Below, piece by piece: positions 1-64,000 of a stretch of DNA of 64,000 bases. The position numbers and the translations under genes are program-made. The stretch is from Candidatus Micrarchaeota archaeon (lineage in GTDB: Archaea > Micrarchaeota > Micrarchaeia > Burarchaeales > JBFMAP01), in NCBI GenBank assembly GCA_964632135.1, contig CAZWEI010000001.1, positions 29,883 to 93,882 on the forward strand. Direction: 5' to 3'. Under the pieces are notes generated by a model. That model ran no database searches, had not been told where the DNA came from, and was given only the letters and a program-made list of their open reading frames with translations. Numbering within the stretch: position 1 is the first letter of the stretch; every line of letters starts with the position of its first letter.

Positions 1-125
1 TCAAAGGCAGAGAGGCGCGCGAGCCCTCTCTTCCCGACGAGCCTTAGCATCGCGAGCGTGAACAAATAGATGGCAGCAACGCGCAATACTTGGGACATCG
101 CGCTCTCGCCCAGCAGAAGGGACAT
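1..125 (-). CDS. DUF421/YetF-like membrane protein, N-terminal fragment (gene runs off the left edge)
   Basis: Reverse-strand translation from the ATG at 125-123 gives MSLLLGESAMSQVLRVAAIYLFTLAMLRLVGKRGLARLSAF. The hydrophobic helix followed by LRLxGKRxLxxLSxFD is typical of DUF421 N-termini. Confidence 0.4.
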   Translation of the reverse strand, partial: MSLLLGESAMSQVLRVAAIYLFTLAMLRLVGKRGLARLSAF

Positions 126-197
126 GAGAAACTAACGCGATGAGTATTTATAAGTTTTTTTCTCTATTTTTGAGTGTGTATGTGAAGAGGTGTAAAA

Positions 198-1385
198 ATG
201 GGAAAATTGGATGAGACTCTCGGGGCCGAGCTTAACGGATTGCGCGAGAAGAACCTGCTCTGGAAGATTCACGTGCTCGGCGGCGCGTCTGTTCCGCGCG
301 CAAACATCGACGGAAAGGAAGTGCTCGTGATGTGCTCGAACAACTATCTCGGGCTTAGCAACCACCCGAAACTCAAGCGCGCTGCAATCGAGGCGACGAG
401 AAAATACGGCGCAGGCTCGGGTTCCGTGCGCGTGATTGCAGGCACGATGGACCTTCACGTGAAACTCGAGGAGACAATCGCGCGCTTCAAGCACACCGAA
501 GACGCGATCGCGTTTCAGACGGGATTTATGGCGAACCAAGGGAGCATCCCCCAACTTATTGGCGAGGGCGACCTCGTGATAAGCGACGAATTAAATCACG
601 GGAGCATAATAGACGGCGTCCGGCTCACGAAGGCTGAGAGGAAAATATACGCGCACAAGAACACGGAGGAGTTGGAGAAAATCCTGCAGGAGGCAAACGC
701 GAAAACATACAGGAGAAAAGTAATCGTAACCGACGGGGTTTTCAGCATGGACGGGGACATCGCGCCCCTACCGCGAATAGTCGAACTCGCCGAGAAATAC
801 GGCGCAATCACATATGTTGACGACGCGCACGGGGACGGGGTTCTCGGGGAGAACGGAAGGGGGATAGTGAACCATTTCAAACTCGAGGGGCGCGTGGATG
901 TCGAGATGGGCACATTCTCAAAGGCGTTCGGTGTTGTGGGGGGTTATGTGGCGGGAAGCAAAATTTTATGCGAATTTCTCAGAAATAAGGCGCGCTCGTT
1001 CCTTCTGACGGGTTCGCACCCGCCTGCGACCGCCGCTGCATGCATCGCCTCGCTCGAACTGCTCGAGCAGAAACCGCAGATTGTGAAAAAATTGTGGCGG
1101 AACACGAAATTCTTCAAGAAAAGGATGAAGCAGTTGGGGTTCGACATCGGGGTAAGCGAGACTCCGATAACGCCGGTGATGACAGGCGACAGCGCGCTCG
1201 CGAACAAGTTCAGCGAGGAGCTTTTCGCAGAAGGGGTTTTCGCGCTTCCAATCGTCTATCCGATGGTCGCGATGGGAAAGGCGCGCATACGCACGCAGTT
1301 GAACGCAGCCCATTCGCGCGATGACTTGGAGTTCGCGCTCGGCGTTTTCGAGAAGTGCGGGAAGAAACTGGGAGTCATTCAGTGA
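198..1385 (+). CDS. kbl: 2-amino-3-ketobutyrate CoA ligase / glycine C-acetyltransferase (alpha-oxoamine synthase family, PLP-dependent)
   Basis: 395-aa ORF collinear with E. coli Kbl: CSNNYLGL, ISDELNHGSIIDG, DGVFSMDGDIAPL, DDAHG..GENGRG, TFSKA (PLP-lysine), RIRTQLNAAHS. Confidence 0.85.
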   Translation: MGKLDETLGAELNGLREKNLLWKIHVLGGASVPRANIDGKEVLVMCSNNYLGLSNHPKLKRAAIEATRKYGAGSGSVRVIAGTMDLHVKLEETIARFKHTEDAIAFQTGFMANQGSIPQLIGEGDLVISDELNHGSIIDGVRLTKAERKIYAHKNTEELEKILQEANAKTYRRKVIVTDGVFSMDGDIAPLPRIVELAEKYGAITYVDDAHGDGVLGENGRGIVNHFKLEGRVDVEMGTFSKAFGVVGGYVAGSKILCEFLRNKARSFLLTGSHPPATAAACIASLELLEQKPQIVKKLWRNTKFFKKRMKQLGFDIGVSETPITPVMTGDSALANKFSEELFAEGVFALPIVYPMVAMGKARIRTQLNAAHSRDDLEFALGVFEKCGKKLGVIQ

Positions 1386-1389
1386 AATC

Positions 1390-2601
1390 ATGATAAGCGA
1401 GGAAGTGGAGGCGCGCGGGCACCTCATCGATTCGAAAATGCTCTCGAGAATTTTAGACGCGATACTGTACATGGGCGGGGACTTTTCAATAGAGAAGTTG
1501 GAGATCGGAAAGACGCACCGCGACAAGTCGTACGCGCGCATACTCGTTCTCGCCGATGGAAACAAACTTGCGGGCATCGTGAGCGCGATAAGGAAGATGG
1601 GCGCGACGCCGATGAGGAGCGAGAGCGTTCGGCTTGCGCGCGCGCCGCGCGATTCGGTCCTGCCTGATGGCTTCTACTCAACAACTAATTTGGAAACGTG
1701 GGTGAATTTGGGAAGTTGGGTGAAGGTTGAGGACCAACGCATGGACGCTGCAATAGTCGTGGAGGGAAGGCGCGCGAAATGCAGGAAGATGGGCGAGATC
1801 AGGAAAGGCGAGAAGGTTGTTATTGGCGACGAGGGCGTGCGAGTCGTCCCTCTCGAGCAGGAGGAAAGTGAGAGGGCGCGCAACGGAGACGTTTTTTCAT
1901 TTATGGTGAGCGGGGTGTCATCTGAAAGGGACACCTCCCTCCTCGTCAGGCAGATTGCGAGCGAATTGAAATGGCTGAAGAAAAAGCGCGGAAAGGTTTT
2001 TGTTGTTGTGGGGCCTGCAGTGGTGCACACAGGAGGCGAGGGCGCGCTCGCGAGCATAATAAGGAAAGACTACATCAACGGCGTGCTGAGCGGCAACGCG
2101 AGCGCGGTTCATGATTTGGAGAAGGCGATGTTCGGGACATCGCTCGGAGTGTGCGCGAGCACCGGGAAACTCAGCGAGGACGGAAGCAGCAGGCACATCC
2201 GCACAATCAATGAAATCAACAAATACGGTTCGATAAAGAGGGCGGTTGAGGCGCGTGCTGTGAAAAAAGGAATTTTTTATGAGTGCGTGAAAAACAAGAT
2301 TCCGTTCGTTCTCGCGGGCTCGATTCGCGACGACGGGCCTCTTCCAGAAGTAATAACAGATGTGATGAAAGCGCAGAAGGAATACTCGAAACTATTGAAA
2401 GGCGCTGACCTCGTGCTCCTTCTCTCGAGCACGCTCCACTCAGTCGCGGTCGGGAACATGCTTCCTGCGCGCGTGAAAACTATTTGCGTTGACATCAATC
2501 CTGCAACAGTGACGAAATTAATCGACAGGGGAAGCGCGCAGGCGCGCGGCGTGGTCACTGATGTCGGCTTATTTTTGAAGGAGTTGGACAGGGCGCTTTG
2601 A
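1390..2601 (+). CDS. LOR/SDH conserved-domain protein (TIGR00300-like; ornithine cyclodeaminase-like)
   Basis: Starts at the ATG of MISEEVEARGHLIDS, immediately after the kbl stop. About 400 aa with Rossmann-like segments, resembling the archaeal LOR/SDH single-domain family. Assignment is from memory of the family, not a search. Confidence 0.4.
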   Translation: MISEEVEARGHLIDSKMLSRILDAILYMGGDFSIEKLEIGKTHRDKSYARILVLADGNKLAGIVSAIRKMGATPMRSESVRLARAPRDSVLPDGFYSTTNLETWVNLGSWVKVEDQRMDAAIVVEGRRAKCRKMGEIRKGEKVVIGDEGVRVVPLEQEESERARNGDVFSFMVSGVSSERDTSLLVRQIASELKWLKKKRGKVFVVVGPAVVHTGGEGALASIIRKDYINGVLSGNASAVHDLEKAMFGTSLGVCASTGKLSEDGSSRHIRTINEINKYGSIKRAVEARAVKKGIFYECVKNKIPFVLAGSIRDDGPLPEVITDVMKAQKEYSKLLKGADLVLLLSSTLHSVAVGNMLPARVKTICVDINPATVTKLIDRGSAQARGVVTDVGLFLKELDRAL

Positions 2602-2616
2602 GATTGGGATGATTTT

Positions 2617-3210
2617 ATGGCAAAAAACGACGGCAAGATAGTGGTGAGCGCGCACTGCGACCTGATATGGGGGGCCGCGAGCGTGAAACTTCTCAGGAAG
2701 AAAAAGAGGAGGTATTACTGCGGCAACCTCGATAACGTTGTATGCGTGGCAGAGGTCCTCAGGTCAGTGATGCCGCGCGTGAAGGACAGACGGGTGAGGT
2801 TCTATTTCACGACCGGGGAGGAAACAACAATGAGCGGCGCGAGGACTGTGATGAAAAGGGAGGGGGGCGCGCTTTACATACCCATAGACATCACGAATGC
2901 GGCGAGAAAATCCGATGTGAATGTGGAGTGGATGCGCAACGTGGACAAAAAGGCGCTCAGGAAAGTTCTCAGGAGAATCCCGCGGCTGAAGGTGGGTTTC
3001 AAGACAGGGCACGTTGACGAGACGCACGTGTACGGCGCGAGGAACCCCACGTTCTCGCTTAATCTCCCTGTTGAGGGGCACATGCACGGAATTTCCTATG
3101 TCTCTTTCTGGAAGGCAAGGCGGTTCGGAAGGGCTGTCGCGGAGATATTGAGAAGAATAAGAAAAAATTACGACCACATCTGCGCGGTCAAAAAACGAAA
3201 ACCGCGCTAG
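2617..3210 (+). CDS. short M20/M28/M42-like metallohydrolase-motif protein (hypothetical)
   Basis: 197 aa with HCD, GNLDN and TGEE motifs in the order of the two-metal ligand set of M20/M42 peptidases. Much shorter than canonical members. Confidence 0.3.
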   Translation: MAKNDGKIVVSAHCDLIWGAASVKLLRKKKRRYYCGNLDNVVCVAEVLRSVMPRVKDRRVRFYFTTGEETTMSGARTVMKREGGALYIPIDITNAARKSDVNVEWMRNVDKKALRKVLRRIPRLKVGFKTGHVDETHVYGARNPTFSLNLPVEGHMHGISYVSFWKARRFGRAVAEILRRIRKNYDHICAVKKRKPR

Positions 3211-4748
3211 TAAAGATAGCCCCACGTGTGCAGCATGTCGCTGTCCCTGACCCAGCGCTCTGCTATGTCGGTGCGGTAGAACATGTTCGGGATGAGGATG
3301 TTGTCAACGCGCTTGTAAGCCTGCTTTCTCGCGTCGTCCACGGTGATTCCAGAGCCTGTCACGATGAGCGCGTAGCCCGACTGGCCTGCCAGCCGCCAAT
3401 CCCCCTCGACCATTTTCACGTCCGCTATGTGCACTCCGTCGTAAGCCGGCTTCTTGAAAATCACGGTCGCGTCCTCTGAATACCGCCTGAAAGCCGCAGG
3501 GTCTGTGAACGGGAACGGCGGAACTGCAACAACCACGCCCACTTGGAATCCCTTCTTCGTCTTAAGCTCTGGTGTTTGCCTGTCCGCCAAAGCATGCAGG
3601 AACTCGCCCCAACTACCCGTAACTCCCTCCATCTGTATGCTTATCGTGGGATAGCCGAAGCGCGAGGTGAACTCGAGCGGGTAGATTCCCTTTGCGTTTG
3701 CTATGCAATTGAGGTCTATGTATCCCACGTAGCCCGACTGGGCTAGCGCGAATTTCATTTTCATCAGCGTCTCGTTGAACAGCGTGTTCGGAGGCGACCA
3801 GAACATCATCGTCCCCATCTCGCCTGTGTTCGGGCCTATGTCCCCCGGAAACATCTTCTTGTACTCGAAATTCACGTTTATGGGATAAACGAAATCGCTC
3901 CCGTTGAAGAACGCGCCGACCGCGATCTCGACTCCCTGCGCGAACTTCTGCAACTGGAAGTTGTTCAGTTTCTTTGACCAGCTCTTCTTGTAATGCTCGA
4001 GTATGTTAAGCAGGTCGTCGCCGTCCTCCTCCTGCCCTATGAAAGAGAGTTCCTTCTCGTTCTGCGCCTTGCCGCTTGGCTTTATCACGTATCTGCCGGG
4101 GTTCTTCTTCACGAAGTCTATCGCCTCGTCGAAGTCGTTGAAATCCCAGTGCGGAAGCACGCTCACGCCCGCCTTCTTGAGTTCGTTCTGCCCGAACTCC
4201 CTGTCGTCCTCGAGTTGGTCGGTGTAAAGCGAGCCGCCCACGACTGCCTTTCCTTCTTTTCTCAAATCCTCCGCGACCTGCCCGAAGCCAATATCATCGA
4301 ACACAATCACATCAGCCCAGTCCTTAAGAGATTTCCAATCGTCGCACTTGTCCACGAATCCATCGGCAACGTCCTTCTCTGTTTTCGCGTTGATGTAGTA
4401 TTTCGCCTCGTTGCCCTCCTTCCTCACCTGCCACGCGAGGTCTCCGATGAGCCCATCAAAAGACACGAAAAGAAATTTTGTCGGCTTCTGCTTCTCCTCT
4501 TTCTCTTCTCTCTTCTCTTCCTTTCTCTCTTCCTTTTTTTCTTCTTTCTTCTCCTCTTTCCTCTCCTCTTTTCTTTCTTCCCTCTTTTCGTCCCTCTTTT
4601 CCTCTTTCCTTTCCTCTCTTTTTTCTTCCTCCCTTTTCTCTTTCTTTTCTTCCTTTGCTTCCCCGTTCGATTCCGAACCATTGCGTGAACCTTGTGTCAT
4701 AATTATGTTGAACATTCCGGCGGTTATAAACGTTTCTATAATTTCCAT
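3207..4748 (-). CDS. purD: phosphoribosylamine--glycine ligase-like ATP-grasp protein (PurD family, divergent) with an N-terminal E/K-rich low-complexity extension; start uncertain
   Basis: Matches PurD in the central and C-terminal regions (DIGPNTGEMG vs DTGPNTGGMG; IDLNCIANAKGIYPLEFTSRFGYP vs VIEFNCRFGDPETQ). The GGREHA motif is missing. The first ~95 codons are a KEE/REE repeat; an alternative GTG start at VSFDGLIG is possible. Confidence 0.6.
   Translation of the reverse strand: MEIIETFITAGMFNIIMTQGSRNGSESNGEAKEEKKEKREEEKREERKEEKRDEKREERKEERKEEKKEEKKEERKEEKREEKEEKQKPTKFLFVSFDGLIGDLAWQVRKEGNEAKYYINAKTEKDVADGFVDKCDDWKSLKDWADVIVFDDIGFGQVAEDLRKEGKAVVGGSLYTDQLEDDREFGQNELKKAGVSVLPHWDFNDFDEAIDFVKKNPGRYVIKPSGKAQNEKELSFIGQEEDGDDLLNILEHYKKSWSKKLNNFQLQKFAQGVEIAVGAFFNGSDFVYPINVNFEYKKMFPGDIGPNTGEMGTMMFWSPPNTLFNETLMKMKFALAQSGYVGYIDLNCIANAKGIYPLEFTSRFGYPTISIQMEGVTGSWGEFLHALADRQTPELKTKKGFQVGVVVAVPPFPFTDPAAFRRYSEDATVIFKKPAYDGVHIADVKMVEGDWRLAGQSGYALIVTGSGITVDDARKQAYKRVDNILIPNMFYRTDIAERWVRDSDMLHTWGYLY
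4470..4680. repeat. CT/GA-strand-biased low-complexity microsatellite-like tract
   Basis: (ctcttc/ctttct)n-like polypyrimidine run on the + strand, open in several frames. It encodes an EK-rich peptide on the minus strand. Confidence 0.7.
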
Positions 4749-4800
4749 AAATTCAATAAAAAAGAAAAAAGAGAATCACGCGTTTAAGCGCAATTAATTT

Positions 4801-6126
4801 TCACCGATTCTTGTCGTGGCGCGGCCTGCTTCTAAATTGAGTCCTGCTGGTACCGGCGCCGCGCGGTGAATAGCCCTGCCCTTGGCGCGGCGGATAACCC
4901 TGTCCCTGCCTGCGTGGGGGATAGTCGCGTCCATGCGGACCGTATGATTGCCGCGGTCTTTCCTGCCAATCCCCGGAGCCGCCCTCGCGACGCGAAGGAA
5001 TCGTAAGTTTTTCCTCCTCCACCGTGATTCCGCACTCGCGCTCAATCTGCCCCAGAAGCCCGAGCTCGTCGCTCGCGACTATGGAGAACGCGGTTCCCCC
5101 TTTCCCCATCCTTCCGGTCCTGCCGACCCTATGCGTATATATGAGCGGCTCTTCTGGAAGGTTGAAGTTTATCACGTGCGAAATGCCCGAAATGTCGAGC
5201 CCGCGCGCAGCGAGGTCCGTAGCAACAAGGACGTTTATCTCCCCTTTCCTGAACTTGTCCATGGCGACGTCCCTCTGCCTCTGGCTGAACCCTCCGTGGA
5301 GCGCCTCCACTTTCAGGCCGAACCGCATCAGGTCGTTCGCAAGCCTCTCGACAACGAACTTCGTCCTGCAGAAAATCAGGGTGTGCGTGGGCTTCCTCTG
5401 CGAAAGGTACGCGAACAGCGCGCGGTACCTATCGTGGAAATCAACCTGCGCGAATGAATGTTTTATGTGCTTTATCGTAAGTTCATCCTTGCTCACCGCA
5501 ACATAATGCGGATATGACTGGTATTCCTTTGAAAGCGCGAGAATCTCTGGCGGCATTGTGGCTGAGAAGAGAAGCGTCTGCCTCTGCTTCGGAACGTGCG
5601 AGAGTATCTGCCTCACGTCATCTATGAAACCCATATCAAGCATCCGGTCCGCCTCGTCGATGACGACGCACGAGACGTTACCGAGTTCGAGCGTGCCCCT
5701 TTGCAAATGGTCTAATATTCTTCCGGGCGTGCCGGCGACAATCTGCACCCCGCGCGAGAGCTTCTCTATTTGCACGTTGATGCTCGCACCTCCGTAAATT
5801 GGAAGCACGTGCCCGCGCATGTATTTCCCAATTCTCTTTATCTCGTCGCTTATCTGCACTGCGAGCTCCCGAGTAGGAGCGAGTATGAGCGCCTGCGTGT
5901 CCCTTGAGTTCGGGTCGATGGATTCTATGAGGTAGATGCCGAACACAGCGGTCTTTCCCGTCCCTGTCTGCGCCTGGCCTATCACGTCTTCCCCTTGGAA
6001 TACGATGGGCAGCGTCTCGCGCTGAATATCGGTCGGCTTGATTATTCCCATTTCCTTCAGCGCCTTCATAACCTCCGGCCTGAGGTTGAAGTTCGAAAAG
6101 TCATTCATTTCAGTCATATTTTTCAA
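4801..6126 (-). CDS. DEAD-box ATP-dependent RNA helicase with C-terminal RG/QGQGYPPR-repeat tail
   Basis: Motifs AQTGTGKT, PTRELA, DEAD (VIDEADRML), SAT, HRVGRTGR. C-terminal repeats GYPPRQGQGYSPRG. Confidence 0.85.
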   Translation of the reverse strand: MKNMTEMNDFSNFNLRPEVMKALKEMGIIKPTDIQRETLPIVFQGEDVIGQAQTGTGKTAVFGIYLIESIDPNSRDTQALILAPTRELAVQISDEIKRIGKYMRGHVLPIYGGASINVQIEKLSRGVQIVAGTPGRILDHLQRGTLELGNVSCVVIDEADRMLDMGFIDDVRQILSHVPKQRQTLLFSATMPPEILALSKEYQSYPHYVAVSKDELTIKHIKHSFAQVDFHDRYRALFAYLSQRKPTHTLIFCRTKFVVERLANDLMRFGLKVEALHGGFSQRQRDVAMDKFRKGEINVLVATDLAARGLDISGISHVINFNLPEEPLIYTHRVGRTGRMGKGGTAFSIVASDELGLLGQIERECGITVEEEKLTIPSRREGGSGDWQERPRQSYGPHGRDYPPRRQGQGYPPRQGQGYSPRGAGTSRTQFRSRPRHDKNR

Positions 6127-6244
6127 CTCCTTGGTTTTACTCCGCGAAGCAGCAGAAATAGAATCTGTCGTTCACGTGTGTCCAATAATCACACTTTAAT
6201 CCTTTTATTCCTTTCGCAAGTTAAAACTTGCGAAATTTTCGCAG

Positions 6245-6301
6245 CTTCCAATTCGCGCTCCGCGCGAATGGACCATTTGTCCTTTTGGACAAACTGGTCG
6301 C
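6245..6301. repeat. 57-bp near-identical copy (55/57) of an internal segment of the suhB/IMPase-like gene (second copy at 16062-16118)
   Basis: tccaattcgcgctccgcgcgaatggaccatttgtcctt(t/c)tggacaaa(c/t)tggtcgct occurs at both loci in the same orientation. Here it is intergenic. Confidence 0.8.
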
Positions 6302-6402
6302 TGCGAATCCTTTCTCCCTGCGTTTTTTGGAAAATTACCCCCTCGAACTCGTTTTTAAATCCGCGCGCATCCTTTTATTTTTTATTGAATCAGTAGAAAC
6401 CG

Positions 6403-6677
6403 TGACAACCAAAAAACACTTTTCAACAGAGGAGGCGAAGAGGATTGGCGAGGCGCTCGGGCTGGACTGGCGCGCGTTCGACGTGGAGCAGTTCAGGATG
6501 GGAATGGATGTGGAACTTGAGCACGGGACGCGCGACCCGCACACGAACGTGACCGACGACGACCCGCTGATTACAGGGAAAATCGCGCTCGCGCACCTGA
6601 ACGAGTTTCCGGATTACTACACGCGCCTAGAGAAGATGGAGGAGGAAGCCGAGAGATCCCACAGCAAGAAAAAATGA
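6403..6677 (+). CDS. small conserved protein with VELEH..D....I..HL.E.PDYY motif (DUF5661-like); start uncertain (GTG 6403 or ATG 6498)
   Basis: Peptide KHFSTEEAKRIGEALGLDWRAFDVEQFRMGMDVELEHGTRDPHTNVTDDDPLITGKIALAHLNEFPDYYTRLEKME is followed by an A-rich polypurine tract. Confidence 0.35.
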
Positions 6678-6743
6678 AAAAATAAGGAAGAAAATAAGAA
6701 AAATAAGAAAAAGAAAGAAGAAAGAAAACGAGTGGGTTCGGAA

Positions 6744-7421
6744 TTATACGTTGAACCTCTTTCTCGCCTTCTTCACGATGTCCTTCGCGTCATCCTGCCC
6801 GCCAAGACCGAACGCGAGCGCGAACGCCGCTGCGACTCCGAAGGTTATTCCCTGGAGCACGGTGTTGAACGACATCACCACTATCGCCATATTGAACCCG
6901 ACAGTGGAGAGCGCGACCGTCACTCCCATCAGCACTATTATCACTTTTGCAACAGTGCCGATGAACTTATAGTACGGGAACTCGCCCAAATCATAGATTT
7001 TCTCCTTCACCAGCTCGCCCACGAGCGCGGACAGCACAACCATTATGCCGGCGCCCACGAGAACAGGCAGGTAGAAGAGCACTGAGTTCACGAAGGTCGC
7101 AAGCGCGCCAAGGTACACGAGCGCGACCGCCATCTGCACGAACACGAGCAGCGTGTAGTATTTCGTGAGTTGCACGAGTATCTTGCCTATCTTCGCCTTC
7201 CCTAACGCGTCATCCATTCCGTGCTTCTTGAGCGTCTCCTCGAACTTGACCGCCTTAAGAAGCTTCTCAACTATCTTTGCCACGATGACCGCGACCGCCC
7301 AGCCCACGACGAAGACAACGAGCGCGGCTATGAGATTCGGTATGAACCCCACGGCCATATCCACGTTCTTCGCTATGCTGCTCTGGAGCACTGTCGCATA
7401 GTCGGTAGCACCAACTGTCAT
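6744..7421 (-). CDS. membrane protein with repeated conserved-TM-helix segments (TM_helix-like)
   Basis: 225 aa with repeated hydrophobic helices such as FIPNLIAALVVFVVGWAVAVIVAKIV. Confidence 0.45.
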   Translation of the reverse strand: MTVGATDYATVLQSSIAKNVDMAVGFIPNLIAALVVFVVGWAVAVIVAKIVEKLLKAVKFEETLKKHGMDDALGKAKIGKILVQLTKYYTLLVFVQMAVALVYLGALATFVNSVLFYLPVLVGAGIMVVLSALVGELVKEKIYDLGEFPYYKFIGTVAKVIIVLMGVTVALSTVGFNMAIVVMSFNTVLQGITFGVAAAFALAFGLGGQDDAKDIVKKARKRFNV

Positions 7422-7542
7422 GTTACCACCCCTCGAGGGATATTGGGTTTCCCCCTTTAAATACCTTGCGAATTACCGAACGCGTTCGAACGCGTTCGTG
7501 CGTTGGAATTCGTTATATATTTGTTCCCTGAGAAGTGAGTTC

Positions 7543-9084
7543 ATGGATCCCTCTCTCATCAAGGAGGGCGCGTTCGAGCCTCGCGCATACCAGACGCAAA
7601 TCGCGCAGAGCGCGCTATCGAAAGGAAACACGCTCGTGATACTGCCCACGGGACTGGGAAAAACAATCGTGGCGCTTGTCGTTATGGATGCGGTTCTCGC
7701 GCGCAGGCAGAAGGTGCTCTTTCTCGCGCCCACGAAGCCACTCGCAGAGCAACACAGGAAGAAAATACTCGCGTCGATGAAATTGAACGAGGAGGAAGTC
7801 GCGCTGCTCACAGGCGAGAAAACGGCGAAAGATAGGATTGGTGATTGGGGGAGCGCGCGCGTCGTTGTCGCTACTCCTCAAACCGTGAAGAACGACATCG
7901 GGCGGAGGCGCGCGAGTTTGGATAATTTTGGCTTGGCTGTTTTTGACGAGGCGCACCGAACAATTGGGAATTATGCATATACGTTTGTCGCGGATGAATG
8001 CGCGAAAAACAATGTGCTCGTGCTCGGACTCACTGCTTCCCCGGGCGGAAAAGAGGAGAAAATCCGCGAGATAACCGAGACGCTGAAAATCAAAAATATC
8101 GAGATACGCACCGAAACAGATGAGGATGTGGAGCCGTATGTGCAGCCGCTGGATGCGAAATGGATTGAGCTCGAGCTCCCTGCTGAATTTGTTGAGGTGA
8201 AGCGCGCGCTGGAGGAAATAATAATTGAAAAAACAAAGACGCTGACGGAGCTGGGCTACCTTTACGGGAATTTCAAAATCGCCTCGAAGCGCGCGCTGCT
8301 CGACGCGAAGAGGAAACTGGACGCGCAGAGGGGCAGAAACCCACGTTATTTTATTGGGATGACGACTTACGCGATGCTTTTCAATCTGGTGCACGCGCAC
8401 GAACTACTCGAGACGCAGGGGCCTGGCACTTTTCTCGAGTTTTTCAGGCGGATGGGGGAGCGCGTAACACAAAGTAAGGCGGTGAAAACAATCCTCGCGA
8501 ACAAGAGAATTCACGAGATACTCGCGGCCGCGGAGAAATTGAGCGAGCATCCGAAACTCGACAAGTTGCGCGCGCTCGTAGAGGAAAGAAAGGGGAAAAC
8601 GCTCATCGTTTTTGTGCAATACAGAGATCAGATAAAGCACGTTGTTGGGGAGTTGAACAAACTAGAGGGCGTGCGCGCGGTGCAGTTCGTTGGAAAGCGC
8701 GAGGGCGTCTCGCAGAAATTGCAGAAGGAGACGATCGAGAAATTCAGGAGAGGCGAGTTCAACGTTCTCGTTGCGAGTTCGATTGGCGAGGAGGGGCTTG
8801 ATATTCCCTCTGTCGACTGCGTGATTTTCTACGAGCCGATTGCGAGCGAAATCCGCTCGATTCAGAGAAGAGGCAGGGCAGGGCGCGCGAAGGCAGGCGA
8901 GGTTATTGTGCTCATCACGAAGGGGACGCGCGACGAGGCGTACTACTGGGTCGCGCAAAAGAAAGAAAAAAGGATGAGGAGAATCGTTAAGAGGATGCAG
9001 CTGGGTTTCGAGGGAAAGGGGAGAACGACGGAAAGAAAGAAAAAAGTGAGAGTTCAGAGTAAGATGACGGATTATTTCGGATAA
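7543..9084 (+). CDS. hef: Hef/FANCM-like ATP-dependent helicase (helicase module only, no ERCC4 nuclease domain)
   Basis: Start at MDPSLIKEGAFEPRAYQ. Motifs LPTGLGKT, DEAH (FDEAHR), TASPG, QRRGRAGR, with the Hef-type insert between the RecA-like lobes. It ends after the helicase core plus a basic tail. Confidence 0.75.
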   Translation: MDPSLIKEGAFEPRAYQTQIAQSALSKGNTLVILPTGLGKTIVALVVMDAVLARRQKVLFLAPTKPLAEQHRKKILASMKLNEEEVALLTGEKTAKDRIGDWGSARVVVATPQTVKNDIGRRRASLDNFGLAVFDEAHRTIGNYAYTFVADECAKNNVLVLGLTASPGGKEEKIREITETLKIKNIEIRTETDEDVEPYVQPLDAKWIELELPAEFVEVKRALEEIIIEKTKTLTELGYLYGNFKIASKRALLDAKRKLDAQRGRNPRYFIGMTTYAMLFNLVHAHELLETQGPGTFLEFFRRMGERVTQSKAVKTILANKRIHEILAAAEKLSEHPKLDKLRALVEERKGKTLIVFVQYRDQIKHVVGELNKLEGVRAVQFVGKREGVSQKLQKETIEKFRRGEFNVLVASSIGEEGLDIPSVDCVIFYEPIASEIRSIQRRGRAGRAKAGEVIVLITKGTRDEAYYWVAQKKEKRMRRIVKRMQLGFEGKGRTTERKKKVRVQSKMTDYFG

Positions 9085-9096
9085 TTGAGTGGTCGC

Positions 9097-9834
9097 ATGG
9101 ATTACGAGAAAATCGCGAATAAAATTTCCACGAGGCTGCGCGAGTACGCGAGAGGCGCGAAGCGGGAAGTTGGAGTTATTGGACTTAGCGGCGGCGTGGA
9201 TTCGGCATTAACCACAGCGCTTGCCGCGCGCGCGCTCGGGGCGAAAAACGTAATCGGAGTCATCATGCCGACGAAAATAACAAAAAAAAATGACATCGAG
9301 GATGCGCGTGCGCTCGGGCGTTCGCTTGGGATAAAAGTTGTCGAGATTGATATTGATGATATTGTCGCTCTGATGGAAAAAAAGTTATGTGCGATTCGTG
9401 TTTGCAAAATGAATGAGGTTGATGTTGGTAATCTGGCTGCGCGCGTTAGGATGGCGATTCTCTACAACATCGCTGCGCGCGAGAACGGCCTTGTTATAGG
9501 CACTGGCGACAAATCCGAAATCTCGATTGGGTATTTCACGAAATACGGGGACGGCGGCGTTGACATCCTTCCAATCGGCGGCCTTTACAAAACAGAAGTA
9601 AGGGAGATGGCGCGCGCACTAGGGATTCCCGAGAGAATAGCAAACAAACCGGCATCTCCTGGATTGTGGAGGAAGCAAACCGCGGAGAGGGAATTGGGCG
9701 CGTGCTACGAGGTTATAGATGAGGTTTTAAGGACGCGCGGCGGAAGGCACTGGGACAAGGGAAAGAAAATTCTTAGGCGCGTTCTGGAAACAGAGCACAA
9801 GAGAAGGATGCCTGAGATAATAAAAGTCGTATAA
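9097..9834 (+). CDS. nadE: NH3-dependent NAD+ synthetase
   Basis: PP-loop GLSGGVDS, then TGDKSE and YFTKYGDGG, as in NadE. Confidence 0.85.
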   Translation: MDYEKIANKISTRLREYARGAKREVGVIGLSGGVDSALTTALAARALGAKNVIGVIMPTKITKKNDIEDARALGRSLGIKVVEIDIDDIVALMEKKLCAIRVCKMNEVDVGNLAARVRMAILYNIAARENGLVIGTGDKSEISIGYFTKYGDGGVDILPIGGLYKTEVREMARALGIPERIANKPASPGLWRKQTAERELGACYEVIDEVLRTRGGRHWDKGKKILRRVLETEHKRRMPEIIKVV

Positions 9835-9835
9835 A

Positions 9836-10702
9836 TCAGAGGTCGCCTGGTTTCAAAAGACCGGCCCCGAGCATTTCCTTGTGGAACTTACCGAAGCCAG
9901 GGTCTATCCCACTAGCCTTATTTAGGAATTCGAGCGCGTTTTTTCTTACGCCCCCACGAATGCTTTTGAACAGGTTAGCCGAAGCGTTTCGGCCGAATTT
10001 TTCATCTATCGCCGTTTGTATTATCCCCAAATCCTTACGCCTGTACGCACACTCAAGCACTGGCTGCGACGAGTTGTTTTCCATCCAAAGAGCAGCTGCC
10101 ACAGACTCGGGGTAGGACAACGCGGATATTCCAACTGTGCGGAGAATCTTTGAGGAGAACAAATCGGTTATCCCCTCGTTCAACCATCCCGGGTTTATGT
10201 ACCCGGTGGAATGTATCAGGTCGTGCGTCACGGAGTAATGCATGCTGGTCTCGCTGGCAAGTTGCGTTACGGGGAGAAGCACAGCGCCAAGCAGGCCGTT
10301 GTTGGCGCCGCTGTAACCGCGCGGAACCCTCAAAGCAAATGTTTTTTCTGAAAGCACGAGTATCGGCGTGCGCAGCATCGACATCCTCTGATGCAAGTAA
10401 TTATGCAAAACTTTGGTTGCTTCCTGAATCGCAAAGCTCGCTGCGCGTTCTATCAAATCTATTTTTTCATCTTCTACGGCAAGTTTTCGTTCTATAAATA
10501 TCGCGGGCTCGTTTAGAATTTTGAAAAGACGGCGCAGAACGAATCCTTCAAGAATAATGTTTGGGTTTTTGGGTAATTCGATATCGTGCACGGCATACAC
10601 GACGTACTCGTCGATTTTTGACTGAAGGGGGTGGTTGCTGGAGAACGGAGGGCATGGTCCGCGCTGCAATCCGGCGGATGACGTCCTGCGCTTTAGCTCC
10701 AT
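9836..10702 (-). CDS. hypothetical protein
   Basis: 288-aa ORF tightly spaced with the downstream minus-strand genes. No recognisable motifs. Confidence 0.35.
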   Translation of the reverse strand: MELKRRTSSAGLQRGPCPPFSSNHPLQSKIDEYVVYAVHDIELPKNPNIILEGFVLRRLFKILNEPAIFIERKLAVEDEKIDLIERAASFAIQEATKVLHNYLHQRMSMLRTPILVLSEKTFALRVPRGYSGANNGLLGAVLLPVTQLASETSMHYSVTHDLIHSTGYINPGWLNEGITDLFSSKILRTVGISALSYPESVAAALWMENNSSQPVLECAYRRKDLGIIQTAIDEKFGRNASANLFKSIRGGVRKNALEFLNKASGIDPGFGKFHKEMLGAGLLKPGDL

Positions 10703-10757
10703 GACAAACAGTTTTGCATTTTAAAATTAATAACATTTTCTGCGCGCGGACAAAAAA

Positions 10758-12539
10758 TTAGCCCGCGCCGCCGCCCCCGCCACCGCCGCCTCCTCCGCCT
10801 CCACCACCAAAGCCGCCGCCGTGTCCCGAGGCTCCCATGGAGGTTGAGAAGGAACTGAAAGAAGAGTTGATGGAACTCAAACTGCTAAGAGCCGCAACGC
10901 CGCGCGCGGATGCGAACCACGCGGGGTGGTAATTTTTCTCATTTATTTGGAGTTTCATCGCCTCTATTACTTTGTCGGCGCACCCGAGCGCCGTCGCGTA
11001 GACGAGGTATTTGTCCCATATTATCACTGAAGATGGAGGGTATTGTTTTAGAAGAGTCAGGTCAGAGACGAAACGTTTGAACGCGCTCCACGTCTCGTAA
11101 TGCAGCGCGCCGTCCGGAGTTCTTTTCTGGAGGAATTTTTTTCCATAAACTATAATCACCGCGCATAGCAGTATCGAAACGAACAAACTCAAAATCGTAA
11201 GGACCAGAGCCGTCTCATCCGTGTCTATGATGTCCGCCAAGATGAATACAAACCCGAAGAGCGAGAGTACTAGGAGGGCTATTGACGCGAAGAACGCGTA
11301 ATTCGCAATCCTGGAAGCCTTCTCCTCATGGAATTTGTACTGCCTCGCATCCTTCGCGACCTTTTTCTGCCATGATTCAAACCACTTTGAAAAGGAAGTT
11401 CTGAAACTTGCGTCCTTTTTGAGCTCGCCTATCACCACCGAATCGGATGGAAATACCTCGAGGACTTCCCTCTCGTAATCATTCAATTTTTCATCCGGTG
11501 CCTTTAGTTTTGTTAGTTTCAGGTCCCTGTCCGAGCCGAACACGCCCAGGAATTTTCCCTTCCTTACCTCCTCAAGTTTGAGGTAGCGCCTCTGCGCGAG
11601 GTCTATTGTGGTCGCGATAAATGCGTTCATGTTCGGCTTCTTATTTTCAGCGTCCATGAGCGTGCTGAGAATCGCCGGGGAATAGCCGTAAGGGGGCTCG
11701 TGAAAATACGTCTGGTCAAATTGAACCTTTGGCTCCCTTCCGTAGAAGTGCCACAGAATTCCGATGACGAGGGCGAGAAGAAGCGGGATGAGAGGGGGGA
11801 GAAAGGGCGCGATGCCCGCGAGCGCCTCGTTCCTTTTTCTTGTTTCAAAATTCCTTTTTTCTTCTTCAATTATGTTTGCGAGACCATCGCCAGGCTTGTT
11901 TGCTGTGAATATGCTGTTTATTGCCTTGCTCGGAAAAACGACCCTCCCTTCTACAAACGTTCTCTGCGGGACGTTTAGGACTACGAAATCGACTCTTCCA
12001 TCAGAGATTGTGGTGAATCCGTTTTCAGGCCCGTGGCCCCACGCGAGTACATCCAATTTTTTTATTCCTGCGGGCAGGTAAACTACCGCGCGCACCACGT
12101 CGGCGCGCACTTCCCACTGGTCGCCGTGGAACTTCCAGTAGAAGTCAGCCACGTCGTCATAGCGGACTAGTTGGTTTTTCACAGTGTATTTTAGGGTGAA
12201 CGTTCGGCTCTCGTCTTGCGCGCTGAAGCGCCAGAGTATGCGCTGGCTATTGCCCTCCACGCTGATTTCCGGGGTTAGTTTTTTGCTTCCATCCAAAACC
12301 TGAATATCGGAAAGTGCTATCATTTGGCCTCCTGGACTCAGAAGGGAGACATCCTGGTACGCGAAAGTGAACGGGCCGGAAAATTTGAATGTGAGGTTTT
12401 CAACGACGTCGAAGGAGCCGTCAGAGTTAATCCAGACGCCGACATCGATATTTGAGAGGTAGTAGGACTTGGACAACGAAAGAGAACAGAAGGTAAGTAG
12501 CACAAACAGAACCGTGGATGTTCGCATAACAGACCTCAA
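10758..12539 (-). CDS. DUF2207-family membrane protein with C-terminal poly-Gly tail
   Basis: Signal peptide, a large N-terminal ectodomain, a TM segment, a cytoplasmic region, a second TM region, and a C-terminal GGGFGGGGGGGGGGGGGGAG run. This architecture is typical of DUF2207. Confidence 0.55.
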   Translation of the reverse strand: MRSVMRTSTVLFVLLTFCSLSLSKSYYLSNIDVGVWINSDGSFDVVENLTFKFSGPFTFAYQDVSLLSPGGQMIALSDIQVLDGSKKLTPEISVEGNSQRILWRFSAQDESRTFTLKYTVKNQLVRYDDVADFYWKFHGDQWEVRADVVRAVVYLPAGIKKLDVLAWGHGPENGFTTISDGRVDFVVLNVPQRTFVEGRVVFPSKAINSIFTANKPGDGLANIIEEEKRNFETRKRNEALAGIAPFLPPLIPLLLALVIGILWHFYGREPKVQFDQTYFHEPPYGYSPAILSTLMDAENKKPNMNAFIATTIDLAQRRYLKLEEVRKGKFLGVFGSDRDLKLTKLKAPDEKLNDYEREVLEVFPSDSVVIGELKKDASFRTSFSKWFESWQKKVAKDARQYKFHEEKASRIANYAFFASIALLVLSLFGFVFILADIIDTDETALVLTILSLFVSILLCAVIIVYGKKFLQKRTPDGALHYETWSAFKRFVSDLTLLKQYPPSSVIIWDKYLVYATALGCADKVIEAMKLQINEKNYHPAWFASARGVAALSSLSSINSSFSSFSTSMGASGHGGGFGGGGGGGGGGGGGGAG

Positions 12540-12542
12540 ACA

Positions 12543-13253
12543 TCATATGAGCAGCATGCTCAACTCCTTTACTTCCATCTCTCCCTCTAATGCTTCCTTC
12601 AGCGTCACGTAGCACATCGGGCACGGGGTCACGAGAACGTCTGCGCGCGTGTCTATTGCGTGGCGCGCGCGCTCCTTTGCCACCGCCTTCGTGAGCGCGG
12701 GGAAGTTCGCCCTCATTCCGCCGCCTCCGCCGCAGCAGAAGGACTTGCTTTTCGCGAGCCTCATTTCCTTCACCTCGCAGCCGAGCGCGCGCAATATTTC
12801 TCTGGGCTCGTCGAAAACGCCGTGCTGCCTCAGTTTGCACGGGTCGTGGTATGTTACCTTTAGGTTGAGGGGCTTGAACTTCGCGCCCTTCTTCATCGCA
12901 TTCCAGATGGTTTGAGTGGCGTGCTCCGCGGGAATGTCACACTTTATGAGTTTCGGGTATTCGTAAGCGAACATCCGGTAGCAGGCAGGGCAGTTGCAAA
13001 TTATTCGCGCGACGCCGCGCTCCTTGAAGAGTTTGTAATTCTTCTCCGCGAGTGCGCGGGCATCATCCGCGTATCCTGCCGTGATGACCGGGAGACCGCA
13101 GCAGACCTCGAGGTCCTTGAGTTTTATGAAATCGATTCGCAGTTTTCCGAATATCTTCTCGTAATTATCCATTACGTCGCGGAGCGCGAACTTCGTTAAG
13201 CAACCCGGGTAGTAGAGCGTGTTCCCGCCCATGAACTTATCGAGAAGCCCCAT
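12543..13253 (-). CDS. cysteine-rich CCG-domain protein (HdrB/GlpC/LutA-like Fe-S subunit)
   Basis: Two CCG-type cysteine clusters: CCGLPV...CNCPACY and CCGGGGG...TPCPMCY. Confidence 0.65.
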   Translation of the reverse strand: MGLLDKFMGGNTLYYPGCLTKFALRDVMDNYEKIFGKLRIDFIKLKDLEVCCGLPVITAGYADDARALAEKNYKLFKERGVARIICNCPACYRMFAYEYPKLIKCDIPAEHATQTIWNAMKKGAKFKPLNLKVTYHDPCKLRQHGVFDEPREILRALGCEVKEMRLAKSKSFCCGGGGGMRANFPALTKAVAKERARHAIDTRADVLVTPCPMCYVTLKEALEGEMEVKELSMLLI

Positions 13254-13272
13254 TCGATCACTGCAAACGCAC

Positions 13273-14382
13273 TTACCAGTTAATCACGTTGATTGTCTTC
13301 AGCATTATCATTCCGAGCGCAATCATAACTATTCCCATGAGAAGTTTCATATATTTTCTCCTCCCGAGCCTCCACTCCTCCATCTTCTCCGCGGTGTAGC
13401 CGAAATTGAAAAGGATGAGGATGATGAACAGCGGAAGGACGAAGACCAGGTTGTAGAGGAGAAGGTCGAGTATCGCGGTCTGCGTCGAGCCGAGCGCGAG
13501 CATGCTCAATATCGCGAAATAGACGCCTCCTGTGCACGGGAGTTCGACGAGCGAGACGAGGATGCCGAGCGCAATCGCAGCAGGCATTGAAGCGCGATAA
13601 ACATAACCCTCTATCATCGGCTTGTATTTCGCCGGAATCTCGAGCGAGAACCACTTTCCGTAAAAGAAGAAATCCTTTATGTTCACGAGCCCGGCGAGAA
13701 TTGCGAGAACAGCCATTACCACGTAAACGACCATCACGACCTCGAAACTCTTTATCGTGGTGAGTATGCCCACGCCAGCGAGGAAATAAGTCACATAGAC
13801 TGCTGCGATGTATGCAAGCCCTATGCGCAGCGTGCGCGCCTTCGCGCCGATTGCGGTGATGTACGCGAGGAGGAAAATCATCACCGCGAACGCGCACGGG
13901 TTTATGCTGTCCACGACTGCGGCGAGTATTATCAGATAGAGGGGCGGCTCGATGTCTGCCGGGGTTATTTTTATATCCGCATTTGAGAGCGGGTCCCCGC
14001 AGTCGCGCGAGAGGCACTTGCCAACCTCATCCTCCAAATTCTTCTGTATCGGTCCGTCGCCGAAAAGATATTTGTCGCCTATGAAAACCATCGGCGTGGT
14101 GCAGTTCGCGCGCGGAATCGAGTAGTATTTGCAAAGCGCCTGAAGGTAGATTTGGTTTTTCCCAATGTCAGTTTCGAGACGCGTGACGTTCAGCGAGGGG
14201 TATTTCGGGAGCAGGTAGTGGTTTATGTAGCCGTCGACGTTCAGGCAGTGGGTGCAAGTCTGTGTGTAGAAAAAATAAAGTTGAATTTTGCTCGTGTTTG
14301 AATCTGCGCGAGCGGATGGTGCAAGTGAGATAAGCGAGAGGATGGCGATTAGGGTGAGTGCGGCGTTTTTCATTTTTATCAT
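13273..14382 (-). CDS. secreted thioredoxin-fold domain fused to a CcdA/DsbD-type transmembrane domain (thiol:disulfide electron-transfer protein), paralog 1
   Basis: Signal peptide, then Trx-like CTHC, then multi-TM with SINPCAF and LPCTGG cysteines as in CcdA. The 5' end overlaps paralog 2 by about 4 nt. Confidence 0.6.
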   Translation of the reverse strand: MIKMKNAALTLIAILSLISLAPSARADSNTSKIQLYFFYTQTCTHCLNVDGYINHYLLPKYPSLNVTRLETDIGKNQIYLQALCKYYSIPRANCTTPMVFIGDKYLFGDGPIQKNLEDEVGKCLSRDCGDPLSNADIKITPADIEPPLYLIILAAVVDSINPCAFAVMIFLLAYITAIGAKARTLRIGLAYIAAVYVTYFLAGVGILTTIKSFEVVMVVYVVMAVLAILAGLVNIKDFFFYGKWFSLEIPAKYKPMIEGYVYRASMPAAIALGILVSLVELPCTGGVYFAILSMLALGSTQTAILDLLLYNLVFVLPLFIILILFNFGYTAEKMEEWRLGRRKYMKLLMGIVMIALGMIMLKTINVINW

Positions 14383-15491
14383 ATTTTTATTGCACCCATC
14401 TGCTCTAAAATTATCGCCCCCACGAGTATGAGGGTCACTCCTATGAACAGCCTGAACGCGCCCCTGTTCTCCTCCCTCCATTTGTCTATTTTTTCAGGAG
14501 GAACCCCGAGATAGACGACCGTCGCGAGGATGATGAGCGGGAACACGAGCCCGAGGTTGAACGCCACGAGAAGGGGGAGCGCGCCCATCCTCACCGCCGC
14601 GTCGCTTGAGGCGGCGTTGCCGAGAATGTAGAGGTAGATCCCGCCGACGCAGGGCGCCTTCACGAGCGAGAAGAGCGCTCCCAGGAGGAACGAGGCGAGG
14701 AAATTCGCGCGGTACGTGAGCGACTCGATTATTTTCTTCGCGCCTGCAGGGGTTTCTATGAGTTTGCTGTGCGGGTTGTTGTAATCTTTCAAATACCACG
14801 CGCCGATTAGGATTACAAATGCTGCGATTATGTAATTCAGAAGTTTCACATCAATGTAACTTGATGCGCTGAGAAGCCCATAGCCCACCACGAGGTAGGT
14901 TGCAAAAATCCCGAGCGCGAAAAATATCGTGGTCATTATCAGGCGAGCCTTGCTCTTCGAGACCGCGAGCGAGTATGAGACGAGGAACAGAAGGACCGCG
15001 AAAAGGCAGGGGTTGAAGCCGGCAACAATACCAGTGAGGAAAACGCTCACGGGATTGAGGGTGGTAAGCCCAAGCGCGCGCAATATCGCATCAAGCAGCG
15101 AGGGGCTTTTCTCTATTCCTATGTCAACGCGCGGGCATTCTGTTTTCGTGCAGTTTTCAAGGAGCGCGCGCAACTGCATTTCGGATATCTCGCCCACGAT
15201 GAATGTCCTTCCCCCGAGAATCACTGTGGGAACCGCGCCCTCCTCGGGAGAATAGCCGAATTTCCCGTAGTCGCGCGCCATCGTTTCCCTGTTCGCGGCG
15301 TTCTCCCAGACCTCGAATTTCTGGATGTTCAACTCGTAATCGCTGCTGACTTTTTCCAGAAGTTTTTCGAAGTTCAGGCAGTGCGGGCACGTGCTTCCGT
15401 AATAAACGGTGATATCAATCGGCTTCGCGCTCGCTAGCGGAGGGAGAGCAAGCAAAAGCATCAGGATGAAAATCGATTTCTCGTGTTTCAT
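14379..15491 (-). CDS. secreted thioredoxin-fold domain fused to a CcdA/DsbD-type transmembrane domain, paralog 2
   Basis: Signal peptide, then CPHC, then TM domain with FNPCLF and APCVGG. Same architecture as the neighbouring gene. Confidence 0.6.
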   Translation of the reverse strand: MKHEKSIFILMLLLALPPLASAKPIDITVYYGSTCPHCLNFEKLLEKVSSDYELNIQKFEVWENAANRETMARDYGKFGYSPEEGAVPTVILGGRTFIVGEISEMQLRALLENCTKTECPRVDIGIEKSPSLLDAILRALGLTTLNPVSVFLTGIVAGFNPCLFAVLLFLVSYSLAVSKSKARLIMTTIFFALGIFATYLVVGYGLLSASSYIDVKLLNYIIAAFVILIGAWYLKDYNNPHSKLIETPAGAKKIIESLTYRANFLASFLLGALFSLVKAPCVGGIYLYILGNAASSDAAVRMGALPLLVAFNLGLVFPLIILATVVYLGVPPEKIDKWREENRGAFRLFIGVTLILVGAIILEQMGAIKI

Positions 15492-15492
15492 G

Positions 15493-16335
15493 CTATTTCC
15501 CGTTTATCAGTGCCAGCGCTTTTTCGTGGATTTTCCTGTTCGCGCTCGCGACGAATGAAAGTTTTTCATTTATATCCAATGAGATTTTTAAATGCTTTCC
15601 GTCTCGTTCGGTGATTACCGCGCCTGCCTTCTGGGCGATGTGCATTCCGGGCACATGGACCGCAGGGAGGCTGCCGCGCACGTCAATGAACATTTGCGTA
15701 GCGCCGCTCGCGAGATAGCACAACCCCAAAACGTTCGCGCCTATCCTTCGTATATCTTTCACGCGCGAGAGGAGCGGAAGAAGGTCTGCGTAATTTCCTC
15801 TTTTGTTCTCATCCACCTCGACAATCAGACGCTCGAGCCTTGTTTCGCGCGAAGTTTGGATTTTCTTGTTGTTCTTGTAGGCAAACTTTTCATCCGCGTA
15901 AAACTCGTCTCCGTGGGAAAGGTCGCGCACATACGAAAAATAGATGTCATCGTAATCGCGCGAGCGCGAGAAGGAGAGCGCGATGCAGTAAAATGGAACG
16001 CCCAGCCCGAAGTTGTCAGAGCCGTCGAGCGGGTCGCAAACCACGATTCCCTCGCCCTTCTCCAATTCGCGCTCCGCGCGAATGGACCATTTGTCCTTCT
16101 GGACAAATTGGTCGCTCAATTCAACCTCGCCCTTTTCCTCTGTAACCAACACTCGCCCTATTCCCGCACGCTTTAGTTCTTCAATCGCCATATTTTCAAT
16201 CTCGACGTCCGCGCGTATGCTCCGCTGGCCTATCGCGTTCATCCCGAGCAGCTCGCGCGCATTTTTCTTTCTCGTTATTTCCACTGCGCGCGCCGAGAGC
16301 CGCCTGCAAACCCTCAGCAGCTTTCCCTTTTCCAT
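15493..16335 (-). CDS. suhB: inositol monophosphatase / archaeal fructose-1,6-bisphosphatase family protein
   Basis: LVTEEKGE, DPLDGSDNF, and a C-terminal IDVRG-type segment of the IMPase fold. Confidence 0.75.
   Translation of the reverse strand: MEKGKLLRVCRRLSARAVEITRKKNARELLGMNAIGQRSIRADVEIENMAIEELKRAGIGRVLVTEEKGEVELSDQFVQKDKWSIRAERELEKGEGIVVCDPLDGSDNFGLGVPFYCIALSFSRSRDYDDIYFSYVRDLSHGDEFYADEKFAYKNNKKIQTSRETRLERLIVEVDENKRGNYADLLPLLSRVKDIRRIGANVLGLCYLASGATQMFIDVRGSLPAVHVPGMHIAQKAGAVITERDGKHLKISLDINEKLSFVASANRKIHEKALALINGK
16062..16118. repeat. 57-bp segment of the suhB/IMPase-like gene; the parent copy of the 6245-6301 repeat
   Basis: On the minus strand it encodes SDQFVQKDKWSIRAERELE within the suhB/IMPase-like ORF. 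Confidence 0.8.
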
Positions 16336-16374
16336 GGGTTAAGTATAAAAAACAAATTATAAAAAGTGTTAGAT

Positions 16375-17415
16375 ATGGCTGGCGAGGTTTTCTTCTCAAA
16401 GGACAAGGGGAGGATAGCGGAGCTTGTTGAGCGCGTTCTCGATATTGACAGGGGCGACGTGGTCGCGGTGAAACTGCACATTGGCGAGCTCGGGAATAAG
16501 ACGCACGTTGGGCCAGAGGTCGCAAAAATTGTTGTTGAGAAGATTCGCGAGCACGGGGGCGAACCGTTTCTCACGGACACGCGCACCTGGTACAAGGGAA
16601 GCAGGAACAACGGCCGCTCGCACGTGCAGAACGCGCTCGCGCACGGGTTCGGGAAAGTTGGCGCGCCTTTCAAAGTAGCTGACGAGAGGGGCGGGTTGGA
16701 TTACGAGACGAGCGGCATTCTAAAAACTGTTGAATTGGGCGCGCTTTTTGAGAAAGCCAACTATTTGTTTGCAATCTCCCATGATAAGGGGCACATTCTC
16801 GCAGGGTTCGGGGGCGCGCTCAAGAATTTGGGGATGGGGTGCGCGACGCCAGCGTGCAAGCTCGCGCAGCATAGGACAGTGGGAATTGAGATTGATGAAA
16901 CGAAATGCACTGGATGCGGAAGGTGCGCGGAGGTTTGCGAGTACGCTGTTGTGCGCGAGGGAAAGCGCCGCGATGAAAATGAGAAGTGCTGGAGATGCCC
17001 GTCGTGCGGGGGGGAATGCCCGCAGAAAGCCGTAAGGCTCGTGAATCAAGAAAACCTGCAGCGCGCGCTTGCGTCAGTCTCGCTCGCGGTGAAGAATTTG
17101 TTCAAGGGAAACTGGGGCTTCCTTAGCGCGGGCATAAACATCACGCAGGAGTGCGACTGCGCTGTTGATTCAGGGAAAATAATTCACGAGGACGTGGGTT
17201 ATTTCTCCGCGCGCGACCCTGTTGCAATAGATGCCGCGTTTCTCGAGATGGTCGGAGCTGAAATTTTCGAGCGCGCAATTTTTTCGCAAAGCGAAAAAAT
17301 GCGCATTTTTCCCGAAGGGAAAAATTGCGCGAACAGGGTGAACCCAATCTGGCAGGTGAAGGAGGCCGAAAGTTTGGGGGTTGGGAGCGCGGAATATAAA
17401 CTCGTCTCGTTGTAG
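16375..17415 (+). CDS. DUF362-domain protein with ferredoxin-like 4Fe-4S cluster motifs
   Basis: CTGCGRCAEVCE and CWRCPSCGGECP motifs embedded in the DUF362 pattern. Confidence 0.55.
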   Translation: MAGEVFFSKDKGRIAELVERVLDIDRGDVVAVKLHIGELGNKTHVGPEVAKIVVEKIREHGGEPFLTDTRTWYKGSRNNGRSHVQNALAHGFGKVGAPFKVADERGGLDYETSGILKTVELGALFEKANYLFAISHDKGHILAGFGGALKNLGMGCATPACKLAQHRTVGIEIDETKCTGCGRCAEVCEYAVVREGKRRDENEKCWRCPSCGGECPQKAVRLVNQENLQRALASVSLAVKNLFKGNWGFLSAGINITQECDCAVDSGKIIHEDVGYFSARDPVAIDAAFLEMVGAEIFERAIFSQSEKMRIFPEGKNCANRVNPIWQVKEAESLGVGSAEYKLVSL

Positions 17416-17506
17416 AGGATAGTGTTAAATAATCTTTGCTGCATATAATAATACTTGTTCTATCTTGTATGTTTATCATGTGTTTATTCACGTAGGGGGT
17501 GAATTT

Positions 17507-18076
17507 ATGCCTGGATTTATGATATCCGATGGGACTAAGACACTTTTGCATAAATCTAAAGGAGGGACAGTCCCGTATCGCAGTGATCCGGAGGATTTTA
17601 AAAAAGCGAAACTGCTTATTAAGGGGCTATATCACGGGTCGTTTTCAACATTGGGGGGGGATAGTCGTACTAACATAGAAACAGCCAATAGACTTCTTAG
17701 TAATACAATACAAAGTAAATTTTCTGAACTTGTTGAGACCTGTGATTTAAAGGTGACGAACCACCTTATCCGAGCTTTGACTTTTGAAAGAGAAGACAAA
17801 CCTGAGGAGGTTATGGTCAGTTTGAAAGCCGCGCATGAGGCATACATGATGAAGAATAAGTTGCTCACTCTGGAAGTTGACTATATCGGAAAAATCAGAA
17901 AAGAGGGAACATTGCTAGCGCTCTCGATCGACGTAGCTTTTCTGATCAGAGAGGCAACAGACGCTTTAAAGGACGCTAAAATAGTGCAAAAGGAAATCTC
18001 GAGACTGGAAGCATTTATGAGTGGAAGAGGGGCAAATGTAAAACGCAAATTCACAACATTAAAGCTTGGCATATAG
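17507..18076 (+). CDS. hypothetical protein in an AT-rich (compositionally atypical) segment
   Basis: 190-aa ORF preceded by an AT-rich promoter-like region (gcatataataata). Composition is clearly lower-GC than its surroundings. Confidence 0.35.
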   Translation: MPGFMISDGTKTLLHKSKGGTVPYRSDPEDFKKAKLLIKGLYHGSFSTLGGDSRTNIETANRLLSNTIQSKFSELVETCDLKVTNHLIRALTFEREDKPEEVMVSLKAAHEAYMMKNKLLTLEVDYIGKIRKEGTLLALSIDVAFLIREATDALKDAKIVQKEISRLEAFMSGRGANVKRKFTTLKLGI

Positions 18077-18287
18077 TGAATAGTCGGTGGTTTCGACAAT
18101 AATTTTTGAAGCGCATCACTGGAAACTCACTCCTGCGCGCGCTATTTATTCTTTTAATTACTTTTTCTATCGGTCACACAATCACGCCTAAAGGCGTGAT
18201 GGCGTAGTGAGCCGAGTGAAATGTTTCATTTGCGCCTTTACCCGCGCACGAGCGCGGGCTTCGGGCGTGAATGTGTGAGGTGAGAAT

Positions 18288-18542
18288 ATGCCGAGAAAAA
18301 CTGAGACTGAAATCGAGACTGGATCCGAGGAGGCGCCTGAGCGCGCGGAAGAGGGAGAGAAGCCCAAGGGCGAGAGGCCCGCGTTCCGCGTTGTGCAGGC
18401 TGAGCGCGACGCGAACGGCGAGAGCAGGTACAGGAGCGTGGGCGGGATGTGGAGGCGCGTGAGCAAGAACGGGAAGGAGTTCTACTCGCTCGGAATCGGG
18501 AACCTCAGGCTGCTCGTGTTCCCGAATGAAGGCGCGGAGTAA
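18288..18542 (+). CDS. small acidic hypothetical protein
   Basis: 84-aa ORF preceded by three perfect hairpins. No recognisable family. Confidence 0.25.
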   Translation: MPRKTETEIETGSEEAPERAEEGEKPKGERPAFRVVQAERDANGESRYRSVGGMWRRVSKNGKEFYSLGIGNLRLLVFPNEGAE

Positions 18543-18723
18543 CCTCGGGGTTTTGTTACATACTTTTATAAACAACAATCTCGCCAATAAATCCCACAAA
18601 AAGAGGTGAGAGGAATGCGGGATGAATTGGAAGGAAAGTTGGGGAAGAACGGAAAAGGAAGCAGGCAGTTGGGTGTAGTTTCCGGAAGGCACAGGGACGC
18701 GCAGATGGTTTATAGGACTACTT

Positions 18724-18915
18724 TTGAAATGCGAACCTGGCGGTTTGGGTATTGCTGGTAGGCCGAAGGTCCTGAATTCTGAGCAAGAGTTACTGGCAAT
18801 CGAACTCTATTCTAAAGAAGGGCTGAGCGTACGCTCCATCGCAGACGAGCTGGGAGTCTCGCACATGACGGTCTGGAGGCTCATCAAGTATGTGCGCTCC
18901 GTGCGCAGCGATTAG
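18724..18915 (+). CDS. small resolvase/Hin-type helix-turn-helix protein (TTG start); possibly a remnant of a serine recombinase C-terminus
   Basis: GRPKVLNSEQELLAIELYSKEGLSVRSIADELGVSHMTVWRLIK matches the HTH_7 tail of resolvases/invertases (GRPxxL..EQ......G.S...IA..LGVS..T.YR). Confidence 0.4.
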   Translation: MKCEPGGLGIAGRPKVLNSEQELLAIELYSKEGLSVRSIADELGVSHMTVWRLIKYVRSVRSD

Positions 18916-19488
18916 GTGATGTCGATGGCCGACGCTGCGCAAGTAAACCTATATGTTATCAGACACGGCCGGACGTGGGCGAACGTGCATGGCGTTTTCC
19001 CCAACGCTGGCTCGAGACTCACGCGCGAGGGCCTGGAGCAGGCGTGGTTGGTCCGGGATAAATTCAGAAAGATGAACGTGCTCATTGACACGATAATAGT
19101 AACGCCTACGCTGAGGGCGTGGGAAACGGCAGAACCCACGGTGGCGGGACAGATGAAAAAACCCCGCATAATAGTCGTACCTGGGCTGGCTGAAAAGGAC
19201 CCGGGCAGGGCGGCCGGGATGAGGATTCCGAACGGGTTCGAAGAAATAGACCGCGCATGCGTGAAACGCGGGGGCGAGAGCTGGGAGCAGTTCATTGAGC
19301 GAGTTGTAGGGACAGCCGGTAGACTTTTGAGGGACATTAGGGAGGGGAAACTCGGCGCTAACGTCGCGATATTCTCCCACTCGCTCTCGAACAGAATCCT
19401 CCTCGGGGTGATTGAGGGAAGGCGCGCGTGGGACTGCCTGCGCGGTAAGGGGCAGGAGAACGGCGCGATAAGGACAATCGAACTTTAG
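18916..19488 (+). CDS. histidine phosphatase superfamily protein (phosphoglycerate mutase-like)
   Basis: N-terminal RHGRTWAN catalytic motif, later ETAE and an H..SHS..NRILL segment. Confidence 0.65.
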   Translation: MMSMADAAQVNLYVIRHGRTWANVHGVFPNAGSRLTREGLEQAWLVRDKFRKMNVLIDTIIVTPTLRAWETAEPTVAGQMKKPRIIVVPGLAEKDPGRAAGMRIPNGFEEIDRACVKRGGESWEQFIERVVGTAGRLLRDIREGKLGANVAIFSHSLSNRILLGVIEGRRAWDCLRGKGQENGAIRTIEL

Positions 19489-19639
19489 ACGCCGTCGTTC
19501 GCCGTCGATAACTATTTATACCCGGCGCGCGCGAATATACTCGGAGCGAGGGGCCGACAGCTATCTCTTGGAAACAGGGGAGGAAGTTCTGCCCATCACG
19601 AAAGCAGAGTGGTCTAAGGCCGTAAATGGGAACAGAAAC

Positions 19640-21050
19640 GAGACTGCCCGGTTCAGATGAGGATGAAGCGATGAGATGTGCCGGCGCAGGTGAAACGAAT
19701 CCCATTGAATGCGAGATGTGTGATGCAAGACCTCGAAGGTCGCTCAGTCAGATGCTGTTGAAAACAAAAGGCAGACTATGGCCCTCCGCTCCGTGAATTA
19801 CCACCCGATAAATCGCGTGGCTTCTTCTTTCCTTGACGAAACCATTGTTTCGTCTCCAGAAGCGTTACTTCCCGTCGTTCCAACGGTAGCCCTGTTGAGT
19901 ATGTTTATTGCTGCATTTAGATCTCTATCCACGCGAAGCCCGCAGGAACGACAATGGTATATTCTGTCTTGAAGCGCCTTGTCAATCACTGCGCCGCAGC
20001 GGCTGCACGTTCTCGTAGTATTTTTAGGATTCACGAAAAATACCCTGCAACCGGCTCCCTCCGCCTTGTATGCAAGCATATTCGCAAACATATTCCAGCC
20101 AACATCATTTATTGCCTTTCCATATCTTCGCGTTGCCATCTCTTGAGAAGCCAATCTCTCCGTTGCTATCAGAGAATAGGAATTGACTAGCGAAGTTGAA
20201 AGTTTGTGAAGAAAATCCCTTCGACAATTGGCAATCGTTTCATGTTGTCTCGCAACTCTATTCTTTGCTTTAGTCCTGTTCCTGCTTCCTTTCTTGCACC
20301 TTGAAAGATGCCTTTGCAGAAAAGCAAGACGCGCCTCATGCTTTTTGAAATGCCTTGGGTTTTCGATTATTTTTCCATCTGATAGCGTCGCAAATTTTAA
20401 CAAACCCAGATCTACACCTACCATTTCTCCATCGTTTTTTCTCGGTTGTTTCTCTGGTTCTTCAACGCAAAAAATTGCGAACCATTTTCCAGAAGCTTCT
20501 CTTTTCAAAGTCAACGTCTTAATCATGCCATTTATTTCCCTGTGCTTTCTGATGAATATTTTTCCAAAAGGAGTAACTTTCAGTTTTTTAGCAAGTGAAA
20601 AACCCGTTTGTGGATAAACGAGGCTTTTCATTCTATCAGAGGACTTGAAACGCGGGAAACCTGGCTTTAGCCAATTCTTTTTCATCTCAATTTTTTTCCA
20701 TAGAGTATCAAGAAGCCGGTCAACAAGTTCCTGCCCAACCTGAGAATAGAGTCCGCTATTTTTCACCATCTCTCTCAGTGTTCTTTTTGTGGGAAACTTT
20801 CCATAGTTTTTGTACATCTCTTTTGTAAAAGCAAGCATTTCATTCCATAATTCTTTTGATAGCCATAGATGAGTGTTCATCTGTTTCTCTTGACTTCTTG
20901 TGGGGTATATGCGAAATTTGTATGCCCTCATAGCTTCTTCTTCTCTTATTCCGTTTAAATATACGGAGAAGCTCAGTAATTTTCCAGTGATAAACGCACC
21001 ATAAAAGAGATGCCTTGCCTATCTATTAAAACGGGTGAGAATTGGCGTCT
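19640..21050 (-). mobile_element. IS200/IS605-family insertion element (TnpB only, IS1341-like); approximate ends
   Basis: tnpB ORF at 19798-20931, lower GC than flanks, a subterminal hairpin (gacctcgaaggtc) 3' of tnpB where an omega RNA would lie. No tnpA. Confidence 0.5.
19798..20931 (-). CDS. tnpB: IS605 OrfB/TnpB family RNA-guided endonuclease-like transposase accessory protein
   Basis: N-terminal MRAYKFRIYPTRSQE; a RuvC-like segment (VGVDLGL, ...E...); C-terminal zinc finger CSRCG...CRSCG and RDLNAAINI. Confidence 0.9.
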   Translation of the reverse strand: MRAYKFRIYPTRSQEKQMNTHLWLSKELWNEMLAFTKEMYKNYGKFPTKRTLREMVKNSGLYSQVGQELVDRLLDTLWKKIEMKKNWLKPGFPRFKSSDRMKSLVYPQTGFSLAKKLKVTPFGKIFIRKHREINGMIKTLTLKREASGKWFAIFCVEEPEKQPRKNDGEMVGVDLGLLKFATLSDGKIIENPRHFKKHEARLAFLQRHLSRCKKGSRNRTKAKNRVARQHETIANCRRDFLHKLSTSLVNSYSLIATERLASQEMATRRYGKAINDVGWNMFANMLAYKAEGAGCRVFFVNPKNTTRTCSRCGAVIDKALQDRIYHCRSCGLRVDRDLNAAINILNRATVGTTGSNASGDETMVSSRKEEATRFIGW

Positions 21051-21108
21051 ATCATATATCTAGTTCCTGTAACTTATTTTTAAATGTTATTCGCGAAAAT
21101 ACTTCTGT

Positions 21109-21274
21109 GCCAAGGTAACTCAGCCTGGTTAGAGTGCCAGAACTTTTCTTTGCAAAAAGAAAAGCGCGCGAAACTCATAAGCACAGCTTTGTGAGTAATG
21201 AGCCCTTGCGGCAATGATGTGCGAAGCAACCAGGTGAAATCTGGAAGTCGCGAGTTCAAATCTCGCCCTTGGCA
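21109..21274 (+). tRNA. intron-containing tRNA (about 92-nt intron in the anticodon arm); isotype unresolved (Lys-UUU-like or non-canonical)
   Basis: Acceptor GCCAAGG/CCTTGGC+A73; D arm ACTC-AGCCTGGTTA-GAGT; anticodon stem CCAGA ... TCTGG split by the intron (which contains a 9-bp hairpin cttttcttt/aaagaaaag); variable loop AAGTC; T arm GCGAG-TTCAAAT-CTCGC. No encoded CCA. Confidence 0.6.
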
Positions 21275-21285
21275 CTTTTATTTTT

Positions 21286-21804
21286 TCACTTGTACGCTTC
21301 AAGCAGCTGCACTGCTTCTTCATTTCCTGCAAGAGTTATCTGGAGTTTTTGAGCCAGTTCCTTTGCTTCGCCTGCGTCCAGAATCCGTTCGGTCACAGTC
21401 TCAGTCTTCCCATCGTAGTACATGTACGATAGCATCGGATTTGCGGGTATCCCTTTCTCATTCGTGATGAACTCCAAGGAGTTCGTAGTATTGGCAACCG
21501 CTTCCATTTCCTTTCCGCTAACCTGAATTACATTCAAGTTCATCTGGTCATTTGAATAATCAAGACCTGGCTGGTGGTCGGCAAATTTTGCAACATTGAA
21601 TCTCACTCCAATGCCAATTGACGGGATTATTTTCTTCTGCGGCCCGACCCAGGTTAATTTAATCTGGTCCTTGCTCAAGTCTCCCGCCTTGCTTAGGTCT
21701 TCCGCTGACGCAGTGGCGTTCACTCCAGTCTCTCCTGTCTGAGTGCACCCAATCAAAATCGCAAGCAAAAGCAAAACCGATGCAATCAGAATTTTTCCGT
21801 TCAT
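21286..21804 (-). CDS. secreted lipoprotein-like hypothetical protein
   Basis: Start at MNGKILIASVLLLLAILIGCTQ (lipobox-like LIGC). Confidence 0.4.
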   Translation of the reverse strand: MNGKILIASVLLLLAILIGCTQTGETGVNATASAEDLSKAGDLSKDQIKLTWVGPQKKIIPSIGIGVRFNVAKFADHQPGLDYSNDQMNLNVIQVSGKEMEAVANTTNSLEFITNEKGIPANPMLSYMYYDGKTETVTERILDAGEAKELAQKLQITLAGNEEAVQLLEAYK

Positions 21805-21817
21805 TCGTCTCACCAGG

Positions 21818-22963
21818 TCATTTTTTCGGCACTGCGAATCCGTGGTTCTTGCCCCAGTTGTCCACCGCATCCTTGAAAATCGGTGAGGGTGGCTTGTAAG
21901 ACCCGCCAACCCTGGATGCGCCTGCCCCGCCCTTTACCTGCGTAAACTCCCATGCAATGCATCCGTAATACGCCCCTGCGTCAGCGCCTTGCGCGCAGAA
22001 CGCGCACACCTCGAATTCATAGGATATTCTTGAAACGTTTTTGCCCCACTTTGCTTCAAGAGTAGTGAAGTCTCCTGGGAGGATTCTTGGGGCATCGTAC
22101 ATTGTTGCATTCAGGTTCCCAGCGTGCTTTCCCTGCTTCCCTACCTTGTCGCTTGCATCATCCCCGTTATAGTACGGGTCATTCTCTCCATTGATGTAAT
22201 CTATCACGCACTTCCCCCACACTCCTCCGTCCACCTCGTCCGCATCCTGGAATACCCATTTTGGGGAGGAGTCGCTCTGGTGCTCGAAATATTTATTAGT
22301 TCCATCCTGGAAATAAGCGCGAGAGCATACCACCTGCATGAAAACGATTTTTGTGCAGTTCTCTATGCAAACCGGAGCATAGGTCAGGTTGATTTCACTT
22401 CCCTGGCTAACTCCGGTCACGTTTGCGTACTCTGTTACTCTGGGTGGCACAACTGCTGGAGGCGGCGCCACCGGCGGCTGCACTGGCGGCGGCGCCACCA
22501 CGCCGCCATCGTCTTTTTTCTTTCCCTCCCATTCACAGCTTCCCCCCTCAATGGATTTGACGGTCTTCCCGGCATCGCTTTCAACTATCAATCCATTCCA
22601 TTCATACTCTACAAGCTTCCCGGTAACAGGGCAGGGGATTATTGCAACGGCAATCAGTTTATCCCCTTCAATGCGCCCGCTCACGGTCCCGCTGGCGGTT
22701 TCGGATTCCAGCTCCCCTTTCACCTCGTTCCCGGCCACGGTCAGCGTCATTGCACCTTCCGTGGCATAATCCAAGCCGGACAACTGGCATCTCCATCCGC
22801 CATCCCACTCGCCCTCGTTTCCAGAAGCATTTCCAGAGTTCGCAGTTTCTTCCTTCGCATACTGGGAGTCGTCGTAGTAAGTCTGGCCGCTGATGGCGAG
22901 TGCAAAAATGAAAAGAAGCGCTATAAATACGAGAAACAAGAAAGGCCTGGGCGTGGCATTCAT
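21818..22963 (-). CDS. secreted hypothetical protein with Pro-rich linker
   Basis: Signal peptide, a PPPVQPPVAPPPAVVPP linker, a Cys-containing C-terminal domain. Confidence 0.4.
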   Translation of the reverse strand: MNATPRPFLFLVFIALLFIFALAISGQTYYDDSQYAKEETANSGNASGNEGEWDGGWRCQLSGLDYATEGAMTLTVAGNEVKGELESETASGTVSGRIEGDKLIAVAIIPCPVTGKLVEYEWNGLIVESDAGKTVKSIEGGSCEWEGKKKDDGGVVAPPPVQPPVAPPPAVVPPRVTEYANVTGVSQGSEINLTYAPVCIENCTKIVFMQVVCSRAYFQDGTNKYFEHQSDSSPKWVFQDADEVDGGVWGKCVIDYINGENDPYYNGDDASDKVGKQGKHAGNLNATMYDAPRILPGDFTTLEAKWGKNVSRISYEFEVCAFCAQGADAGAYYGCIAWEFTQVKGGAGASRVGGSYKPPSPIFKDAVDNWGKNHGFAVPKK

Positions 22964-23054
22964 GCGATAGTGTTATTGGCCGTGATTTAAAAACGTTCGG
23001 TTGCATCTTTTCGCGCGCGAGATTCGACCCAGTTCACAGCCCCCAGCCCACAGC

Positions 23055-23064
23055 CCGGCCCACA
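23055..23064. repeat. 10-bp target-site duplication CCGGCCCACA (left copy)
   Basis: Identical 10-mer at 29618-29627, each directly abutting a terminal inverted repeat. Confidence 0.6.
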
Positions 23065-23079
23065 AGCTTTGCACACAAA

Positions 23080-24372
23080 TCAAACACTTTCCACAACGCC
23101 GTCCCGATTTATGTGCAGCCTCGGGAATAAATGTGCGAACTCCTTGAAATCAGCAGCTATGCCGAGCTCGTGTATCTCGTGGATGAGGACGACCACGTTG
23201 TGGCATAGCACCTTCGCAAGCGCCTCGTTCACCTGCCCGGCCTCGTTCTTGAGCATCAGCCTGCCGTTGAACTTCCTCTTCAGCATGCTGAACGTCGTCT
23301 CGACGTTGGAGCGCTGGTGGTAGTGGCTGTAGAAGCGCTCCTGGTTGAGCTTGAAGTAATAGAACATTTTCGCCCATGCCTTGGAGCCCAGCTTGTTCGG
23401 CGCTGCGTTCTCCTTGAAGGGGATGTAGGGGGTAGCCCCGAAATCCCACGCCAGCTGCATGTTCGCCCTCGAAGAATACCCCATGTCGGCGCAAACTTCC
23501 CTTATCTTGAAATTTTTTGCGGTCTCCTTGACGAGAACAGGGAATTGGGGGCAATCGTTCCTGCTGCCGTCCGTAACAACCACATGCGTTACGATGTTGG
23601 TTTTGGTCCCGCAGATCAGGTGGACCTTCAGCCAGTCCTTGACCCTCTTGTCGCCGTTGAACCTGTAGTCGAGCCAGCGGGAATAGAAGGCGCTTGAAAG
23701 GCCGCTTGCGTCGACTGCGAACGTGCTCTCGAAATCCCGCAGGGGCAGCGCCGAAATCTGTATCAGGGCGGTCAGGACGGGCGTCAGCTCCTCCTTGTTG
23801 AGATAGCCCAGCAGCGTGTTGAAGTGGGGCACGCGGCTTAGGTAGCCCCTTCCCTTGGCAATCTCCAAGTCGGAGTTGAGGCGCCGGGACGAAAGCATCT
23901 CGTAGGTCTTGCAGACCGAGGCGAAGACCATCTCCCGCAGCGGCATCGGAGGCCTGCCCGCCCCCTTGTTCGGCACTTCCGGGATGAGCTCCGCGAGCTG
24001 GCTGAGCAGGTCGAGGAACATGAGCTTCTCCTGCGTCTGCGCCTCGTTGTAGGCAGGCCAGTTCTGCTTCGGCTGCGGGACGGGGACGGGCCTGCCGGTC
24101 TCAATTGTGGCCTGCGCAAAGCTCTCCGGCTCGCCGCTTTCAACCTTCCTGTTCAGGAGGAAGGCACGGCAGGCCTTGATGTGCCCGCAGTCCTCGCGGC
24201 TATTCAAGAAAGCAGCGCAGTTGCAGATCCAGCAGTTCGGCGTCTTCACTATGACGGCCTCCCCGGCGGGTTCATTGATAGAGAAGATATAGTGCCCCCT
24301 GTGGGCGCGGAGCAGCACTACCCCCGAAGAGCCGCGATATTTGCAGGGCGTTTGGTCAGTCGTGTTATACAC
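23080..24372 (-). CDS. IS4/IS5-superfamily DDE transposase with N-terminal SWIM-type zinc finger
   Basis: CWICNCAAF...CGHIKAC (CxCxnCxH); DDE segments FAVDASG and CADMGYSS; C-terminal Y-x2-R-x3-E-x6-K signature (YHQRSNVETTFSMLKRKF). Confidence 0.8.
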   Translation of the reverse strand: MYNTTDQTPCKYRGSSGVVLLRAHRGHYIFSINEPAGEAVIVKTPNCWICNCAAFLNSREDCGHIKACRAFLLNRKVESGEPESFAQATIETGRPVPVPQPKQNWPAYNEAQTQEKLMFLDLLSQLAELIPEVPNKGAGRPPMPLREMVFASVCKTYEMLSSRRLNSDLEIAKGRGYLSRVPHFNTLLGYLNKEELTPVLTALIQISALPLRDFESTFAVDASGLSSAFYSRWLDYRFNGDKRVKDWLKVHLICGTKTNIVTHVVVTDGSRNDCPQFPVLVKETAKNFKIREVCADMGYSSRANMQLAWDFGATPYIPFKENAAPNKLGSKAWAKMFYYFKLNQERFYSHYHQRSNVETTFSMLKRKFNGRLMLKNEAGQVNEALAKVLCHNVVVLIHEIHELGIAADFKEFAHLFPRLHINRDGVVESV

Positions 24373-24445
24373 CTTTTAGTATATTACTAATAGGTATATG
24401 TGAACCTACATGTTTATATACCTTTTGGTAACATATCAATAGTAT

Positions 24446-24604
24446 ATGCCTAAGGTCAAACTTGAAGGTTACGGGTGCGAACGATGTGGACACGAGTGGC
24501 TTCCAAGGAAGACTTCGGAGAGAGAACCAAGGGTGTGTCCGAAGTGCAAATCACCGTATTGGGATAGACCCCGCCGTAAGGAGGCAAAAAAGAAAAATCC
24601 GTAA
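24446..24604 (+). CDS. 52-aa C4 zinc-ribbon protein (below the ORF-track length cutoff)
   Basis: ATG at 24446; encodes MPKVKLEGYGCERCGHEWLPRKTSEREPRVCPKCKSPYWDRPRRKEAKKKNP, with a CxxC pair at each end and a basic tail. It overlaps the out-of-frame listed ORF 24462-24644. Confidence 0.4.
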   Translation: MPKVKLEGYGCERCGHEWLPRKTSEREPRVCPKCKSPYWDRPRRKEAKKKNP

Positions 24605-24738
24605 TGCTCCGACCTGTCGCGTGTTTGGACACTCCTGCTCATGACTCGTTCATTGTGCGGGGTGTCCTTACCGCTTCACACCCTCTTCGTTAAATCCTAT
24701 ACACGCCAACAGTTTATCGTGATTACGGATTTTTCGCG

Positions 24739-25056
24739 TTATTTTTTCACTGCTCCCTTTTCGAGAATATCGAAAAATTTGTCGCCTAACTTTTTGATTT
24801 GTTCCCAATCCCCCTTGTCTTTGATATTAAGCCGATTAACCTGCGTTATTGGGTCTTTTTCGTCGTTAGGTATAACCTTCAAAACACCCAGATCCCGTTT
24901 TACGCTACCCTTTATCTTGCCTTTCGCTATGCGTATTTTGCGTTCATGAGAATTATCGTCTTCTATGATGCCTACTACTACCGCCCACATCCCGCCGAGA
25001 GGAATTATCTCCCACTGAACCCAATGCGAACCGAATTGGTTTTCTTTTGCCACCAT
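24739..25056 (-). CDS. hypothetical protein (transposon cargo)
   Basis: 105-aa ORF inside the transposon. No recognisable motifs. Confidence 0.25.
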   Translation of the reverse strand: MVAKENQFGSHWVQWEIIPLGGMWAVVVGIIEDDNSHERKIRIAKGKIKGSVKRDLGVLKVIPNDEKDPITQVNRLNIKDKGDWEQIKKLGDKFFDILEKGAVKK

Positions 25057-25331
25057 CTCTATCCCCCCTATCCCTCTCTCTATTACATATATATTCCGTT
25101 GAGCGACCCATTTGTTATTTAAACCTCTCCGCCCTAATTATCTCGAAGCGACCCCCGCGATTCGAACGCGGATTTGGATGGTGCCGTTGGCGAGGCTTTA
25201 CATATCCATCCCGTCTTTCCGCTTAGACGAGGGGCGCGCTCTGATGCCATACAGTAGGCATCTGGAGTATTTAAATGTTTCGGAAGCCCCGAAGCGTATA
25301 CGAACGCGCCGAAAGAAATGAGGTGATTGAA

Positions 25332-25763
25332 ATGATGCTGATTCCATCGTTGCCGTCGCACTTGAAGCCAGAGGTAATCGCCCTACTTACGGCAAGTAGG
25401 CAAAAAATATTGATTGAATTGCTACAAGAAGAACAAACGCTTAGCAGGTTAGCCGAACGCGTTTCCATCAACATCCAACCGTCCTCCCTTTTTGAGTCGC
25501 TTGATATCCTTGAAAAGAACGGTCTTGTTAAAAAAGACAAGAACAAAGTATATTCGATAACGAAAGATGGCATGTTGGTAGGACTTATTCTTTTGAAACC
25601 CAACGGTATAAAAGAGAATAAGATTAGAGAACTACTCGATAAGGTTCTAAGGGACGAATTCTGTGTTTTGGATGAGGAGGAGAGGAGAGATTTAATAGAC
25701 AATTTCAGGCAACTTGGGGAACATATAACCGAAACGAAAAAAGAAGCGTGCGAAGAGACTTGA
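25332..25763 (+). CDS. winged-helix transcriptional regulator-like protein (possible controller of the RM cargo)
   Basis: ASRQKILIELLQEEQTLSRLAERVSI...LEKNGLVKK is an ArsR/MarR-like wHTH. Located directly upstream of the methyltransferase. Confidence 0.4.
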   Translation: MMLIPSLPSHLKPEVIALLTASRQKILIELLQEEQTLSRLAERVSINIQPSSLFESLDILEKNGLVKKDKNKVYSITKDGMLVGLILLKPNGIKENKIRELLDKVLRDEFCVLDEEERRDLIDNFRQLGEHITETKKEACEET

Positions 25764-25890
25764 TAGACCCAATCAACCAATAGGCGACGAACAGTCAAAA
25801 CCGCCAAAATCCACCGAAGGCGCGCCAGCACCACCGGCCAAGGCATGATTTAAATTAGTTAGTGGTTTACTCTTAATTTGCCTCGGGGAT

Positions 25891-26880
25891 TTGCTTATGA
25901 TCATGCATACCGTTATCGAGCTGTTCGCAGGCGCAGGAGGATTGGCCTTGGGCTTAGAGCGGGCAGGTTTGAAGACAAAACTCCTTATAGAGATAGACAA
26001 GGATTGCGTGGCTACACTCAGAAAAAACAGGCCAGGGTGGAATGCGCAGCAGACGGACATAAAAGAATTCGACTTCACCGGCATGACTGCGGACGTGGTC
26101 TCCGGCGGCTTCCCGTGCCAGGCCTTCAGCTATGCCGGCAAAAAGCTCGGCTTCAACGATGTCCGCGGGACGCTGTTCTTCGAGTTCGCACGCTGCATCA
26201 AGGAAGTCAGGCCGAAGGTTTTCCTCGCAGAAAACGTGGCCGGGCTCCCGAGCCATGACCATGGGCGCACGTTGAAGACAATGCTCAGCATCCTTGAGAA
26301 CGAGGTCGATCACTACGATGTGCAATGTAAAGTCCTCAATGCATGGGATTACGGCGTAGCACAGAAGAGGAAGAGGATATTCATTATAGGGACAGAACCA
26401 GGCTGCTCATTCAGTTATCCGCAAAAACAGGAGCCAAGGCTTGTGCTTAGGGACGCGCTTCGGAATGTCCCTTCCTCCCCAGGGGCAGCCTTTTCTCCGC
26501 GAAGGAAGGAAATACTCGGCCATGTCCCACCAGGGGGCTCTTGGGTTAACCTCCCCATCGAACTTCAGAAGGAATACATGGGTGCAAGCTTCACATCCGG
26601 TGGAGGGCGGAGGGGGATGGCACGGAGGATCTCCTGGGATGAGCCTTCCTTGACCTTAACGTGCTCACCGACGCAAAAGCAGACTGACAGGATACACCCG
26701 GAGGAGACGCGGCCTTTCACGGTTAGGGAGTACGCAAGGATACAGAGTTTCCCAGACGACTGGGAGTTTTGCGGGTCGGTTGTTTCACAATATAGGCAGA
26801 TAGGCAATGCGGTGCCGGTAAACCTCGCCGAGGCAGTAGGCCGGAGCATCATAAATGCGCTTGAGGAGCTTTGCTCTTAA
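25891..26880 (+). CDS. dcm: DNA (cytosine-5)-methyltransferase
   Basis: Motif I FAGAGG, motif IV GGFPCQAFS, motif VI ENV, motif VIII QKRKR, motif X GNAVP. Confidence 0.9.
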   Translation: MLMIMHTVIELFAGAGGLALGLERAGLKTKLLIEIDKDCVATLRKNRPGWNAQQTDIKEFDFTGMTADVVSGGFPCQAFSYAGKKLGFNDVRGTLFFEFARCIKEVRPKVFLAENVAGLPSHDHGRTLKTMLSILENEVDHYDVQCKVLNAWDYGVAQKRKRIFIIGTEPGCSFSYPQKQEPRLVLRDALRNVPSSPGAAFSPRRKEILGHVPPGGSWVNLPIELQKEYMGASFTSGGGRRGMARRISWDEPSLTLTCSPTQKQTDRIHPEETRPFTVREYARIQSFPDDWEFCGSVVSQYRQIGNAVPVNLAEAVGRSIINALEELCS

Positions 26881-26893
26881 AATCCATCTGCTC

Positions 26894-28345
26894 CTAAACT
26901 ACTGCTTGATGGGGTTTAAGCCTCCATGCAGCTTTACTTCCACCCTTCTCTGGAACTCTTTCAATAATCCCTCTATTTGAAAGAGCAATAAAACAGCGCT
27001 TAACCTGATTTTCTGAACCTATCCCTGTGATTTCTCTTGCTGTTTTGTTATTAATTTCGTGATTGTGTTTTAAGAATTCCAAGATTTGTTCTTCGGGAGT
27101 AGCGAGTGTTTGGTGAGGTAGAATTACAATTACTCGATTATCCTTAACAATTATCGTTGGTTCTTTAAGTCTCACAGCTCTCATTTTTTGAAAGGCAGTA
27201 TTTAGTCCTTCTCCAATATCCTTGTTAGGTGGTTCTGGATACTTGTTAAGAAGCCTAACTATTTTTGGATTTCTTGAGAAACGCTCTTGTAAAATATTGT
27301 CTTTAGTAATATGTCCTGGCAAACCACCCGGGCTATGGACTTCGATGCGATTATTAAAAATAAATACTAACACGTCATCCGAAATATTATAGTCCCTGTG
27401 GATTATAGCATTAACGAGGATTTCTTTAATGGCTTCGGGGGGATATTTGGCTTTTTCTAATCCAGCCGCACCCATGATTGGAACTGATTCGACCATTTGC
27501 TGGATTATACCTATACTTTGTTCTATTTGGTCATATAAATTTGCTTCCACTGTTTCTTGTCTTTCCAGATGTTCTCGGGTTGGCTCTGCATCAGATGTCT
27601 TATACCGAGTTATTTTTACTGCACATTTTTTAGGTAATGCGGCGGATGGAACTTCGTCATACAACAAGATTGAGCCATACGTTGGTTTTTCTGAACCCGA
27701 CTCACCACTGATTAATCTCTGCTTTTTTAGAAAAGTTTCTGGTCCGGTTCTGGGAGAATACTCTTGTAAGAATCGATTCAAAGGTTTAGCGGAATATAAC
27801 CCTTCCAGGTTATAACTTTCAACGGATTGATTTTCATAGGATGTGGCGCCCTTTGATAAACTGAGATTAAGAATGGCATCGCCAGTAATCTCAAGACATT
27901 GCGCCCCTTTTCTAACATACACCTTATTGTCAGAAGTATAATGAACCTTTGGGCTTTTTTGTATTGTTACTTTGAGGACTTTTCCTAATTCAGGATGTAC
28001 ATTAACGGGATAATATTCAAAATAAAGACTATCAAGTGACGGTCTAATATCGATTAGATTTTGAATCGATGCGTTGGCTTCCTCTTGTTCTTTGAATCCG
28101 TCCCATCTACCAAAAATCCCTGGTGGGGCGGTTGTGTCGCGTTTGTCAATTATTCCTATAAAAATTTCTCCACCATCTGCATTAGCAAAAGCAACGGCTT
28201 TTTTCTGTAATGTCCTTCCATCACCTTGTTTTCTTGTCGCATCAAAGAAGTGGCTTTCCTCCTGATTAAGAAAAGTAATGGCTTCACTTTCGTTTATGGT
28301 GATTTCTTCAAACATAACATAACCCGTTTGAACCTGCTCCCACAA
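26894..28345 (-). CDS. AlbA_2 (Schlafen-like divergent AAA) plus HATPase_c_4 domain protein; putative ATP-binding regulator or defence-associated protein
   Basis: C-terminal EILVNAIIHRDYNISDDVLVFIFNNRIEVHSPGGLP is the hallmark of HATPase_c_4. The N-terminal region fits AlbA_2-type proteins. Confidence 0.55.
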   Translation of the reverse strand: MWEQVQTGYVMFEEITINESEAITFLNQEESHFFDATRKQGDGRTLQKKAVAFANADGGEIFIGIIDKRDTTAPPGIFGRWDGFKEQEEANASIQNLIDIRPSLDSLYFEYYPVNVHPELGKVLKVTIQKSPKVHYTSDNKVYVRKGAQCLEITGDAILNLSLSKGATSYENQSVESYNLEGLYSAKPLNRFLQEYSPRTGPETFLKKQRLISGESGSEKPTYGSILLYDEVPSAALPKKCAVKITRYKTSDAEPTREHLERQETVEANLYDQIEQSIGIIQQMVESVPIMGAAGLEKAKYPPEAIKEILVNAIIHRDYNISDDVLVFIFNNRIEVHSPGGLPGHITKDNILQERFSRNPKIVRLLNKYPEPPNKDIGEGLNTAFQKMRAVRLKEPTIIVKDNRVIVILPHQTLATPEEQILEFLKHNHEINNKTAREITGIGSENQVKRCFIALSNRGIIERVPEKGGSKAAWRLKPHQAVV

Positions 28346-28388
28346 GTTAGTCTGGTGTAAATCGATTACTTAATCGATTGTCTTGTGT

Positions 28389-28841
28389 TTAAGTCCTTTC
28401 TTTATTAAATCGACTACACTCTTTTATCCTTTCCGTGTACGCGCCCAAAGCCCTCTTAACACGCTGTAGCGCGTAGCCTGGCCTTTTAATGACCTGGGTT
28501 TCCAGTATCCTGACGACCTTCCAGCCAATCCTGCGCAGTTCCCGGTTAACCCCTTTGTCCCTTGCCATATTCCTTAGCAGCTTTTTTCTCCAAAACGCGT
28601 TGGCTGGTTTTATTCCCCTCTTACGCCAATTGTACCCATGCCAAAATTCACCGTCTATAAAAACTGCAACTTTCTTCTTGCTGAACACCATGTCCGGTGT
28701 CCCTGGCAGCTTGCTGTAGGTCGAGAAATTGATTTTTGCCTTTTTTAGCAGCTTGCGGAATGTAAGTTCTGGCTTAGTGTTTTTGGAACGTATCCTCGAC
28801 ATTATGCGGCTCCTGGTTTTCTTATCGAATACGTCTGCCAT
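28389..28841 (-). CDS. vsr: very short patch repair endonuclease
   Basis: TKPELTFRKLL, FIDGEFWHGY (FVDGCFWHGH-type), WRKKL. Vsr is the classic Dcm partner. Confidence 0.85.
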   Translation of the reverse strand: MADVFDKKTRSRIMSRIRSKNTKPELTFRKLLKKAKINFSTYSKLPGTPDMVFSKKKVAVFIDGEFWHGYNWRKRGIKPANAFWRKKLLRNMARDKGVNRELRRIGWKVVRILETQVIKRPGYALQRVKRALGAYTERIKECSRFNKERT

Positions 28842-28856
28842 CGCGCTGCACCCCGT

Positions 28857-29582
28857 TTAATGGAGGGATGCGTTAAAGAATTCTACCAGCTTGGCTCTGT
28901 CCGAATCGGTAATGCTAACCTCTGTGCCAAGGATATCGCCTATGGCTTTCGGAAGCGCGTTCCAAACGGACTCCAATGCCGTCGGATCCCCCGTAACCAA
29001 CTCGTAAACCTTTTTCCCGAAGATCCTCCTTATCCGCTCATCCGAACGGCGCCTATAAAGCCAAACACGTTCTCCTGATGAGCCATCCCTCTCAAGGATA
29101 TACGCCCAGTACGCCTTAGCTCTTGGGTATCTCTCTACGGCTGCCTCTAATTTATCCCTGACCTTCTCAAGCGAGCCAGAATTTACGGTGTTGAATTTAT
29201 TCTTGAGTTCCATAAACACCGTGTTGTCCTCCTTCCTCAAATCCACCCCGGTTTCGTCGCCCGTCCCAAGGTTGACCCAACCATCAACCCCGCCAAGAAG
29301 TTTCTGGTGGAATTCGCCTATCGTATTGTTCAAGGTCTTATCGTTTTGCCGTATAACCTCGCCTCTGATCCACCTATCCACTGTACTGCCACTGTTTATT
29401 ATATCAAAAACCATCTTGAATGGGTCGATGGTATTGCGCCGCAGCTCTACCAAGTCAATCTCATTGTCCGAAGTTGGGTAAGCTCCGCATACATGGCGTG
29501 CGCAAGCCAGGAAATGGGCGTCAGAAACAAACCCAACATAATGGTTAGTGGTCGGCATATCCGAATTTATGTGCAACCGCAT
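28857..29582 (-). CDS. putative type II restriction endonuclease (PD-(D/E)xK-like GVD...FMELK motif); hypothetical
   Basis: 241 aa with GVDLRKEDNTVFMELKNK (D-x12-ExK). Convergent with dcm inside the transposon. The first six residues (MRLHIN) are encoded by a copy of the transposase 3'-end sequence. Confidence 0.3.
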   Translation of the reverse strand: MRLHINSDMPTTNHYVGFVSDAHFLACARHVCGAYPTSDNEIDLVELRRNTIDPFKMVFDIINSGSTVDRWIRGEVIRQNDKTLNNTIGEFHQKLLGGVDGWVNLGTGDETGVDLRKEDNTVFMELKNKFNTVNSGSLEKVRDKLEAAVERYPRAKAYWAYILERDGSSGERVWLYRRRSDERIRRIFGKKVYELVTGDPTALESVWNALPKAIGDILGTEVSITDSDRAKLVEFFNASLH

Positions 29583-29601
29583 TAATAAATGTGCAGCGCC
29601 G

Positions 29602-29617
29602 GTTTTATGTGCAAAGC
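29602..29617. repeat. right terminal inverted repeat of the transposon (...TTATGTGCAAAGC)
   Basis: Reverse complement matches the left terminus at 23065-23080. Confidence 0.55.
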
Positions 29618-29627
29618 CCGGCCCACA
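29618..29627. repeat. 10-bp target-site duplication CCGGCCCACA (right copy)
   Basis: See the left copy at 23055-23064. Confidence 0.6.
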
Positions 29628-29628
29628 G

Positions 29629-29644
29629 AAATATATTTAAATTT
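29629..29644 (+). promoter_or_regulatory. archaeal TATA-box/BRE-like element of the thermosome gene (aaatatatttaaattt)
   Basis: AT-rich TTTAWATA-like box about 120 nt upstream of the thermosome ATG in otherwise GC-rich sequence. It lies 2 bp from the transposon target duplication. Confidence 0.35.
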
Positions 29645-29764
29645 GTAGTCATGTATATCTAGTGAAAATGTCAGCCCACGGGGGCGCATTTTGAAAATTG
29701 TTGTTAGTTAGAATAGACGTTCTGTTAAATTGGAAATGAAAACTGGAAACTTGGAGGTGTTGGA

Positions 29765-31420
29765 ATGGCACAGGGAGGAAATTTTGGAGGGCAGCAGGTA
29801 CTGGTGCTGCCAGAGGGTTCGAATCGTCTTCTTGGAAGGGACGCGCAGCGCACTAATATTGCGGTGGCGTTTGCGGTCGCGAACGCGATCCGCACCACGC
29901 TCGGGCCGAGGGGGATGGATAAGATGCTCGTGAGCGAGCTTGGCGACATCGTCATCACGAACGACGGCGCGACCATAATGGAGGAGATGAACGTGGAGCA
30001 TCCTGCCGCGAAAATCATGGTGGAGATAGCGAAGACGCAGGATAAGGAAGTTGGCGACGGCACTACTACCGCGGTGATGCTTGCAGGCGAACTCCTGAAG
30101 CGTGCAGGCGACTTGCTGGATCAGGACATACACGCGAGCACGATAATAAACGGGTACAAGAACGCGGCGCAGAAGTGCGCGGAGTATCTTGAAAGCATAA
30201 GCTACCCCGTCAGGCTCGAGGACACCGAGACGCTCGAGAAAATCGCGTCGATATCAATGGGCTCAAAGACGGTAGGAGTCGGCGGCTCAAAGGACAAGCT
30301 CGGGAAACTCGTCGTGAAGGCGATAAAGCAGGTCGCCGAGAAGAGGGACGGGAAGTATGTCGTTGACGGCGATTTCATAAAAGTCGAGAAAAAGGAGGGC
30401 GGGAAGATTGAGGACACTGAATTGATAAACGGCGTGCTGGTTGATAAGGAAATAGTTCACCCCGGGATGCCGAAGAAAGTGGAGAACGCGAAGATCGCGC
30501 TCGTGGACTCCGCACTCGAAATCGAGAAAACGGAAACTGATGCAAAAATTGAGATAACGTCGCCCCAGCAGATGAGCGAATTCCTCGCGCAGGAGGAAAA
30601 AATGCTGAAGGAGATGGTCGAGAAAGTAGCGGCGAGCGGGGCGAACGTCGTGTTCTGCCAGAAGGGAATCGACGACGTGGCGCAGCACTTCCTCGCGAAG
30701 AAGGGAATCGTGGCCGTGAGGCGCGTGAAGAAGAGCGACATGGAGAAGCTCGCGCGCGCAACAGGCGGAAAAATCGCAACGAGTTTGGACGATTTGAGCA
30801 AGGAGGATTTGGGATTCGCGGGCGTCGTCGAGGAGAAGAAAATCTCCGGAGAGCAGATGGTGTTCGTGGAGAAGTGCAAGGACCCGAAGAGCGTGACGAT
30901 ATTCGTGAGGGCGGGAACAGAGCACGTTGTGAGCGAGGGCGAGCGCGCGATAAAGGACGGGATAGGCGCGGTCAGCAGCGCCGTCGAGGAGGGGAAATAC
31001 GTCACAGGAGGCGGAAGCACCGAGATGGAGCTCGCGACGCTGCTGAGGAAATACGCGACTGAGATTGGCGGGAGGGAGCAGCTCGCGATTCAGGCGTTCG
31101 CTGACGCGCTCGAGACGGTTCCGAGGACGCTCGCGGAGAGCGCGGGAATGGACGCCATTGACACTCTCGTGCAGCTGAGGATGAAGCACAAGAAGGCGGA
31201 CGGAAGAAGCGCAGGCGTGAACGTGTACACCGCGAAAATCGACGACATGAAGTTCCTCGGGGTCATCGAGCCCGTGATGGTGAAGAAGCAGGCCATTTCG
31301 AGCGCGAGCGAGGCAGCGGAGATGCTCCTTCGCATCGACGACATGATAAGCGCGAGGGCGAGGGCGCCGTCCATGCCGCCAGGCGGGGGGATGGGTGGAA
31401 TGGGCGGGGAGATGGAATAA
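29765..31420 (+). CDS. ths: thermosome subunit (group II chaperonin)
   Basis: Typical N-terminal GRDAQRTNI, then GPRGMDKML and [11 protein letters not shown]-binding GDGTTT, and a C-terminal GGMGGM tail. Confidence 0.9.
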
Positions 31421-31466
31421 ACCTCTGCCCCATTGCTTTTTATTTTTATATTTTCTATTTCTTCCC

Positions 31467-32351
31467 ATGGCAATCGTTGCCGCGCTGTGCGACATCTGCG
31501 GAAAAGTCGCCGTGGTTTCAACCTGCAGGCTGTGCGGCGCGCGCGCCTGCCCCAAATGCTCGAGCGGGGGAGCGTGCGCGAGATGCAGAGGGGGACGGGA
31601 AGGCAGTGGTGGGAGAATGGGTGGAAAGAAACTGTTCGCATTTATTCTCGCATTTGTTGCGCTGTTTAATTTCGCGAGCGCAGCTTCGTTTGTCCTTTAT
31701 ACCGGAGGCGACGCGAGCATAGGAAACTACACCATCAGACTGCTGAACGTGAGCGTGCTTGGAAAAAACGTCTCGTTTGTCTCTGTTTCGATAGTCGATG
31801 GCGGGCGGAAGAGTTTCGAGGACATAATGACTGGCTCGGGTTATGTCTGGGCTCTTGATGAGGATAACGAGGCGGTCCTCGGAGTGGAGTCTGTTGACGA
31901 GCAGGGAATGGGATGGGCGCGGCTCAACCTCAGCGCAAGACCGCGCAGCGAGAACCTCACGGAATCGAACTCGACAAAGGCGCGCGCATCACGGGCGATA
32001 ATAGGCGCTTATTTTTACATAATGGAACTCAGGGCGAACGGCTCGTTCGACACGTCATCCGCAGAGAACAAGTTGTACGAGGCGCAGAACGCCTACAGGG
32101 AGAAAAATTACGAGAGCGCGCTTGCCCTCGCAGGAGAAGCCGACGGGATTGCGCGCGGGCTGAACCAAACGATAAACGTAACGGCGCCCGCGAACGAGAC
32201 TGGCCAGATATATGTCGAAACCATCCCTGAGGTCAAGGAGCCCGAGAGGCCGAACACCGCGCTCGTGATCGGGATTATCGTCGTCGCGTGCATCGTCGCG
32301 TTCGCGATAACTTATTTCAAAATACTGAAGAAGTGGCAGAAGAGGTACTGA
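31467..32351 (+). CDS. membrane protein with N-terminal C4 zinc ribbon, glycosylated ectodomain and C-terminal TM anchor (hypothetical)
   Basis: CDICGK...CRLCG...CPKC...CARC, then a hydrophobic segment, an ectodomain rich in N-x-S/T sequons, a C-terminal TM and a KKWQKRY tail. Confidence 0.35.
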   Translation: MAIVAALCDICGKVAVVSTCRLCGARACPKCSSGGACARCRGGREGSGGRMGGKKLFAFILAFVALFNFASAASFVLYTGGDASIGNYTIRLLNVSVLGKNVSFVSVSIVDGGRKSFEDIMTGSGYVWALDEDNEAVLGVESVDEQGMGWARLNLSARPRSENLTESNSTKARASRAIIGAYFYIMELRANGSFDTSSAENKLYEAQNAYREKNYESALALAGEADGIARGLNQTINVTAPANETGQIYVETIPEVKEPERPNTALVIGIIVVACIVAFAITYFKILKKWQKRY

Positions 32352-32459
32352 ACGCCCGCTTATGGCTGGCTTCCTGAAGTGGAAAGCAGCATAGAGCTCG
32401 TGAAGGGATTCGACAAGTCGAGTTATGAGAGGTATATAATGTAGCACGCAGAAGCGGCG

Positions 32460-34619
32460 CTAGCACAAACGTTTTGCTATCTCGCGCGCGGCTTCCTTGC
32501 TCAGATTCCTGTTCGCGTTCCCGCACATGGGGTCGAGCACGCACGAGGGGCACCCGCTCTTGCAGTCGCACTTCTCCAATCTCTCGCGCGCCATCCCCAA
32601 TATTTTCTCGAACTTCTCGTAAATTATGCGCGCGAGCCCCGCGCCTCCTGGCACGCCGTCGTAAATGTACATTCTTCCCGATGGGTAGCTTATTCCCCCA
32701 ACCTCCGCCGGGTCCGCGCCAGTGAGCGCTGGGAGCATCGCGATTGAAACATGTTCGAGCGCGTGGAGCCCGTCGCCAAAATTGTCAACTAAACTCACTA
32801 CGCGCGCAGGAAAATCAAAAAAAATCGCATGCGTGTCGAAGGAGTGGAGGTAGGGCTCATCGAAAATTTTTCTCGAAACCTGCGTGTCGCGTAAATAATC
32901 GCGCTTTACATACCCATAAATTTCATCAGTGATGTGAACGCTCGCAAGGCTTAAGTTTCCTGAGAGTGAGGCGCGCTCGTTGAAAACGTCAATAACTTCT
33001 GCCGTTTTTTCCCTGAGCGCGATCGTATATTCAGTAGTTGCGCGCGGCAGTTTCAGAACGCGCGCGGTCTTGTTTTCAACATCGAGCGATTCCGAAACGT
33101 ACTGCTCGCCTCCGTGGAGGTAGAGCGCGCCTGGGAACAGCTCGCACATCGCCATCGACTCCTCGCGCTCGCCCAGAAATTTACCGCTCTCCGCATCGAA
33201 AATTTTAACCGGCTCCGCGCTCCCTCGAACGCCTGCGCTTCGCAAAACCTGAAGCCCTTTTCTCGTTGGGATGAAAACACCCGAGAAATCTCGCAGGAGC
33301 CCCTCGCGCAAAAGAAACTCCAGCACCGCGCGCGCGCCTTCCATCTCGCCCACCTCGTCGGCGTCAAGCGGGCGGTCGCGCGCCATCGCGAGAATCTGCA
33401 GCCGAAGCACATATTCATTCGAGGGGTTCGCATAGCAGTTCTCGGGCTCGCCTTTCAGGTATTCGTTCATGTTTTCGGCGTAATACTGATCGAGCGGGTT
33501 CTCGCGCGCAACGAATACGGCGCTAGCCTCCTGCCCCTTCCTGCCCGCCCTGCCGATTCTCTGCCGGACGCGCGTGAGCGTTCCCGGAAATCCCGCAAGA
33601 ACCACCGCGTCAACAGAGCCGATGTCCATCCCCAGTTCGAGCGCGGAGGTAGTCGCAAGCGCGCGCACGTCCCCTTTCTTGAACTCGTGCTCGAGCCTCC
33701 TTCGCGCCTCGCCCTCGAGCCCGCTCCTGTAAACTTTCAGCGGAACTCCCTCTTCTTTTGCCATCATACCGAGCCGCTCTACAACGGAATGGCTGTTCCC
33801 GAAAACAAGCACCTTCTCCTTATCGAGAAGAAGCGCGCGAGCGAGCTTCAGGCTCGTCGTCGTGTAGCTCTCGCCTCTCGTAAGTGAATTCACGATGTAA
33901 TGATGCGTTTTTGATTTGGGCGCCCATCTCGCATCCACAATGGAGAATTTTCTCTCGAAAAGTTGCTCTGCAAATGCGAGCGCGTTTCCAACGGTCGCAG
34001 AGCAGCAGATGAATTGAACCTCCGGGTTCTTGTTTTTCAGGAGTATGCGGTGGAGCCTCCGCGAAATATTTGAAAGGTGCGCGCCCAGCACTCCTGAGTA
34101 GATGTGAATTTCATCAACCACTACGTATTTCAATTTGGAAAAAAACCAATCAAAAAGGCGCGCGTTCATGAGCATGAAGTGGAGCATGTCGACGTTTGAG
34201 ATGAGAATTTGCGGCTTATCCGCGCGTATTTGCGCGCGGGCGTGCTGCGGCGTGTCGCCGTCATAAACGTCTGCGCGCGCGCCGAGGAGCGCGAACTCGC
34301 GGAACCGCTCAAGTTGGTCGCGCGAGAGCGCCTTAGTAGGATAAAGGAGAAGACTGTTCTTTCCCTCGAGTGCCGCCTCGATAACCGGCACGAGGTAAAT
34401 TTCAGTTTTGCCGCTCGCGGTGGGCGCGCTCACCACCACGTTCTCGCCCGCGCGTATCCTCCCAATCCCCTCTGCCTGGTGCTTGTAGAAATTAACGACG
34501 CCGCGCGCCTCGAGCGCGCGCCGAACGTCGGCATTTATCTCAACCTCTCCAAAGACGGCTTTCTGCTCGCGCTCGAGAAACTCCGAATCTGCGGAAATTT
34601 TTTCCTTCATCCCAGCCAT
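32460..34619 (-). CDS. DEAD/DEAH-box helicase with C-terminal DUF1998 zinc-binding domain (MrfA/Hrq1-like)
   Basis: SAPTASGKT; DEIH (VVDEIH); SAT; QRIGRAGRKG; C-terminal CDCKSGCPSCVLDPMCGN cluster characteristic of DUF1998. Confidence 0.7.
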   Translation of the reverse strand: MAGMKEKISADSEFLEREQKAVFGEVEINADVRRALEARGVVNFYKHQAEGIGRIRAGENVVVSAPTASGKTEIYLVPVIEAALEGKNSLLLYPTKALSRDQLERFREFALLGARADVYDGDTPQHARAQIRADKPQILISNVDMLHFMLMNARLFDWFFSKLKYVVVDEIHIYSGVLGAHLSNISRRLHRILLKNKNPEVQFICCSATVGNALAFAEQLFERKFSIVDARWAPKSKTHHYIVNSLTRGESYTTTSLKLARALLLDKEKVLVFGNSHSVVERLGMMAKEEGVPLKVYRSGLEGEARRRLEHEFKKGDVRALATTSALELGMDIGSVDAVVLAGFPGTLTRVRQRIGRAGRKGQEASAVFVARENPLDQYYAENMNEYLKGEPENCYANPSNEYVLRLQILAMARDRPLDADEVGEMEGARAVLEFLLREGLLRDFSGVFIPTRKGLQVLRSAGVRGSAEPVKIFDAESGKFLGEREESMAMCELFPGALYLHGGEQYVSESLDVENKTARVLKLPRATTEYTIALREKTAEVIDVFNERASLSGNLSLASVHITDEIYGYVKRDYLRDTQVSRKIFDEPYLHSFDTHAIFFDFPARVVSLVDNFGDGLHALEHVSIAMLPALTGADPAEVGGISYPSGRMYIYDGVPGGAGLARIIYEKFEKILGMARERLEKCDCKSGCPSCVLDPMCGNANRNLSKEAAREIAKRLC

Positions 34620-34673
34620 AGGGGTATATAAACCAGTTTAGTAATAAATTATTACTTATTCTGGGGAATTCGC

Positions 34674-35492
34674 ATGATGACGTTTAAGCCTAACATGCGG
34701 TGGCTGAAGGATAGCGACAGCTGTGGGCAGACGGGCCCGGGCGGTGGTGGTTTTAAGAAAGGGAGCGCACCCAGCGGGGTCATGGAGTTTATAAATGAAC
34801 AGAAGTTGCAAAAACTCTCCGAAAACCTCTGGATTGGGGTTAGAACAGCGAAGGGGTGGGGGTTGGAAAAAGCGACGGCAGAGGACGTAAGGGGCCTGCT
34901 ATCGCTCATGGTCGGGATGTGCCCAAGCGAAACATTCGAAAGGGCGTTTAAGCTTGTTTGGGGCATTAAGAAAAGAGCGAGTGAAATGGATGGGGCGGCT
35001 GAGTTCAAGATAAACGACAAACGCGACAAGATAACCTTTTACATTTTCAAGAACGTCCAGCTGGATGCAGGTATGATAGTGTACAAGGCGATGATTGCAA
35101 ACGGCGGGCTGCGGCCTGACCCTGTGTGGTTTAACAGTGGTTCTGAGCCGTTTTATGGATTAATATTTGGGGATGCGCAATACGCGCCTTCGCGCGCGAA
35201 TCTCATCATTGTCGACAAGAGGGGGAAACCTATTAACGATAAAAAGTCGATGATGCTGCAGAGGACGTTTTCAAAATTTTTCGATAAGAAGGTCGCCGAG
35301 GACTTCATCGCGAAAATCGTGGAGATTGCCGAGACCGAGGGACTTAGACTCAAGCATACGTACCTGCACTACGAGGGGGTTGTAACAGGCATTCTGTTCG
35401 CAGATGCACATGGAAAAAGTGGCAGCGTATGCGTGTCAACAGAAAGAATTCAGGGGACCGGCGTTTTCAAAACGCTTCATTTTCGCGGTTGA
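34674..35492 (+). CDS. hypothetical protein
   Basis: 272-aa ORF. No recognisable motifs. Confidence 0.3.
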   Translation: MMTFKPNMRWLKDSDSCGQTGPGGGGFKKGSAPSGVMEFINEQKLQKLSENLWIGVRTAKGWGLEKATAEDVRGLLSLMVGMCPSETFERAFKLVWGIKKRASEMDGAAEFKINDKRDKITFYIFKNVQLDAGMIVYKAMIANGGLRPDPVWFNSGSEPFYGLIFGDAQYAPSRANLIIVDKRGKPINDKKSMMLQRTFSKFFDKKVAEDFIAKIVEIAETEGLRLKHTYLHYEGVVTGILFADAHGKSGSVCVSTERIQGTGVFKTLHFRG

Positions 35493-35587
35493 AAAAAGCA
35501 GTATATACTCATTTCCGAGTAAATAAGTTTAAAAGAGTATGAAGAGAAATAGGCGCGAGAAGAATAGGGTTGGGAAGGGGTGGAAGA

Positions 35588-36370
35588 ATGGCGCTTAAAA
35601 CGTATCAGATAATGGCCATCGCGCTCCTTGCCGCGCTGGGCGCGGTATTCCAGTTGACTCACGATGTTCTGGGAATCTCGCGCGCAATCACGGGCTTCAT
35701 GTACGTCGACCTTGTTGCAGTTCCCGTGCTGCTCGCGTTCTTCGTTCTCGGGTTCGAGTCCTCGCTTTACGTCGCGGTCCTAATCGCGCTTCTTATCACG
35801 CTTCTCACAGGGGACTGGATAGGCGCGAGCATGAAGTTCGCTGCCACGCTTCCGATGGTTCTCGTGCCAGGGCTCATGGTCGTGCTCATGGGCAGGAAAT
35901 ACCACATCTTTGACGTCGTACTCGTCGTTGTGGGCAGCATCGCGCTCGCGATAGTGGCGCTCATCCTCGCGGGAACTGTCGGCTCGTCGCCGCTTATCAC
36001 CGGCATTGTCAAGGACAAGCTGGTCTTGGGCCTGCTTCCGATACTGGTTCTCGCGGGCTGGTCCGTGCTCCTCGCGTACCTCTGGGGCAAGGCAGGCGGG
36101 GCGAACATGACCCTTCTCGCGCGCTCCGACGTGATGATCCTCACGCTTCTGCTCGCGCTTTTCGTTCGCGGTATTGCTGCCGTGGTGAGCAACTACTACT
36201 ACGCGATCCCGATTTTCTTTGGGATGAGCACTGAGGCCGCGATGGACGCGTTCCCGTGGTACATAATTTTCGGCTGGAACGCCGTCCAGGGGCTCGTTGA
36301 GATGCTCATTGCCTGGGTCATCGCGTTCAGGTTCAGGTTCGTGGAGAGATACGGGCAGATTGGATACTAG
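35588..36370 (+). CDS. ECF-transporter substrate-specific (S) component-like integral membrane protein
   Basis: About 6 TM helices, located immediately upstream of EcfA/EcfT homologs. Confidence 0.45.
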   Translation: MALKTYQIMAIALLAALGAVFQLTHDVLGISRAITGFMYVDLVAVPVLLAFFVLGFESSLYVAVLIALLITLLTGDWIGASMKFAATLPMVLVPGLMVVLMGRKYHIFDVVLVVVGSIALAIVALILAGTVGSSPLITGIVKDKLVLGLLPILVLAGWSVLLAYLWGKAGGANMTLLARSDVMILTLLLALFVRGIAAVVSNYYYAIPIFFGMSTEAAMDAFPWYIIFGWNAVQGLVEMLIAWVIAFRFRFVERYGQIGY

Positions 36371-36380
36371 AGGTTGTCGC

Positions 36381-37130
36381 ATGATAGAGATTTCTGGGCT
36401 TTCATTTTCCTATCGCGAGGAGCGCGTTCTTGATGGCATAGATTTGAAAATACGCGGGGGCGAGTTCTTGGGGATTATTGGACCCGTGGGCTCAGGGAAG
36501 ACGACGTTCCTCCTCACGCTGAACGGGATAATACCGCACATGATAAAGGGGAAATTCGGGGGAGGCGTGAAAATTTTCGGGAAGGACACGCACGAATCAA
36601 AAGTCCCAACCCTTGCGCGCGACGTGGGGATTGTTTTTCAGGACCCGGATTCGCAGATATTTTCATTGAAAGTAGCGGACGAGGTCGCGTTCGGGCTGGA
36701 GAACATAGGCGTGCCTCGGGAGGAGATTGATGCGCGCGTGAAGGAGGCGCTTCGTGCTGTCGGGTTGGAGGGGCGCATCAACGACGATCCAAACAACCTT
36801 TCAGGAGGACAGAAGCAGAAACTCGCGCTTGCGTGCGTCCTCGCGATGGACCAAAAAATTTTCGCGCTCGACGAGCCTGTCTCGAACATGGACCACGGGG
36901 GCGCTGTTGAAATTTACGAAATTTTAAGGCGCGCGAACGAGAACGGAAAAACAATAATCGTCGTTGAGCACGATTCTGAACTTCTTCTCGAATACGCGAA
37001 CAGGATAATCGTTTTGGACAAGGGAAGGATTGCGCTGGACGGGAAGGCGGTGCGCGTCCTCTCGAGCAGGAAAATTTCGGAACTGGGTTTGAAAGTACCT
37101 TGTGAATTGAAAAAGAAAACGAAAAAATGA
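36381..37130 (+). CDS. ecfA: energy-coupling factor transporter ATPase (CbiO/EcfA)
   Basis: Walker A GPVGSGKTT, ABC signature LSGGQKQK, Walker B FALDEP, H-loop. Confidence 0.8.
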   Translation: MIEISGLSFSYREERVLDGIDLKIRGGEFLGIIGPVGSGKTTFLLTLNGIIPHMIKGKFGGGVKIFGKDTHESKVPTLARDVGIVFQDPDSQIFSLKVADEVAFGLENIGVPREEIDARVKEALRAVGLEGRINDDPNNLSGGQKQKLALACVLAMDQKIFALDEPVSNMDHGGAVEIYEILRRANENGKTIIVVEHDSELLLEYANRIIVLDKGRIALDGKAVRVLSSRKISELGLKVPCELKKKTKK

Positions 37131-37139
37131 GATGACAAA

Positions 37140-37748
37140 ATGCTCGCGTACAAGGGCAATTCAACACTCATCCACTCGGTTGATGCGCGCGTCAAAATAG
37201 TTTTGCTGTTATTTCTTGTTGGCGCACTGCTTGCCTTTCCTAGGGCAGAGGTCGCGATTTCGGTTTTTGTTTTTGTGGTTTTATTGTATTTCGTCTCGAG
37301 AATTTCTTTGTTCGAGATGTTCGGCGAGCTGAAATTTTTCTGGATGATAATTCTTCTTCCAATAGTAATTCACGCGTTTTTTACGAAAGAGGGAATTTTG
37401 TATGGTTTCGCGCGCAGTATTGTTCTTTTCGATTTGAGCGCGCTCACGTTTCTCTTAATCTACACGACCGAACTGAAAAAAATCCTGCGCGCGCTAGTCT
37501 TTTTCAAACTCCCTAGGACGCTCGCGTTCGCGCTCACCACCTCAATACGCTTCATTTCTGTTTTGCAGAGGGAGTTGGAGAGGATAAAAATCGCGCAGGC
37601 GTCGCGCGGGCACGAGTTCAAGAATGTTTTCTCATCAATCCCATTATTTGTCCCTCTTTTCCACAGCGTTTTCAGGCGCGCGCTGGAACTCTCGATGTCA
37701 CTTGAGGCGCGCGCGTTCGACCCCGAGGACATAAAAATTAGTGAATAA
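37140..37748 (+). CDS. ecfT: energy-coupling factor transporter transmembrane (T) component (CbiQ/EcfT)
   Basis: Polytopic membrane protein with a C-terminal ARxxRGxE-like coupling-helix region (QASRGHEF). Confidence 0.65.
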   Translation: MLAYKGNSTLIHSVDARVKIVLLLFLVGALLAFPRAEVAISVFVFVVLLYFVSRISLFEMFGELKFFWMIILLPIVIHAFFTKEGILYGFARSIVLFDLSALTFLLIYTTELKKILRALVFFKLPRTLAFALTTSIRFISVLQRELERIKIAQASRGHEFKNVFSSIPLFVPLFHSVFRRALELSMSLEARAFDPEDIKISE

Positions 37749-38138
37749 TCAACGGATAATGTCCTCTAATTTCCGGTCTATTCCAAGCGCGCGCTTCTTC
37801 GTTACCGTGAAAGTTTTATCCTGCTCCTCGAGTTCGGAAAGATACATGAACTTCCAGCCTATCCTTGAAATCCGCCACGCGATGAATGTGGTTATACCGG
37901 TGTTCTCCTCCCATTTTTTGAGCGCGAGAAACTTTTCCTTCTCGATGCCGATGCTTCCGGTGTCCCATGCCTTGCACTCGAACGCGTACTGCACCCCTTT
38001 CTTGAAAACCAGAAGGTCAGGCGAAAGAGAGGAAACCCCGCTGCCAGCCGCGCGAATCACTGAAAACCCGCGCTCGGAAAAAGTGTTTATCAGTTCGCGC
38101 TCCCCGCGCGCGCCCTTCGCGTAGCGGCCGAATGTCAT
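37749..38138 (-). CDS. hjc: Holliday junction resolvase Hjc
   Basis: Start at MTFGRYAKGARGERELINTFSERGFSVIRAAGSG...PDLLVFKKGVQYAFECKA, the Hjc PD-(D/E)xK pattern. Confidence 0.8.
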   Translation of the reverse strand: MTFGRYAKGARGERELINTFSERGFSVIRAAGSGVSSLSPDLLVFKKGVQYAFECKAWDTGSIGIEKEKFLALKKWEENTGITTFIAWRISRIGWKFMYLSELEEQDKTFTVTKKRALGIDRKLEDIIR

Positions 38139-38189
38139 GAGTGTGTTTTGGCGTGGGGGTTTAAATATTTGAAGTGAGTAAGAATAGAT

Positions 38190-38945
38190 ATGAAAGCTGA
38201 CACGAGACTGGCGAGCCATGAACAGGCGCGAAGTAGAATAACGCAAAGCCCGAAAGTTGAACTAGCCAATCTGGAAGAAGTTCTGAAAAGCAAAGTGCCG
38301 GCCATCAAACTGTTCAAGCGCGACAAGGGGCCGGACGAGGAGAGTATGATAATTAAGGAGGTAGGACTCGTCATCTCCGAGCACTGGAATCCGAGCGAGT
38401 CAAATGAAAAGAACTTGAAGGCGCTGGAAGGTTTTTTCAAAGAACTCAATAATGCGCTGATTAAGGCCGAGAGCGAGGATGCCTCGCCGGAAAAACTGAA
38501 GGCGCTGGTTCACATTGTCTATGACCGCGTTTCGTTTAGGGAGAAAAAGGATATTATTACGGTAAGCGAAAACGAGGTTCTCGAGGCTGCCGAGCAGATA
38601 ACTGAAATGCATGCACGAGTGGTAAAAAAGATTGACGCGGTAATACCGATAAGGGCTTTGTACGATGTAATAAAAGTGATGGAGGAGATAAGGGAGCGGG
38701 ATCTGTATAAAAACCGTACGACGCAGGAAGTCGAGGACTTGACCGTAATCGCGGAAAAAATAGGAAAAGACGTAAAACGGGAAATGAACGCGATTGGTTA
38801 CGAGCTGCGGATTGACAACGTGAGGGAATTTTTGGCGCACGGGAACCCGGGCTGGAAAACGAGGAAGAAGCTCGAAGACGCGGTGGAGCTGGCGAAGCAG
38901 GACGGATGGGTTTTGGGCGAGTGCAAAAAATTTTTAGGAAAATGA
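38190..38945 (+). CDS. hypothetical protein
   Basis: 251-aa charged, helical ORF. No recognisable motifs. Confidence 0.3.
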   Translation: MKADTRLASHEQARSRITQSPKVELANLEEVLKSKVPAIKLFKRDKGPDEESMIIKEVGLVISEHWNPSESNEKNLKALEGFFKELNNALIKAESEDASPEKLKALVHIVYDRVSFREKKDIITVSENEVLEAAEQITEMHARVVKKIDAVIPIRALYDVIKVMEEIRERDLYKNRTTQEVEDLTVIAEKIGKDVKREMNAIGYELRIDNVREFLAHGNPGWKTRKKLEDAVELAKQDGWVLGECKKFLGK

Positions 38946-39051
38946 GACTGCGCTGGCTGGTCTATGTAACTGTTTCGGGATATTCGTCTTCTGCCGTATG
39001 CGAGTCTGGCGCGCGCGAACGTTTATAAAATTAGCCGTGCATAAGGAAGTC

Positions 39052-39594
39052 ATGAGGACAGACGTTAGAGTAGGAGACTGCATGACGCGCGGCGTCGTCA
39101 CTGTGAAGGTCGGCGCCAGCGTGATGGAGATAGCCAAAACGCTCAAGAAGAACGAGGTAGGCTCGGTGATAGTTACTCACGACGGGAAGATGAAGGGAGT
39201 GATAACCGAGAGGGACATCGCTTACAAGATAGTCGCGGAGGGGAAGGACCCGAGGAAAACGACGGCGAAGGACGTGATGAGTTCGCCGGTTACCACGATA
39301 AGCGCTGATAAGAACATCGAGGAGGCGGCAGTGCTGCTGAAGAGGAAGGACATAAAGCGGCTGCCTGTTGTTGATGGAAAAGGTAAGCTCGTGGGAATCG
39401 TCACAGAGGGCGACCTGCTCGCGGTATACCCCGGCCTGCTGGAGGTTCTTCAGGAGGACGCAGACATTCACAGGTTTCACCCGACAGAGGTTTTCACAGG
39501 GGTTTGCGAGCGTTGCGGCAATTACTCTGATACGCTTCGTAGGAGTGTTGGAAAACTCACGTGCGAGGAATGCTGCGAGGAGGAAGAGGTATAG
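39052..39594 (+). CDS. CBS-pair domain protein with C-terminal zinc ribbon
   Basis: Two CBS motifs (VMT..VVTV...SV.E; VMSSPVTTIS) and a C-terminal CERCGN...CEEC cluster. Confidence 0.55.
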   Translation: MRTDVRVGDCMTRGVVTVKVGASVMEIAKTLKKNEVGSVIVTHDGKMKGVITERDIAYKIVAEGKDPRKTTAKDVMSSPVTTISADKNIEEAAVLLKRKDIKRLPVVDGKGKLVGIVTEGDLLAVYPGLLEVLQEDADIHRFHPTEVFTGVCERCGNYSDTLRRSVGKLTCEECCEEEEV

Positions 39595-39754
39595 TTTATA
39601 TACCCGCGCGGAGTAATATTACCGCTGTGCAAGGATGGCTTGGGGAGATAAGCGAATCCGTGAACTGGAGTCAACATTGCACAGCACATCGAGAATTTCA
39701 GGCACGCGGACGAAGTTTCGGTTTCCTGCTCGTTCTGCTGTCTTCATTGAGAGA

Positions 39755-40003
39755 ATGAAAATCGAAGTGACCACGATACCGAACTCCAGAGAATTCGGAG
39801 TCGAGCGAAGGGACGGAAGGTTTGTTGTTCGAGTGAAAGAAAAGGCGGAAAGGGGAAGGGCGAACATCGAGCTCGTGAAGAAAATGCGCGAGATGCTCGG
39901 GTGCGGCGTGCGAATCGCGCGCGGCGCAGGCTCGCGGAAAAAATTGCTTGAAGTTGATGTTGATGAGGAAACGTTCCTTGCTCGAACAGGAATTGAAAAA
40001 TAA
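39755..40003 (+). CDS. DUF167/YggU-family small protein
   Basis: MKIEVTTIPNSREFGVERRDGRFVVRVKEKAERGRANIELVKKMREMLGCGVRIARGAGSRKK fits the DUF167 pattern. Confidence 0.45.
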   Translation: MKIEVTTIPNSREFGVERRDGRFVVRVKEKAERGRANIELVKKMREMLGCGVRIARGAGSRKKLLEVDVDEETFLARTGIEK

Positions 40004-40379
40004 ACTGAAGATTCTGAAGAGGACGCTCCGCGAGATTGAGGAGAGCCGCGCGGTTGTGCTCGTGGAGGGAAAAAAAGACAGGGAAGCGCTTGAAAGAATT
40101 GGGGTGAAGAACAGGATTGTGCTCGTGGGAATGGGGGCGCGCTCAGCATGCGAGAGGCTCTCTGGCTTTGATGAGGCGGTAATACTCGCCGACTTCGACG
40201 AGAGGGGCGAGGAGATCGCGCGAGAAATTGAGGAGACGCTCGGGGCGTGCAACATCCGTCCAAACACCGAGTACGGGAGAAGGCTCCGCTACGTCTTGGG
40301 CGTGCGGAACTTCGAGGAGATTGAAGGCAAACTCGAGGAGTTTGAGAAGAAATGCAAGGAGAATGGAATTGATTTGTGA
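39948..40379 (+). CDS. small Toprim-domain protein (start uncertain; overlaps the preceding ORF)
   Basis: VVLVEGKKDREALERIG...VILADFDERGEEIA is the E...DxD pattern of Toprim. Confidence 0.45.
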   Translation: MKLMLMRKRSLLEQELKNKLKILKRTLREIEESRAVVLVEGKKDREALERIGVKNRIVLVGMGARSACERLSGFDEAVILADFDERGEEIAREIEETLGACNIRPNTEYGRRLRYVLGVRNFEEIEGKLEEFEKKCKENGIDL

Positions 40380-40445
40380 AAGTTGCGGAAGGAAATTGAA
40401 AAAATTGAATGTTGTAAAATGAATTGAAAACCAAAGGTGAGAAAA

Positions 40446-41753
40446 ATGGCCAAGACATACGTTGACACTGTGAAATACGTCGTATACGCGAATATTGAGA
40501 TTGGAGGGATGGTTGAAAAGCCTGACGTGGTGGGCGCTGTTTTCGGGCAGACCGAGGGCCTGCTCGGGGACGAGCTCGACCTGCGCGAACTTCAGAAAAA
40601 CGGAAGGATCGGGAGGATAGAGGTTGATATACAGGTGAGGAGCGGGAAGAGCGTCGGGAAAATCATGCTCCCGTCGAGCCTGGATATGGTCGAGACCAGC
40701 ATACTTGCGGCAGCGCTCGAGACGGTCGACCGGGTCGGACCGTGCGACGCGAAAATACATGTTGAGAAGATAGAGGACACGCGGAACGTGAAGAGAAAGG
40801 CGGTCGTGGACAGGGCGAAGAGCCTGCTGAAGACCCTTCTCGCGAACGAGATACCGGAAAGCAGGGAGATATCCGAGATGGTGCGGCAGGAAGTGAAGAT
40901 TGCGGAGATAAACGAGTACGGGCCAGAGAAACTGCCGTGCGGGCCGAACATAGCCACATACGAGTCGATAGTAATAGTCGAAGGGCGCGCGGACGTGCTG
41001 AACCTCCTGAAGAACGACATAAACAACGTGATAGCGGTCGGAGGCGCGAACGTGCCGAGAACTATCGCTGCGCTCTGCAGGGAGAAGGAGGTCACGCTGT
41101 TTCTCGACGGGGACAGGGGCGGGGACATAATACTCCGCGAACTTACGAACGTCGCGGACGTGGATTATGTCGCGCGCGCGCCGTACGGAAAGGAGGTCGA
41201 GGAGCTCACGCGCAAGGAGTTAATCAAGTGCATGAGGAGCAGGGTTCCTATAGAGCAGGTTGATGGCGTTACAAAAAGGCAGAGGGAGCCTAACGAGCGC
41301 GGGGAGCGGCCGGAGCGTTCAGAGCGCGCGGAACGAGGGGAGCGGTTCGAGCGGCACGAGCGCGTCGAGACGATAGCGGATATTGCTAAGGAGCCTGCGC
41401 AGTCAAGACAAGCCGTGCAAGCACAATTGCAACCACCTGAGCCTCAGCAGCCACTGGCGAGCGAGCCGCCGGCAGCGCTCATGAACAGCCTGAATGAATT
41501 GGAGAACACGCTGCGCGCGCGGCTGTACGACGAGCAATTGAATTTGAAGAGCGAGATTCCCGTGCGCGACCTCATAAGAAACCTGGGCGAAGGCGAGGGC
41601 GGAATCCACGCCATCGTCCTGGATGGGATAATCACGCAGAGGCTCGTTGATTTGAGCGAGAGCAAAAACGTGAAGATGCTCGTCGGGGTAAAATTGGGGA
41701 ATGTTTTCAGAAAATCGGAAAAGGTGGCAGTCGCGATTAAGAACGCCGCGTAG
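40446..41753 (+). CDS. dnaG: archaeal DNA primase DnaG (Toprim-type)
   Basis: N-terminal AKTYVDTVKYVVYANIEIGGMVEKPDVVGAVFGQTEGLL, Toprim IVEGRADV...LDGDRGG, and an acidic/repetitive linker. Confidence 0.85.
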   Translation: MAKTYVDTVKYVVYANIEIGGMVEKPDVVGAVFGQTEGLLGDELDLRELQKNGRIGRIEVDIQVRSGKSVGKIMLPSSLDMVETSILAAALETVDRVGPCDAKIHVEKIEDTRNVKRKAVVDRAKSLLKTLLANEIPESREISEMVRQEVKIAEINEYGPEKLPCGPNIATYESIVIVEGRADVLNLLKNDINNVIAVGGANVPRTIAALCREKEVTLFLDGDRGGDIILRELTNVADVDYVARAPYGKEVEELTRKELIKCMRSRVPIEQVDGVTKRQREPNERGERPERSERAERGERFERHERVETIADIAKEPAQSRQAVQAQLQPPEPQQPLASEPPAALMNSLNELENTLRARLYDEQLNLKSEIPVRDLIRNLGEGEGGIHAIVLDGIITQRLVDLSESKNVKMLVGVKLGNVFRKSEKVAVAIKNAA

Positions 41754-41775
41754 CGAAACTAGCATCACGGCGTCG

Positions 41776-41997
41776 TCAGAAGTCGAGGTCAGGCTCGCCC
41801 TCCTCTTCTGCTTTTTTTATGTCTTCCTCTCGCGATATGTGGTACGCTAGAATCACTGTTACAACGGCAACGATGAAAGAGAACAGACCAACAGTAAACG
41901 CATCCTCATTTATCTGAGAGTAGAAATGAAAGAACACCGCGGCGGCAAGAACGCCCATGATCAGCGAAACTGCAAACCTGAGTTTTTTCACGCGCAT
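41776..41997 (-). CDS. small two-TM membrane protein (hypothetical)
   Basis: 73 aa with two hydrophobic helices and an acidic tail. Confidence 0.25.
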   Translation of the reverse strand: MRVKKLRFAVSLIMGVLAAAVFFHFYSQINEDAFTVGLFSFIVAVVTVILAYHISREEDIKKAEEEGEPDLDF

Positions 41998-42024
41998 TTG
42001 AACACCGATTTGAACATGCGAAAC

Positions 42025-42180
42025 TGAAAGTGGGCTCGCCCGGGAATCCGGAACAGCAATTGATGGTTTTCTATCGAACCGGGAGTTTTCACCGTGTAAG
42101 GGTGACGTCTTACCACTGCCGGCCTGCCGACAATCTGGCGCGAGGCAGCAGGCCTTCGACTACGAGCCCGGTGAATTGTT
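42025..42180 (+). ncRNA. candidate structured ncRNA in a 227-nt gap (possibly SRP RNA domain IV-like); strand and identity uncertain
   Basis: Closing helix gggctcg/cgagccc; internal hairpins tcacc-gtgtaag-ggtga and ggcctgcc...ggcag(c)aggcc; a GCGA tetraloop and an AGCAG stretch. The gap is unusually long for a terminator plus promoter. Confidence 0.2.
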
Positions 42181-42224
42181 ATGTTTGGTGGGATTTAAAT
42201 TAAATGCTATGGGGCTGTGACGCG

Positions 42225-43676
42225 TCACGCTACCTCGCTCTCGTCTGATTTCCTGCGCTTTGCCCCGTAGTCGCTCATTCCCGCGCGCCACCACGAGTCG
42301 TACCTCTCGCTCACCTGCTCCTCTATGCTCCTTCCGCGCTTGAGCGCCGCGCGCACGTGCTTCTCGTCTATCAACTCGCTGCCATCCGTGACCGCGAGGT
42401 CGCCTGCCAACTTTATTATCCCGCTGAGGTCCCGCAGGCGCAGCGTGAGGCCGACGACGTCGTCTATGGATTTTGCGCGCGCCCTCGCCTCGTCAAGAAG
42501 CACGGCAACTGCCTTCGAGTTTGCGTGTGGAATCCTTCCATCTTTCCTTATCTCCTGCGCGATGAACTGCACGAGTTTTTTCCTGTTCTCATCAGTGTCG
42601 GGCATCGTGGTGCCCAGCAGCACCTCGTATCCGTTGCCCAGTATGCGCGAGCGCAGGGGTGGGAGGAGATGATCCATGTCATTCGTGTTGAGCGCGCCTA
42701 TGAGTATGAAGTCGCACGGCACGTTGTCAACGCGTATTGATGCGCCTGTGCTCGATGCGTTGCGCCCGGCAATCGGGAATTTCTTCTCCTGCATGGCTGT
42801 CAGAAGATATCTCTGCAAATATCCAAGCGTCGCTATCTCATCAATAAATAAAACGCCCTCGTGCGCCTCGTGAATCGCGCCCGGCACCACGCGCAAGTAA
42901 GCGGCCATTCCAATCTCCGGATGACCGCCGTATGGATCGTGCTTCACATCGCCGACAAGTTCGGTCTCGCTCGCGCCCGTCGCCTGAATGAACGTGTTTC
43001 GCTGAAGAGGAAGAATTATTTTGCGCGGGCGCTTTGATTCTATTTCTTCAATTTTCCGCAAAGATGACTGGTCATAGATGCGAATCTTTCCCTCCTCGTC
43101 GCGCTCGTAAAGAACGACCTCCTCGCGCCCGTCCGGGAATGCGCGCGTCGTGTGAACGCGGTCCTCCCTCACCTCGCCCATGAACCCGAAAATCAAATCG
43201 TCAAATGGGGACAACTCGCGGCGGTATTTATCCGCCCCGCACTTTGGGCAGACCGGCGTGTTGAAGTTGCTGAGGTTCCCGCACCTTTTGCACCTGAACC
43301 CGAGCCTCTCGGCGACGAACGACGGAACCTCGGAAGCGGAAAGCATCTTGCCCTCGAATTCCTTCGGCTTCCTATCCTTCACTATTTTCTCGCGGTCGCG
43401 CACCTCAATCACTGGCCGCTCTGGGTTTTCCGGATTGTGGAGAACGGAGACCTCCTGCGTCGGCTGCGGGAGTATGAATGCAATCGCCTGCGCGAGCATG
43501 CTCTTCCCTGTGCCCGGAGGGCCGACGAGAAGGAGATGACGGCGCTGCCTCGCGACCACGCGCGCTATCTTAACTACCTCGTCCTGCCCGATTATCATTT
43601 CTAGAGGATTTTTAGGCAGAATGATTTCCCGCGTGCTCTCGAAATCGAGGAAGCCGGCGCGCGCGTCTGGTTCCAT
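42225..43676 (-). CDS. LonB-type AAA+ ATPase without the protease domain; a zinc ribbon replaces the LonB membrane anchor
   Basis: QDEVVKIARVVARQRRHLLLVGPPGTGKSMLAQAIAFILP closely matches the archaeal LonB N-terminus. A CKRCGN...CPKCG insert sits between Walker A and B. Sensor-2-like RLRDLSGIIKLAGDLA...KHV is present. The protein ends there, with no Ser-Lys protease domain. Confidence 0.65.
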   Translation of the reverse strand: MEPDARAGFLDFESTREIILPKNPLEMIIGQDEVVKIARVVARQRRHLLLVGPPGTGKSMLAQAIAFILPQPTQEVSVLHNPENPERPVIEVRDREKIVKDRKPKEFEGKMLSASEVPSFVAERLGFRCKRCGNLSNFNTPVCPKCGADKYRRELSPFDDLIFGFMGEVREDRVHTTRAFPDGREEVVLYERDEEGKIRIYDQSSLRKIEEIESKRPRKIILPLQRNTFIQATGASETELVGDVKHDPYGGHPEIGMAAYLRVVPGAIHEAHEGVLFIDEIATLGYLQRYLLTAMQEKKFPIAGRNASSTGASIRVDNVPCDFILIGALNTNDMDHLLPPLRSRILGNGYEVLLGTTMPDTDENRKKLVQFIAQEIRKDGRIPHANSKAVAVLLDEARARAKSIDDVVGLTLRLRDLSGIIKLAGDLAVTDGSELIDEKHVRAALKRGRSIEEQVSERYDSWWRAGMSDYGAKRRKSDESEVA

Positions 43677-43722
43677 GTGAATAGTTCAGCACAAAAATTT
43701 TATATATTTTTGGAAATGCTCG

Positions 43723-46143
43723 CTACTGTAATAAAAGGCATTTTCCCTCACCTAAGTTACAATCTGAGTAGCAGCAGTCCCAATCATCGCTACAATCTCC
43801 TCCATCGGGAACACACGCAACACCACCACATATACCGCTAGTGCATGATACGCCAGGGCAACAGTCGCTATCCTGAGTGCACTCTTCGCCGTTAATTCGA
43901 CATGACTTACATTTGTAACCTGTAGTATCGCAATAGCCCGCATATTGGACGTCCTGAATGTCGTCGTAGGATCCGCAGCATTGGTACACCCCTATTTCAC
44001 CAAACAATATGCGCTCTTGCTCCAGGGTAAAAGAGGATGCGGCGCCGCGCTGGTCCTTAGGCGTAAACAGCATAACTCCTGTGCCTGGACCTTTGGATAG
44101 CCCAACTTGACAATTGGAGCCTGTAGCAACACAATACGCGCATGTGTTGTTGGTACCGTAACAAAACGCTCCATCCTCGTGATAGCAACACTCATCACTG
44201 GTTGCACACATTCTGCCTAATGCCGTGCATTCCGGGCAGATATTGGCTGCGTCACACGTAACGGCGGGGTTGCAGCAGTCCCTGTATTTTTCACCGGTTC
44301 CACTGTCAACACCACAACCCCAATAACCCGTAAGAGTGCAGTTCTGGCACGTTCCTTCGTAGCAAGCCGCGTCGTATCCATAGCCCATCGTATTTTCATT
44401 ATAACCGCAGCAGTCCTCGTTTTGCGTGCAGCTCTCGGTCAAGGCGCTGCATAATGGCGGAATGTAGCGGCACGTGCAGTCCGTCGCGTTTACCGCCCAG
44501 TTTATGGGACATGTTACGCCGGAGCAGTCGCACTGGCAGTTACTGTCGTTGCGCTTTCCGCCCGCTGTTTCGTTGCAGGAGTTCTGGCAGTCGCATGAGC
44601 AGTCGGTAGTGAGGTGTATGGGTTGGTTGTTGCACATCGTTTCTGAAATCTGCTGCTGTCTTGCGGGGTCGCCGCAGTTGCACGCGCAGTCCATGTTGTA
44701 CGTGCCTCCGTGGCAGTCGTTTGAGCAGTGGCAGACGCAGTACTCGTCAAGAGCCCCGCCAAACGCGCACGTCGCATTCGTGCAGTCGCAGGTGCAGTCA
44801 GGATAAGGCGCCTGCTGCTCGCCGTTGCAGCTCCAGTAACAAGACGAGGACGAGTATGAACAACCCCATCCCTCCTTGCAGCAAAGCCCGTTTGGATTGC
44901 AGTAAAAGCCAGTGCAGCATGTTTCGTTGTCGCTTTCGTTGTAAGGACCTACTTTGCAATTTGACGGGTGGTGCGTGCATATGGATTTGGGGAATTTGAA
45001 TTCGCATCGTTCGGTCGTGGAGTTGCAGGTATAGCCTGGGCAGCACGGGGCAGAGGAATTGCAGGGCAATGGATTTGCGCAATGAACGCAAGTCCCATGG
45101 GAATCAGTGCAGCAGTTTTGAGTACTGTTCCAAACCGAACCGTACGGACAGCAACTAGACGTAGGGCAGGTTGCTGGATATGCTACGGGATCGCATGTTC
45201 TTTCCGCCGGGCATGCAAAAACGCACACCCCGGCGCTGTTGGTACAGCATTTCTGGGTCGCATTCCAAACAGCGCCGGCTGGACAGCAGCCCGAGGAGGG
45301 GCAGGTTATCGGATAGAGCATATGGCTGCACATTCTTTTTGCAGGGCATGACGGAGTTGTTGCGCATTCCCCGGTGCCGTCTAAGCAGCAGGGTTCAGGG
45401 GAGGAACCGCTGGCACCCCAACTGGTGCCGGACGGACAGCAGCCTGAGGATGGGCACGTCGCGGGATTAGCCGCTGGATTACACGTTCTTTCTATTGGGC
45501 AGAAAGAAACGCAAACTCCGGCGCTGTTTGTGCAGCAGTTTTGCGTTGTGTTCCAAATTGTGCCGACAGGGCAGCAATCCGTCGCGGGGCATGTTGCGGG
45601 GTGAGCGGAATGGCTGCACTCTCTCGCTGTCGGGCATATGAATAGGCACGTTCCGAAGTTGTCAAGGCAGCAATTTTGTGTATTATTCCAAACCGTAAAT
45701 TTTGGACAACAGCCGGAGGATGGACAAGTTTCAGGGTATGCCGACGGATTGCACCGCATGTCAGGCAGACAAAGAGATGAAATGCATTTCATTTGATGGC
45801 AAACAGAATCAGGACAGCATGCGTATGGATCTCCTTGAGGCACGCCAACTTTGCATTTGGGCGGATTTGAACAAGAGATGTAGGCGCATATTCCGTATTT
45901 GTCAGTGCAGCAGTTCTGAACAGTGTCCCAAACCGTGTTTGTAGGGCAGCATCCTGATGGAGGACACACCGCGGGGTATGCCGATGGGTCGCATTGCCGA
46001 GCAGTTGGACAAGTTGGCTTGACCGGAACAACCCCGCTTGTTTTGCATAGGAGCGCGATTAGGAGAAGCAGGATCATGCCTCCTACAAGAACCCCGAGTT
46101 TCTCTTGCGGTGAAGAGCCGGGACGGGCAGGCATTGGTTCCAT
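43723..46143 (-). CDS. 806-aa secreted or anchored Cys-rich tandem-repeat glycoprotein
   Basis: N-terminal signal/anchor; at least six ~45-aa repeats of the form C..A.P..CP.SGCCP.G..WN.TQNCCT.S.G.CV (visible also as ~135-bp DNA repeats); about 110 Cys in total; many N-x-S/T sequons. Confidence 0.55.
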   Translation of the reverse strand: MEPMPARPGSSPQEKLGVLVGGMILLLLIALLCKTSGVVPVKPTCPTARQCDPSAYPAVCPPSGCCPTNTVWDTVQNCCTDKYGICAYISCSNPPKCKVGVPQGDPYACCPDSVCHQMKCISSLCLPDMRCNPSAYPETCPSSGCCPKFTVWNNTQNCCLDNFGTCLFICPTARECSHSAHPATCPATDCCPVGTIWNTTQNCCTNSAGVCVSFCPIERTCNPAANPATCPSSGCCPSGTSWGASGSSPEPCCLDGTGECATTPSCPAKRMCSHMLYPITCPSSGCCPAGAVWNATQKCCTNSAGVCVFACPAERTCDPVAYPATCPTSSCCPYGSVWNSTQNCCTDSHGTCVHCANPLPCNSSAPCCPGYTCNSTTERCEFKFPKSICTHHPSNCKVGPYNESDNETCCTGFYCNPNGLCCKEGWGCSYSSSSCYWSCNGEQQAPYPDCTCDCTNATCAFGGALDEYCVCHCSNDCHGGTYNMDCACNCGDPARQQQISETMCNNQPIHLTTDCSCDCQNSCNETAGGKRNDSNCQCDCSGVTCPINWAVNATDCTCRYIPPLCSALTESCTQNEDCCGYNENTMGYGYDAACYEGTCQNCTLTGYWGCGVDSGTGEKYRDCCNPAVTCDAANICPECTALGRMCATSDECCYHEDGAFCYGTNNTCAYCVATGSNCQVGLSKGPGTGVMLFTPKDQRGAASSFTLEQERILFGEIGVYQCCGSYDDIQDVQYAGYCDTTGYKCKSCRINGEECTQDSDCCPGVSCTSGICGGVACVPDGGDCSDDWDCCYSDCNLGEGKCLLLQ
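45100..46020. repeat. tandem ~135-bp coding repeats (Cys-rich module array)
   Basis: Repeated DNA segments such as ...gcaaactccggcgctgtttgtgcagcagttttgcgttgtgttccaaa... and ...gcacaccccggcgctgttggtacagcatttctgggtcgcattccaaa.... Confidence 0.6.
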
Positions 46144-46187
46144 ACGGTTTACAACCCCGAGTGTTTATCTTTTTATTTGTTTATAAA

Positions 46188-49100
46188 CTATTCGGCGCGG
46201 CATTTGTACTCATCGTACAACTGCATTATGCGCGAGGGATCGCACATCGTGCTGTTCGTCTCGTTTGCAGCGCACATCGTCATCGTCAATCCTTGCGAGC
46301 GGTAGTAATAGTCCGCGCATCCCTTGAACCATTCCTCGAATCCCTCCTTGCGCGCGTAAGCAGGCGGACCGGTGGTCAAACCGTAATTACCCGTGAGCGG
46401 CTGGCACGTGCCGTCCATCAGGCAGTATTGCGCGATTCCGGAAATCCCGGCGCCTGTGAGTTGGTATGTTTCTTTTTCGTACATTTCCGCGAACGCAGCG
46501 CCGACGCCTTTTCCGGCGCACGCGCCGACGCCCACGCCTTCCAGATTATAGGAGAGAATAACTGTCGGCTTTGTGTAATTGTACACCACGAACCTCGAAA
46601 GATTTTTAATCTCGTCCCACGCCCTGCTCGCGTTGCACACGCATTCTCCTCCTGTCTCCTCGCATATTGAACTCGTGTTCGCGAAAACGATGAAACCCAC
46701 CATGTCGGTGCTGTTGCGCGCGAGCCGCATTATGTTTTGTATATCAGCCTCTGTCGCGCCTGGAAGCCTGACCGCGAAAGTGGTCGTGCAGTTCGCGCAC
46801 TCTTTCGTGATGTTTTTCAATTGGTCCGCGATGCAGTTTTGATTTGAAAGGGGGATGGAGATGTCCTGCGTGAGAAGCGTGGGCCACGAGGGGCCGAACG
46901 GGTTGTATTTTTTGTAGTAGAACTTGTCCCAGAAAGGAGTCATGTACTCTGGATTGTTGTCAAGATAACTGTTCAGTTTTTGCGCGAGAGGAACAACGTC
47001 CGCCCCTGAGCAGGCGCCAGGGGCAAGAGTGATGAGGAGCGAGAGGCCGGTCGAGACGTCTGTTATTGTTATATCTACGGACGGCATCGTAATGCACTGC
47101 GTCTCGTTCGGCGCGAGGGAAATTAACGCAGGTAGCGGGGGCGGATTTGGCGCGAGCGAAAGTTGGTGGTTCCTGTTGTCCAGATTGTAGAAGCATATCC
47201 GCGTCCCTTCTTTCGCGCTCATATTCATCGAAGGCTCGAAGAGTTGGTCGATTATCGGGACCACGATGTCGTACGTGTAACTGACTATCCCCTCGCGGTT
47301 GTTGCTCACGCAGTCGATGAGCGTGTGCCTTCCCACATCTGGCGACCAGCAGTACGGGCTCGTCTGGTTTATGGTCGGGAGCAGGCTCGCGTTGTAGCCC
47401 CCTCCTGGACGCTCCTGGATGAGAAGGAGCCTGTACCCCCCTGCGTATGCGCCGCTCGCATTCCAGCAGACCGTGCTGCCCGGCGAAGTTGTCACGACCT
47501 CCTGCGAGAAGTTCATCTCAGCGAGGGAAACCTCTCTCGTGCCGCCGACAATCGGCATAGTCACATCAACGGTCATGCAGCCCATCTGGCTGCTGTCAAA
47601 GGTTGAAGGACAACTCACCTCAGGGACGTACAGCGTCATTCTTGTCGGCGGGGTTACGTCGCATATTCTTAAACTATAATCGCCTCCTCCGACATCCTCG
47701 AGTTGTATTTTCACTGCCGAGCGCGCGGGAACAACTACGTTTGGCGGCGAGACAGGAACGACCCACGCGTACTGGCCGGCAGGAAGGCCGGTGAAGCAAA
47801 CGCTATCATCCTCGTGCACGGATAGAGTGCTCCACGGGGACGGGCTGGTCAGATCCGGATCGTTCATATCTATGTCCGCGCCATAGTAGAATGTTTCCGT
47901 GGAGGAGCGTTTGCAGGTGGAAATACTTACGTGCGTGGCGAAGGTGAGCGCGATCGGGAAGGTCATGTTCGCGCCCGCAGCAAGGTGGTATTCCACGCCA
48001 TTGAGCGAGAACCATCTCGCATACGCGCCGCCGTTGTTGATAATTTTTGGAATCACCCTGCTGTAGCGCACCCCTTTATCAAGCATCGAATAGGAGCACC
48101 AGCAGAGATTCCACACGTTCTGGTCAGTGCAGTTGTCATAAACCCAGTCGCCGCAAAAGTCATCTATGCATTTGTCAAACGGCTGCTGCAGGGTGAGGTT
48201 GATCGCCGAGGTATCGGTGAACTCGCTTGAGTTCAGAACGTTCATATTGAATTTCTTGTGATCGCCAAAAATATCGCGGTAATAGACTTCATACGAGCCG
48301 ACCGGGAAGTTGAAGCACTGGCCGTTGCTGAATCTGAAGCCATTGAAGAAATTGTAATCTATCGAAAGGACTCTGTCCTTGTACCCGCGGTTTTTGAAGT
48401 AGAGCTCGTTATTGTTTGTCGTGAGCGTTGAGGGAGTGAACGGGGCGAATGTGAGGCTTATGATCGCGCTCAGGTTTTGGACATCTACAGTATATCTGCG
48501 CGCGGACACGTCGTCTTCGAGCACGTACGAGCCAGCAGAGATGTTTGAGACGTTGCGCGTTCCGCCTGGCGGGAGGGTTAGCGACCCTAGCCACGAGCCG
48601 CTCTGCGCGAGAGTGTGGCTCAAGCGGTCGATGTTCCTCCAGGAGACGTTGCTTCCCGCGGGCACGCCGTAATATTCATCGAGCAGCAGGCCGGAAATAT
48701 CAACGCGCATGGTCTCATCCGCGCCCCCGCTGTTGAAAACGAGCGCGGTCAGGACATCCTGATTCAGGAGGTCTTTCAGGTTCATCAGCGTGACAGTCCC
48801 TATGTCCCCGAAAACATCCTGGACCGCGAGCCCGAGGCTCAAATTCGATTCGGTCGCAGGGCCGATGAAATAAACGTCCTGCGAGAACGCCTTCGACTCC
48901 TGGATGATGAGCGTGCTCGTCGCGTTCGCGGTCGCATTGTCTGTTGCATTTATTGGATATTCGTACTCGTAGTAGAACTGCCTCACGCCTACTGTGGAGG
49001 GTACTGAAGACTCGAGGTCCCAGAAAATTCGCTGGTTCGGACTTACGGTCTGCCCGGTCCAAAAGTCCATTGGAACGTCCACTGTTCTGGTGCGCGCGAA

Positions 49101-51854
49101 CAACGTGTGATTGACATTATCCGCGTTTTCCCAATAAACCGTTTCATTGTTGTATACGTAAATCAGATTCGGATAGGTTCCTGCCGAGGTCATGAAAAAC
49201 TTCTTCTCCTGCGAACTCGTGATGATGAGCGTGTGGTTCTGGGTGATGTTCTCGGAACGCACGACATAATCGTAGTAGTAATGAATCCCCGCTGCGACCG
49301 AAGTGCAAATCACGCGCTCTGGCAGCACTATGCCGATTGACGTGATGTTGTGCTCGACATCATCCGAGTTTATGAGGCAGATGCTGCCGCCCGGAGGAAC
49401 GCTCACGTAATTCGGCGACGGACCGAGCATCGTGAGGTTTATGTTCGTAGGAAGCGTGGGGCTTACCGTTATAGTCGCGTTTGTTCGCGTGACATTGTCC
49501 CGAACACCATAAATTTGCAGGGACTCGTTGATGAGTGTAAAGCAGACCCTGCTCTTCGCGAGAACATCGAAAACAGCAGGAAGAGGCGGCAGGAAATTTG
49601 AAGTGAGGCGCCTGTCAAGCCTGCCCGGGTTTATGAAGCACAGTGTTGTATTTGAAACAAGCGCGAGATTGGAAGGCTTGAACGCAGGGTCCTGCAACCT
49701 GACCGTATATTCGGACGTTTTGCCCGTGACGTAGACGGTCACGAACGGCGGGGTGGAGATCGTTATGTTTAAGTAATAGCCCCTGGTTCCGCCGCCGGCG
49801 CAGGATACCGTCGCGTTTATGTCGATTATGTTGTACGCCCCGCGCTGATAGTTTGGAAGCTGGAATCCGCCCATCCAATTCTGTGAGCCGCAGACACAAA
49901 TGTTGTCATCCATCTGCGGACCGGCGGGCTGGCGGTTGATTAGCGTGTTCCCGCAATCGCTTATCAAGAACCCGCTCACGAGCACGCTCATCGCTTCAGG
50001 GGGGACGTATAAATTCAGCCTGTAGGACGCTGTCCCGCTCACGTCAGTTTCGTATTGCTGGAAAGAGAGCGCGGTGCTGTTCGTGCCCGCTGCATTGATG
50101 TCGTAGAAAATGTATGTTCCAGGCGTCCTGTCCTCATATGCACCGGAATACTGGTTGAGGAAAGACGCGCGCGACTGCCAGCAGCACGAGGAGCTGTTGG
50201 ACACTGAATGGATTTCTTTCGGCACAAGCATCTCGCCTTCAAGTTTGTACACGTGCAGGGTGTGCGATTTGCTCGCGTCGGTGTTGTTGAAGCAGACGTC
50301 GTCTCCCCATATTATTCCGACCTCCTCTGGGTTCGGGCCGCCTGCCGCAAGCTCGACCTTGTTGTTGATGCTCTTAACGAATATTGAGCCGTATGTGTCC
50401 GTGTTTATGTCGCGGAAAGCGTGTGGTCCTAGTTTTTTCATCGCGCCAGGCGGAAGTGTCAGGGTTCCGCCTGCGAGTACTGTTTGGGTTATGTCAGGCG
50501 TGGGCTCGGTGTCGTCTCCGAACCATAGTTCTATAATGTGGGCCTCCTCTGCGTTGTTTCGTATCGAGATGTTCTGCCCCTCTGAAACGACAAGGTCTGC
50601 GGGCATGAACGAGTCAGCATCGAGGTAGATGAAGCCTTCTGAACTTATCGCGAGCGTCGATTCGAGTCCTGTTTTTGCGTCAGTAACCGTGTATTCTTCG
50701 GCAGGCGGCGGGGAGAAGGTGTGGTTTAGCGTGAAGTTCGATGAGCACGTGAGCGCGCTCACGTTGAGATTTTCCTTCGGGCGCGGTCCTGAGAACGCGA
50801 GGGTGTGAACCGGTATCGTCGAGTTCGCGACGTTGTCCCAGCAGATGAGCGAGCCGTCCGTTATCGTTATTTCATCAGGCTCGAAAAGCGGGTCGCCGAC
50901 AGTCATCTCCGAAACTTTTTCAAGTTTCGGCTTGCAGTATTCCCTCGCGCTGAGGAAATCGTTGAAACTCGGGCCCTGGCCGAGCATGAAGTACTGGAGT
51001 TCCTTGAAAGGGTCGCGCGTAATCGCGTACAACTCGTTCGCCCCGCATGGAATTTCTGTGAGGAGAAGACCGCCCTGCAGAGTCGCCTCGTAGTGCACTG
51101 CGCACGAGCCCCAGAACGTGCGCGTCCCAGCCCGGTCGTTGCATTCGTACGCGACCTGCGCAGAATAACCGGACAGACATTCCGCGGTGCACCCGCTGGT
51201 CGTAACCGAGGTGGGGGGCAGTACGACCATGCAGCCGTAGCCGACGCACGGGGGCTTGTAAATTCTGTATGTATACGAAACTCCAAGATGCGTAACTGTC
51301 ACATCCTCATATTCGCACGTGCAACCGTTCGGGCTCTGGTCGGGTACAAGAGGACAGCAGTAATAATGCGCGCAGTGGGAGGAGTGGTGGGCCCAACTGC
51401 AGCAAAGGAAGCAGCCTCCGCACGCGCAGCCGTGAACCTCCCAGCCCAAGAAATCCATCGTGCCGATGCCCCCGCAGTTGCAGCAGTCGTCGCACGTCAT
51501 CCTCGTCCATTTTCCGGCATCGTTGCAGGAGTCATACGCGAAACAAGCATACATCGGCGCGCCCGTTGTCCTTATGTCCTTGCAGCTGTCGCCCCATTTC
51601 GTGTTGAACTCGCGCGGATCGAGCCCCTGCCCCTTGCTGGTGTATCCTCCGCTGCATTCCCAGCGCGTGTAGAGGGGCCTCTTCGCCCTCACCTGGCACA
51701 TGCACGTGGCGTTCTCGCACGAGGAGGTCGCCTCGATTCTGACCTCAATCGTGCTCGGCACGCTTGTGCGCGGCGTCATGTAAAGGCATCCGAACAAGAA
51801 TAGGAACACAAACGCGAGGCTGAAAAAAACCAATGGTGAGATTTCCCTTTTCAT
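46188..51854 (-). CDS. 1888-aa giant secreted surface (glyco)protein with lipobox-like signal peptide
   Basis: N-terminal FLFLFGC signal; a Cys-rich N-terminal ~250 aa; a long region with dozens of N-x-S/T sequons; no C-terminal TM anchor. The + frame is unbroken for 5.6 kb. Confidence 0.6.
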   Translation of the reverse strand: MKREISPLVFFSLAFVFLFLFGCLYMTPRTSVPSTIEVRIEATSSCENATCMCQVRAKRPLYTRWECSGGYTSKGQGLDPREFNTKWGDSCKDIRTTGAPMYACFAYDSCNDAGKWTRMTCDDCCNCGGIGTMDFLGWEVHGCACGGCFLCCSWAHHSSHCAHYYCCPLVPDQSPNGCTCEYEDVTVTHLGVSYTYRIYKPPCVGYGCMVVLPPTSVTTSGCTAECLSGYSAQVAYECNDRAGTRTFWGSCAVHYEATLQGGLLLTEIPCGANELYAITRDPFKELQYFMLGQGPSFNDFLSAREYCKPKLEKVSEMTVGDPLFEPDEITITDGSLICWDNVANSTIPVHTLAFSGPRPKENLNVSALTCSSNFTLNHTFSPPPAEEYTVTDAKTGLESTLAISSEGFIYLDADSFMPADLVVSEGQNISIRNNAEEAHIIELWFGDDTEPTPDITQTVLAGGTLTLPPGAMKKLGPHAFRDINTDTYGSIFVKSINNKVELAAGGPNPEEVGIIWGDDVCFNNTDASKSHTLHVYKLEGEMLVPKEIHSVSNSSSCCWQSRASFLNQYSGAYEDRTPGTYIFYDINAAGTNSTALSFQQYETDVSGTASYRLNLYVPPEAMSVLVSGFLISDCGNTLINRQPAGPQMDDNICVCGSQNWMGGFQLPNYQRGAYNIIDINATVSCAGGGTRGYYLNITISTPPFVTVYVTGKTSEYTVRLQDPAFKPSNLALVSNTTLCFINPGRLDRRLTSNFLPPLPAVFDVLAKSRVCFTLINESLQIYGVRDNVTRTNATITVSPTLPTNINLTMLGPSPNYVSVPPGGSICLINSDDVEHNITSIGIVLPERVICTSVAAGIHYYYDYVVRSENITQNHTLIITSSQEKKFFMTSAGTYPNLIYVYNNETVYWENADNVNHTLFARTRTVDVPMDFWTGQTVSPNQRIFWDLESSVPSTVGVRQFYYEYEYPINATDNATANATSTLIIQESKAFSQDVYFIGPATESNLSLGLAVQDVFGDIGTVTLMNLKDLLNQDVLTALVFNSGGADETMRVDISGLLLDEYYGVPAGSNVSWRNIDRLSHTLAQSGSWLGSLTLPPGGTRNVSNISAGSYVLEDDVSARRYTVDVQNLSAIISLTFAPFTPSTLTTNNNELYFKNRGYKDRVLSIDYNFFNGFRFSNGQCFNFPVGSYEVYYRDIFGDHKKFNMNVLNSSEFTDTSAINLTLQQPFDKCIDDFCGDWVYDNCTDQNVWNLCWCSYSMLDKGVRYSRVIPKIINNGGAYARWFSLNGVEYHLAAGANMTFPIALTFATHVSISTCKRSSTETFYYGADIDMNDPDLTSPSPWSTLSVHEDDSVCFTGLPAGQYAWVVPVSPPNVVVPARSAVKIQLEDVGGGDYSLRICDVTPPTRMTLYVPEVSCPSTFDSSQMGCMTVDVTMPIVGGTREVSLAEMNFSQEVVTTSPGSTVCWNASGAYAGGYRLLLIQERPGGGYNASLLPTINQTSPYCWSPDVGRHTLIDCVSNNREGIVSYTYDIVVPIIDQLFEPSMNMSAKEGTRICFYNLDNRNHQLSLAPNPPPLPALISLAPNETQCITMPSVDITITDVSTGLSLLITLAPGACSGADVVPLAQKLNSYLDNNPEYMTPFWDKFYYKKYNPFGPSWPTLLTQDISIPLSNQNCIADQLKNITKECANCTTTFAVRLPGATEADIQNIMRLARNSTDMVGFIVFANTSSICEETGGECVCNASRAWDEIKNLSRFVVYNYTKPTVILSYNLEGVGVGACAGKGVGAAFAEMYEKETYQLTGAGISGIAQYCLMDGTCQPLTGNYGLTTGPPAYARKEGFEEWFKGCADYYYRSQGLTMTMCAANETNSTMCDPSRIMQLYDEYKCRAE

Positions 51855-51863
51855 TTTTTCACT

Positions 51864-52601
51864 TCATTTGTTATTGAAACTCAGCAACTCCATGCTCCCG
51901 CCGCCGCCCTCGGCGGTGGAAACTATTTTTACTGGCACTGGGACTCCGTCGGCAATCCAGACTGTGCTCGCCTCCTCTGGAAGCGAATACACGCTCGTGT
52001 TGAAAACGCCGGCGGGAACGCGCACCTCCTCGTGCCTGAGCAGTTTCGCGCCCGCGAGGTTTTCCTTGCACATCACGCCGGGTATGCCGGATACGTCGGC
52101 GCAATCAGCCTCTGTGGTGAAAGGCTGGCCCCCTGCGAAGCTCATCGAGATTTCAAGCTTTTTGCACTTGAGCGTGTTTTTCTCGAGCCACATCAGACTA
52201 TTCATGCTCGCGCTCTGCCCCTGAACCGAAGCGTTCGTTGAAATCTCGACCTTGTACGTGTCGGTCCCGTCCACGAGTTCGGTTCCTATATAATTGTACG
52301 ATGTGCGCGCCTCCTGCGTGCCTCCATATTGGCTGTCCGCCGAAACCTTGTAGGCATACGAGAACTCGGGGGTCATGTTGAACAGCGGGGTGCAGTTCAT
52401 GGGCTCGGCGCGCGGCTTTTGAGTTCCGTTCTCCGAGAGGTTTCCCACGGAGAAAACTGAAAAATTCTCACCTGCACTCGGCATCGGAGGCGGCGTATAC
52501 GAGAGCGATGAGATGAGAACCAGTATCACCCCCAGAATTATTATCGCGAGAACCGTCATCTGCGCAACAACGCTCATGTTTCTCTGAACCAGTTTTTTCA
52601 C
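51864..52601 (-). CDS. N-terminally anchored hypothetical protein (operon member)
   Basis: MKKLVQRNMSVVAQMTVLAIIILGVILVLI anchor, then an extracellular domain with sequons and a C-terminal GGGGS. Confidence 0.4.
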   Translation of the reverse strand: MKKLVQRNMSVVAQMTVLAIIILGVILVLISSLSYTPPPMPSAGENFSVFSVGNLSENGTQKPRAEPMNCTPLFNMTPEFSYAYKVSADSQYGGTQEARTSYNYIGTELVDGTDTYKVEISTNASVQGQSASMNSLMWLEKNTLKCKKLEISMSFAGGQPFTTEADCADVSGIPGVMCKENLAGAKLLRHEEVRVPAGVFNTSVYSLPEEASTVWIADGVPVPVKIVSTAEGGGGSMELLSFNNK

Positions 52602-52615
52602 ATCAACACCTTCGC

Positions 52616-53641
52616 TTACAATATTTTAAATAAACTCCTGCCCATCTCGGAAACGTCCGCGCCAAGGACAGGCGCGATCGCGCGCACGAACGCGAACGTG
52701 ACCACGAGCACGACAATGGGGTAGAAGAACGCGTAGACTATCATGCTCACCGTCTGGCCCCCGAGGCCGGACGAGCCCATCGCCGCCTCTGCCTGCGCGA
52801 CCTTTATCAGCGTCGCGAACGCGGCTGGGTCGTTCGCGCATATGTTCGTGCTCATCGTTATCTGCGGGGCCTGGCATCCGGATGGCGGGGAGCCGGAACT
52901 CATCAGAATCACTACGAACATGAGCGGATATACGATGTAAAGGCCGATGGCGAGCGCGATCATGAGCGCGCCTGCGCCGCGCGTGTACGGGAATATTCGA
53001 AGTATGATTCCTATCGGCAGATAAACCGTGAACATCGCGGTCTCAACCCACTGGAGGAGGTTGTACTGGAAGTAGAGCGCGAGCGCGAGCCACGTGAGGC
53101 TGTTCGCCTTGTAGTGCGCCTCCACGATCATGCTGTACAGCGGATACGAGAACCATTTGAAAGGAATCGGAATCCGGAGTATGAACGGCGAGACGATGAT
53201 GTCGCTCGCGAGAAGCCGCTCTATCCCCGGCTTGTACGTCTCCTTGTATTTCGACTCGACGCACTTGAGCATCGCGCGCAAATATACATAACTCGCGTCG
53301 AACGGGCTCACCTTCGCGAGCCCCGCCATGCCCGGCACGACTATGCTGCCTGCGAAAATCTCCGTCTGATTTTGGATGAGGCCGACGCCGTAGGATTCGC
53401 CTGAAACTATTGTGAAAAGAAGGACCACGAGAATAATTGAAGCAAGCACCTGCGCTAGTTCGCTCTTCACCCATCTCCTGAGGTCCGGAAGCTCGAAAAA
53501 TTTCGAGAGCATGTACGCGAGCGCGACTATGAAAATCTGTATCATTATCGCGAGGAGCGCGATCGCAATCCAGCTCGCGTCGCCCAGGACGGTTTTTCCA
53601 AGGTCAGCCGCAGTCGTGTTCCACATAACATCATCTTTCAA
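52616..53641 (-). CDS. polytopic membrane protein, paralog family (NE[LIF]YQ / LPIG-LR-FP-TR / C-terminal LGxDVxI motifs), member 1
   Basis: VKSELAQV; YLPIGIILRIFPYTRGAGALMIALAIGLYIVYPL; C-terminal PVLGADVSEMGRSLFKIL. Confidence 0.55.
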   Translation of the reverse strand: MKDDVMWNTTAADLGKTVLGDASWIAIALLAIMIQIFIVALAYMLSKFFELPDLRRWVKSELAQVLASIILVVLLFTIVSGESYGVGLIQNQTEIFAGSIVVPGMAGLAKVSPFDASYVYLRAMLKCVESKYKETYKPGIERLLASDIIVSPFILRIPIPFKWFSYPLYSMIVEAHYKANSLTWLALALYFQYNLLQWVETAMFTVYLPIGIILRIFPYTRGAGALMIALAIGLYIVYPLMFVVILMSSGSPPSGCQAPQITMSTNICANDPAAFATLIKVAQAEAAMGSSGLGGQTVSMIVYAFFYPIVVLVVTFAFVRAIAPVLGADVSEMGRSLFKIL

Positions 53642-53665
53642 TCATATCCGATCATTGTCTTTATA

Positions 53666-54652
53666 TCACACCATCCTCGTCAGCGTCGTGATGTCGACCT
53701 CCTCGCCAAGCGCGCGGGAGAGGTCGCGCACGACCGCTATTATTATTATACTATTTATGGCAGGAAGCAGGAACGCCGCGAAAATCACCGTCGCGATTTG
53801 CGATATCGCCCTGCTCAGGAAGAAATCGGCGATCAGCGATTCGATCGTGAAAACGGCGACCATTATGTTTCCTGTGACCGCGGAGACCGCGATTGATGGA
53901 ATGCTTGACTTCAGCGCCTCAAGGACGTCCCTCCAGACGGACACGCTCTCTACGCTCGTGGGCTGCCCGAGCACGACGAAATTCAGCATGAGCATGAACG
54001 GATACGCGACGAACAGGCCGATCGCGATTGCCATGAGCGCGCCGCCGAACTTCCGCGTGATTGGGAACGAGCGGCACACCACGCCGATTGGAAGGAGGAT
54101 GCTGAGCATCCCCACGTTTATTATTTTCAGCACGACAATCTGCGCGATGGTCACGAGAAGGCATATCGCCACCGCATTCACGAGGAAATTCAGTATGGTC
54201 ATTAGCGCGCTGAGCCCTGCGAAAGGCGACATTATCACCGTGACGAATGTGATTGGGAGTCCGCCGGTAAACGAGGAGAGCATCATAACTATGTTCGACA
54301 TCCCGAGAACTCCTCCGAGAACGACCGCGGTCTTGTCCCTGAGCCAGAGCAGAAAGAACTCCGCGACGTCAAACATGTTCCCGCCAACGTTCAGCCCGAA
54401 ATCGGAGAAGTTGAGCGAGCACAGCGTCGTGACGAGGAGTATGATGGACGCGAGGAAGAGCGCGGTTATGAAAACCTGGTAGAGTTCATTCTTTGCGCGC
54501 GCAACAAGCCAGGGGTTTCCCATGTACGTGCCTATCATGTAGAGCAGGGAGATTACGAAATAGGACGTGAGGATGCCTATCAAACTCAGCCCCTGCCAGC
54601 TGCCAAGCCAGTCACTGGGCGACACGCACGCGTTCGGCATTGCCATTTTCAC
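53666..54652 (-). CDS. polytopic membrane protein, same paralog family, member 2
   Basis: AKNELYQV; LLPIGVVCRSFPITRKFGGALMAIAIGLFVAYPF; C-terminal RALGEEVDITTLTRMV. Confidence 0.55.
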   Translation of the reverse strand: MKMAMPNACVSPSDWLGSWQGLSLIGILTSYFVISLLYMIGTYMGNPWLVARAKNELYQVFITALFLASIILLVTTLCSLNFSDFGLNVGGNMFDVAEFFLLWLRDKTAVVLGGVLGMSNIVMMLSSFTGGLPITFVTVIMSPFAGLSALMTILNFLVNAVAICLLVTIAQIVVLKIINVGMLSILLPIGVVCRSFPITRKFGGALMAIAIGLFVAYPFMLMLNFVVLGQPTSVESVSVWRDVLEALKSSIPSIAVSAVTGNIMVAVFTIESLIADFFLSRAISQIATVIFAAFLLPAINSIIIIAVVRDLSRALGEEVDITTLTRMV

Positions 54653-54694
54653 ACCATTCCAATCAATTCAATCAAATTCAATCGAAATCAATCA

Positions 54695-55780
54695 TCAGAT
54701 TATTTTCACGAGCGAGGTGAAATCGATCTCCGCGCCCAGGAGGGACGCGAGGGACCTCGTGAACATTATCGTGGCGATGAGGCACATAAGCGGCAGCAGC
54801 ACCGCAGCGACGACGGACATGTAGAGCATCGGCCCGAAATCCCCCTCGTAAGTCATTTCCTTCACGAACTCCGAGGGCGCGCTCCCTCCCCTGTTGAACA
54901 TGTCGTCGATTATGTCGCGCGCGTTCCCCGCCATCGCGAGCGTGAGGCTGCCACTGCATTTGTAGGTGTTGCAGTGGTCGCGGACTATCTGCTCGGACGC
55001 GAGATACGTGAGCGGAAGAACGATGTAGAAACCAATCGAAATCGCGATGAACGCGCCGCCTGCCATCCTCGTGAACGGGAACGCGCGCAGCGCAATCCCC
55101 ACAGGAAGGAAGAACGCGAACATGTAATCGCGCGCGAACTCGAGGAGCATCTCCTGCGCGCGCAACTGTATTATCGAAAGCGAGAGGATGGAGAGCGCGT
55201 AACCGAACATGTCCATGACGGGCCTGAACGCCGCGCCGGGCACAATATCAAACGTGAGCGCCTGCTTTATGTCGAACATCAGCGTCATCGAGGCGATTGC
55301 ACCCGCGAGTATGTCGAAGTGAATCATCGTCTTCACGTAGCCTGTTATCTGCTCCCGGAGGGCGCGCGCATATGCGACGGCGTGGTTCTGGAGCGCGTTC
55401 CAGTCGCCCGCGCACGAGAACGAGGAGTATGTGTAAGTGCCGGTGCCATTCAAGAAATTTGTGCTGCAGAACGCGGGGAACAGCATGGTGTTCAGGTACC
55501 AGTCCGCGGAGATGAGCATCCCGAGCATGAACGCCGTCGCCGCTAGTTGGTAGAACTCGTTGCGCGCGAACGAGATGAGGTTGTTCGAATTCACTCCGGT
55601 GCCCACCGCGTATATGAGCGCCATCACCGTGAGCATGGTGAGCAGGACTATGAGCGTCACTGTCTGCCATCTCTGGCACCAGACGGACGTGCAGTCCGCA
55701 CGAACAAGCGTTGAGAGCAGCACTAACGCGACGAAGGCGAGCAGAATTTTTCTTGCGTTCTTCATTGCCGGTTTTTTCAT
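54695..55780 (-). CDS. polytopic membrane protein, same paralog family, member 3 (Cys-containing N-terminal extension)
   Basis: ARNEFYQL; FLPVGIALRAFPFTRMAGGAFIAISIGFYIVLPL; C-terminal SLLGAEIDFTSLVKII. Confidence 0.55.
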   Translation of the reverse strand: MKKPAMKNARKILLAFVALVLLSTLVRADCTSVWCQRWQTVTLIVLLTMLTVMALIYAVGTGVNSNNLISFARNEFYQLAATAFMLGMLISADWYLNTMLFPAFCSTNFLNGTGTYTYSSFSCAGDWNALQNHAVAYARALREQITGYVKTMIHFDILAGAIASMTLMFDIKQALTFDIVPGAAFRPVMDMFGYALSILSLSIIQLRAQEMLLEFARDYMFAFFLPVGIALRAFPFTRMAGGAFIAISIGFYIVLPLTYLASEQIVRDHCNTYKCSGSLTLAMAGNARDIIDDMFNRGGSAPSEFVKEMTYEGDFGPMLYMSVVAAVLLPLMCLIATIMFTRSLASLLGAEIDFTSLVKII

Positions 55781-55788
55781 TTCTACAC

Positions 55789-57135
55789 CTACAGCAATCT
55801 CGTGAGCCCTGCTATCTCGACATCCCCGCCGAGCGCAGGCGAGAGCGCCTTTATGAACGCGAGCGTTATGAAAATGTTCAGAAGCGGGAGCGCGACAGCA
55901 GGTATCATCAGCATCGCCGTCGTGTCGAGAACGCCAATTGAGGACATTCCTGTGATTGGATCAATTGCGGGCATCCCTGTTACGGGATCGTACTGCGTGA
56001 AAAGCACCTTTGCAAAATCGCTCGACGACGGGGTTAGGTCGTGCGTGAAAAGGATGAGGTCCTTTGGCTGCGGGGTTCCGTGCGGAATAAGGTCTGTGTT
56101 GAGTTTTGGAAGAACAGGGATGACATCGACAGTGTACCAGCCGAGAACGTACAGCAGCGGGAAAATGGAGTAGAGACCGAGCGCTATCGCGAGCATCAGC
56201 CCGCCGAGTTTGCGCGTGAACCACAGCGTCCTCAGAATCAAGCCAGCCACGAGAAATATCGGGAAAACGCCGTTTTGTATGTAGAGCAGAACCTGCTCCT
56301 GGAACTTCACGCTCAGCATCGCCTTTGCCATGAAGTCCGCGGCTGTCCCGAGTTGCTCGTATAGTACGCCATAGCCCGCGAACGGCGCGATGTCGAACTT
56401 CAGCGAGAAAGGCAGGCCGAGTATGTTTATGTAAAACCCGAAATGCATCGTCTCGACGAACACGAGCTCCGCGTACATCTTCACGGTCGCGCGCGCCTGC
56501 TGTGCTATCTGCTCGTACGTGCGGCCGAGGAATGCGCGCGCGAGGTAGAAGTGGCAGGGATATGTGCAGGTTATCGTGCCGCCCTGGACCGCCTCCCATC
56601 TCCCTGCGCCCTTTCCCGCGCCCGCGCCGGTCTCGCGATAGCGATAGGTGTATGCCGTCGCATTTGGTATTATCACCCACGTCCCTGTTGCATTGGACGC
56701 GCTCCAGCCCGTCTGGCTCCCGAGTATTTTCGCGCCGAACTCCTGCGAAACCGATTCGAGAAGCGGGACGAACACGACGAACGCGCCGAAAAGTATCGCG
56801 GACACGAACGCCTGGTAAATCTCGTTCTTGATGAGCGTTTCCAAATCCCGCAACTGGAACGCGCGCGCGACCATCCACGCGGATATGAGCGCGAAGACCG
56901 CGATGATTATCACGAGCCCGCCGGCGGACTGCCACGTCCCGCCCCATCTCTGCCAAAGGCTCATCGGCGTGGGCCTGCACACGCACCCGCCGGTTGTTGG
57001 TATGCATTCGCCGGAGCAACAGGTGCAGGGCGCGATGGTGCATAACTCGCCTGTTCTCGTGCATCCAGGAGTCGTGCATCCGAACATCAGCAACAGGAGG
57101 ATTGCAAGCGAGACAATCGCCAGCGTTACTCTCAT
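55789..57135 (-). CDS. polytopic membrane protein, same paralog family, member 4 (lipobox-like signal plus Cys-rich N-terminal ectodomain)
   Basis: LLLMFGCTTPGCTRTGELCTIAPCTCCSGEC...; IKNEIYQA; FLVAGLILRTLWFTRKLGGLMLAIALGLYSIFPL; C-terminal PALGGDVEIAGLTRLL. Confidence 0.55.
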   Translation of the reverse strand: MRVTLAIVSLAILLLLMFGCTTPGCTRTGELCTIAPCTCCSGECIPTTGGCVCRPTPMSLWQRWGGTWQSAGGLVIIIAVFALISAWMVARAFQLRDLETLIKNEIYQAFVSAILFGAFVVFVPLLESVSQEFGAKILGSQTGWSASNATGTWVIIPNATAYTYRYRETGAGAGKGAGRWEAVQGGTITCTYPCHFYLARAFLGRTYEQIAQQARATVKMYAELVFVETMHFGFYINILGLPFSLKFDIAPFAGYGVLYEQLGTAADFMAKAMLSVKFQEQVLLYIQNGVFPIFLVAGLILRTLWFTRKLGGLMLAIALGLYSIFPLLYVLGWYTVDVIPVLPKLNTDLIPHGTPQPKDLILFTHDLTPSSSDFAKVLFTQYDPVTGMPAIDPITGMSSIGVLDTTAMLMIPAVALPLLNIFITLAFIKALSPALGGDVEIAGLTRLL

Positions 57136-57141
57136 TCAAGC

Positions 57142-58050
57142 TCACTCCATCAGTTGATAATCATACGTGAATACTGTCACGAGCACACGAATAAACGTGA
57201 TTGTGATTATGAGGTTGAGCGCGGGAAGAAAGACGGCCTGCGGGAGCATCATCCCGATCGTCTGGAACGTGTTGCACACTGTCCCGTGCCCCATCTCCGA
57301 GAAGACGTCGGAGAGCCCGCTCCTCCCGGAACTGCACCACTCCGTGAAACTCCTGTCCAGGCTCACCTCCTCCATCACCTTCATATCGAAAACGTACGTG
57401 AGCGGGAAGACGATGAAAAACCCTATTGCTATCGCCATAAGGTACGCGCCTGCCTCGCGCATGAACGGGACTGTCCTCAAAATGAAGCCTATCGGCAATA
57501 GGAATATGAAGAACGTGTCCTTCACGAACGAGAGGAAAAGTTTCTGGAAAAGAAGGCTCGCCGAAATGGGCGTTACGAGAAACGCGAGGGTCTCGAAAAG
57601 GTAACTCGCCGTGCCGTAGCCTGCGAGTGGAGAGAAGCAGAACAGACCCGTGCAGCTCGGAATCGCAATGCTGAACGCGGCCTTTCTCTGCGCGCTCAGG
57701 CTCATGTCAAACAGGGACTGGACAGCAGGCACCATCTTGCCCCATATCAACCCGTGGAGGTATTTGTCAGAGACCTTGAAGGGGTCTGCGCCTGCCACTC
57801 CCTGTGAAATATCGCATGAGAGCAACGCGAACGAGATGACGCCGCCTATAAGTATGCACGCGACTATCGTCTGGTAGAGTTCGCCCTTCGCCCAGAACTC
57901 CCAATCGGTGCGGCGCGTGAACTGGGAAATCATGTACACGAGCGCGACCAGGAAGAACGAGATGAGAAGGGCTAGCGCCATGAACGGAACCCAGTTCCAA
58001 TAGTCCGACTGGAATGTGCAGTAGTACGTTAGCGCAGCCATTTGGGACAC
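57142..58050 (-). CDS. polytopic membrane protein, same paralog family, member 5 (lacks the shared C-terminal motif)
   Basis: AKGELYQT; LLPIGFILRTVPFMREAGAYLMAIAIGFFIVFPL; ends ...VFTYDYQLME, six nt before the next gene. Confidence 0.5.
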   Translation of the reverse strand: MSQMAALTYYCTFQSDYWNWVPFMALALLISFFLVALVYMISQFTRRTDWEFWAKGELYQTIVACILIGGVISFALLSCDISQGVAGADPFKVSDKYLHGLIWGKMVPAVQSLFDMSLSAQRKAAFSIAIPSCTGLFCFSPLAGYGTASYLFETLAFLVTPISASLLFQKLFLSFVKDTFFIFLLPIGFILRTVPFMREAGAYLMAIAIGFFIVFPLTYVFDMKVMEEVSLDRSFTEWCSSGRSGLSDVFSEMGHGTVCNTFQTIGMMLPQAVFLPALNLIITITFIRVLVTVFTYDYQLME

Positions 58051-58071
58051 CTGTGCACACAGCTCATAATT

Positions 58072-59826
58072 TCATATGAACTCCGCAAGACCGGTTATTC
58101 TCGCCTCTCCTCCGAGAGCTGTTGAGAGCGAGCGCATCGCCGTTACAACTATTATCAAATCAAGTATTGGGAAGACGAACGCTGCGATGATGGGCTGCAT
58201 CATCCAGGGCACGGCGTCGGCGTAATAATCAAAACCGCTTCCAGCCACTTCGCCAACTCCCGGATAGAAAACGCTCGCGATCATGACAAGAACGAAAGCG
58301 ATGATTTGGATGAACGCCCACACCATGCTCCATATCCACATTATTATTGCAAAAAAGAAACACCAGGGGAACTTCCACCACTTGTCGCAGTAGTGCGAGA
58401 ACCTCGGGCCCTGGAACGCGTCGGTTATGCTCCCCATGTCGAGCATTTTCAGCGGGAGAGCGCCCCAGTATTCTTCCCGCGGTATCGGGGTAACCGAGCT
58501 GTATATCTCGTTGTTCATGACAAGGGTGAGCGGATAAACTACGTACGCGCCTATTGCGACCGCCATCAGCGTCGCGCCCAATTTCCTCGTGAGCGTGAAC
58601 GAGCGCAGGACGACGCCTATTGGCAGGAATATTTTGAACATCGTCTCTGAGATGAATTGGAGTAGGACGAACTGTCCTATCATCGAGAAGAGCGCGAGCG
58701 AAATGAGGTTCGCGCCCGTGTTTATTATATTGGAAATTATCGAAAGTCCGTAGAATGGCGAGAACGAAAAGGAGAACCCCAGGAAAATTGGGAACAGGCC
58801 TATCACCGGGGGCGGTACTGCCCCGGCGCCCCCTTCTGAAGGAGGCTTGGGGCACTGCTTCCCGATGCACGTGCCAAAGCCCGCGCCTCCTCCGAGATAC
58901 TGAATCAGACCTATCCCGAACTCCGCCTTCACTGTTTTTCCAAATGCGGCGAGGAGGTCGCCTGACACGCGGTTCGTGTAGCCCTGCGCTATGCTCATGT
59001 AGTCCTCGCCGCTGACAGTCCCAAAGTCTTGGATGACGGTGTTGGACAAAAAGACGAGGAATATTATGCTGCCCACGAACCACACGGAAACGGAAACCTC
59101 CACGAATTCCCTTCTCGCGTAAGCGTGGAGTTCAGGGGAATGGAGGAATGAGGCGACCATTATCAGCAGCGCGACTAGCATGTAGCCGATTATTAGCGCG
59201 ACGAGCGTTATCGGAACCCATGTGTTCCACGCGTCAACCGTGAGCGTGCTGCCGAGAATCGAGGACGAGAAATTCGTGCACGCGTTGTTAAAGCAGTACT
59301 GGCCGCCTGAGCATGGGCAGTCCTCGCAGCAGAAGGAGGTGTTTTCAAAATATGGCGAGCCGGAATCGCAGGTCCCGTTGTAGTTGCAGCATGGGGTGAC
59401 GAGGCGCGTGGCGCACGCTCCCCAGTGGCAGTATTTTTCTCTGCAGATTTCAGTCGCAGGGCCTATGCAGCCCGGCGCAGGCGCGCCGTTGATTCCGACA
59501 TACTCGCATTTGGAGGTCACCGCTTCCAAAGGGGCGTACACCACGTCGTCACTCGCGTTGTATAGAACGCACGTTTTGTAGCCGCATATAAAGAGCTCGT
59601 AGCACTGGCATTGGGTATCATTGTATATGCAAAAAGGCGTGTCGTCCCTGACGCACTTATACGTATCCGGATCGCAGCGCTCGAGCGTGCACGGCTCCTT
59701 GTCGTGGTCGCATTGGGTTAGGTTTGCTGAGAACGGGTCGCAGGACTCCCCGAGCGCGTGAGCGGGCTTGGCGAACAAAAACAATATCACAAATAGTAAC
59801 ACGATTGTCTTTGGCAAGGAGTTCAT
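58072..59826 (-). CDS. polytopic membrane protein, same paralog family, member 6 (signal peptide plus ~200-aa Cys-rich N-terminal ectodomain)
   Basis: More than 30 Cys in the first 200 aa; ARREFVEV; FLPIGVVLRSFTLTRKLGATLMAVAIGAYVVYPL; C-terminal TALGGEARITGLAEFI. Confidence 0.55.
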   Translation of the reverse strand: MNSLPKTIVLLFVILFLFAKPAHALGESCDPFSANLTQCDHDKEPCTLERCDPDTYKCVRDDTPFCIYNDTQCQCYELFICGYKTCVLYNASDDVVYAPLEAVTSKCEYVGINGAPAPGCIGPATEICREKYCHWGACATRLVTPCCNYNGTCDSGSPYFENTSFCCEDCPCSGGQYCFNNACTNFSSSILGSTLTVDAWNTWVPITLVALIIGYMLVALLIMVASFLHSPELHAYARREFVEVSVSVWFVGSIIFLVFLSNTVIQDFGTVSGEDYMSIAQGYTNRVSGDLLAAFGKTVKAEFGIGLIQYLGGGAGFGTCIGKQCPKPPSEGGAGAVPPPVIGLFPIFLGFSFSFSPFYGLSIISNIINTGANLISLALFSMIGQFVLLQFISETMFKIFLPIGVVLRSFTLTRKLGATLMAVAIGAYVVYPLTLVMNNEIYSSVTPIPREEYWGALPLKMLDMGSITDAFQGPRFSHYCDKWWKFPWCFFFAIIMWIWSMVWAFIQIIAFVLVMIASVFYPGVGEVAGSGFDYYADAVPWMMQPIIAAFVFPILDLIIVVTAMRSLSTALGGEARITGLAEFI

Positions 59827-59946
59827 TATTCGCGCACCAATAGTATTTCGTAGAAGGGTTTTAATCCTTTGCTGAGTTGTACTCCGCGCAACGTCTCGCG
59901 CACGCGCTTAGGATAAATATATAAACTTCGGAGAGGATACACAATC

Positions 59947-62900
59947 ATGCGGGCGTTAGCGTTCGTTTTTGCCTGTTCGCTGTTTCTGTTTCTGTTAGCG
60001 AACCCTGCGCTCGGGCAGACGTGCGCTGTTGGGAAACTGCCCACCTACATAGAAGTTACAACCGTTTCAAACGAGAACGTTGGCACGCTGGAGGCAAAGG
60101 CGACCCTTTATTACGTTGATGATTTCAGGAAGACGACCGGCGTGCTTCCTTACCAGGACGTCTATTTTCAAAAATGCCCGTCAGGCTGCCCGCCGGGCAG
60201 CAAAATATGCGACCTGGGCTGCTGCGACAACGCAGGCGGACGTTACTGCGGCCCCTCCACACTGAGGTTCTGCCTTCCTTCGGAATGGATGTGCGACAGG
60301 GGCTGTTGTTTTGCAGATGCAAGCACAATAAAGGGCAGGACCGACAGCAACGGGGAGGCGTTCGCGGTTTTTCCAAAGGACAACATATCCGTGGTCGCGA
60401 TGTACAAGGGGGGCGACAGGTATTTCCCGAGCAACAGCAGCGGCACGTACGGCTCGAGCCCGCTCGGGAACATCACGCTGGGCGCGTGCTTCCCGCTGTT
60501 CCTCCTTCTCGGCCTCCTTCTCGTGGCGATGGGCGCCGCGGGATACAACCCCCTCGGTATGTTTGATTTCTCCGCGGTCCGCGTCCCGCGCGCGCGAATC
60601 CGTCCGCTCATCAGCTTCCAGATGAGCTCGCGCGCGATAACCGCATCACTGGCTCTGGGCGCGAAAAGGAACTTGGAAAAGGCGAGTGTCGACCTGCAGA
60701 TGCTGAAGGACTTGAAGGCCAAGCTCGGCAATGAAACCGACCCAGGCAAGAAAAAGGAATTGCAGAATAAAATCGATGGCCTAGAGAGCAAATACGGTAA
60801 ACAGGACGCAAAAAAAATCGCAGACTCTGAAAAAAAACTCAAGGACGTCGCGCGCGAGTTGCAGGAGGAGAAGAAAAAGGGGAAGAACGCCGACCCGGGA
60901 AAAATCGCAAGTTTGAAAAAAGAGTTGGACGATGAAAAGCGCAGTTTGCATCTGGAAAAAGGCAAGACTGGGCGCAGCGTTGAGGAAACCATCGAACATC
61001 TGAAGAAACAGGTTAGGTTCTTTGAGAACCTTACGAGTCCGCAGCCAGTTAAAATGGGCAAAGTAGTGGACGTTATAACCGGCGCGCCTGTCGCAGGAAT
61101 GGCTATAAGAGCGATAGGAAAAGCGCTCAAAGGGAAGAAACACGAAGAGAAAAAAACTGAAGAAGGCGGAGAAACTCAAGAGAAGATGGTCCAACGGGTC
61201 AAGACAGTCAAGGATGTAACAGTGCTCGGGAAAGCCTCTGGCACAGTTTGGAAGGGAGCGAAATTCGTCGCTAAGATGACCCTCTGGTCGTTCAAGGCCC
61301 CTTTTGCAGGGATAAAGAAATTCGGCGAGTGGTGGGACGAGTTTGCAAAGAGCAAGGCAGGCCGGGGCATCTTTAGTTTCTTGGGAATCGTAACTTTCGG
61401 CATGGCTGGAAGGAAGGATTACGGCACGAACATAAGCATTGGTCCTGTCACGTTCTACGCAGGGAGCCCAGGATACATAGAAACGGTGTATGGCTGGATG
61501 GATGCGCGGGCATTACTGATGCAGCAAAACAAGAAGGTCGTGAAACAGATAGGCGATGCTCTTGAGATTGACGGGGACGTGGTTTGGGTGACGATTGCAA
61601 GCGGGTATTTTAGCATTGGCGGCGCCGGGGCAAGAAGAGATGACGTTCTGAGAGAGGAACACAGGATTCACAAGGACAAAGATGGCAATGTCGTGGAAAA
61701 ACTGGTTTCCAGCAAGGCGACGGAAGGCAGCGGCGAGAACGTGAAGGACGTGGTGCTTTACAAGGACATGCGCAAGGACAAGGACAATAATGTTTATGTG
61801 AATGGCGTTTACGTTAGGGAGGCCGACGGCACGATTTCTGAGGTGGAGTTGAATGAGAAGGGAGAGCCGATACTCGATAGCGAGGGGAAATTCAAGAGGG
61901 TCGGCAAGCCGCTGGTGATTTATGAAACCGGAAAGAAGCACGGGCTGGTTCTGCTCGAGCCGACTGGCGTGATAGAAGCCTATCAGGGGAAGGAAGGCAA
62001 CACGTCATTTGCGCGCGCGCTTATACGCAAAGTCGTTGGAGTGCTGGGTTTCGCGGACGCAGTGGCCGGCGCATTTGTCCCGTTGCGGTACGGGATGATG
62101 AGCCGCAGAATCTATGATACATCAACAGGAACGGCGGAGATAGGAGTTGCAGAGCCAGAGGACAAAATTGTTTTCATGGCGCTGGATGCAATTGAGAGGA
62201 GCAGAACTGCTGCCGAGAGATACAAGGAAGATGTGATGGATCTCGCCAAGCATAGCAGCATGCAAGACGAGATAAGAAGGATACTTGATGACAAAACGCT
62301 CGCGCCGAATGAAAAATTTGAAGCGCTCAGCACGCTGCTGAAACGGGCCTATGAAAAGAAAGCGCCTCCTGAGGACAGAGGAAAAACCATACTGAGAAAA
62401 ATATTTACTGGCGAAGGCAGCAAGCAGGAGGATGAGGAGGAGGACGTTAAAATACTCACAAAGATACTGACGCGATACAGGTGGATGATGGAAGCCGAAT
62501 CCAGCGCGAGTATGGGCCAGGACCACCTTGAGATGATAAACGCGATGAGCGTGAGGCGCGCGAGGCTTCAGAAGGGCGATAGGGAGATAGATGAAGCAAA
62601 GGAAAAGCTTGCTGACGCGAGCAAGTCATTTGGGTTATCCGTGCCGGAAGCGTGGGAAGTCCTCTACGACAACCTAGGCGAGCACAGAAAAAAAATAACC
62701 GAGAAAAGCGAGGCGCTGAAGAAGGACGCGACTGCGAAGGAGAGCAAGAAACTCGACGAAAAGACAAAAGAAATAATGCAGAAATTAGATGAGTATGTGA
62801 ACACTGTTCGCAGGAACTACGCTGACAACGAGTTCCAGGCCGGCGTTGCTCTTGGACTTATCTATGTGACTTCAAAACGCATAGATGAGATCGACAAGAA

Positions 62901-64000
62901 GATCAAAAAAGAAGATGATGAGGACAATAAAAACGCGCTTAGGAATGAGAGGGAGCAATGGGATAACCTGCAGGATTTTGTTTATGAGTTCAAGCCTAGC
63001 GGAGAGCGGACCGCGAGCATCTCCGCGCTGTTGAAGTCAGTTGTTGAGGGAAAAGACGGCAGGGATAAGCTCACGGCCAAAAGGGATGATCTCACGGCTG
63101 AAGTGGAGAAGTACAAAAAGGAGGTTTACTCGGTCGAGGATGCGTATTACGGTGTGGCTAGGGTGGACGCCATCAGGACTGCAAAAGAAGGGGGGATTGA
63201 AAAAATTGATGAGTTAAGAGAAACATCCGCGAAGACCGGAAATGAAAACGAATCGAAGTTGTTGAGGACGTTGGAGATTGACGGGCTGAGGAAAAAGGCG
63301 GTTGATACTGGAAATCTGAAAGAAAACGAACTGAAGTTATTGACGAAATTGGGGATCGAGGAACTTGACGAACGCAGGAGAGCGGCAAGAGACGCGGGAA
63401 CGCCAAGTGAACTCGTTTTATTGACTGAGTCGGAGATTTCTGATCTTAGGGGGTTAGCTGTGAGTAAGGAAAGATTGGAAGAGGACAAGCTTAAACTTTT
63501 GACTGAGTCGGAAGGGAGGCTGGAAAAGGAGTTGCTAAACCCTCGACTACCGGAGTCCGTGCCTCGTAGGGACGTGGAAGAATACGTTCTTCTTTCCGAG
63601 AATAAGATGGGGGAAGCCTGCAACACGTTTAAAGAAACATTCGGAATTGAACCGACGCCCGAAAACGTAAATGCAATGTACGAAGAACTCGCCAACCAGC
63701 CCAGCATGGAGCAGATTCTTGCAATGCGCGCGTATCCGCAGATTAAGGGGGCCATGGATGAGACGCGTTCTATGCTAACCGAGGGTCTTGACAAAGCGGG
63801 ATATTTCGACGAATTCAAGAAAAACCCGGGGCTACTTTCAGAAAATGACGGCTATAGATATGAGGAGAGTAAAGACAAGTACAAAGAAGAAGAAGCGGAA
63901 AACCAGCACTTCGACGGTATCTTCAACCCGGAGGAGCCTGGCGCGCTGTTCTACAATGCAATCGAGTTGCTTGAGCAGGAGGAGATGGATCCTGAGAAGA
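59947..64000 (+). CDS. giant membrane-anchored coiled-coil protein (more than 1350 aa, 3' end beyond the window): signal peptide, Cys-rich ectodomain, single TM, long repetitive charged coiled-coil region
   Basis: The + frame is open from the ATG at 59947 to the window end (4054 nt). MRALAFVFACSLFLFLLANPALG signal; about 160-aa Cys-rich region; TM LGACFPLFLLLGLLLVAMGAAGY; then K/E-rich heptad-like sequence with internal repeats (ENESKLLRTLEIDGL / ENELKLLTKLGIEEL / ELVLLTESEISDL / KLKLLTESEGRLEKEL). Not in the ORF track because no stop occurs in the window. Confidence 0.55.
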   Translation, partial: MRALAFVFACSLFLFLLANPALGQTCAVGKLPTYIEVTTVSNENVGTLEAKATLYYVDDFRKTTGVLPYQDVYFQKCPSGCPPGSKICDLGCCDNAGGRYCGPSTLRFCLPSEWMCDRGCCFADASTIKGRTDSNGEAFAVFPKDNISVVAMYKGGDRYFPSNSSGTYGSSPLGNITLGACFPLFLLLGLLLVAMGAAGYNPLGMFDFSAVRVPRARIRPLISFQMSSRAITASLALGAKRNLEKASVDLQMLKDLKAKLGNETDPGKKKELQNKIDGLESKYGKQDAKKIADSEKKLKDVARELQEEKKKGKNADPGKIASLKKELDDEKRSLHLEKGKTGRSVEETIEHLKKQVRFFENLTSPQPVKMGKVVDVITGAPVAGMAIRAIGKALKGKKHEEKKTEEGGETQEKMVQRVKTVKDVTVLGKASGTVWKGAKFVAKMTLWSFKAPFAGIKKFGEWWDEFAKSKAGRGIFSFLGIVTFGMAGRKDYGTNISIGPVTFYAGSPGYIETVYGWMDARALLMQQNKKVVKQIGDALEIDGDVVWVTIASGYFSIGGAGARRDDVLREEHRIHKDKDGNVVEKLVSSKATEGSGENVKDVVLYKDMRKDKDNNVYVNGVYVREADGTISEVELNEKGEPILDSEGKFKRVGKPLVIYETGKKHGLVLLEPTGVIEAYQGKEGNTSFARALIRKVVGVLGFADAVAGAFVPLRYGMMSRRIYDTSTGTAEIGVAEPEDKIVFMALDAIERSRTAAERYKEDVMDLAKHSSMQDEIRRILDDKTLAPNEKFEALSTLLKRAYEKKAPPEDRGKTILRKIFTGEGSKQEDEEEDVKILTKILTRYRWMMEAESSASMGQDHLEMINAMSVRRARLQKGDREIDEAKEKLADASKSFGLSVPEAWEVLYDNLGEHRKKITEKSEALKKDATAKESKKLDEKTKEIMQKLDEYVNTVRRNYADNEFQAGVALGLIYVTSKRIDEIDKKIKKEDDEDNKNALRNEREQWDNLQDFVYEFKPSGERTASISALLKSVVEGKDGRDKLTAKRDDLTAEVEKYKKEVYSVEDAYYGVARVDAIRTAKEGGIEKIDELRETSAKTGNENESKLLRTLEIDGLRKKAVDTGNLKENELKLLTKLGIEELDERRRAARDAGTPSELVLLTESEISDLRGLAVSKERLEEDKLKLLTESEGRLEKELLNPRLPESVPRRDVEEYVLLSENKMGEACNTFKETFGIEPTPENVNAMYEELANQPSMEQILAMRAYPQIKGAMDETRSMLTEGLDKAGYFDEFKKNPGLLSENDGYRYEESKDKYKEEEAENQHFDGIFNPEEPGALFYNAIELLEQEEMDPEK

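What the first reader, a model, noticed from the sequence alone, without database searches (positions are those of the whole stretch)
59947..64000. Divergently transcribed giant (more than 1350 aa) Cys-rich-ectodomain / single-TM / coiled-coil protein missed by the ORF track
A 4-kb stop-free + frame begins at an ATG with a textbook signal peptide, then a Cys-rich ~160-aa domain, one TM helix, then a K/E-rich heptad-patterned region with internal sequence repeats (63240-63540). Listed minus-strand ORFs (60243-61130, 61513-61941, 62122-62526 and others) are antisense shadows. The gene shares a ~120-bp divergent promoter region with the membrane-paralog operon, and its Cys-rich ectodomain resembles the N-terminal extensions of paralogs 4 and 6. 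It may be a scaffold, ruler, or tether of the same system.
Basis: seen in the sequence. Interest (0 to 1): 0.65.

Follow-up and report, generated by a model that had tools for sequence, protein, structure and literature searches.

The report
Giant membrane-anchored protein of Micrarchaeota
This is a real 1454-residue gene from a tiny symbiotic archaeon (Micrarchaeota) that encodes a small outside domain, one membrane helix and a huge inside tail, and it always sits back-to-back with six related membrane-protein genes, so it is probably part of an undescribed membrane machine that may derive from type IV secretion systems.

Summary
Window 59947-64000 (+) is a stop-free, purifying-selected coding frame, and the minus-strand ORFs are shadows. 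An identical NCBI hypothetical protein (P0001) shows the full length is 1454 aa, so only 103 residues lie beyond the window. The ORF track "missed" it only because the ORF runs off the window end.

Anatomy:
- signal peptide
- Ig-like beta-sandwich ectodomain carrying a lineage-specific 45-aa, 10-Cys insert
- one strongly conserved TM helix plus juxtamembrane motif
- a ~1250-aa Cys-free cytoplasmic tail, basic near the membrane and acidic distally, with patchy heptads and five ~26-aa repeats

About 30 relatives exist among 1.84 billion representatives, and every one that carries a source name is Micrarchaeota. Only the first ~230 residues are conserved. The tails cannot be aligned, but all share the charge gradient.

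In 7 of 8 loci the gene is divergent from the same six 1:1-orthologous membrane paralogs. A single-copy relative of those paralogs lies in an archaeal chromosome in the order pilin-like, X, small TM protein, VirB4/TraC-like ATPase.

Best reading, inferred: a bitopic structural subunit and cytoplasmic tether of a Micrarchaeota-specific membrane complex that may be T4SS-derived. Homology of the paralogs to VirB6 is not shown. The claimed resemblance of the ectodomain to the paralog N-terminal extensions is compositional only.

The parts
59947..64000 (+). 5' 1351 codons of a 1454-codon gene. The product is a bitopic giant membrane protein. The last 103 codons lie beyond the window.
   Evidence: Stop-free frame. 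Identical 1454-aa NCBI protein P0001. Codon bias. dN/dS far below 1.
59947..60015 (+). Signal peptide, residues 1-23 (MRALAFVFACSLFLFLLANPALG|Q).
   Evidence: Hydrophobic N-terminus. An AxA(Q)-type site is conserved in 21 homologues. AF2 helix 2-17. No dedicated predictor was available.
60016..60480 (+). Extracellular Ig-like beta-sandwich ectodomain, residues 24-178. The nearly invariant C26 and the invariant C181 flank it.
   Evidence: AF2 on the 21-sequence alignment gives strands at pLDDT ~90. Foldseek finds only generic Ig/FN3-type sandwiches, best E 6e-3. dN/dS 0.01-0.14.
60175..60309 (+). Lineage-specific Cys-rich insert in a loop of the sandwich, residues 77-121. It has 10 Cys in two C-x6-C-x3-CC units.
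   Evidence: Internal duplication. The insert is variable, or absent in distant members (alignment A3). AF2 pLDDT is below 50 here.
60481..60606 (+). Family hallmark, residues 179-220: the TM helix plus the juxtamembrane motif GACFPLFLLLGLLLVAMGAAGYNPLGMFDFSAVRVPRAR.
   Evidence: Kyte-Doolittle 2.51. The motif is found in 26 family proteins. Invariant residues are C181, P183, G199, P202 and D207. dN/dS 0.03.
60607..61446 (+). Membrane-proximal, K-rich, strongly basic part of the cytoplasmic tail, about residues 221-500. It contains short heptad segments.
   Evidence: Net charge of +9, +7 and +10 per 100 aa. K is 15-18%. Heptad-like segment at 279-316.
61447..62226 (+). Mixed, G-rich and hydrophobic-patch middle region, about residues 501-760. 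It is probably globular and is not a second TM segment.
   Evidence: Composition and weak hydrophobic segments at 373-391 and 691-714, which carry charged residues. Identity to the MAG141 fragment P0012 is 49-64% in the 100-aa blocks covering residues 496-795.
62227..63240 (+). Acidic, K/E-rich helical region with heptad-like segments, about residues 761-1098.
   Evidence: Crude heptad segments at 861-905, 927-968, 988-1016 and 1036-1072. Period-3.5 windows. Net charge per 100 aa runs from +1 to -10 over the distal tail.
63241..63636 (+). Five degenerate ~26-31-aa protein repeats with the motif E-x-[KLVY]-L-L-[TSR], residues 1099-1230.
   Evidence: Motif positions 1104, 1130, 1157, 1183 and 1214 and BLOSUM window pairs. 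There is no DNA tandem repeat.
59827..59946 (.). 120-bp divergent intergenic region with two AT-rich TATA-like boxes: 59913-59925 for the giant gene and ~59858-59866 (minus strand) for the operon.
   Evidence: Sequence. Both boxes are conserved in the MAG141 contigs, and the operon-side box is also conserved in L003. Promoter function is inferred.
52616..59826 (-). Operon of six paralogous polytopic membrane proteins: par6 58072-59826, par5 57142-58050, par4 55789-57135, par3 54695-55780, par2 53666-54652, par1 52616-53641. They share the motif LPIGxxLRxFPxTRxxG.
   Evidence: Alignment A1. Each has a 1:1 orthologue, in the same order, in L008, L011, L013 and L012. No Pfam, NCBIfam, PHROGs or PADLOC hit.
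51864..52601 (-). p245, a bitopic protein (N-terminal TM helix plus ~200-aa extracellular domain with 4 conserved Cys). It is a conserved seventh gene of the operon.
   Evidence: Orthologues in L011 and L013. No PDB or Pfam match.
43723..51854 (-). Two secreted Cys-rich giants downstream on the same strand: p1888 (46188-51854; 73 Cys, 2.5 sequons per 100 aa) and p806 (43723-46143; 16% Cys, tandem Cys repeats).
   Evidence: Translations. Cys and sequon counts. A p1888-like N-terminus follows p245 in L013. Whether they belong to the same system is inferred.

Best explanation
The gene encodes a type-I (N-out, C-in) bitopic membrane protein restricted to Micrarchaeota, a phylum of DPANN archaea.

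Shown:
- It is a real gene under purifying selection.
- Its conserved module is the signal peptide, an Ig-like ectodomain, and a highly constrained TM helix plus juxtamembrane motif.
- Its ~1250-residue cytoplasmic tail evolves fast but keeps a basic-proximal to acidic-distal charge gradient in every family member.
- It is almost always encoded head-to-head with an operon of six anciently duplicated, individually orthologous polytopic membrane proteins plus a small bitopic protein.

Inferred:
- The conserved TM helix and ectodomain dock into a heteromeric membrane complex built from the six paralogs.
- The giant tail projects into the cytoplasm as a flexible scaffold or tether. Its basic part would lie at the anionic membrane or on nucleic acid, and its acidic helical part would reach inward.
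- A single-copy relative of the paralogs occupies the VirB6/PrgH position in an archaeal module ordered pilin-like, X, VirB3-position protein, VirB4/TraC-like ATPase. The complex is therefore most likely a chromosomal, domesticated derivative of a T4SS/Ced-like membrane pore. It would serve cell-surface or host-contact functions of these episymbionts, and the downstream Cys-rich giant secreted proteins are possible surface components.
For: Gene reality.

Full length and family:
- P0001 is 1454 aa.
- Exhaustive phmmer finds 30 hits at E<1e-3 and 8 at E<1e-30. Most full-length hits are about 1050-2150 aa, and the homology is confined to roughly residues 1-300.
- All hits that carry a source name are Ca. 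Micrarchaeota/Micrarchaeia.

Conserved core:
- The motif appears in 26 proteins.
- Invariant residues are C181, P183, G199, P202 and D207.
- dN/dS is 0.03 for TM plus juxtamembrane against 0.25 for the tail.
- In the same MAG141 genome, the N-terminus is 83-90% identical but the tail only 48-75%.

Topology:
- R/K-rich stretch immediately after the TM helix.
- The ectodomain has 7.1 Cys per 100 aa and the tail 0.08. Family-wide the values are 4.57 and 0.15 over 19,288 tail residues.
- Glycosylation sequons are 1.94 per 100 aa outside and 0.40 inside.

Tail charge gradient: present in all 22 long members.

Synteny: divergent from par6 to par1 (plus p245) in the window, L003, L008, L010, L011, L012 and L013. 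Orthologues are 35-55% identical, against ~25% between paralogs.

T4SS link:
- P0011 matches the paralog profile at E 2e-40.
- L004 is archaeal, because it carries an archaeal 23S rRNA.
- Its neighbours are a 132-aa protein with a signal peptide, two TM helices and a weak PF18895 T4SS_pilin hit; a 268-aa protein with an N-terminal TM hairpin; and a DUF87/AAA_10 ATPase whose best plasmid hits are TraC/VirB4 of conjugative plasmids.

Literature parallels: Ced/Ted systems consist of a pilin, a VirB6-like protein and a VirB4-like protein (PMC9905601). Patescibacteria keep a chromosomal T4SS, and that paper cites work listing several of its genes as essential for epibiotic growth of one strain (PMC12102498).
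Against: - No direct evidence shows that the giant protein contacts the paralogs. There are no expression, interaction or multimer-model data.
- VirB6 homology of the paralogs is not demonstrated. The profile finds nothing in PDB at E<=10. The AF2 model (pLDDT 70.7) finds nothing by Foldseek (best E 0.2). There are no Pfam or NCBIfam hits.
- No VirB4-like ATPase was found among the window ORFs scanned; about 17 ORFs in window 1-29,600 were not scanned. None appears in the flanks of L008, L011, L012 or L013.
- One family member (L007) is not next to the paralogs.
- The tail has no recognisable domain in any member, so 'scaffold/tether' rests on composition alone.
Confidence: 0.45

Rival explanations
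1. It is the DNA- or nucleoid-handling arm of a Ced/T4SS-like DNA transfer pore. The 250-300-residue strongly basic, membrane-proximal tail would bind nucleic acid at the cytoplasmic mouth of the channel, in place of a coupling protein.
For: - Basic proximal segments (+7 to +21 net charge per 100 aa) are conserved family-wide.
- The paralog family has a T4SS-like genomic context.
- Some subfamily tails carry short wHTH-like motifs, with a weak HTH_45 hit in P0016.
Against: - No DNA-binding domain, ATPase or relaxase was detected.
- Basic juxtamembrane regions also fit simple binding to the membrane surface.
- No VirB4 or coupling ATPase lies in the locus.
Confidence: 0.15
2. It is an independent membrane-anchored cytoskeletal or organising protein, for example for cell shape, division or membrane-nucleoid spacing. 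In this reading it merely shares a bidirectional promoter region with the paralog operon.
For: - One homologue (P0014, L007) lies away from the paralogs, among other helical proteins.
- The tails resemble generic long helical tethers.
- Nothing in the tail ties it to secretion.
Against: - The head-to-head arrangement is kept in 7 of 8 loci across ~35-56% protein identity. In L011 the arrangement persists although an unrelated UbiA gene separates the two.
- The most constrained part is a TM helix, which is typical of an intramembrane partner interface.
Confidence: 0.15
3. It is a contact-sensing receptor. The Ig-like ectodomain, with its variable Cys-rich insert, would recognise a host-surface ligand and signal across the membrane to the tail.
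For: - The variable, lineage-specific insert sits in an exposed loop of a conserved sandwich.
- Micrarchaeota are host-associated (PMC8975820).
Against: - The tail has no signalling domain such as a kinase, cyclase or HAMP domain.
- The ectodomain core is under very strong constraint (dN/dS 0.01), not diversifying selection.
Confidence: 0.1
4. The topology is reversed or the tail is extracellular, making this a giant fibrous surface adhesin or an S-layer stalk.
For: - DPANN archaea are known to make giant surface proteins, for example the nanohaloarchaeal SPEARE proteins (PMC10266531).
- K/E-rich helical stalks occur in surface proteins.
Against: - A cleavable-type signal peptide followed by one TM helix with an R/K cluster on its C-terminal side.
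- The tail has 1 Cys in 1254 residues and few sequons, whereas every predicted extracellular segment in this locus has 3.9-16 Cys per 100 aa.
- The Micrarchaeota S-layer protein belongs to a different family that carries PF05123 (bioRxiv 10.1101/2021.04.28.441871).
Confidence: 0.03
5. It is not a gene: either a chance open frame or a frame whose real genes lie on the minus strand.
For: Minus-strand ORFs of 83-295 aa overlap the region.
Against: - P(no stop) is ~1e-31.
- Codon statistics.
- dN/dS of 0.01-0.25 in the + frame.
- 30 homologous proteins.
- The antisense ORFs have no family hits.
Confidence: 0.01

Closest known systems
Nanohaloarchaeal 'SPEARE' giant proteins (Ca. Nanohaloarchaeum antarcticus; SVXNc_0300; PMC10266531)
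   Same: Both are DPANN-specific giant bitopic membrane proteins. Both have Ig-like domain(s) outside, a single TM helix and a large cytosolic part that includes coiled coil. Both have been proposed to belong to a T4SS-like host-interaction apparatus.
   Different: In SPEARE the giant part is extracellular (about 75 Ig-like repeats) and the cytosolic part is a VirB4/TraG-like ATPase. Here the ectodomain is a single ~155-aa sandwich and the giant part is a cytoplasmic, domain-less charged tail. It has no Walker A motif and no AAA_10/DUF87 hit. No sequence similarity was detected.
VirB6 / PrgH / CedA / TedA polytopic pore subunits of T4SS and archaeal Ced/Ted systems (PMC9905601). This comparison concerns the partner operon, not the giant protein.
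   Same: The six paralogs are polytopic helical membrane proteins. Their single-copy relative P0011 sits between a VirB2-like pilin candidate and a VirB3-position protein plus a VirB4/TraC-like ATPase, as in the prgH-prgI-prgJ order.
   Different: No sequence or fold match to VirB6 was obtained. Six distinct, anciently diverged paralogs in tandem, with no adjacent ATPase, is not a described Ced/Ted/T4SS layout. To my knowledge no known T4SS has a giant bitopic partner of this type.
Tandem VirB6 expansion in the Rickettsiales rvh T4SS (RvhB6a-e). This is recalled from my own knowledge and was not checked here.
   Same: An obligate host-dependent lineage keeps several tandem, individually conserved copies of the VirB6-position membrane subunit, some with large hydrophilic extensions.
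   Different: That system is bacterial and its VirB4, VirB8-11 and VirD4 components are present and recognisable. In Rickettsiales the extensions are fused to the VirB6 proteins. Here the giant hydrophilic mass is a separate bitopic protein.
KASH-domain nesprins of the eukaryotic LINC complex. This is a functional analogy only, from my own knowledge.
   Same: Both are giant, fast-evolving helical cytoplasmic proteins anchored by one TM helix. In both, a short conserved trans-membrane and extracytoplasmic module is the part that engages partners.
   Different: There is no homology. The orientation is opposite, because the KASH anchor is C-terminal. The domain of life and the cellular context differ.
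Predicted archaeal 'secretion system' around arCOG01314/arCOG02884 (PMC5898192)
   Same: It also combines membrane proteins that have extracellular Ig-like domains with an AAA+ ATPase.
   Different: That system is defined by DUF4350, MoxR, vWA and pfam07760 proteins. None of these is detected in this locus.

Membership tests
SPEARE-type DPANN giant proteins | Cytosolic VirB4/TraG-like ATPase domain after the TM helix | tested here: not met
   No Pfam AAA_10, DUF87 or TraG hit. No NCBIfam hit. No G-x4-GK[ST] motif.
SPEARE-type DPANN giant proteins | Very long extracellular array of Ig-like repeats | tested here: not met
   The ectodomain is a single ~155-aa sandwich.
VirB6/CedA/TedA (for the six partner paralogs) | Detectable sequence or profile similarity to VirB6/TrbL/PrgH/CedA | tested here: not met
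   No Pfam or NCBIfam hits. The paralog profile finds nothing in PDB at E<=10, although I recall T4SS structures containing VirB6 being deposited.
VirB6/CedA/TedA (for the six partner paralogs) | VirB6-like fold | tested here: inconclusive
VirB6/CedA/TedA (for the six partner paralogs) | Genomic association with a VirB4-family ATPase and a VirB2-like pilin | tested here: inconclusive
   Met for the single-copy relative P0011 in L004-L006. Not met in the window or in L008, L011, L012 or L013. About 17 window ORFs and the rest of the genome were not examined.
   Only six heptad-like segments of about 29-45 aa by a crude scorer, plus scattered period-3.5 windows, interrupted by G/P-containing and hydrophobic regions. 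MARCOIL and COILS were not available.
Micrarchaeota S-layer protein (SLP_Mh family) | PF05123 S-layer N-terminal domain; very few sulphur-containing residues; extracellular bulk | tested here: not met
   Neither the giant protein nor p1888 has a PF05123 hit. The bulk of the giant protein is predicted to be cytoplasmic.
New family defined here (Micrarchaeota giant bitopic protein) | Signal peptide, then a sandwich with C-P-x-x-K-x-P-T near the mature N-terminus, then the TM/juxtamembrane motif C-x-P-[LFI]-x(5-7)-[LF]-x(4-9)-G-x-[NDS]-P-x(3-5)-[DL]-[FLIV]-[ST], then a long Cys-free tail that runs from basic to acidic | tested here: met

The most novel reading that the evidence does not exclude
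The giant protein, the six ancient VirB6-position paralogs, p245 and the Cys-rich secreted giants together form a previously undescribed, Micrarchaeota-wide envelope machine derived from a conjugation or Ced-like pore. It would be the apparatus through which these episymbionts contact hosts and exchange material with them. In this reading the giant tail is a new kind of cytoplasmic tether that replaces the usual ATPase platform.
Probability: 0.15. Interest if true: 0.85.

Novelty: new variant of a known kind. Interest (0 to 1): 0.6.

Why it matters
How DPANN archaea attach to hosts and draw resources from them is a long-standing open question, and few molecular candidates exist. This locus is a phylum-restricted, strongly syntenic set of at least eight genes with no family annotation. 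Its core membrane subunits have a traceable, though unproven, link to T4SS/Ced-type pores. That parallels the chromosomal T4SS that Patescibacteria retain. The giant bitopic protein offers a concrete experimental handle, with a conserved 230-residue module suited to antibodies, cryo-ET labelling and multimer modelling. The family also shows how a protein can conserve a charge architecture over more than 1000 residues while losing all alignable sequence.

Tried and rejected
- Exact-protein contig look-ups for the window's own proteins failed, so the 3' flank of the gene could not be read as DNA. The end is known only from P0001.
- Word-index homology searches were nearly blind for this family, returning 1, 3 and 1 hits. 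Only the exhaustive phmmer search found it.
- The tails were compared in three ways, all negative: phmmer of the target tail against the family, a subfamily tail HMM against the others, and BLAST of neighbouring helical proteins (L011 700 aa, L007 1106/209/183/431 aa, L004 719/1032 aa) against the family.
- Pfam, NCBIfam, PHROGs and PADLOC on the target and its neighbours gave nothing beyond chance-level hits (Zein-binding at E 0.014; Copper-bind and plastocyanin, weak).
- PDB sequence searches with the target, the ectodomain profile, the paralog profile and the p245 profile found nothing significant.
- The metagenome scan with par1 orthologues returned one 2.9-kb contig. Viral-contig scans found none, or the alignment was too degenerate to search with. 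P0011 has no plasmid hit.
- Considered and rejected:
  - the arCOG01314 predicted secretion system, which has different components;
  - the Micrarchaeota S-layer protein, which is a different family;
  - a second TM helix at residues 373-391 or 691-714, because both are charged, are not hydrophobic in P0012 and the intervening region lacks Cys;
  - a lipobox at C181, because the Cys precedes rather than follows the hydrophobic segment.
- No Rfam RNA and no tRNA was found in the window.

Full report

Translating window 59947-64000 on the + strand gives 1351 codons without a stop. With the local base composition a stop is expected every ~19 codons. The probability of 1351 stop-free codons is about 1e-31, and 500 shuffles never exceeded 273 codons.

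ATG 59947 is the first possible start. An in-frame TAA lies 11 codons upstream and no ATG, GTG or TTG intervenes.

Codon usage scored against other genes of the window is positive only in this frame: +0.24 bits per codon, against -0.17 to -0.84 in the other five, which carry 24-83 stops.

Against the orthologue in a Ca. Micrarchaeota MAG (L001, 82% identity), dN/dS varies by region:
- 0.01-0.14 in the ectodomain
- 0.03 in the TM and juxtamembrane segment
- 0.25 in the first 130 residues of the tail

The frame is therefore a gene, and the antisense ORFs are shadows.

A 100%-identical NCBI protein of 1454 aa (P0001, from a 138-kb contig) shows that only 103 residues are missing. The ORF list omitted the gene simply because ORFs that run off the window are not listed. 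It is already annotated publicly as a hypothetical protein.

**2. Anatomy**

- **Signal peptide.** Residues 1-23 form an n-h-c signal peptide ending ...ANPALG|Q. An AxA(Q) site precedes a nearly invariant Cys in 21 aligned homologues.
- **Ectodomain.** Residues 24-178 fold in AF2 (21-sequence alignment, mean pLDDT 71.8, strands ~90) as a beta-sandwich. Foldseek returns only generic Ig/FN3-type sandwiches, best E 6e-3.
- **Cys-rich insert.** The Cys-rich portion is a 45-residue insert (residues 77-121) with 10 Cys and a duplicated C-x6-C-x3-CC unit. It sits in one loop, has pLDDT below 50, and is variable in length or absent in distant relatives.
- **TM helix and hallmark motif.** Residues ~179-200 are the only convincing TM helix (Kyte-Doolittle 2.51). 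Together with the following NPLGMFDFSAVRVPRAR it forms the family hallmark, with invariant C181, P183, G199, P202 and D207.
- **Topology.** The R/K cluster after the helix argues for N-out, C-in. So does the striking asymmetry in cysteine: 7.1 Cys per 100 aa outside against 0.08 in the 1254-residue tail, and family-wide 4.57 against 0.15. Glycosylation sequons are 1.94 against 0.40 per 100 aa.
- **Tail.** It is a mosaic:
  - a K-rich basic stretch (about residues 221-500; net +7 to +10 per 100 aa)
  - a mixed G-rich and hydrophobic-patch region (about 500-760)
  - an acidic K/E-rich helical region with six heptad-like segments of about 29-45 aa
  - five degenerate ~26-31-aa repeats at residues 1099-1230, visible only at the protein level
  
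  'Coiled-coil protein' is thus only partly right.
- **Paralog extensions.** BLASTP finds no similarity between the ectodomain and the N-terminal extensions of paralogs 4 and 6, or any other protein of the locus (all E>1). They share only Cys-richness.

**3. Relatives**

Word-indexed searches saw almost nothing. An exhaustive phmmer of residues 1-1200 against 1.84 billion representatives found 30 proteins at E<1e-3, 8 of them at E<1e-30. Most full-length hits are about 1050-2150 aa, and the matches are confined to roughly residues 1-300. Every member that carries a source name is Ca. Micrarchaeota or Micrarchaeia.

The tails are not alignable between subfamilies, and none contains a known domain. 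Even within the closest genome pair the N-terminus is 83-90% identical while tail blocks are 48-75% identical.

Nevertheless all 22 long members share one architecture. The first 200-300 tail residues are strongly basic (+7 to +21 per 100 aa) and the distal part is acidic (-2 to -11 per 100 aa). Selection therefore acts on two things: a docking module made of the sandwich, TM helix and juxtamembrane motif, and the bulk physical properties of a very long tail.

**4. Context**

The 120-bp spacer (59827-59946) separates the gene from a minus-strand operon. It contains two AT-rich TATA-like boxes that are conserved in MAG141, and the operon-side box is also conserved in L003.

The operon encodes six paralogous polytopic membrane proteins. 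They are 24-30% identical to one another and share the motif LPIGxxLRxFPxTRxxG. Downstream on the same strand lie four more genes:
- a 245-aa bitopic protein (p245)
- a 1888-aa secreted, Cys- and sequon-rich protein (p1888)
- an 806-aa protein with 16% Cys (p806)
- a LonB-related AAA+ ATPase that lacks a protease domain

None of the membrane or secreted proteins hits Pfam, NCBIfam, PHROGs or PADLOC.

In other Micrarchaeota contigs the giant gene is again head-to-head with the operon. This holds for L003, L008, L010, L011, L012 and L013. The six genes there are 1:1 orthologues of par6 to par1, in the same order. Orthologues are 35-55% identical, against ~25% between paralogs. They are followed by p245, and in L013 by a p1888-like gene.

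The hexaplication therefore predates the divergence of these lineages, and the association with the giant gene is conserved in 7 of 8 loci. L007 is the exception.

**5. What kind of system?**

The paralog profile also matches a single-copy 380-aa protein, P0011 (E 2e-40). It lies on a 500-kb contig that carries an archaeal 23S rRNA. Its gene order there is:
- a 132-aa protein with a signal peptide, two hydrophobic helices and a weak PF18895 T4SS_pilin hit
- P0011
- a 268-aa protein with an N-terminal TM hairpin
- a 518-aa DUF87/AAA_10 ATPase

The ATPase's best plasmid matches are TraC/VirB4 proteins, 177 of 288 of them on conjugative plasmids.

That is the VirB2, VirB6, VirB3, VirB4 (prgH-prgI-prgJ-like) layout, and it matches the minimal archaeal Ced/Ted systems (PMC9905601). 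By position, the paralog family is therefore the polytopic pore subunit of an archaeal T4SS-like module.

**6. Most likely mechanism**

Shown: the giant protein is a conserved, Micrarchaeota-restricted, N-out/C-in bitopic protein that is genetically coupled to the six-paralog operon.

Inferred: its constrained TM helix and small sandwich integrate into a heteromeric membrane complex of the paralogs (and p245). The tail would form a long cytoplasmic scaffold or tether, with its basic part at the membrane or on nucleic acid. The complex would be a domesticated derivative of a T4SS/Ced-like pore used at the cell surface of these episymbionts. I put this at 0.45.

The rivals are:
- a DNA-handling arm of a DNA-transfer pore (0.15)
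- an independent membrane-anchored organiser that only shares a promoter region (0.15)
- a contact receptor (0.10)
- an extracellular fibrous adhesin (0.03)
- not a gene (0.01)

**7. Comparison with known systems**

The nearest described proteins in concept are the nanohaloarchaeal SPEARE giants. These have Ig-like repeats outside, one TM helix, and a cytosolic VirB4/TraG ATPase plus coiled coil, and have been proposed as T4SS-related host-interaction proteins (PMC10266531). The present protein fails both defining features: it has no ATPase and no long Ig array.

Patescibacteria, the bacterial counterparts of DPANN, retain a chromosomal T4SS, and that paper cites work listing several of its genes as essential for epibiotic growth of one strain (PMC12102498). 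Tandem VirB6 expansion in Rickettsiales is a further parallel, recalled from my own knowledge. The arCOG01314 'secretion system' (PMC5898192) and the Micrarchaeota S-layer protein (bioRxiv 10.1101/2021.04.28.441871) are different entities.

My literature searches found no description of this family or of the six-paralog locus.

**8. Verdict**

This is a real, publicly annotated but uncharacterised gene. The locus is a coherent, phylum-specific, undescribed membrane system with an inferred T4SS ancestry, so I rate it a new variant of a known kind. Interest is 0.6. It offers a concrete molecular candidate for DPANN envelope and host-contact biology, but all functional statements are in silico inference.

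Noticed in passing
window 43723-46143 (-): An 806-aa membrane-anchored or secreted protein with 129 Cys (16%). It contains about six tandem ~55-aa units of the form CPxxxxCxPSAYPxTCPSSGCCPxGTVWNxTQNCCTxxxGxC, followed by further Cys-knot-like modules. It has no family hit.
   Followed up: partly
window 46188-51854 (-): A 1888-aa secreted protein with 73 Cys clustered at both ends, 2.5 N-x-S/T sequons per 100 aa, and repeated 'V-x-W-x-N-x-D-x3-H-x-L' motifs that give weak plastocyanin/cupredoxin hits. It is probably an array of cupredoxin-like sandwiches. A p1888-like N-terminus follows p245 in L013.
   Followed up: partly
window 42225-43676 (-): The last gene on the same strand is a 483-aa AAA+ ATPase. 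It matches archaeal LonB (363 bits, below the 516.6-bit cutoff) over the ATPase and LID regions only, with no protease domain, and shows a weak Zn-ribbon-like match within the N-terminal part. Whether it belongs to the system is unknown.
   Followed up: partly
all family tails (P0001, P0014-P0042): The cytoplasmic tails cannot be aligned between subfamilies, yet all 22 long members show the same gradient from a strongly basic first 200-300 residues to an acidic distal part.
   Followed up: yes
L004 9583-13518 (also L005, L006): An archaeal chromosome, with its 23S rRNA at L004 2454-5442, carries a compact T4SS-like module. The order is a pilin-like 132-aa protein, the paralog relative P0011, a 268-aa TM-hairpin protein and a VirB4/TraC-like ATPase. 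These are followed by 719-aa and 1032-aa membrane proteins; the 1032-aa protein gives weak tape-measure hits.
   Followed up: partly
L002 ~7450-7920 and L001 1-110 (MAG141): In MAG141 the spacer between the paralog operon and the giant gene holds two copies of a ~110-bp element made of near-perfect palindromes (GCGCAATTTGTTCGG...CCGAACAAATGCGC; GCGCATTTTTGCC...GGCAAAAATTGCGC). The assembly breaks there. The element is absent from the window (0 matches with up to 3 mismatches).
   Followed up: partly
L011 8218-9855; L013 6784-9950 and 13824-14480: There are locus variants. In L011 a UbiA-family prenyltransferase gene is inserted between the giant gene and par6. In L013 par6 appears split or truncated, with an unrelated 446-aa ORF next to the giant gene, and a second p245 paralog lies convergent downstream of the giant gene.
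   Followed up: no
P0015-P0019, P0023 tails: One subfamily carries repeated short motifs of the form 'L..(K/E)GL(I/V)....G.W.LT..G', which resemble the recognition helix and wing of wHTH domains (weak HTH_45 hit in P0016, E 9e-5). The five LL[TS]-repeats of the window protein may be a degenerate counterpart.
   Followed up: no
window ~20000-30000: GC drops to 0.44-0.48 in four of the five 2-kb windows between 20 and 30 kb, against ~0.50-0.57 elsewhere in the window. The region contains a DDE_Tnp_1 transposase (23080-24372) and an AlbA_2/HATPase_c_4 (Schlafen-like) protein (26894-28345). It is probably a horizontally acquired island.
   Followed up: no
window 60022-60024 and 60487-60489 (C26, C181): Two cysteines flank the ectodomain: C26, nearly invariant, at the mature N-terminus, and C181, invariant, at the outer end of the TM helix. 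They may form a membrane-proximal disulfide staple.
   Followed up: no
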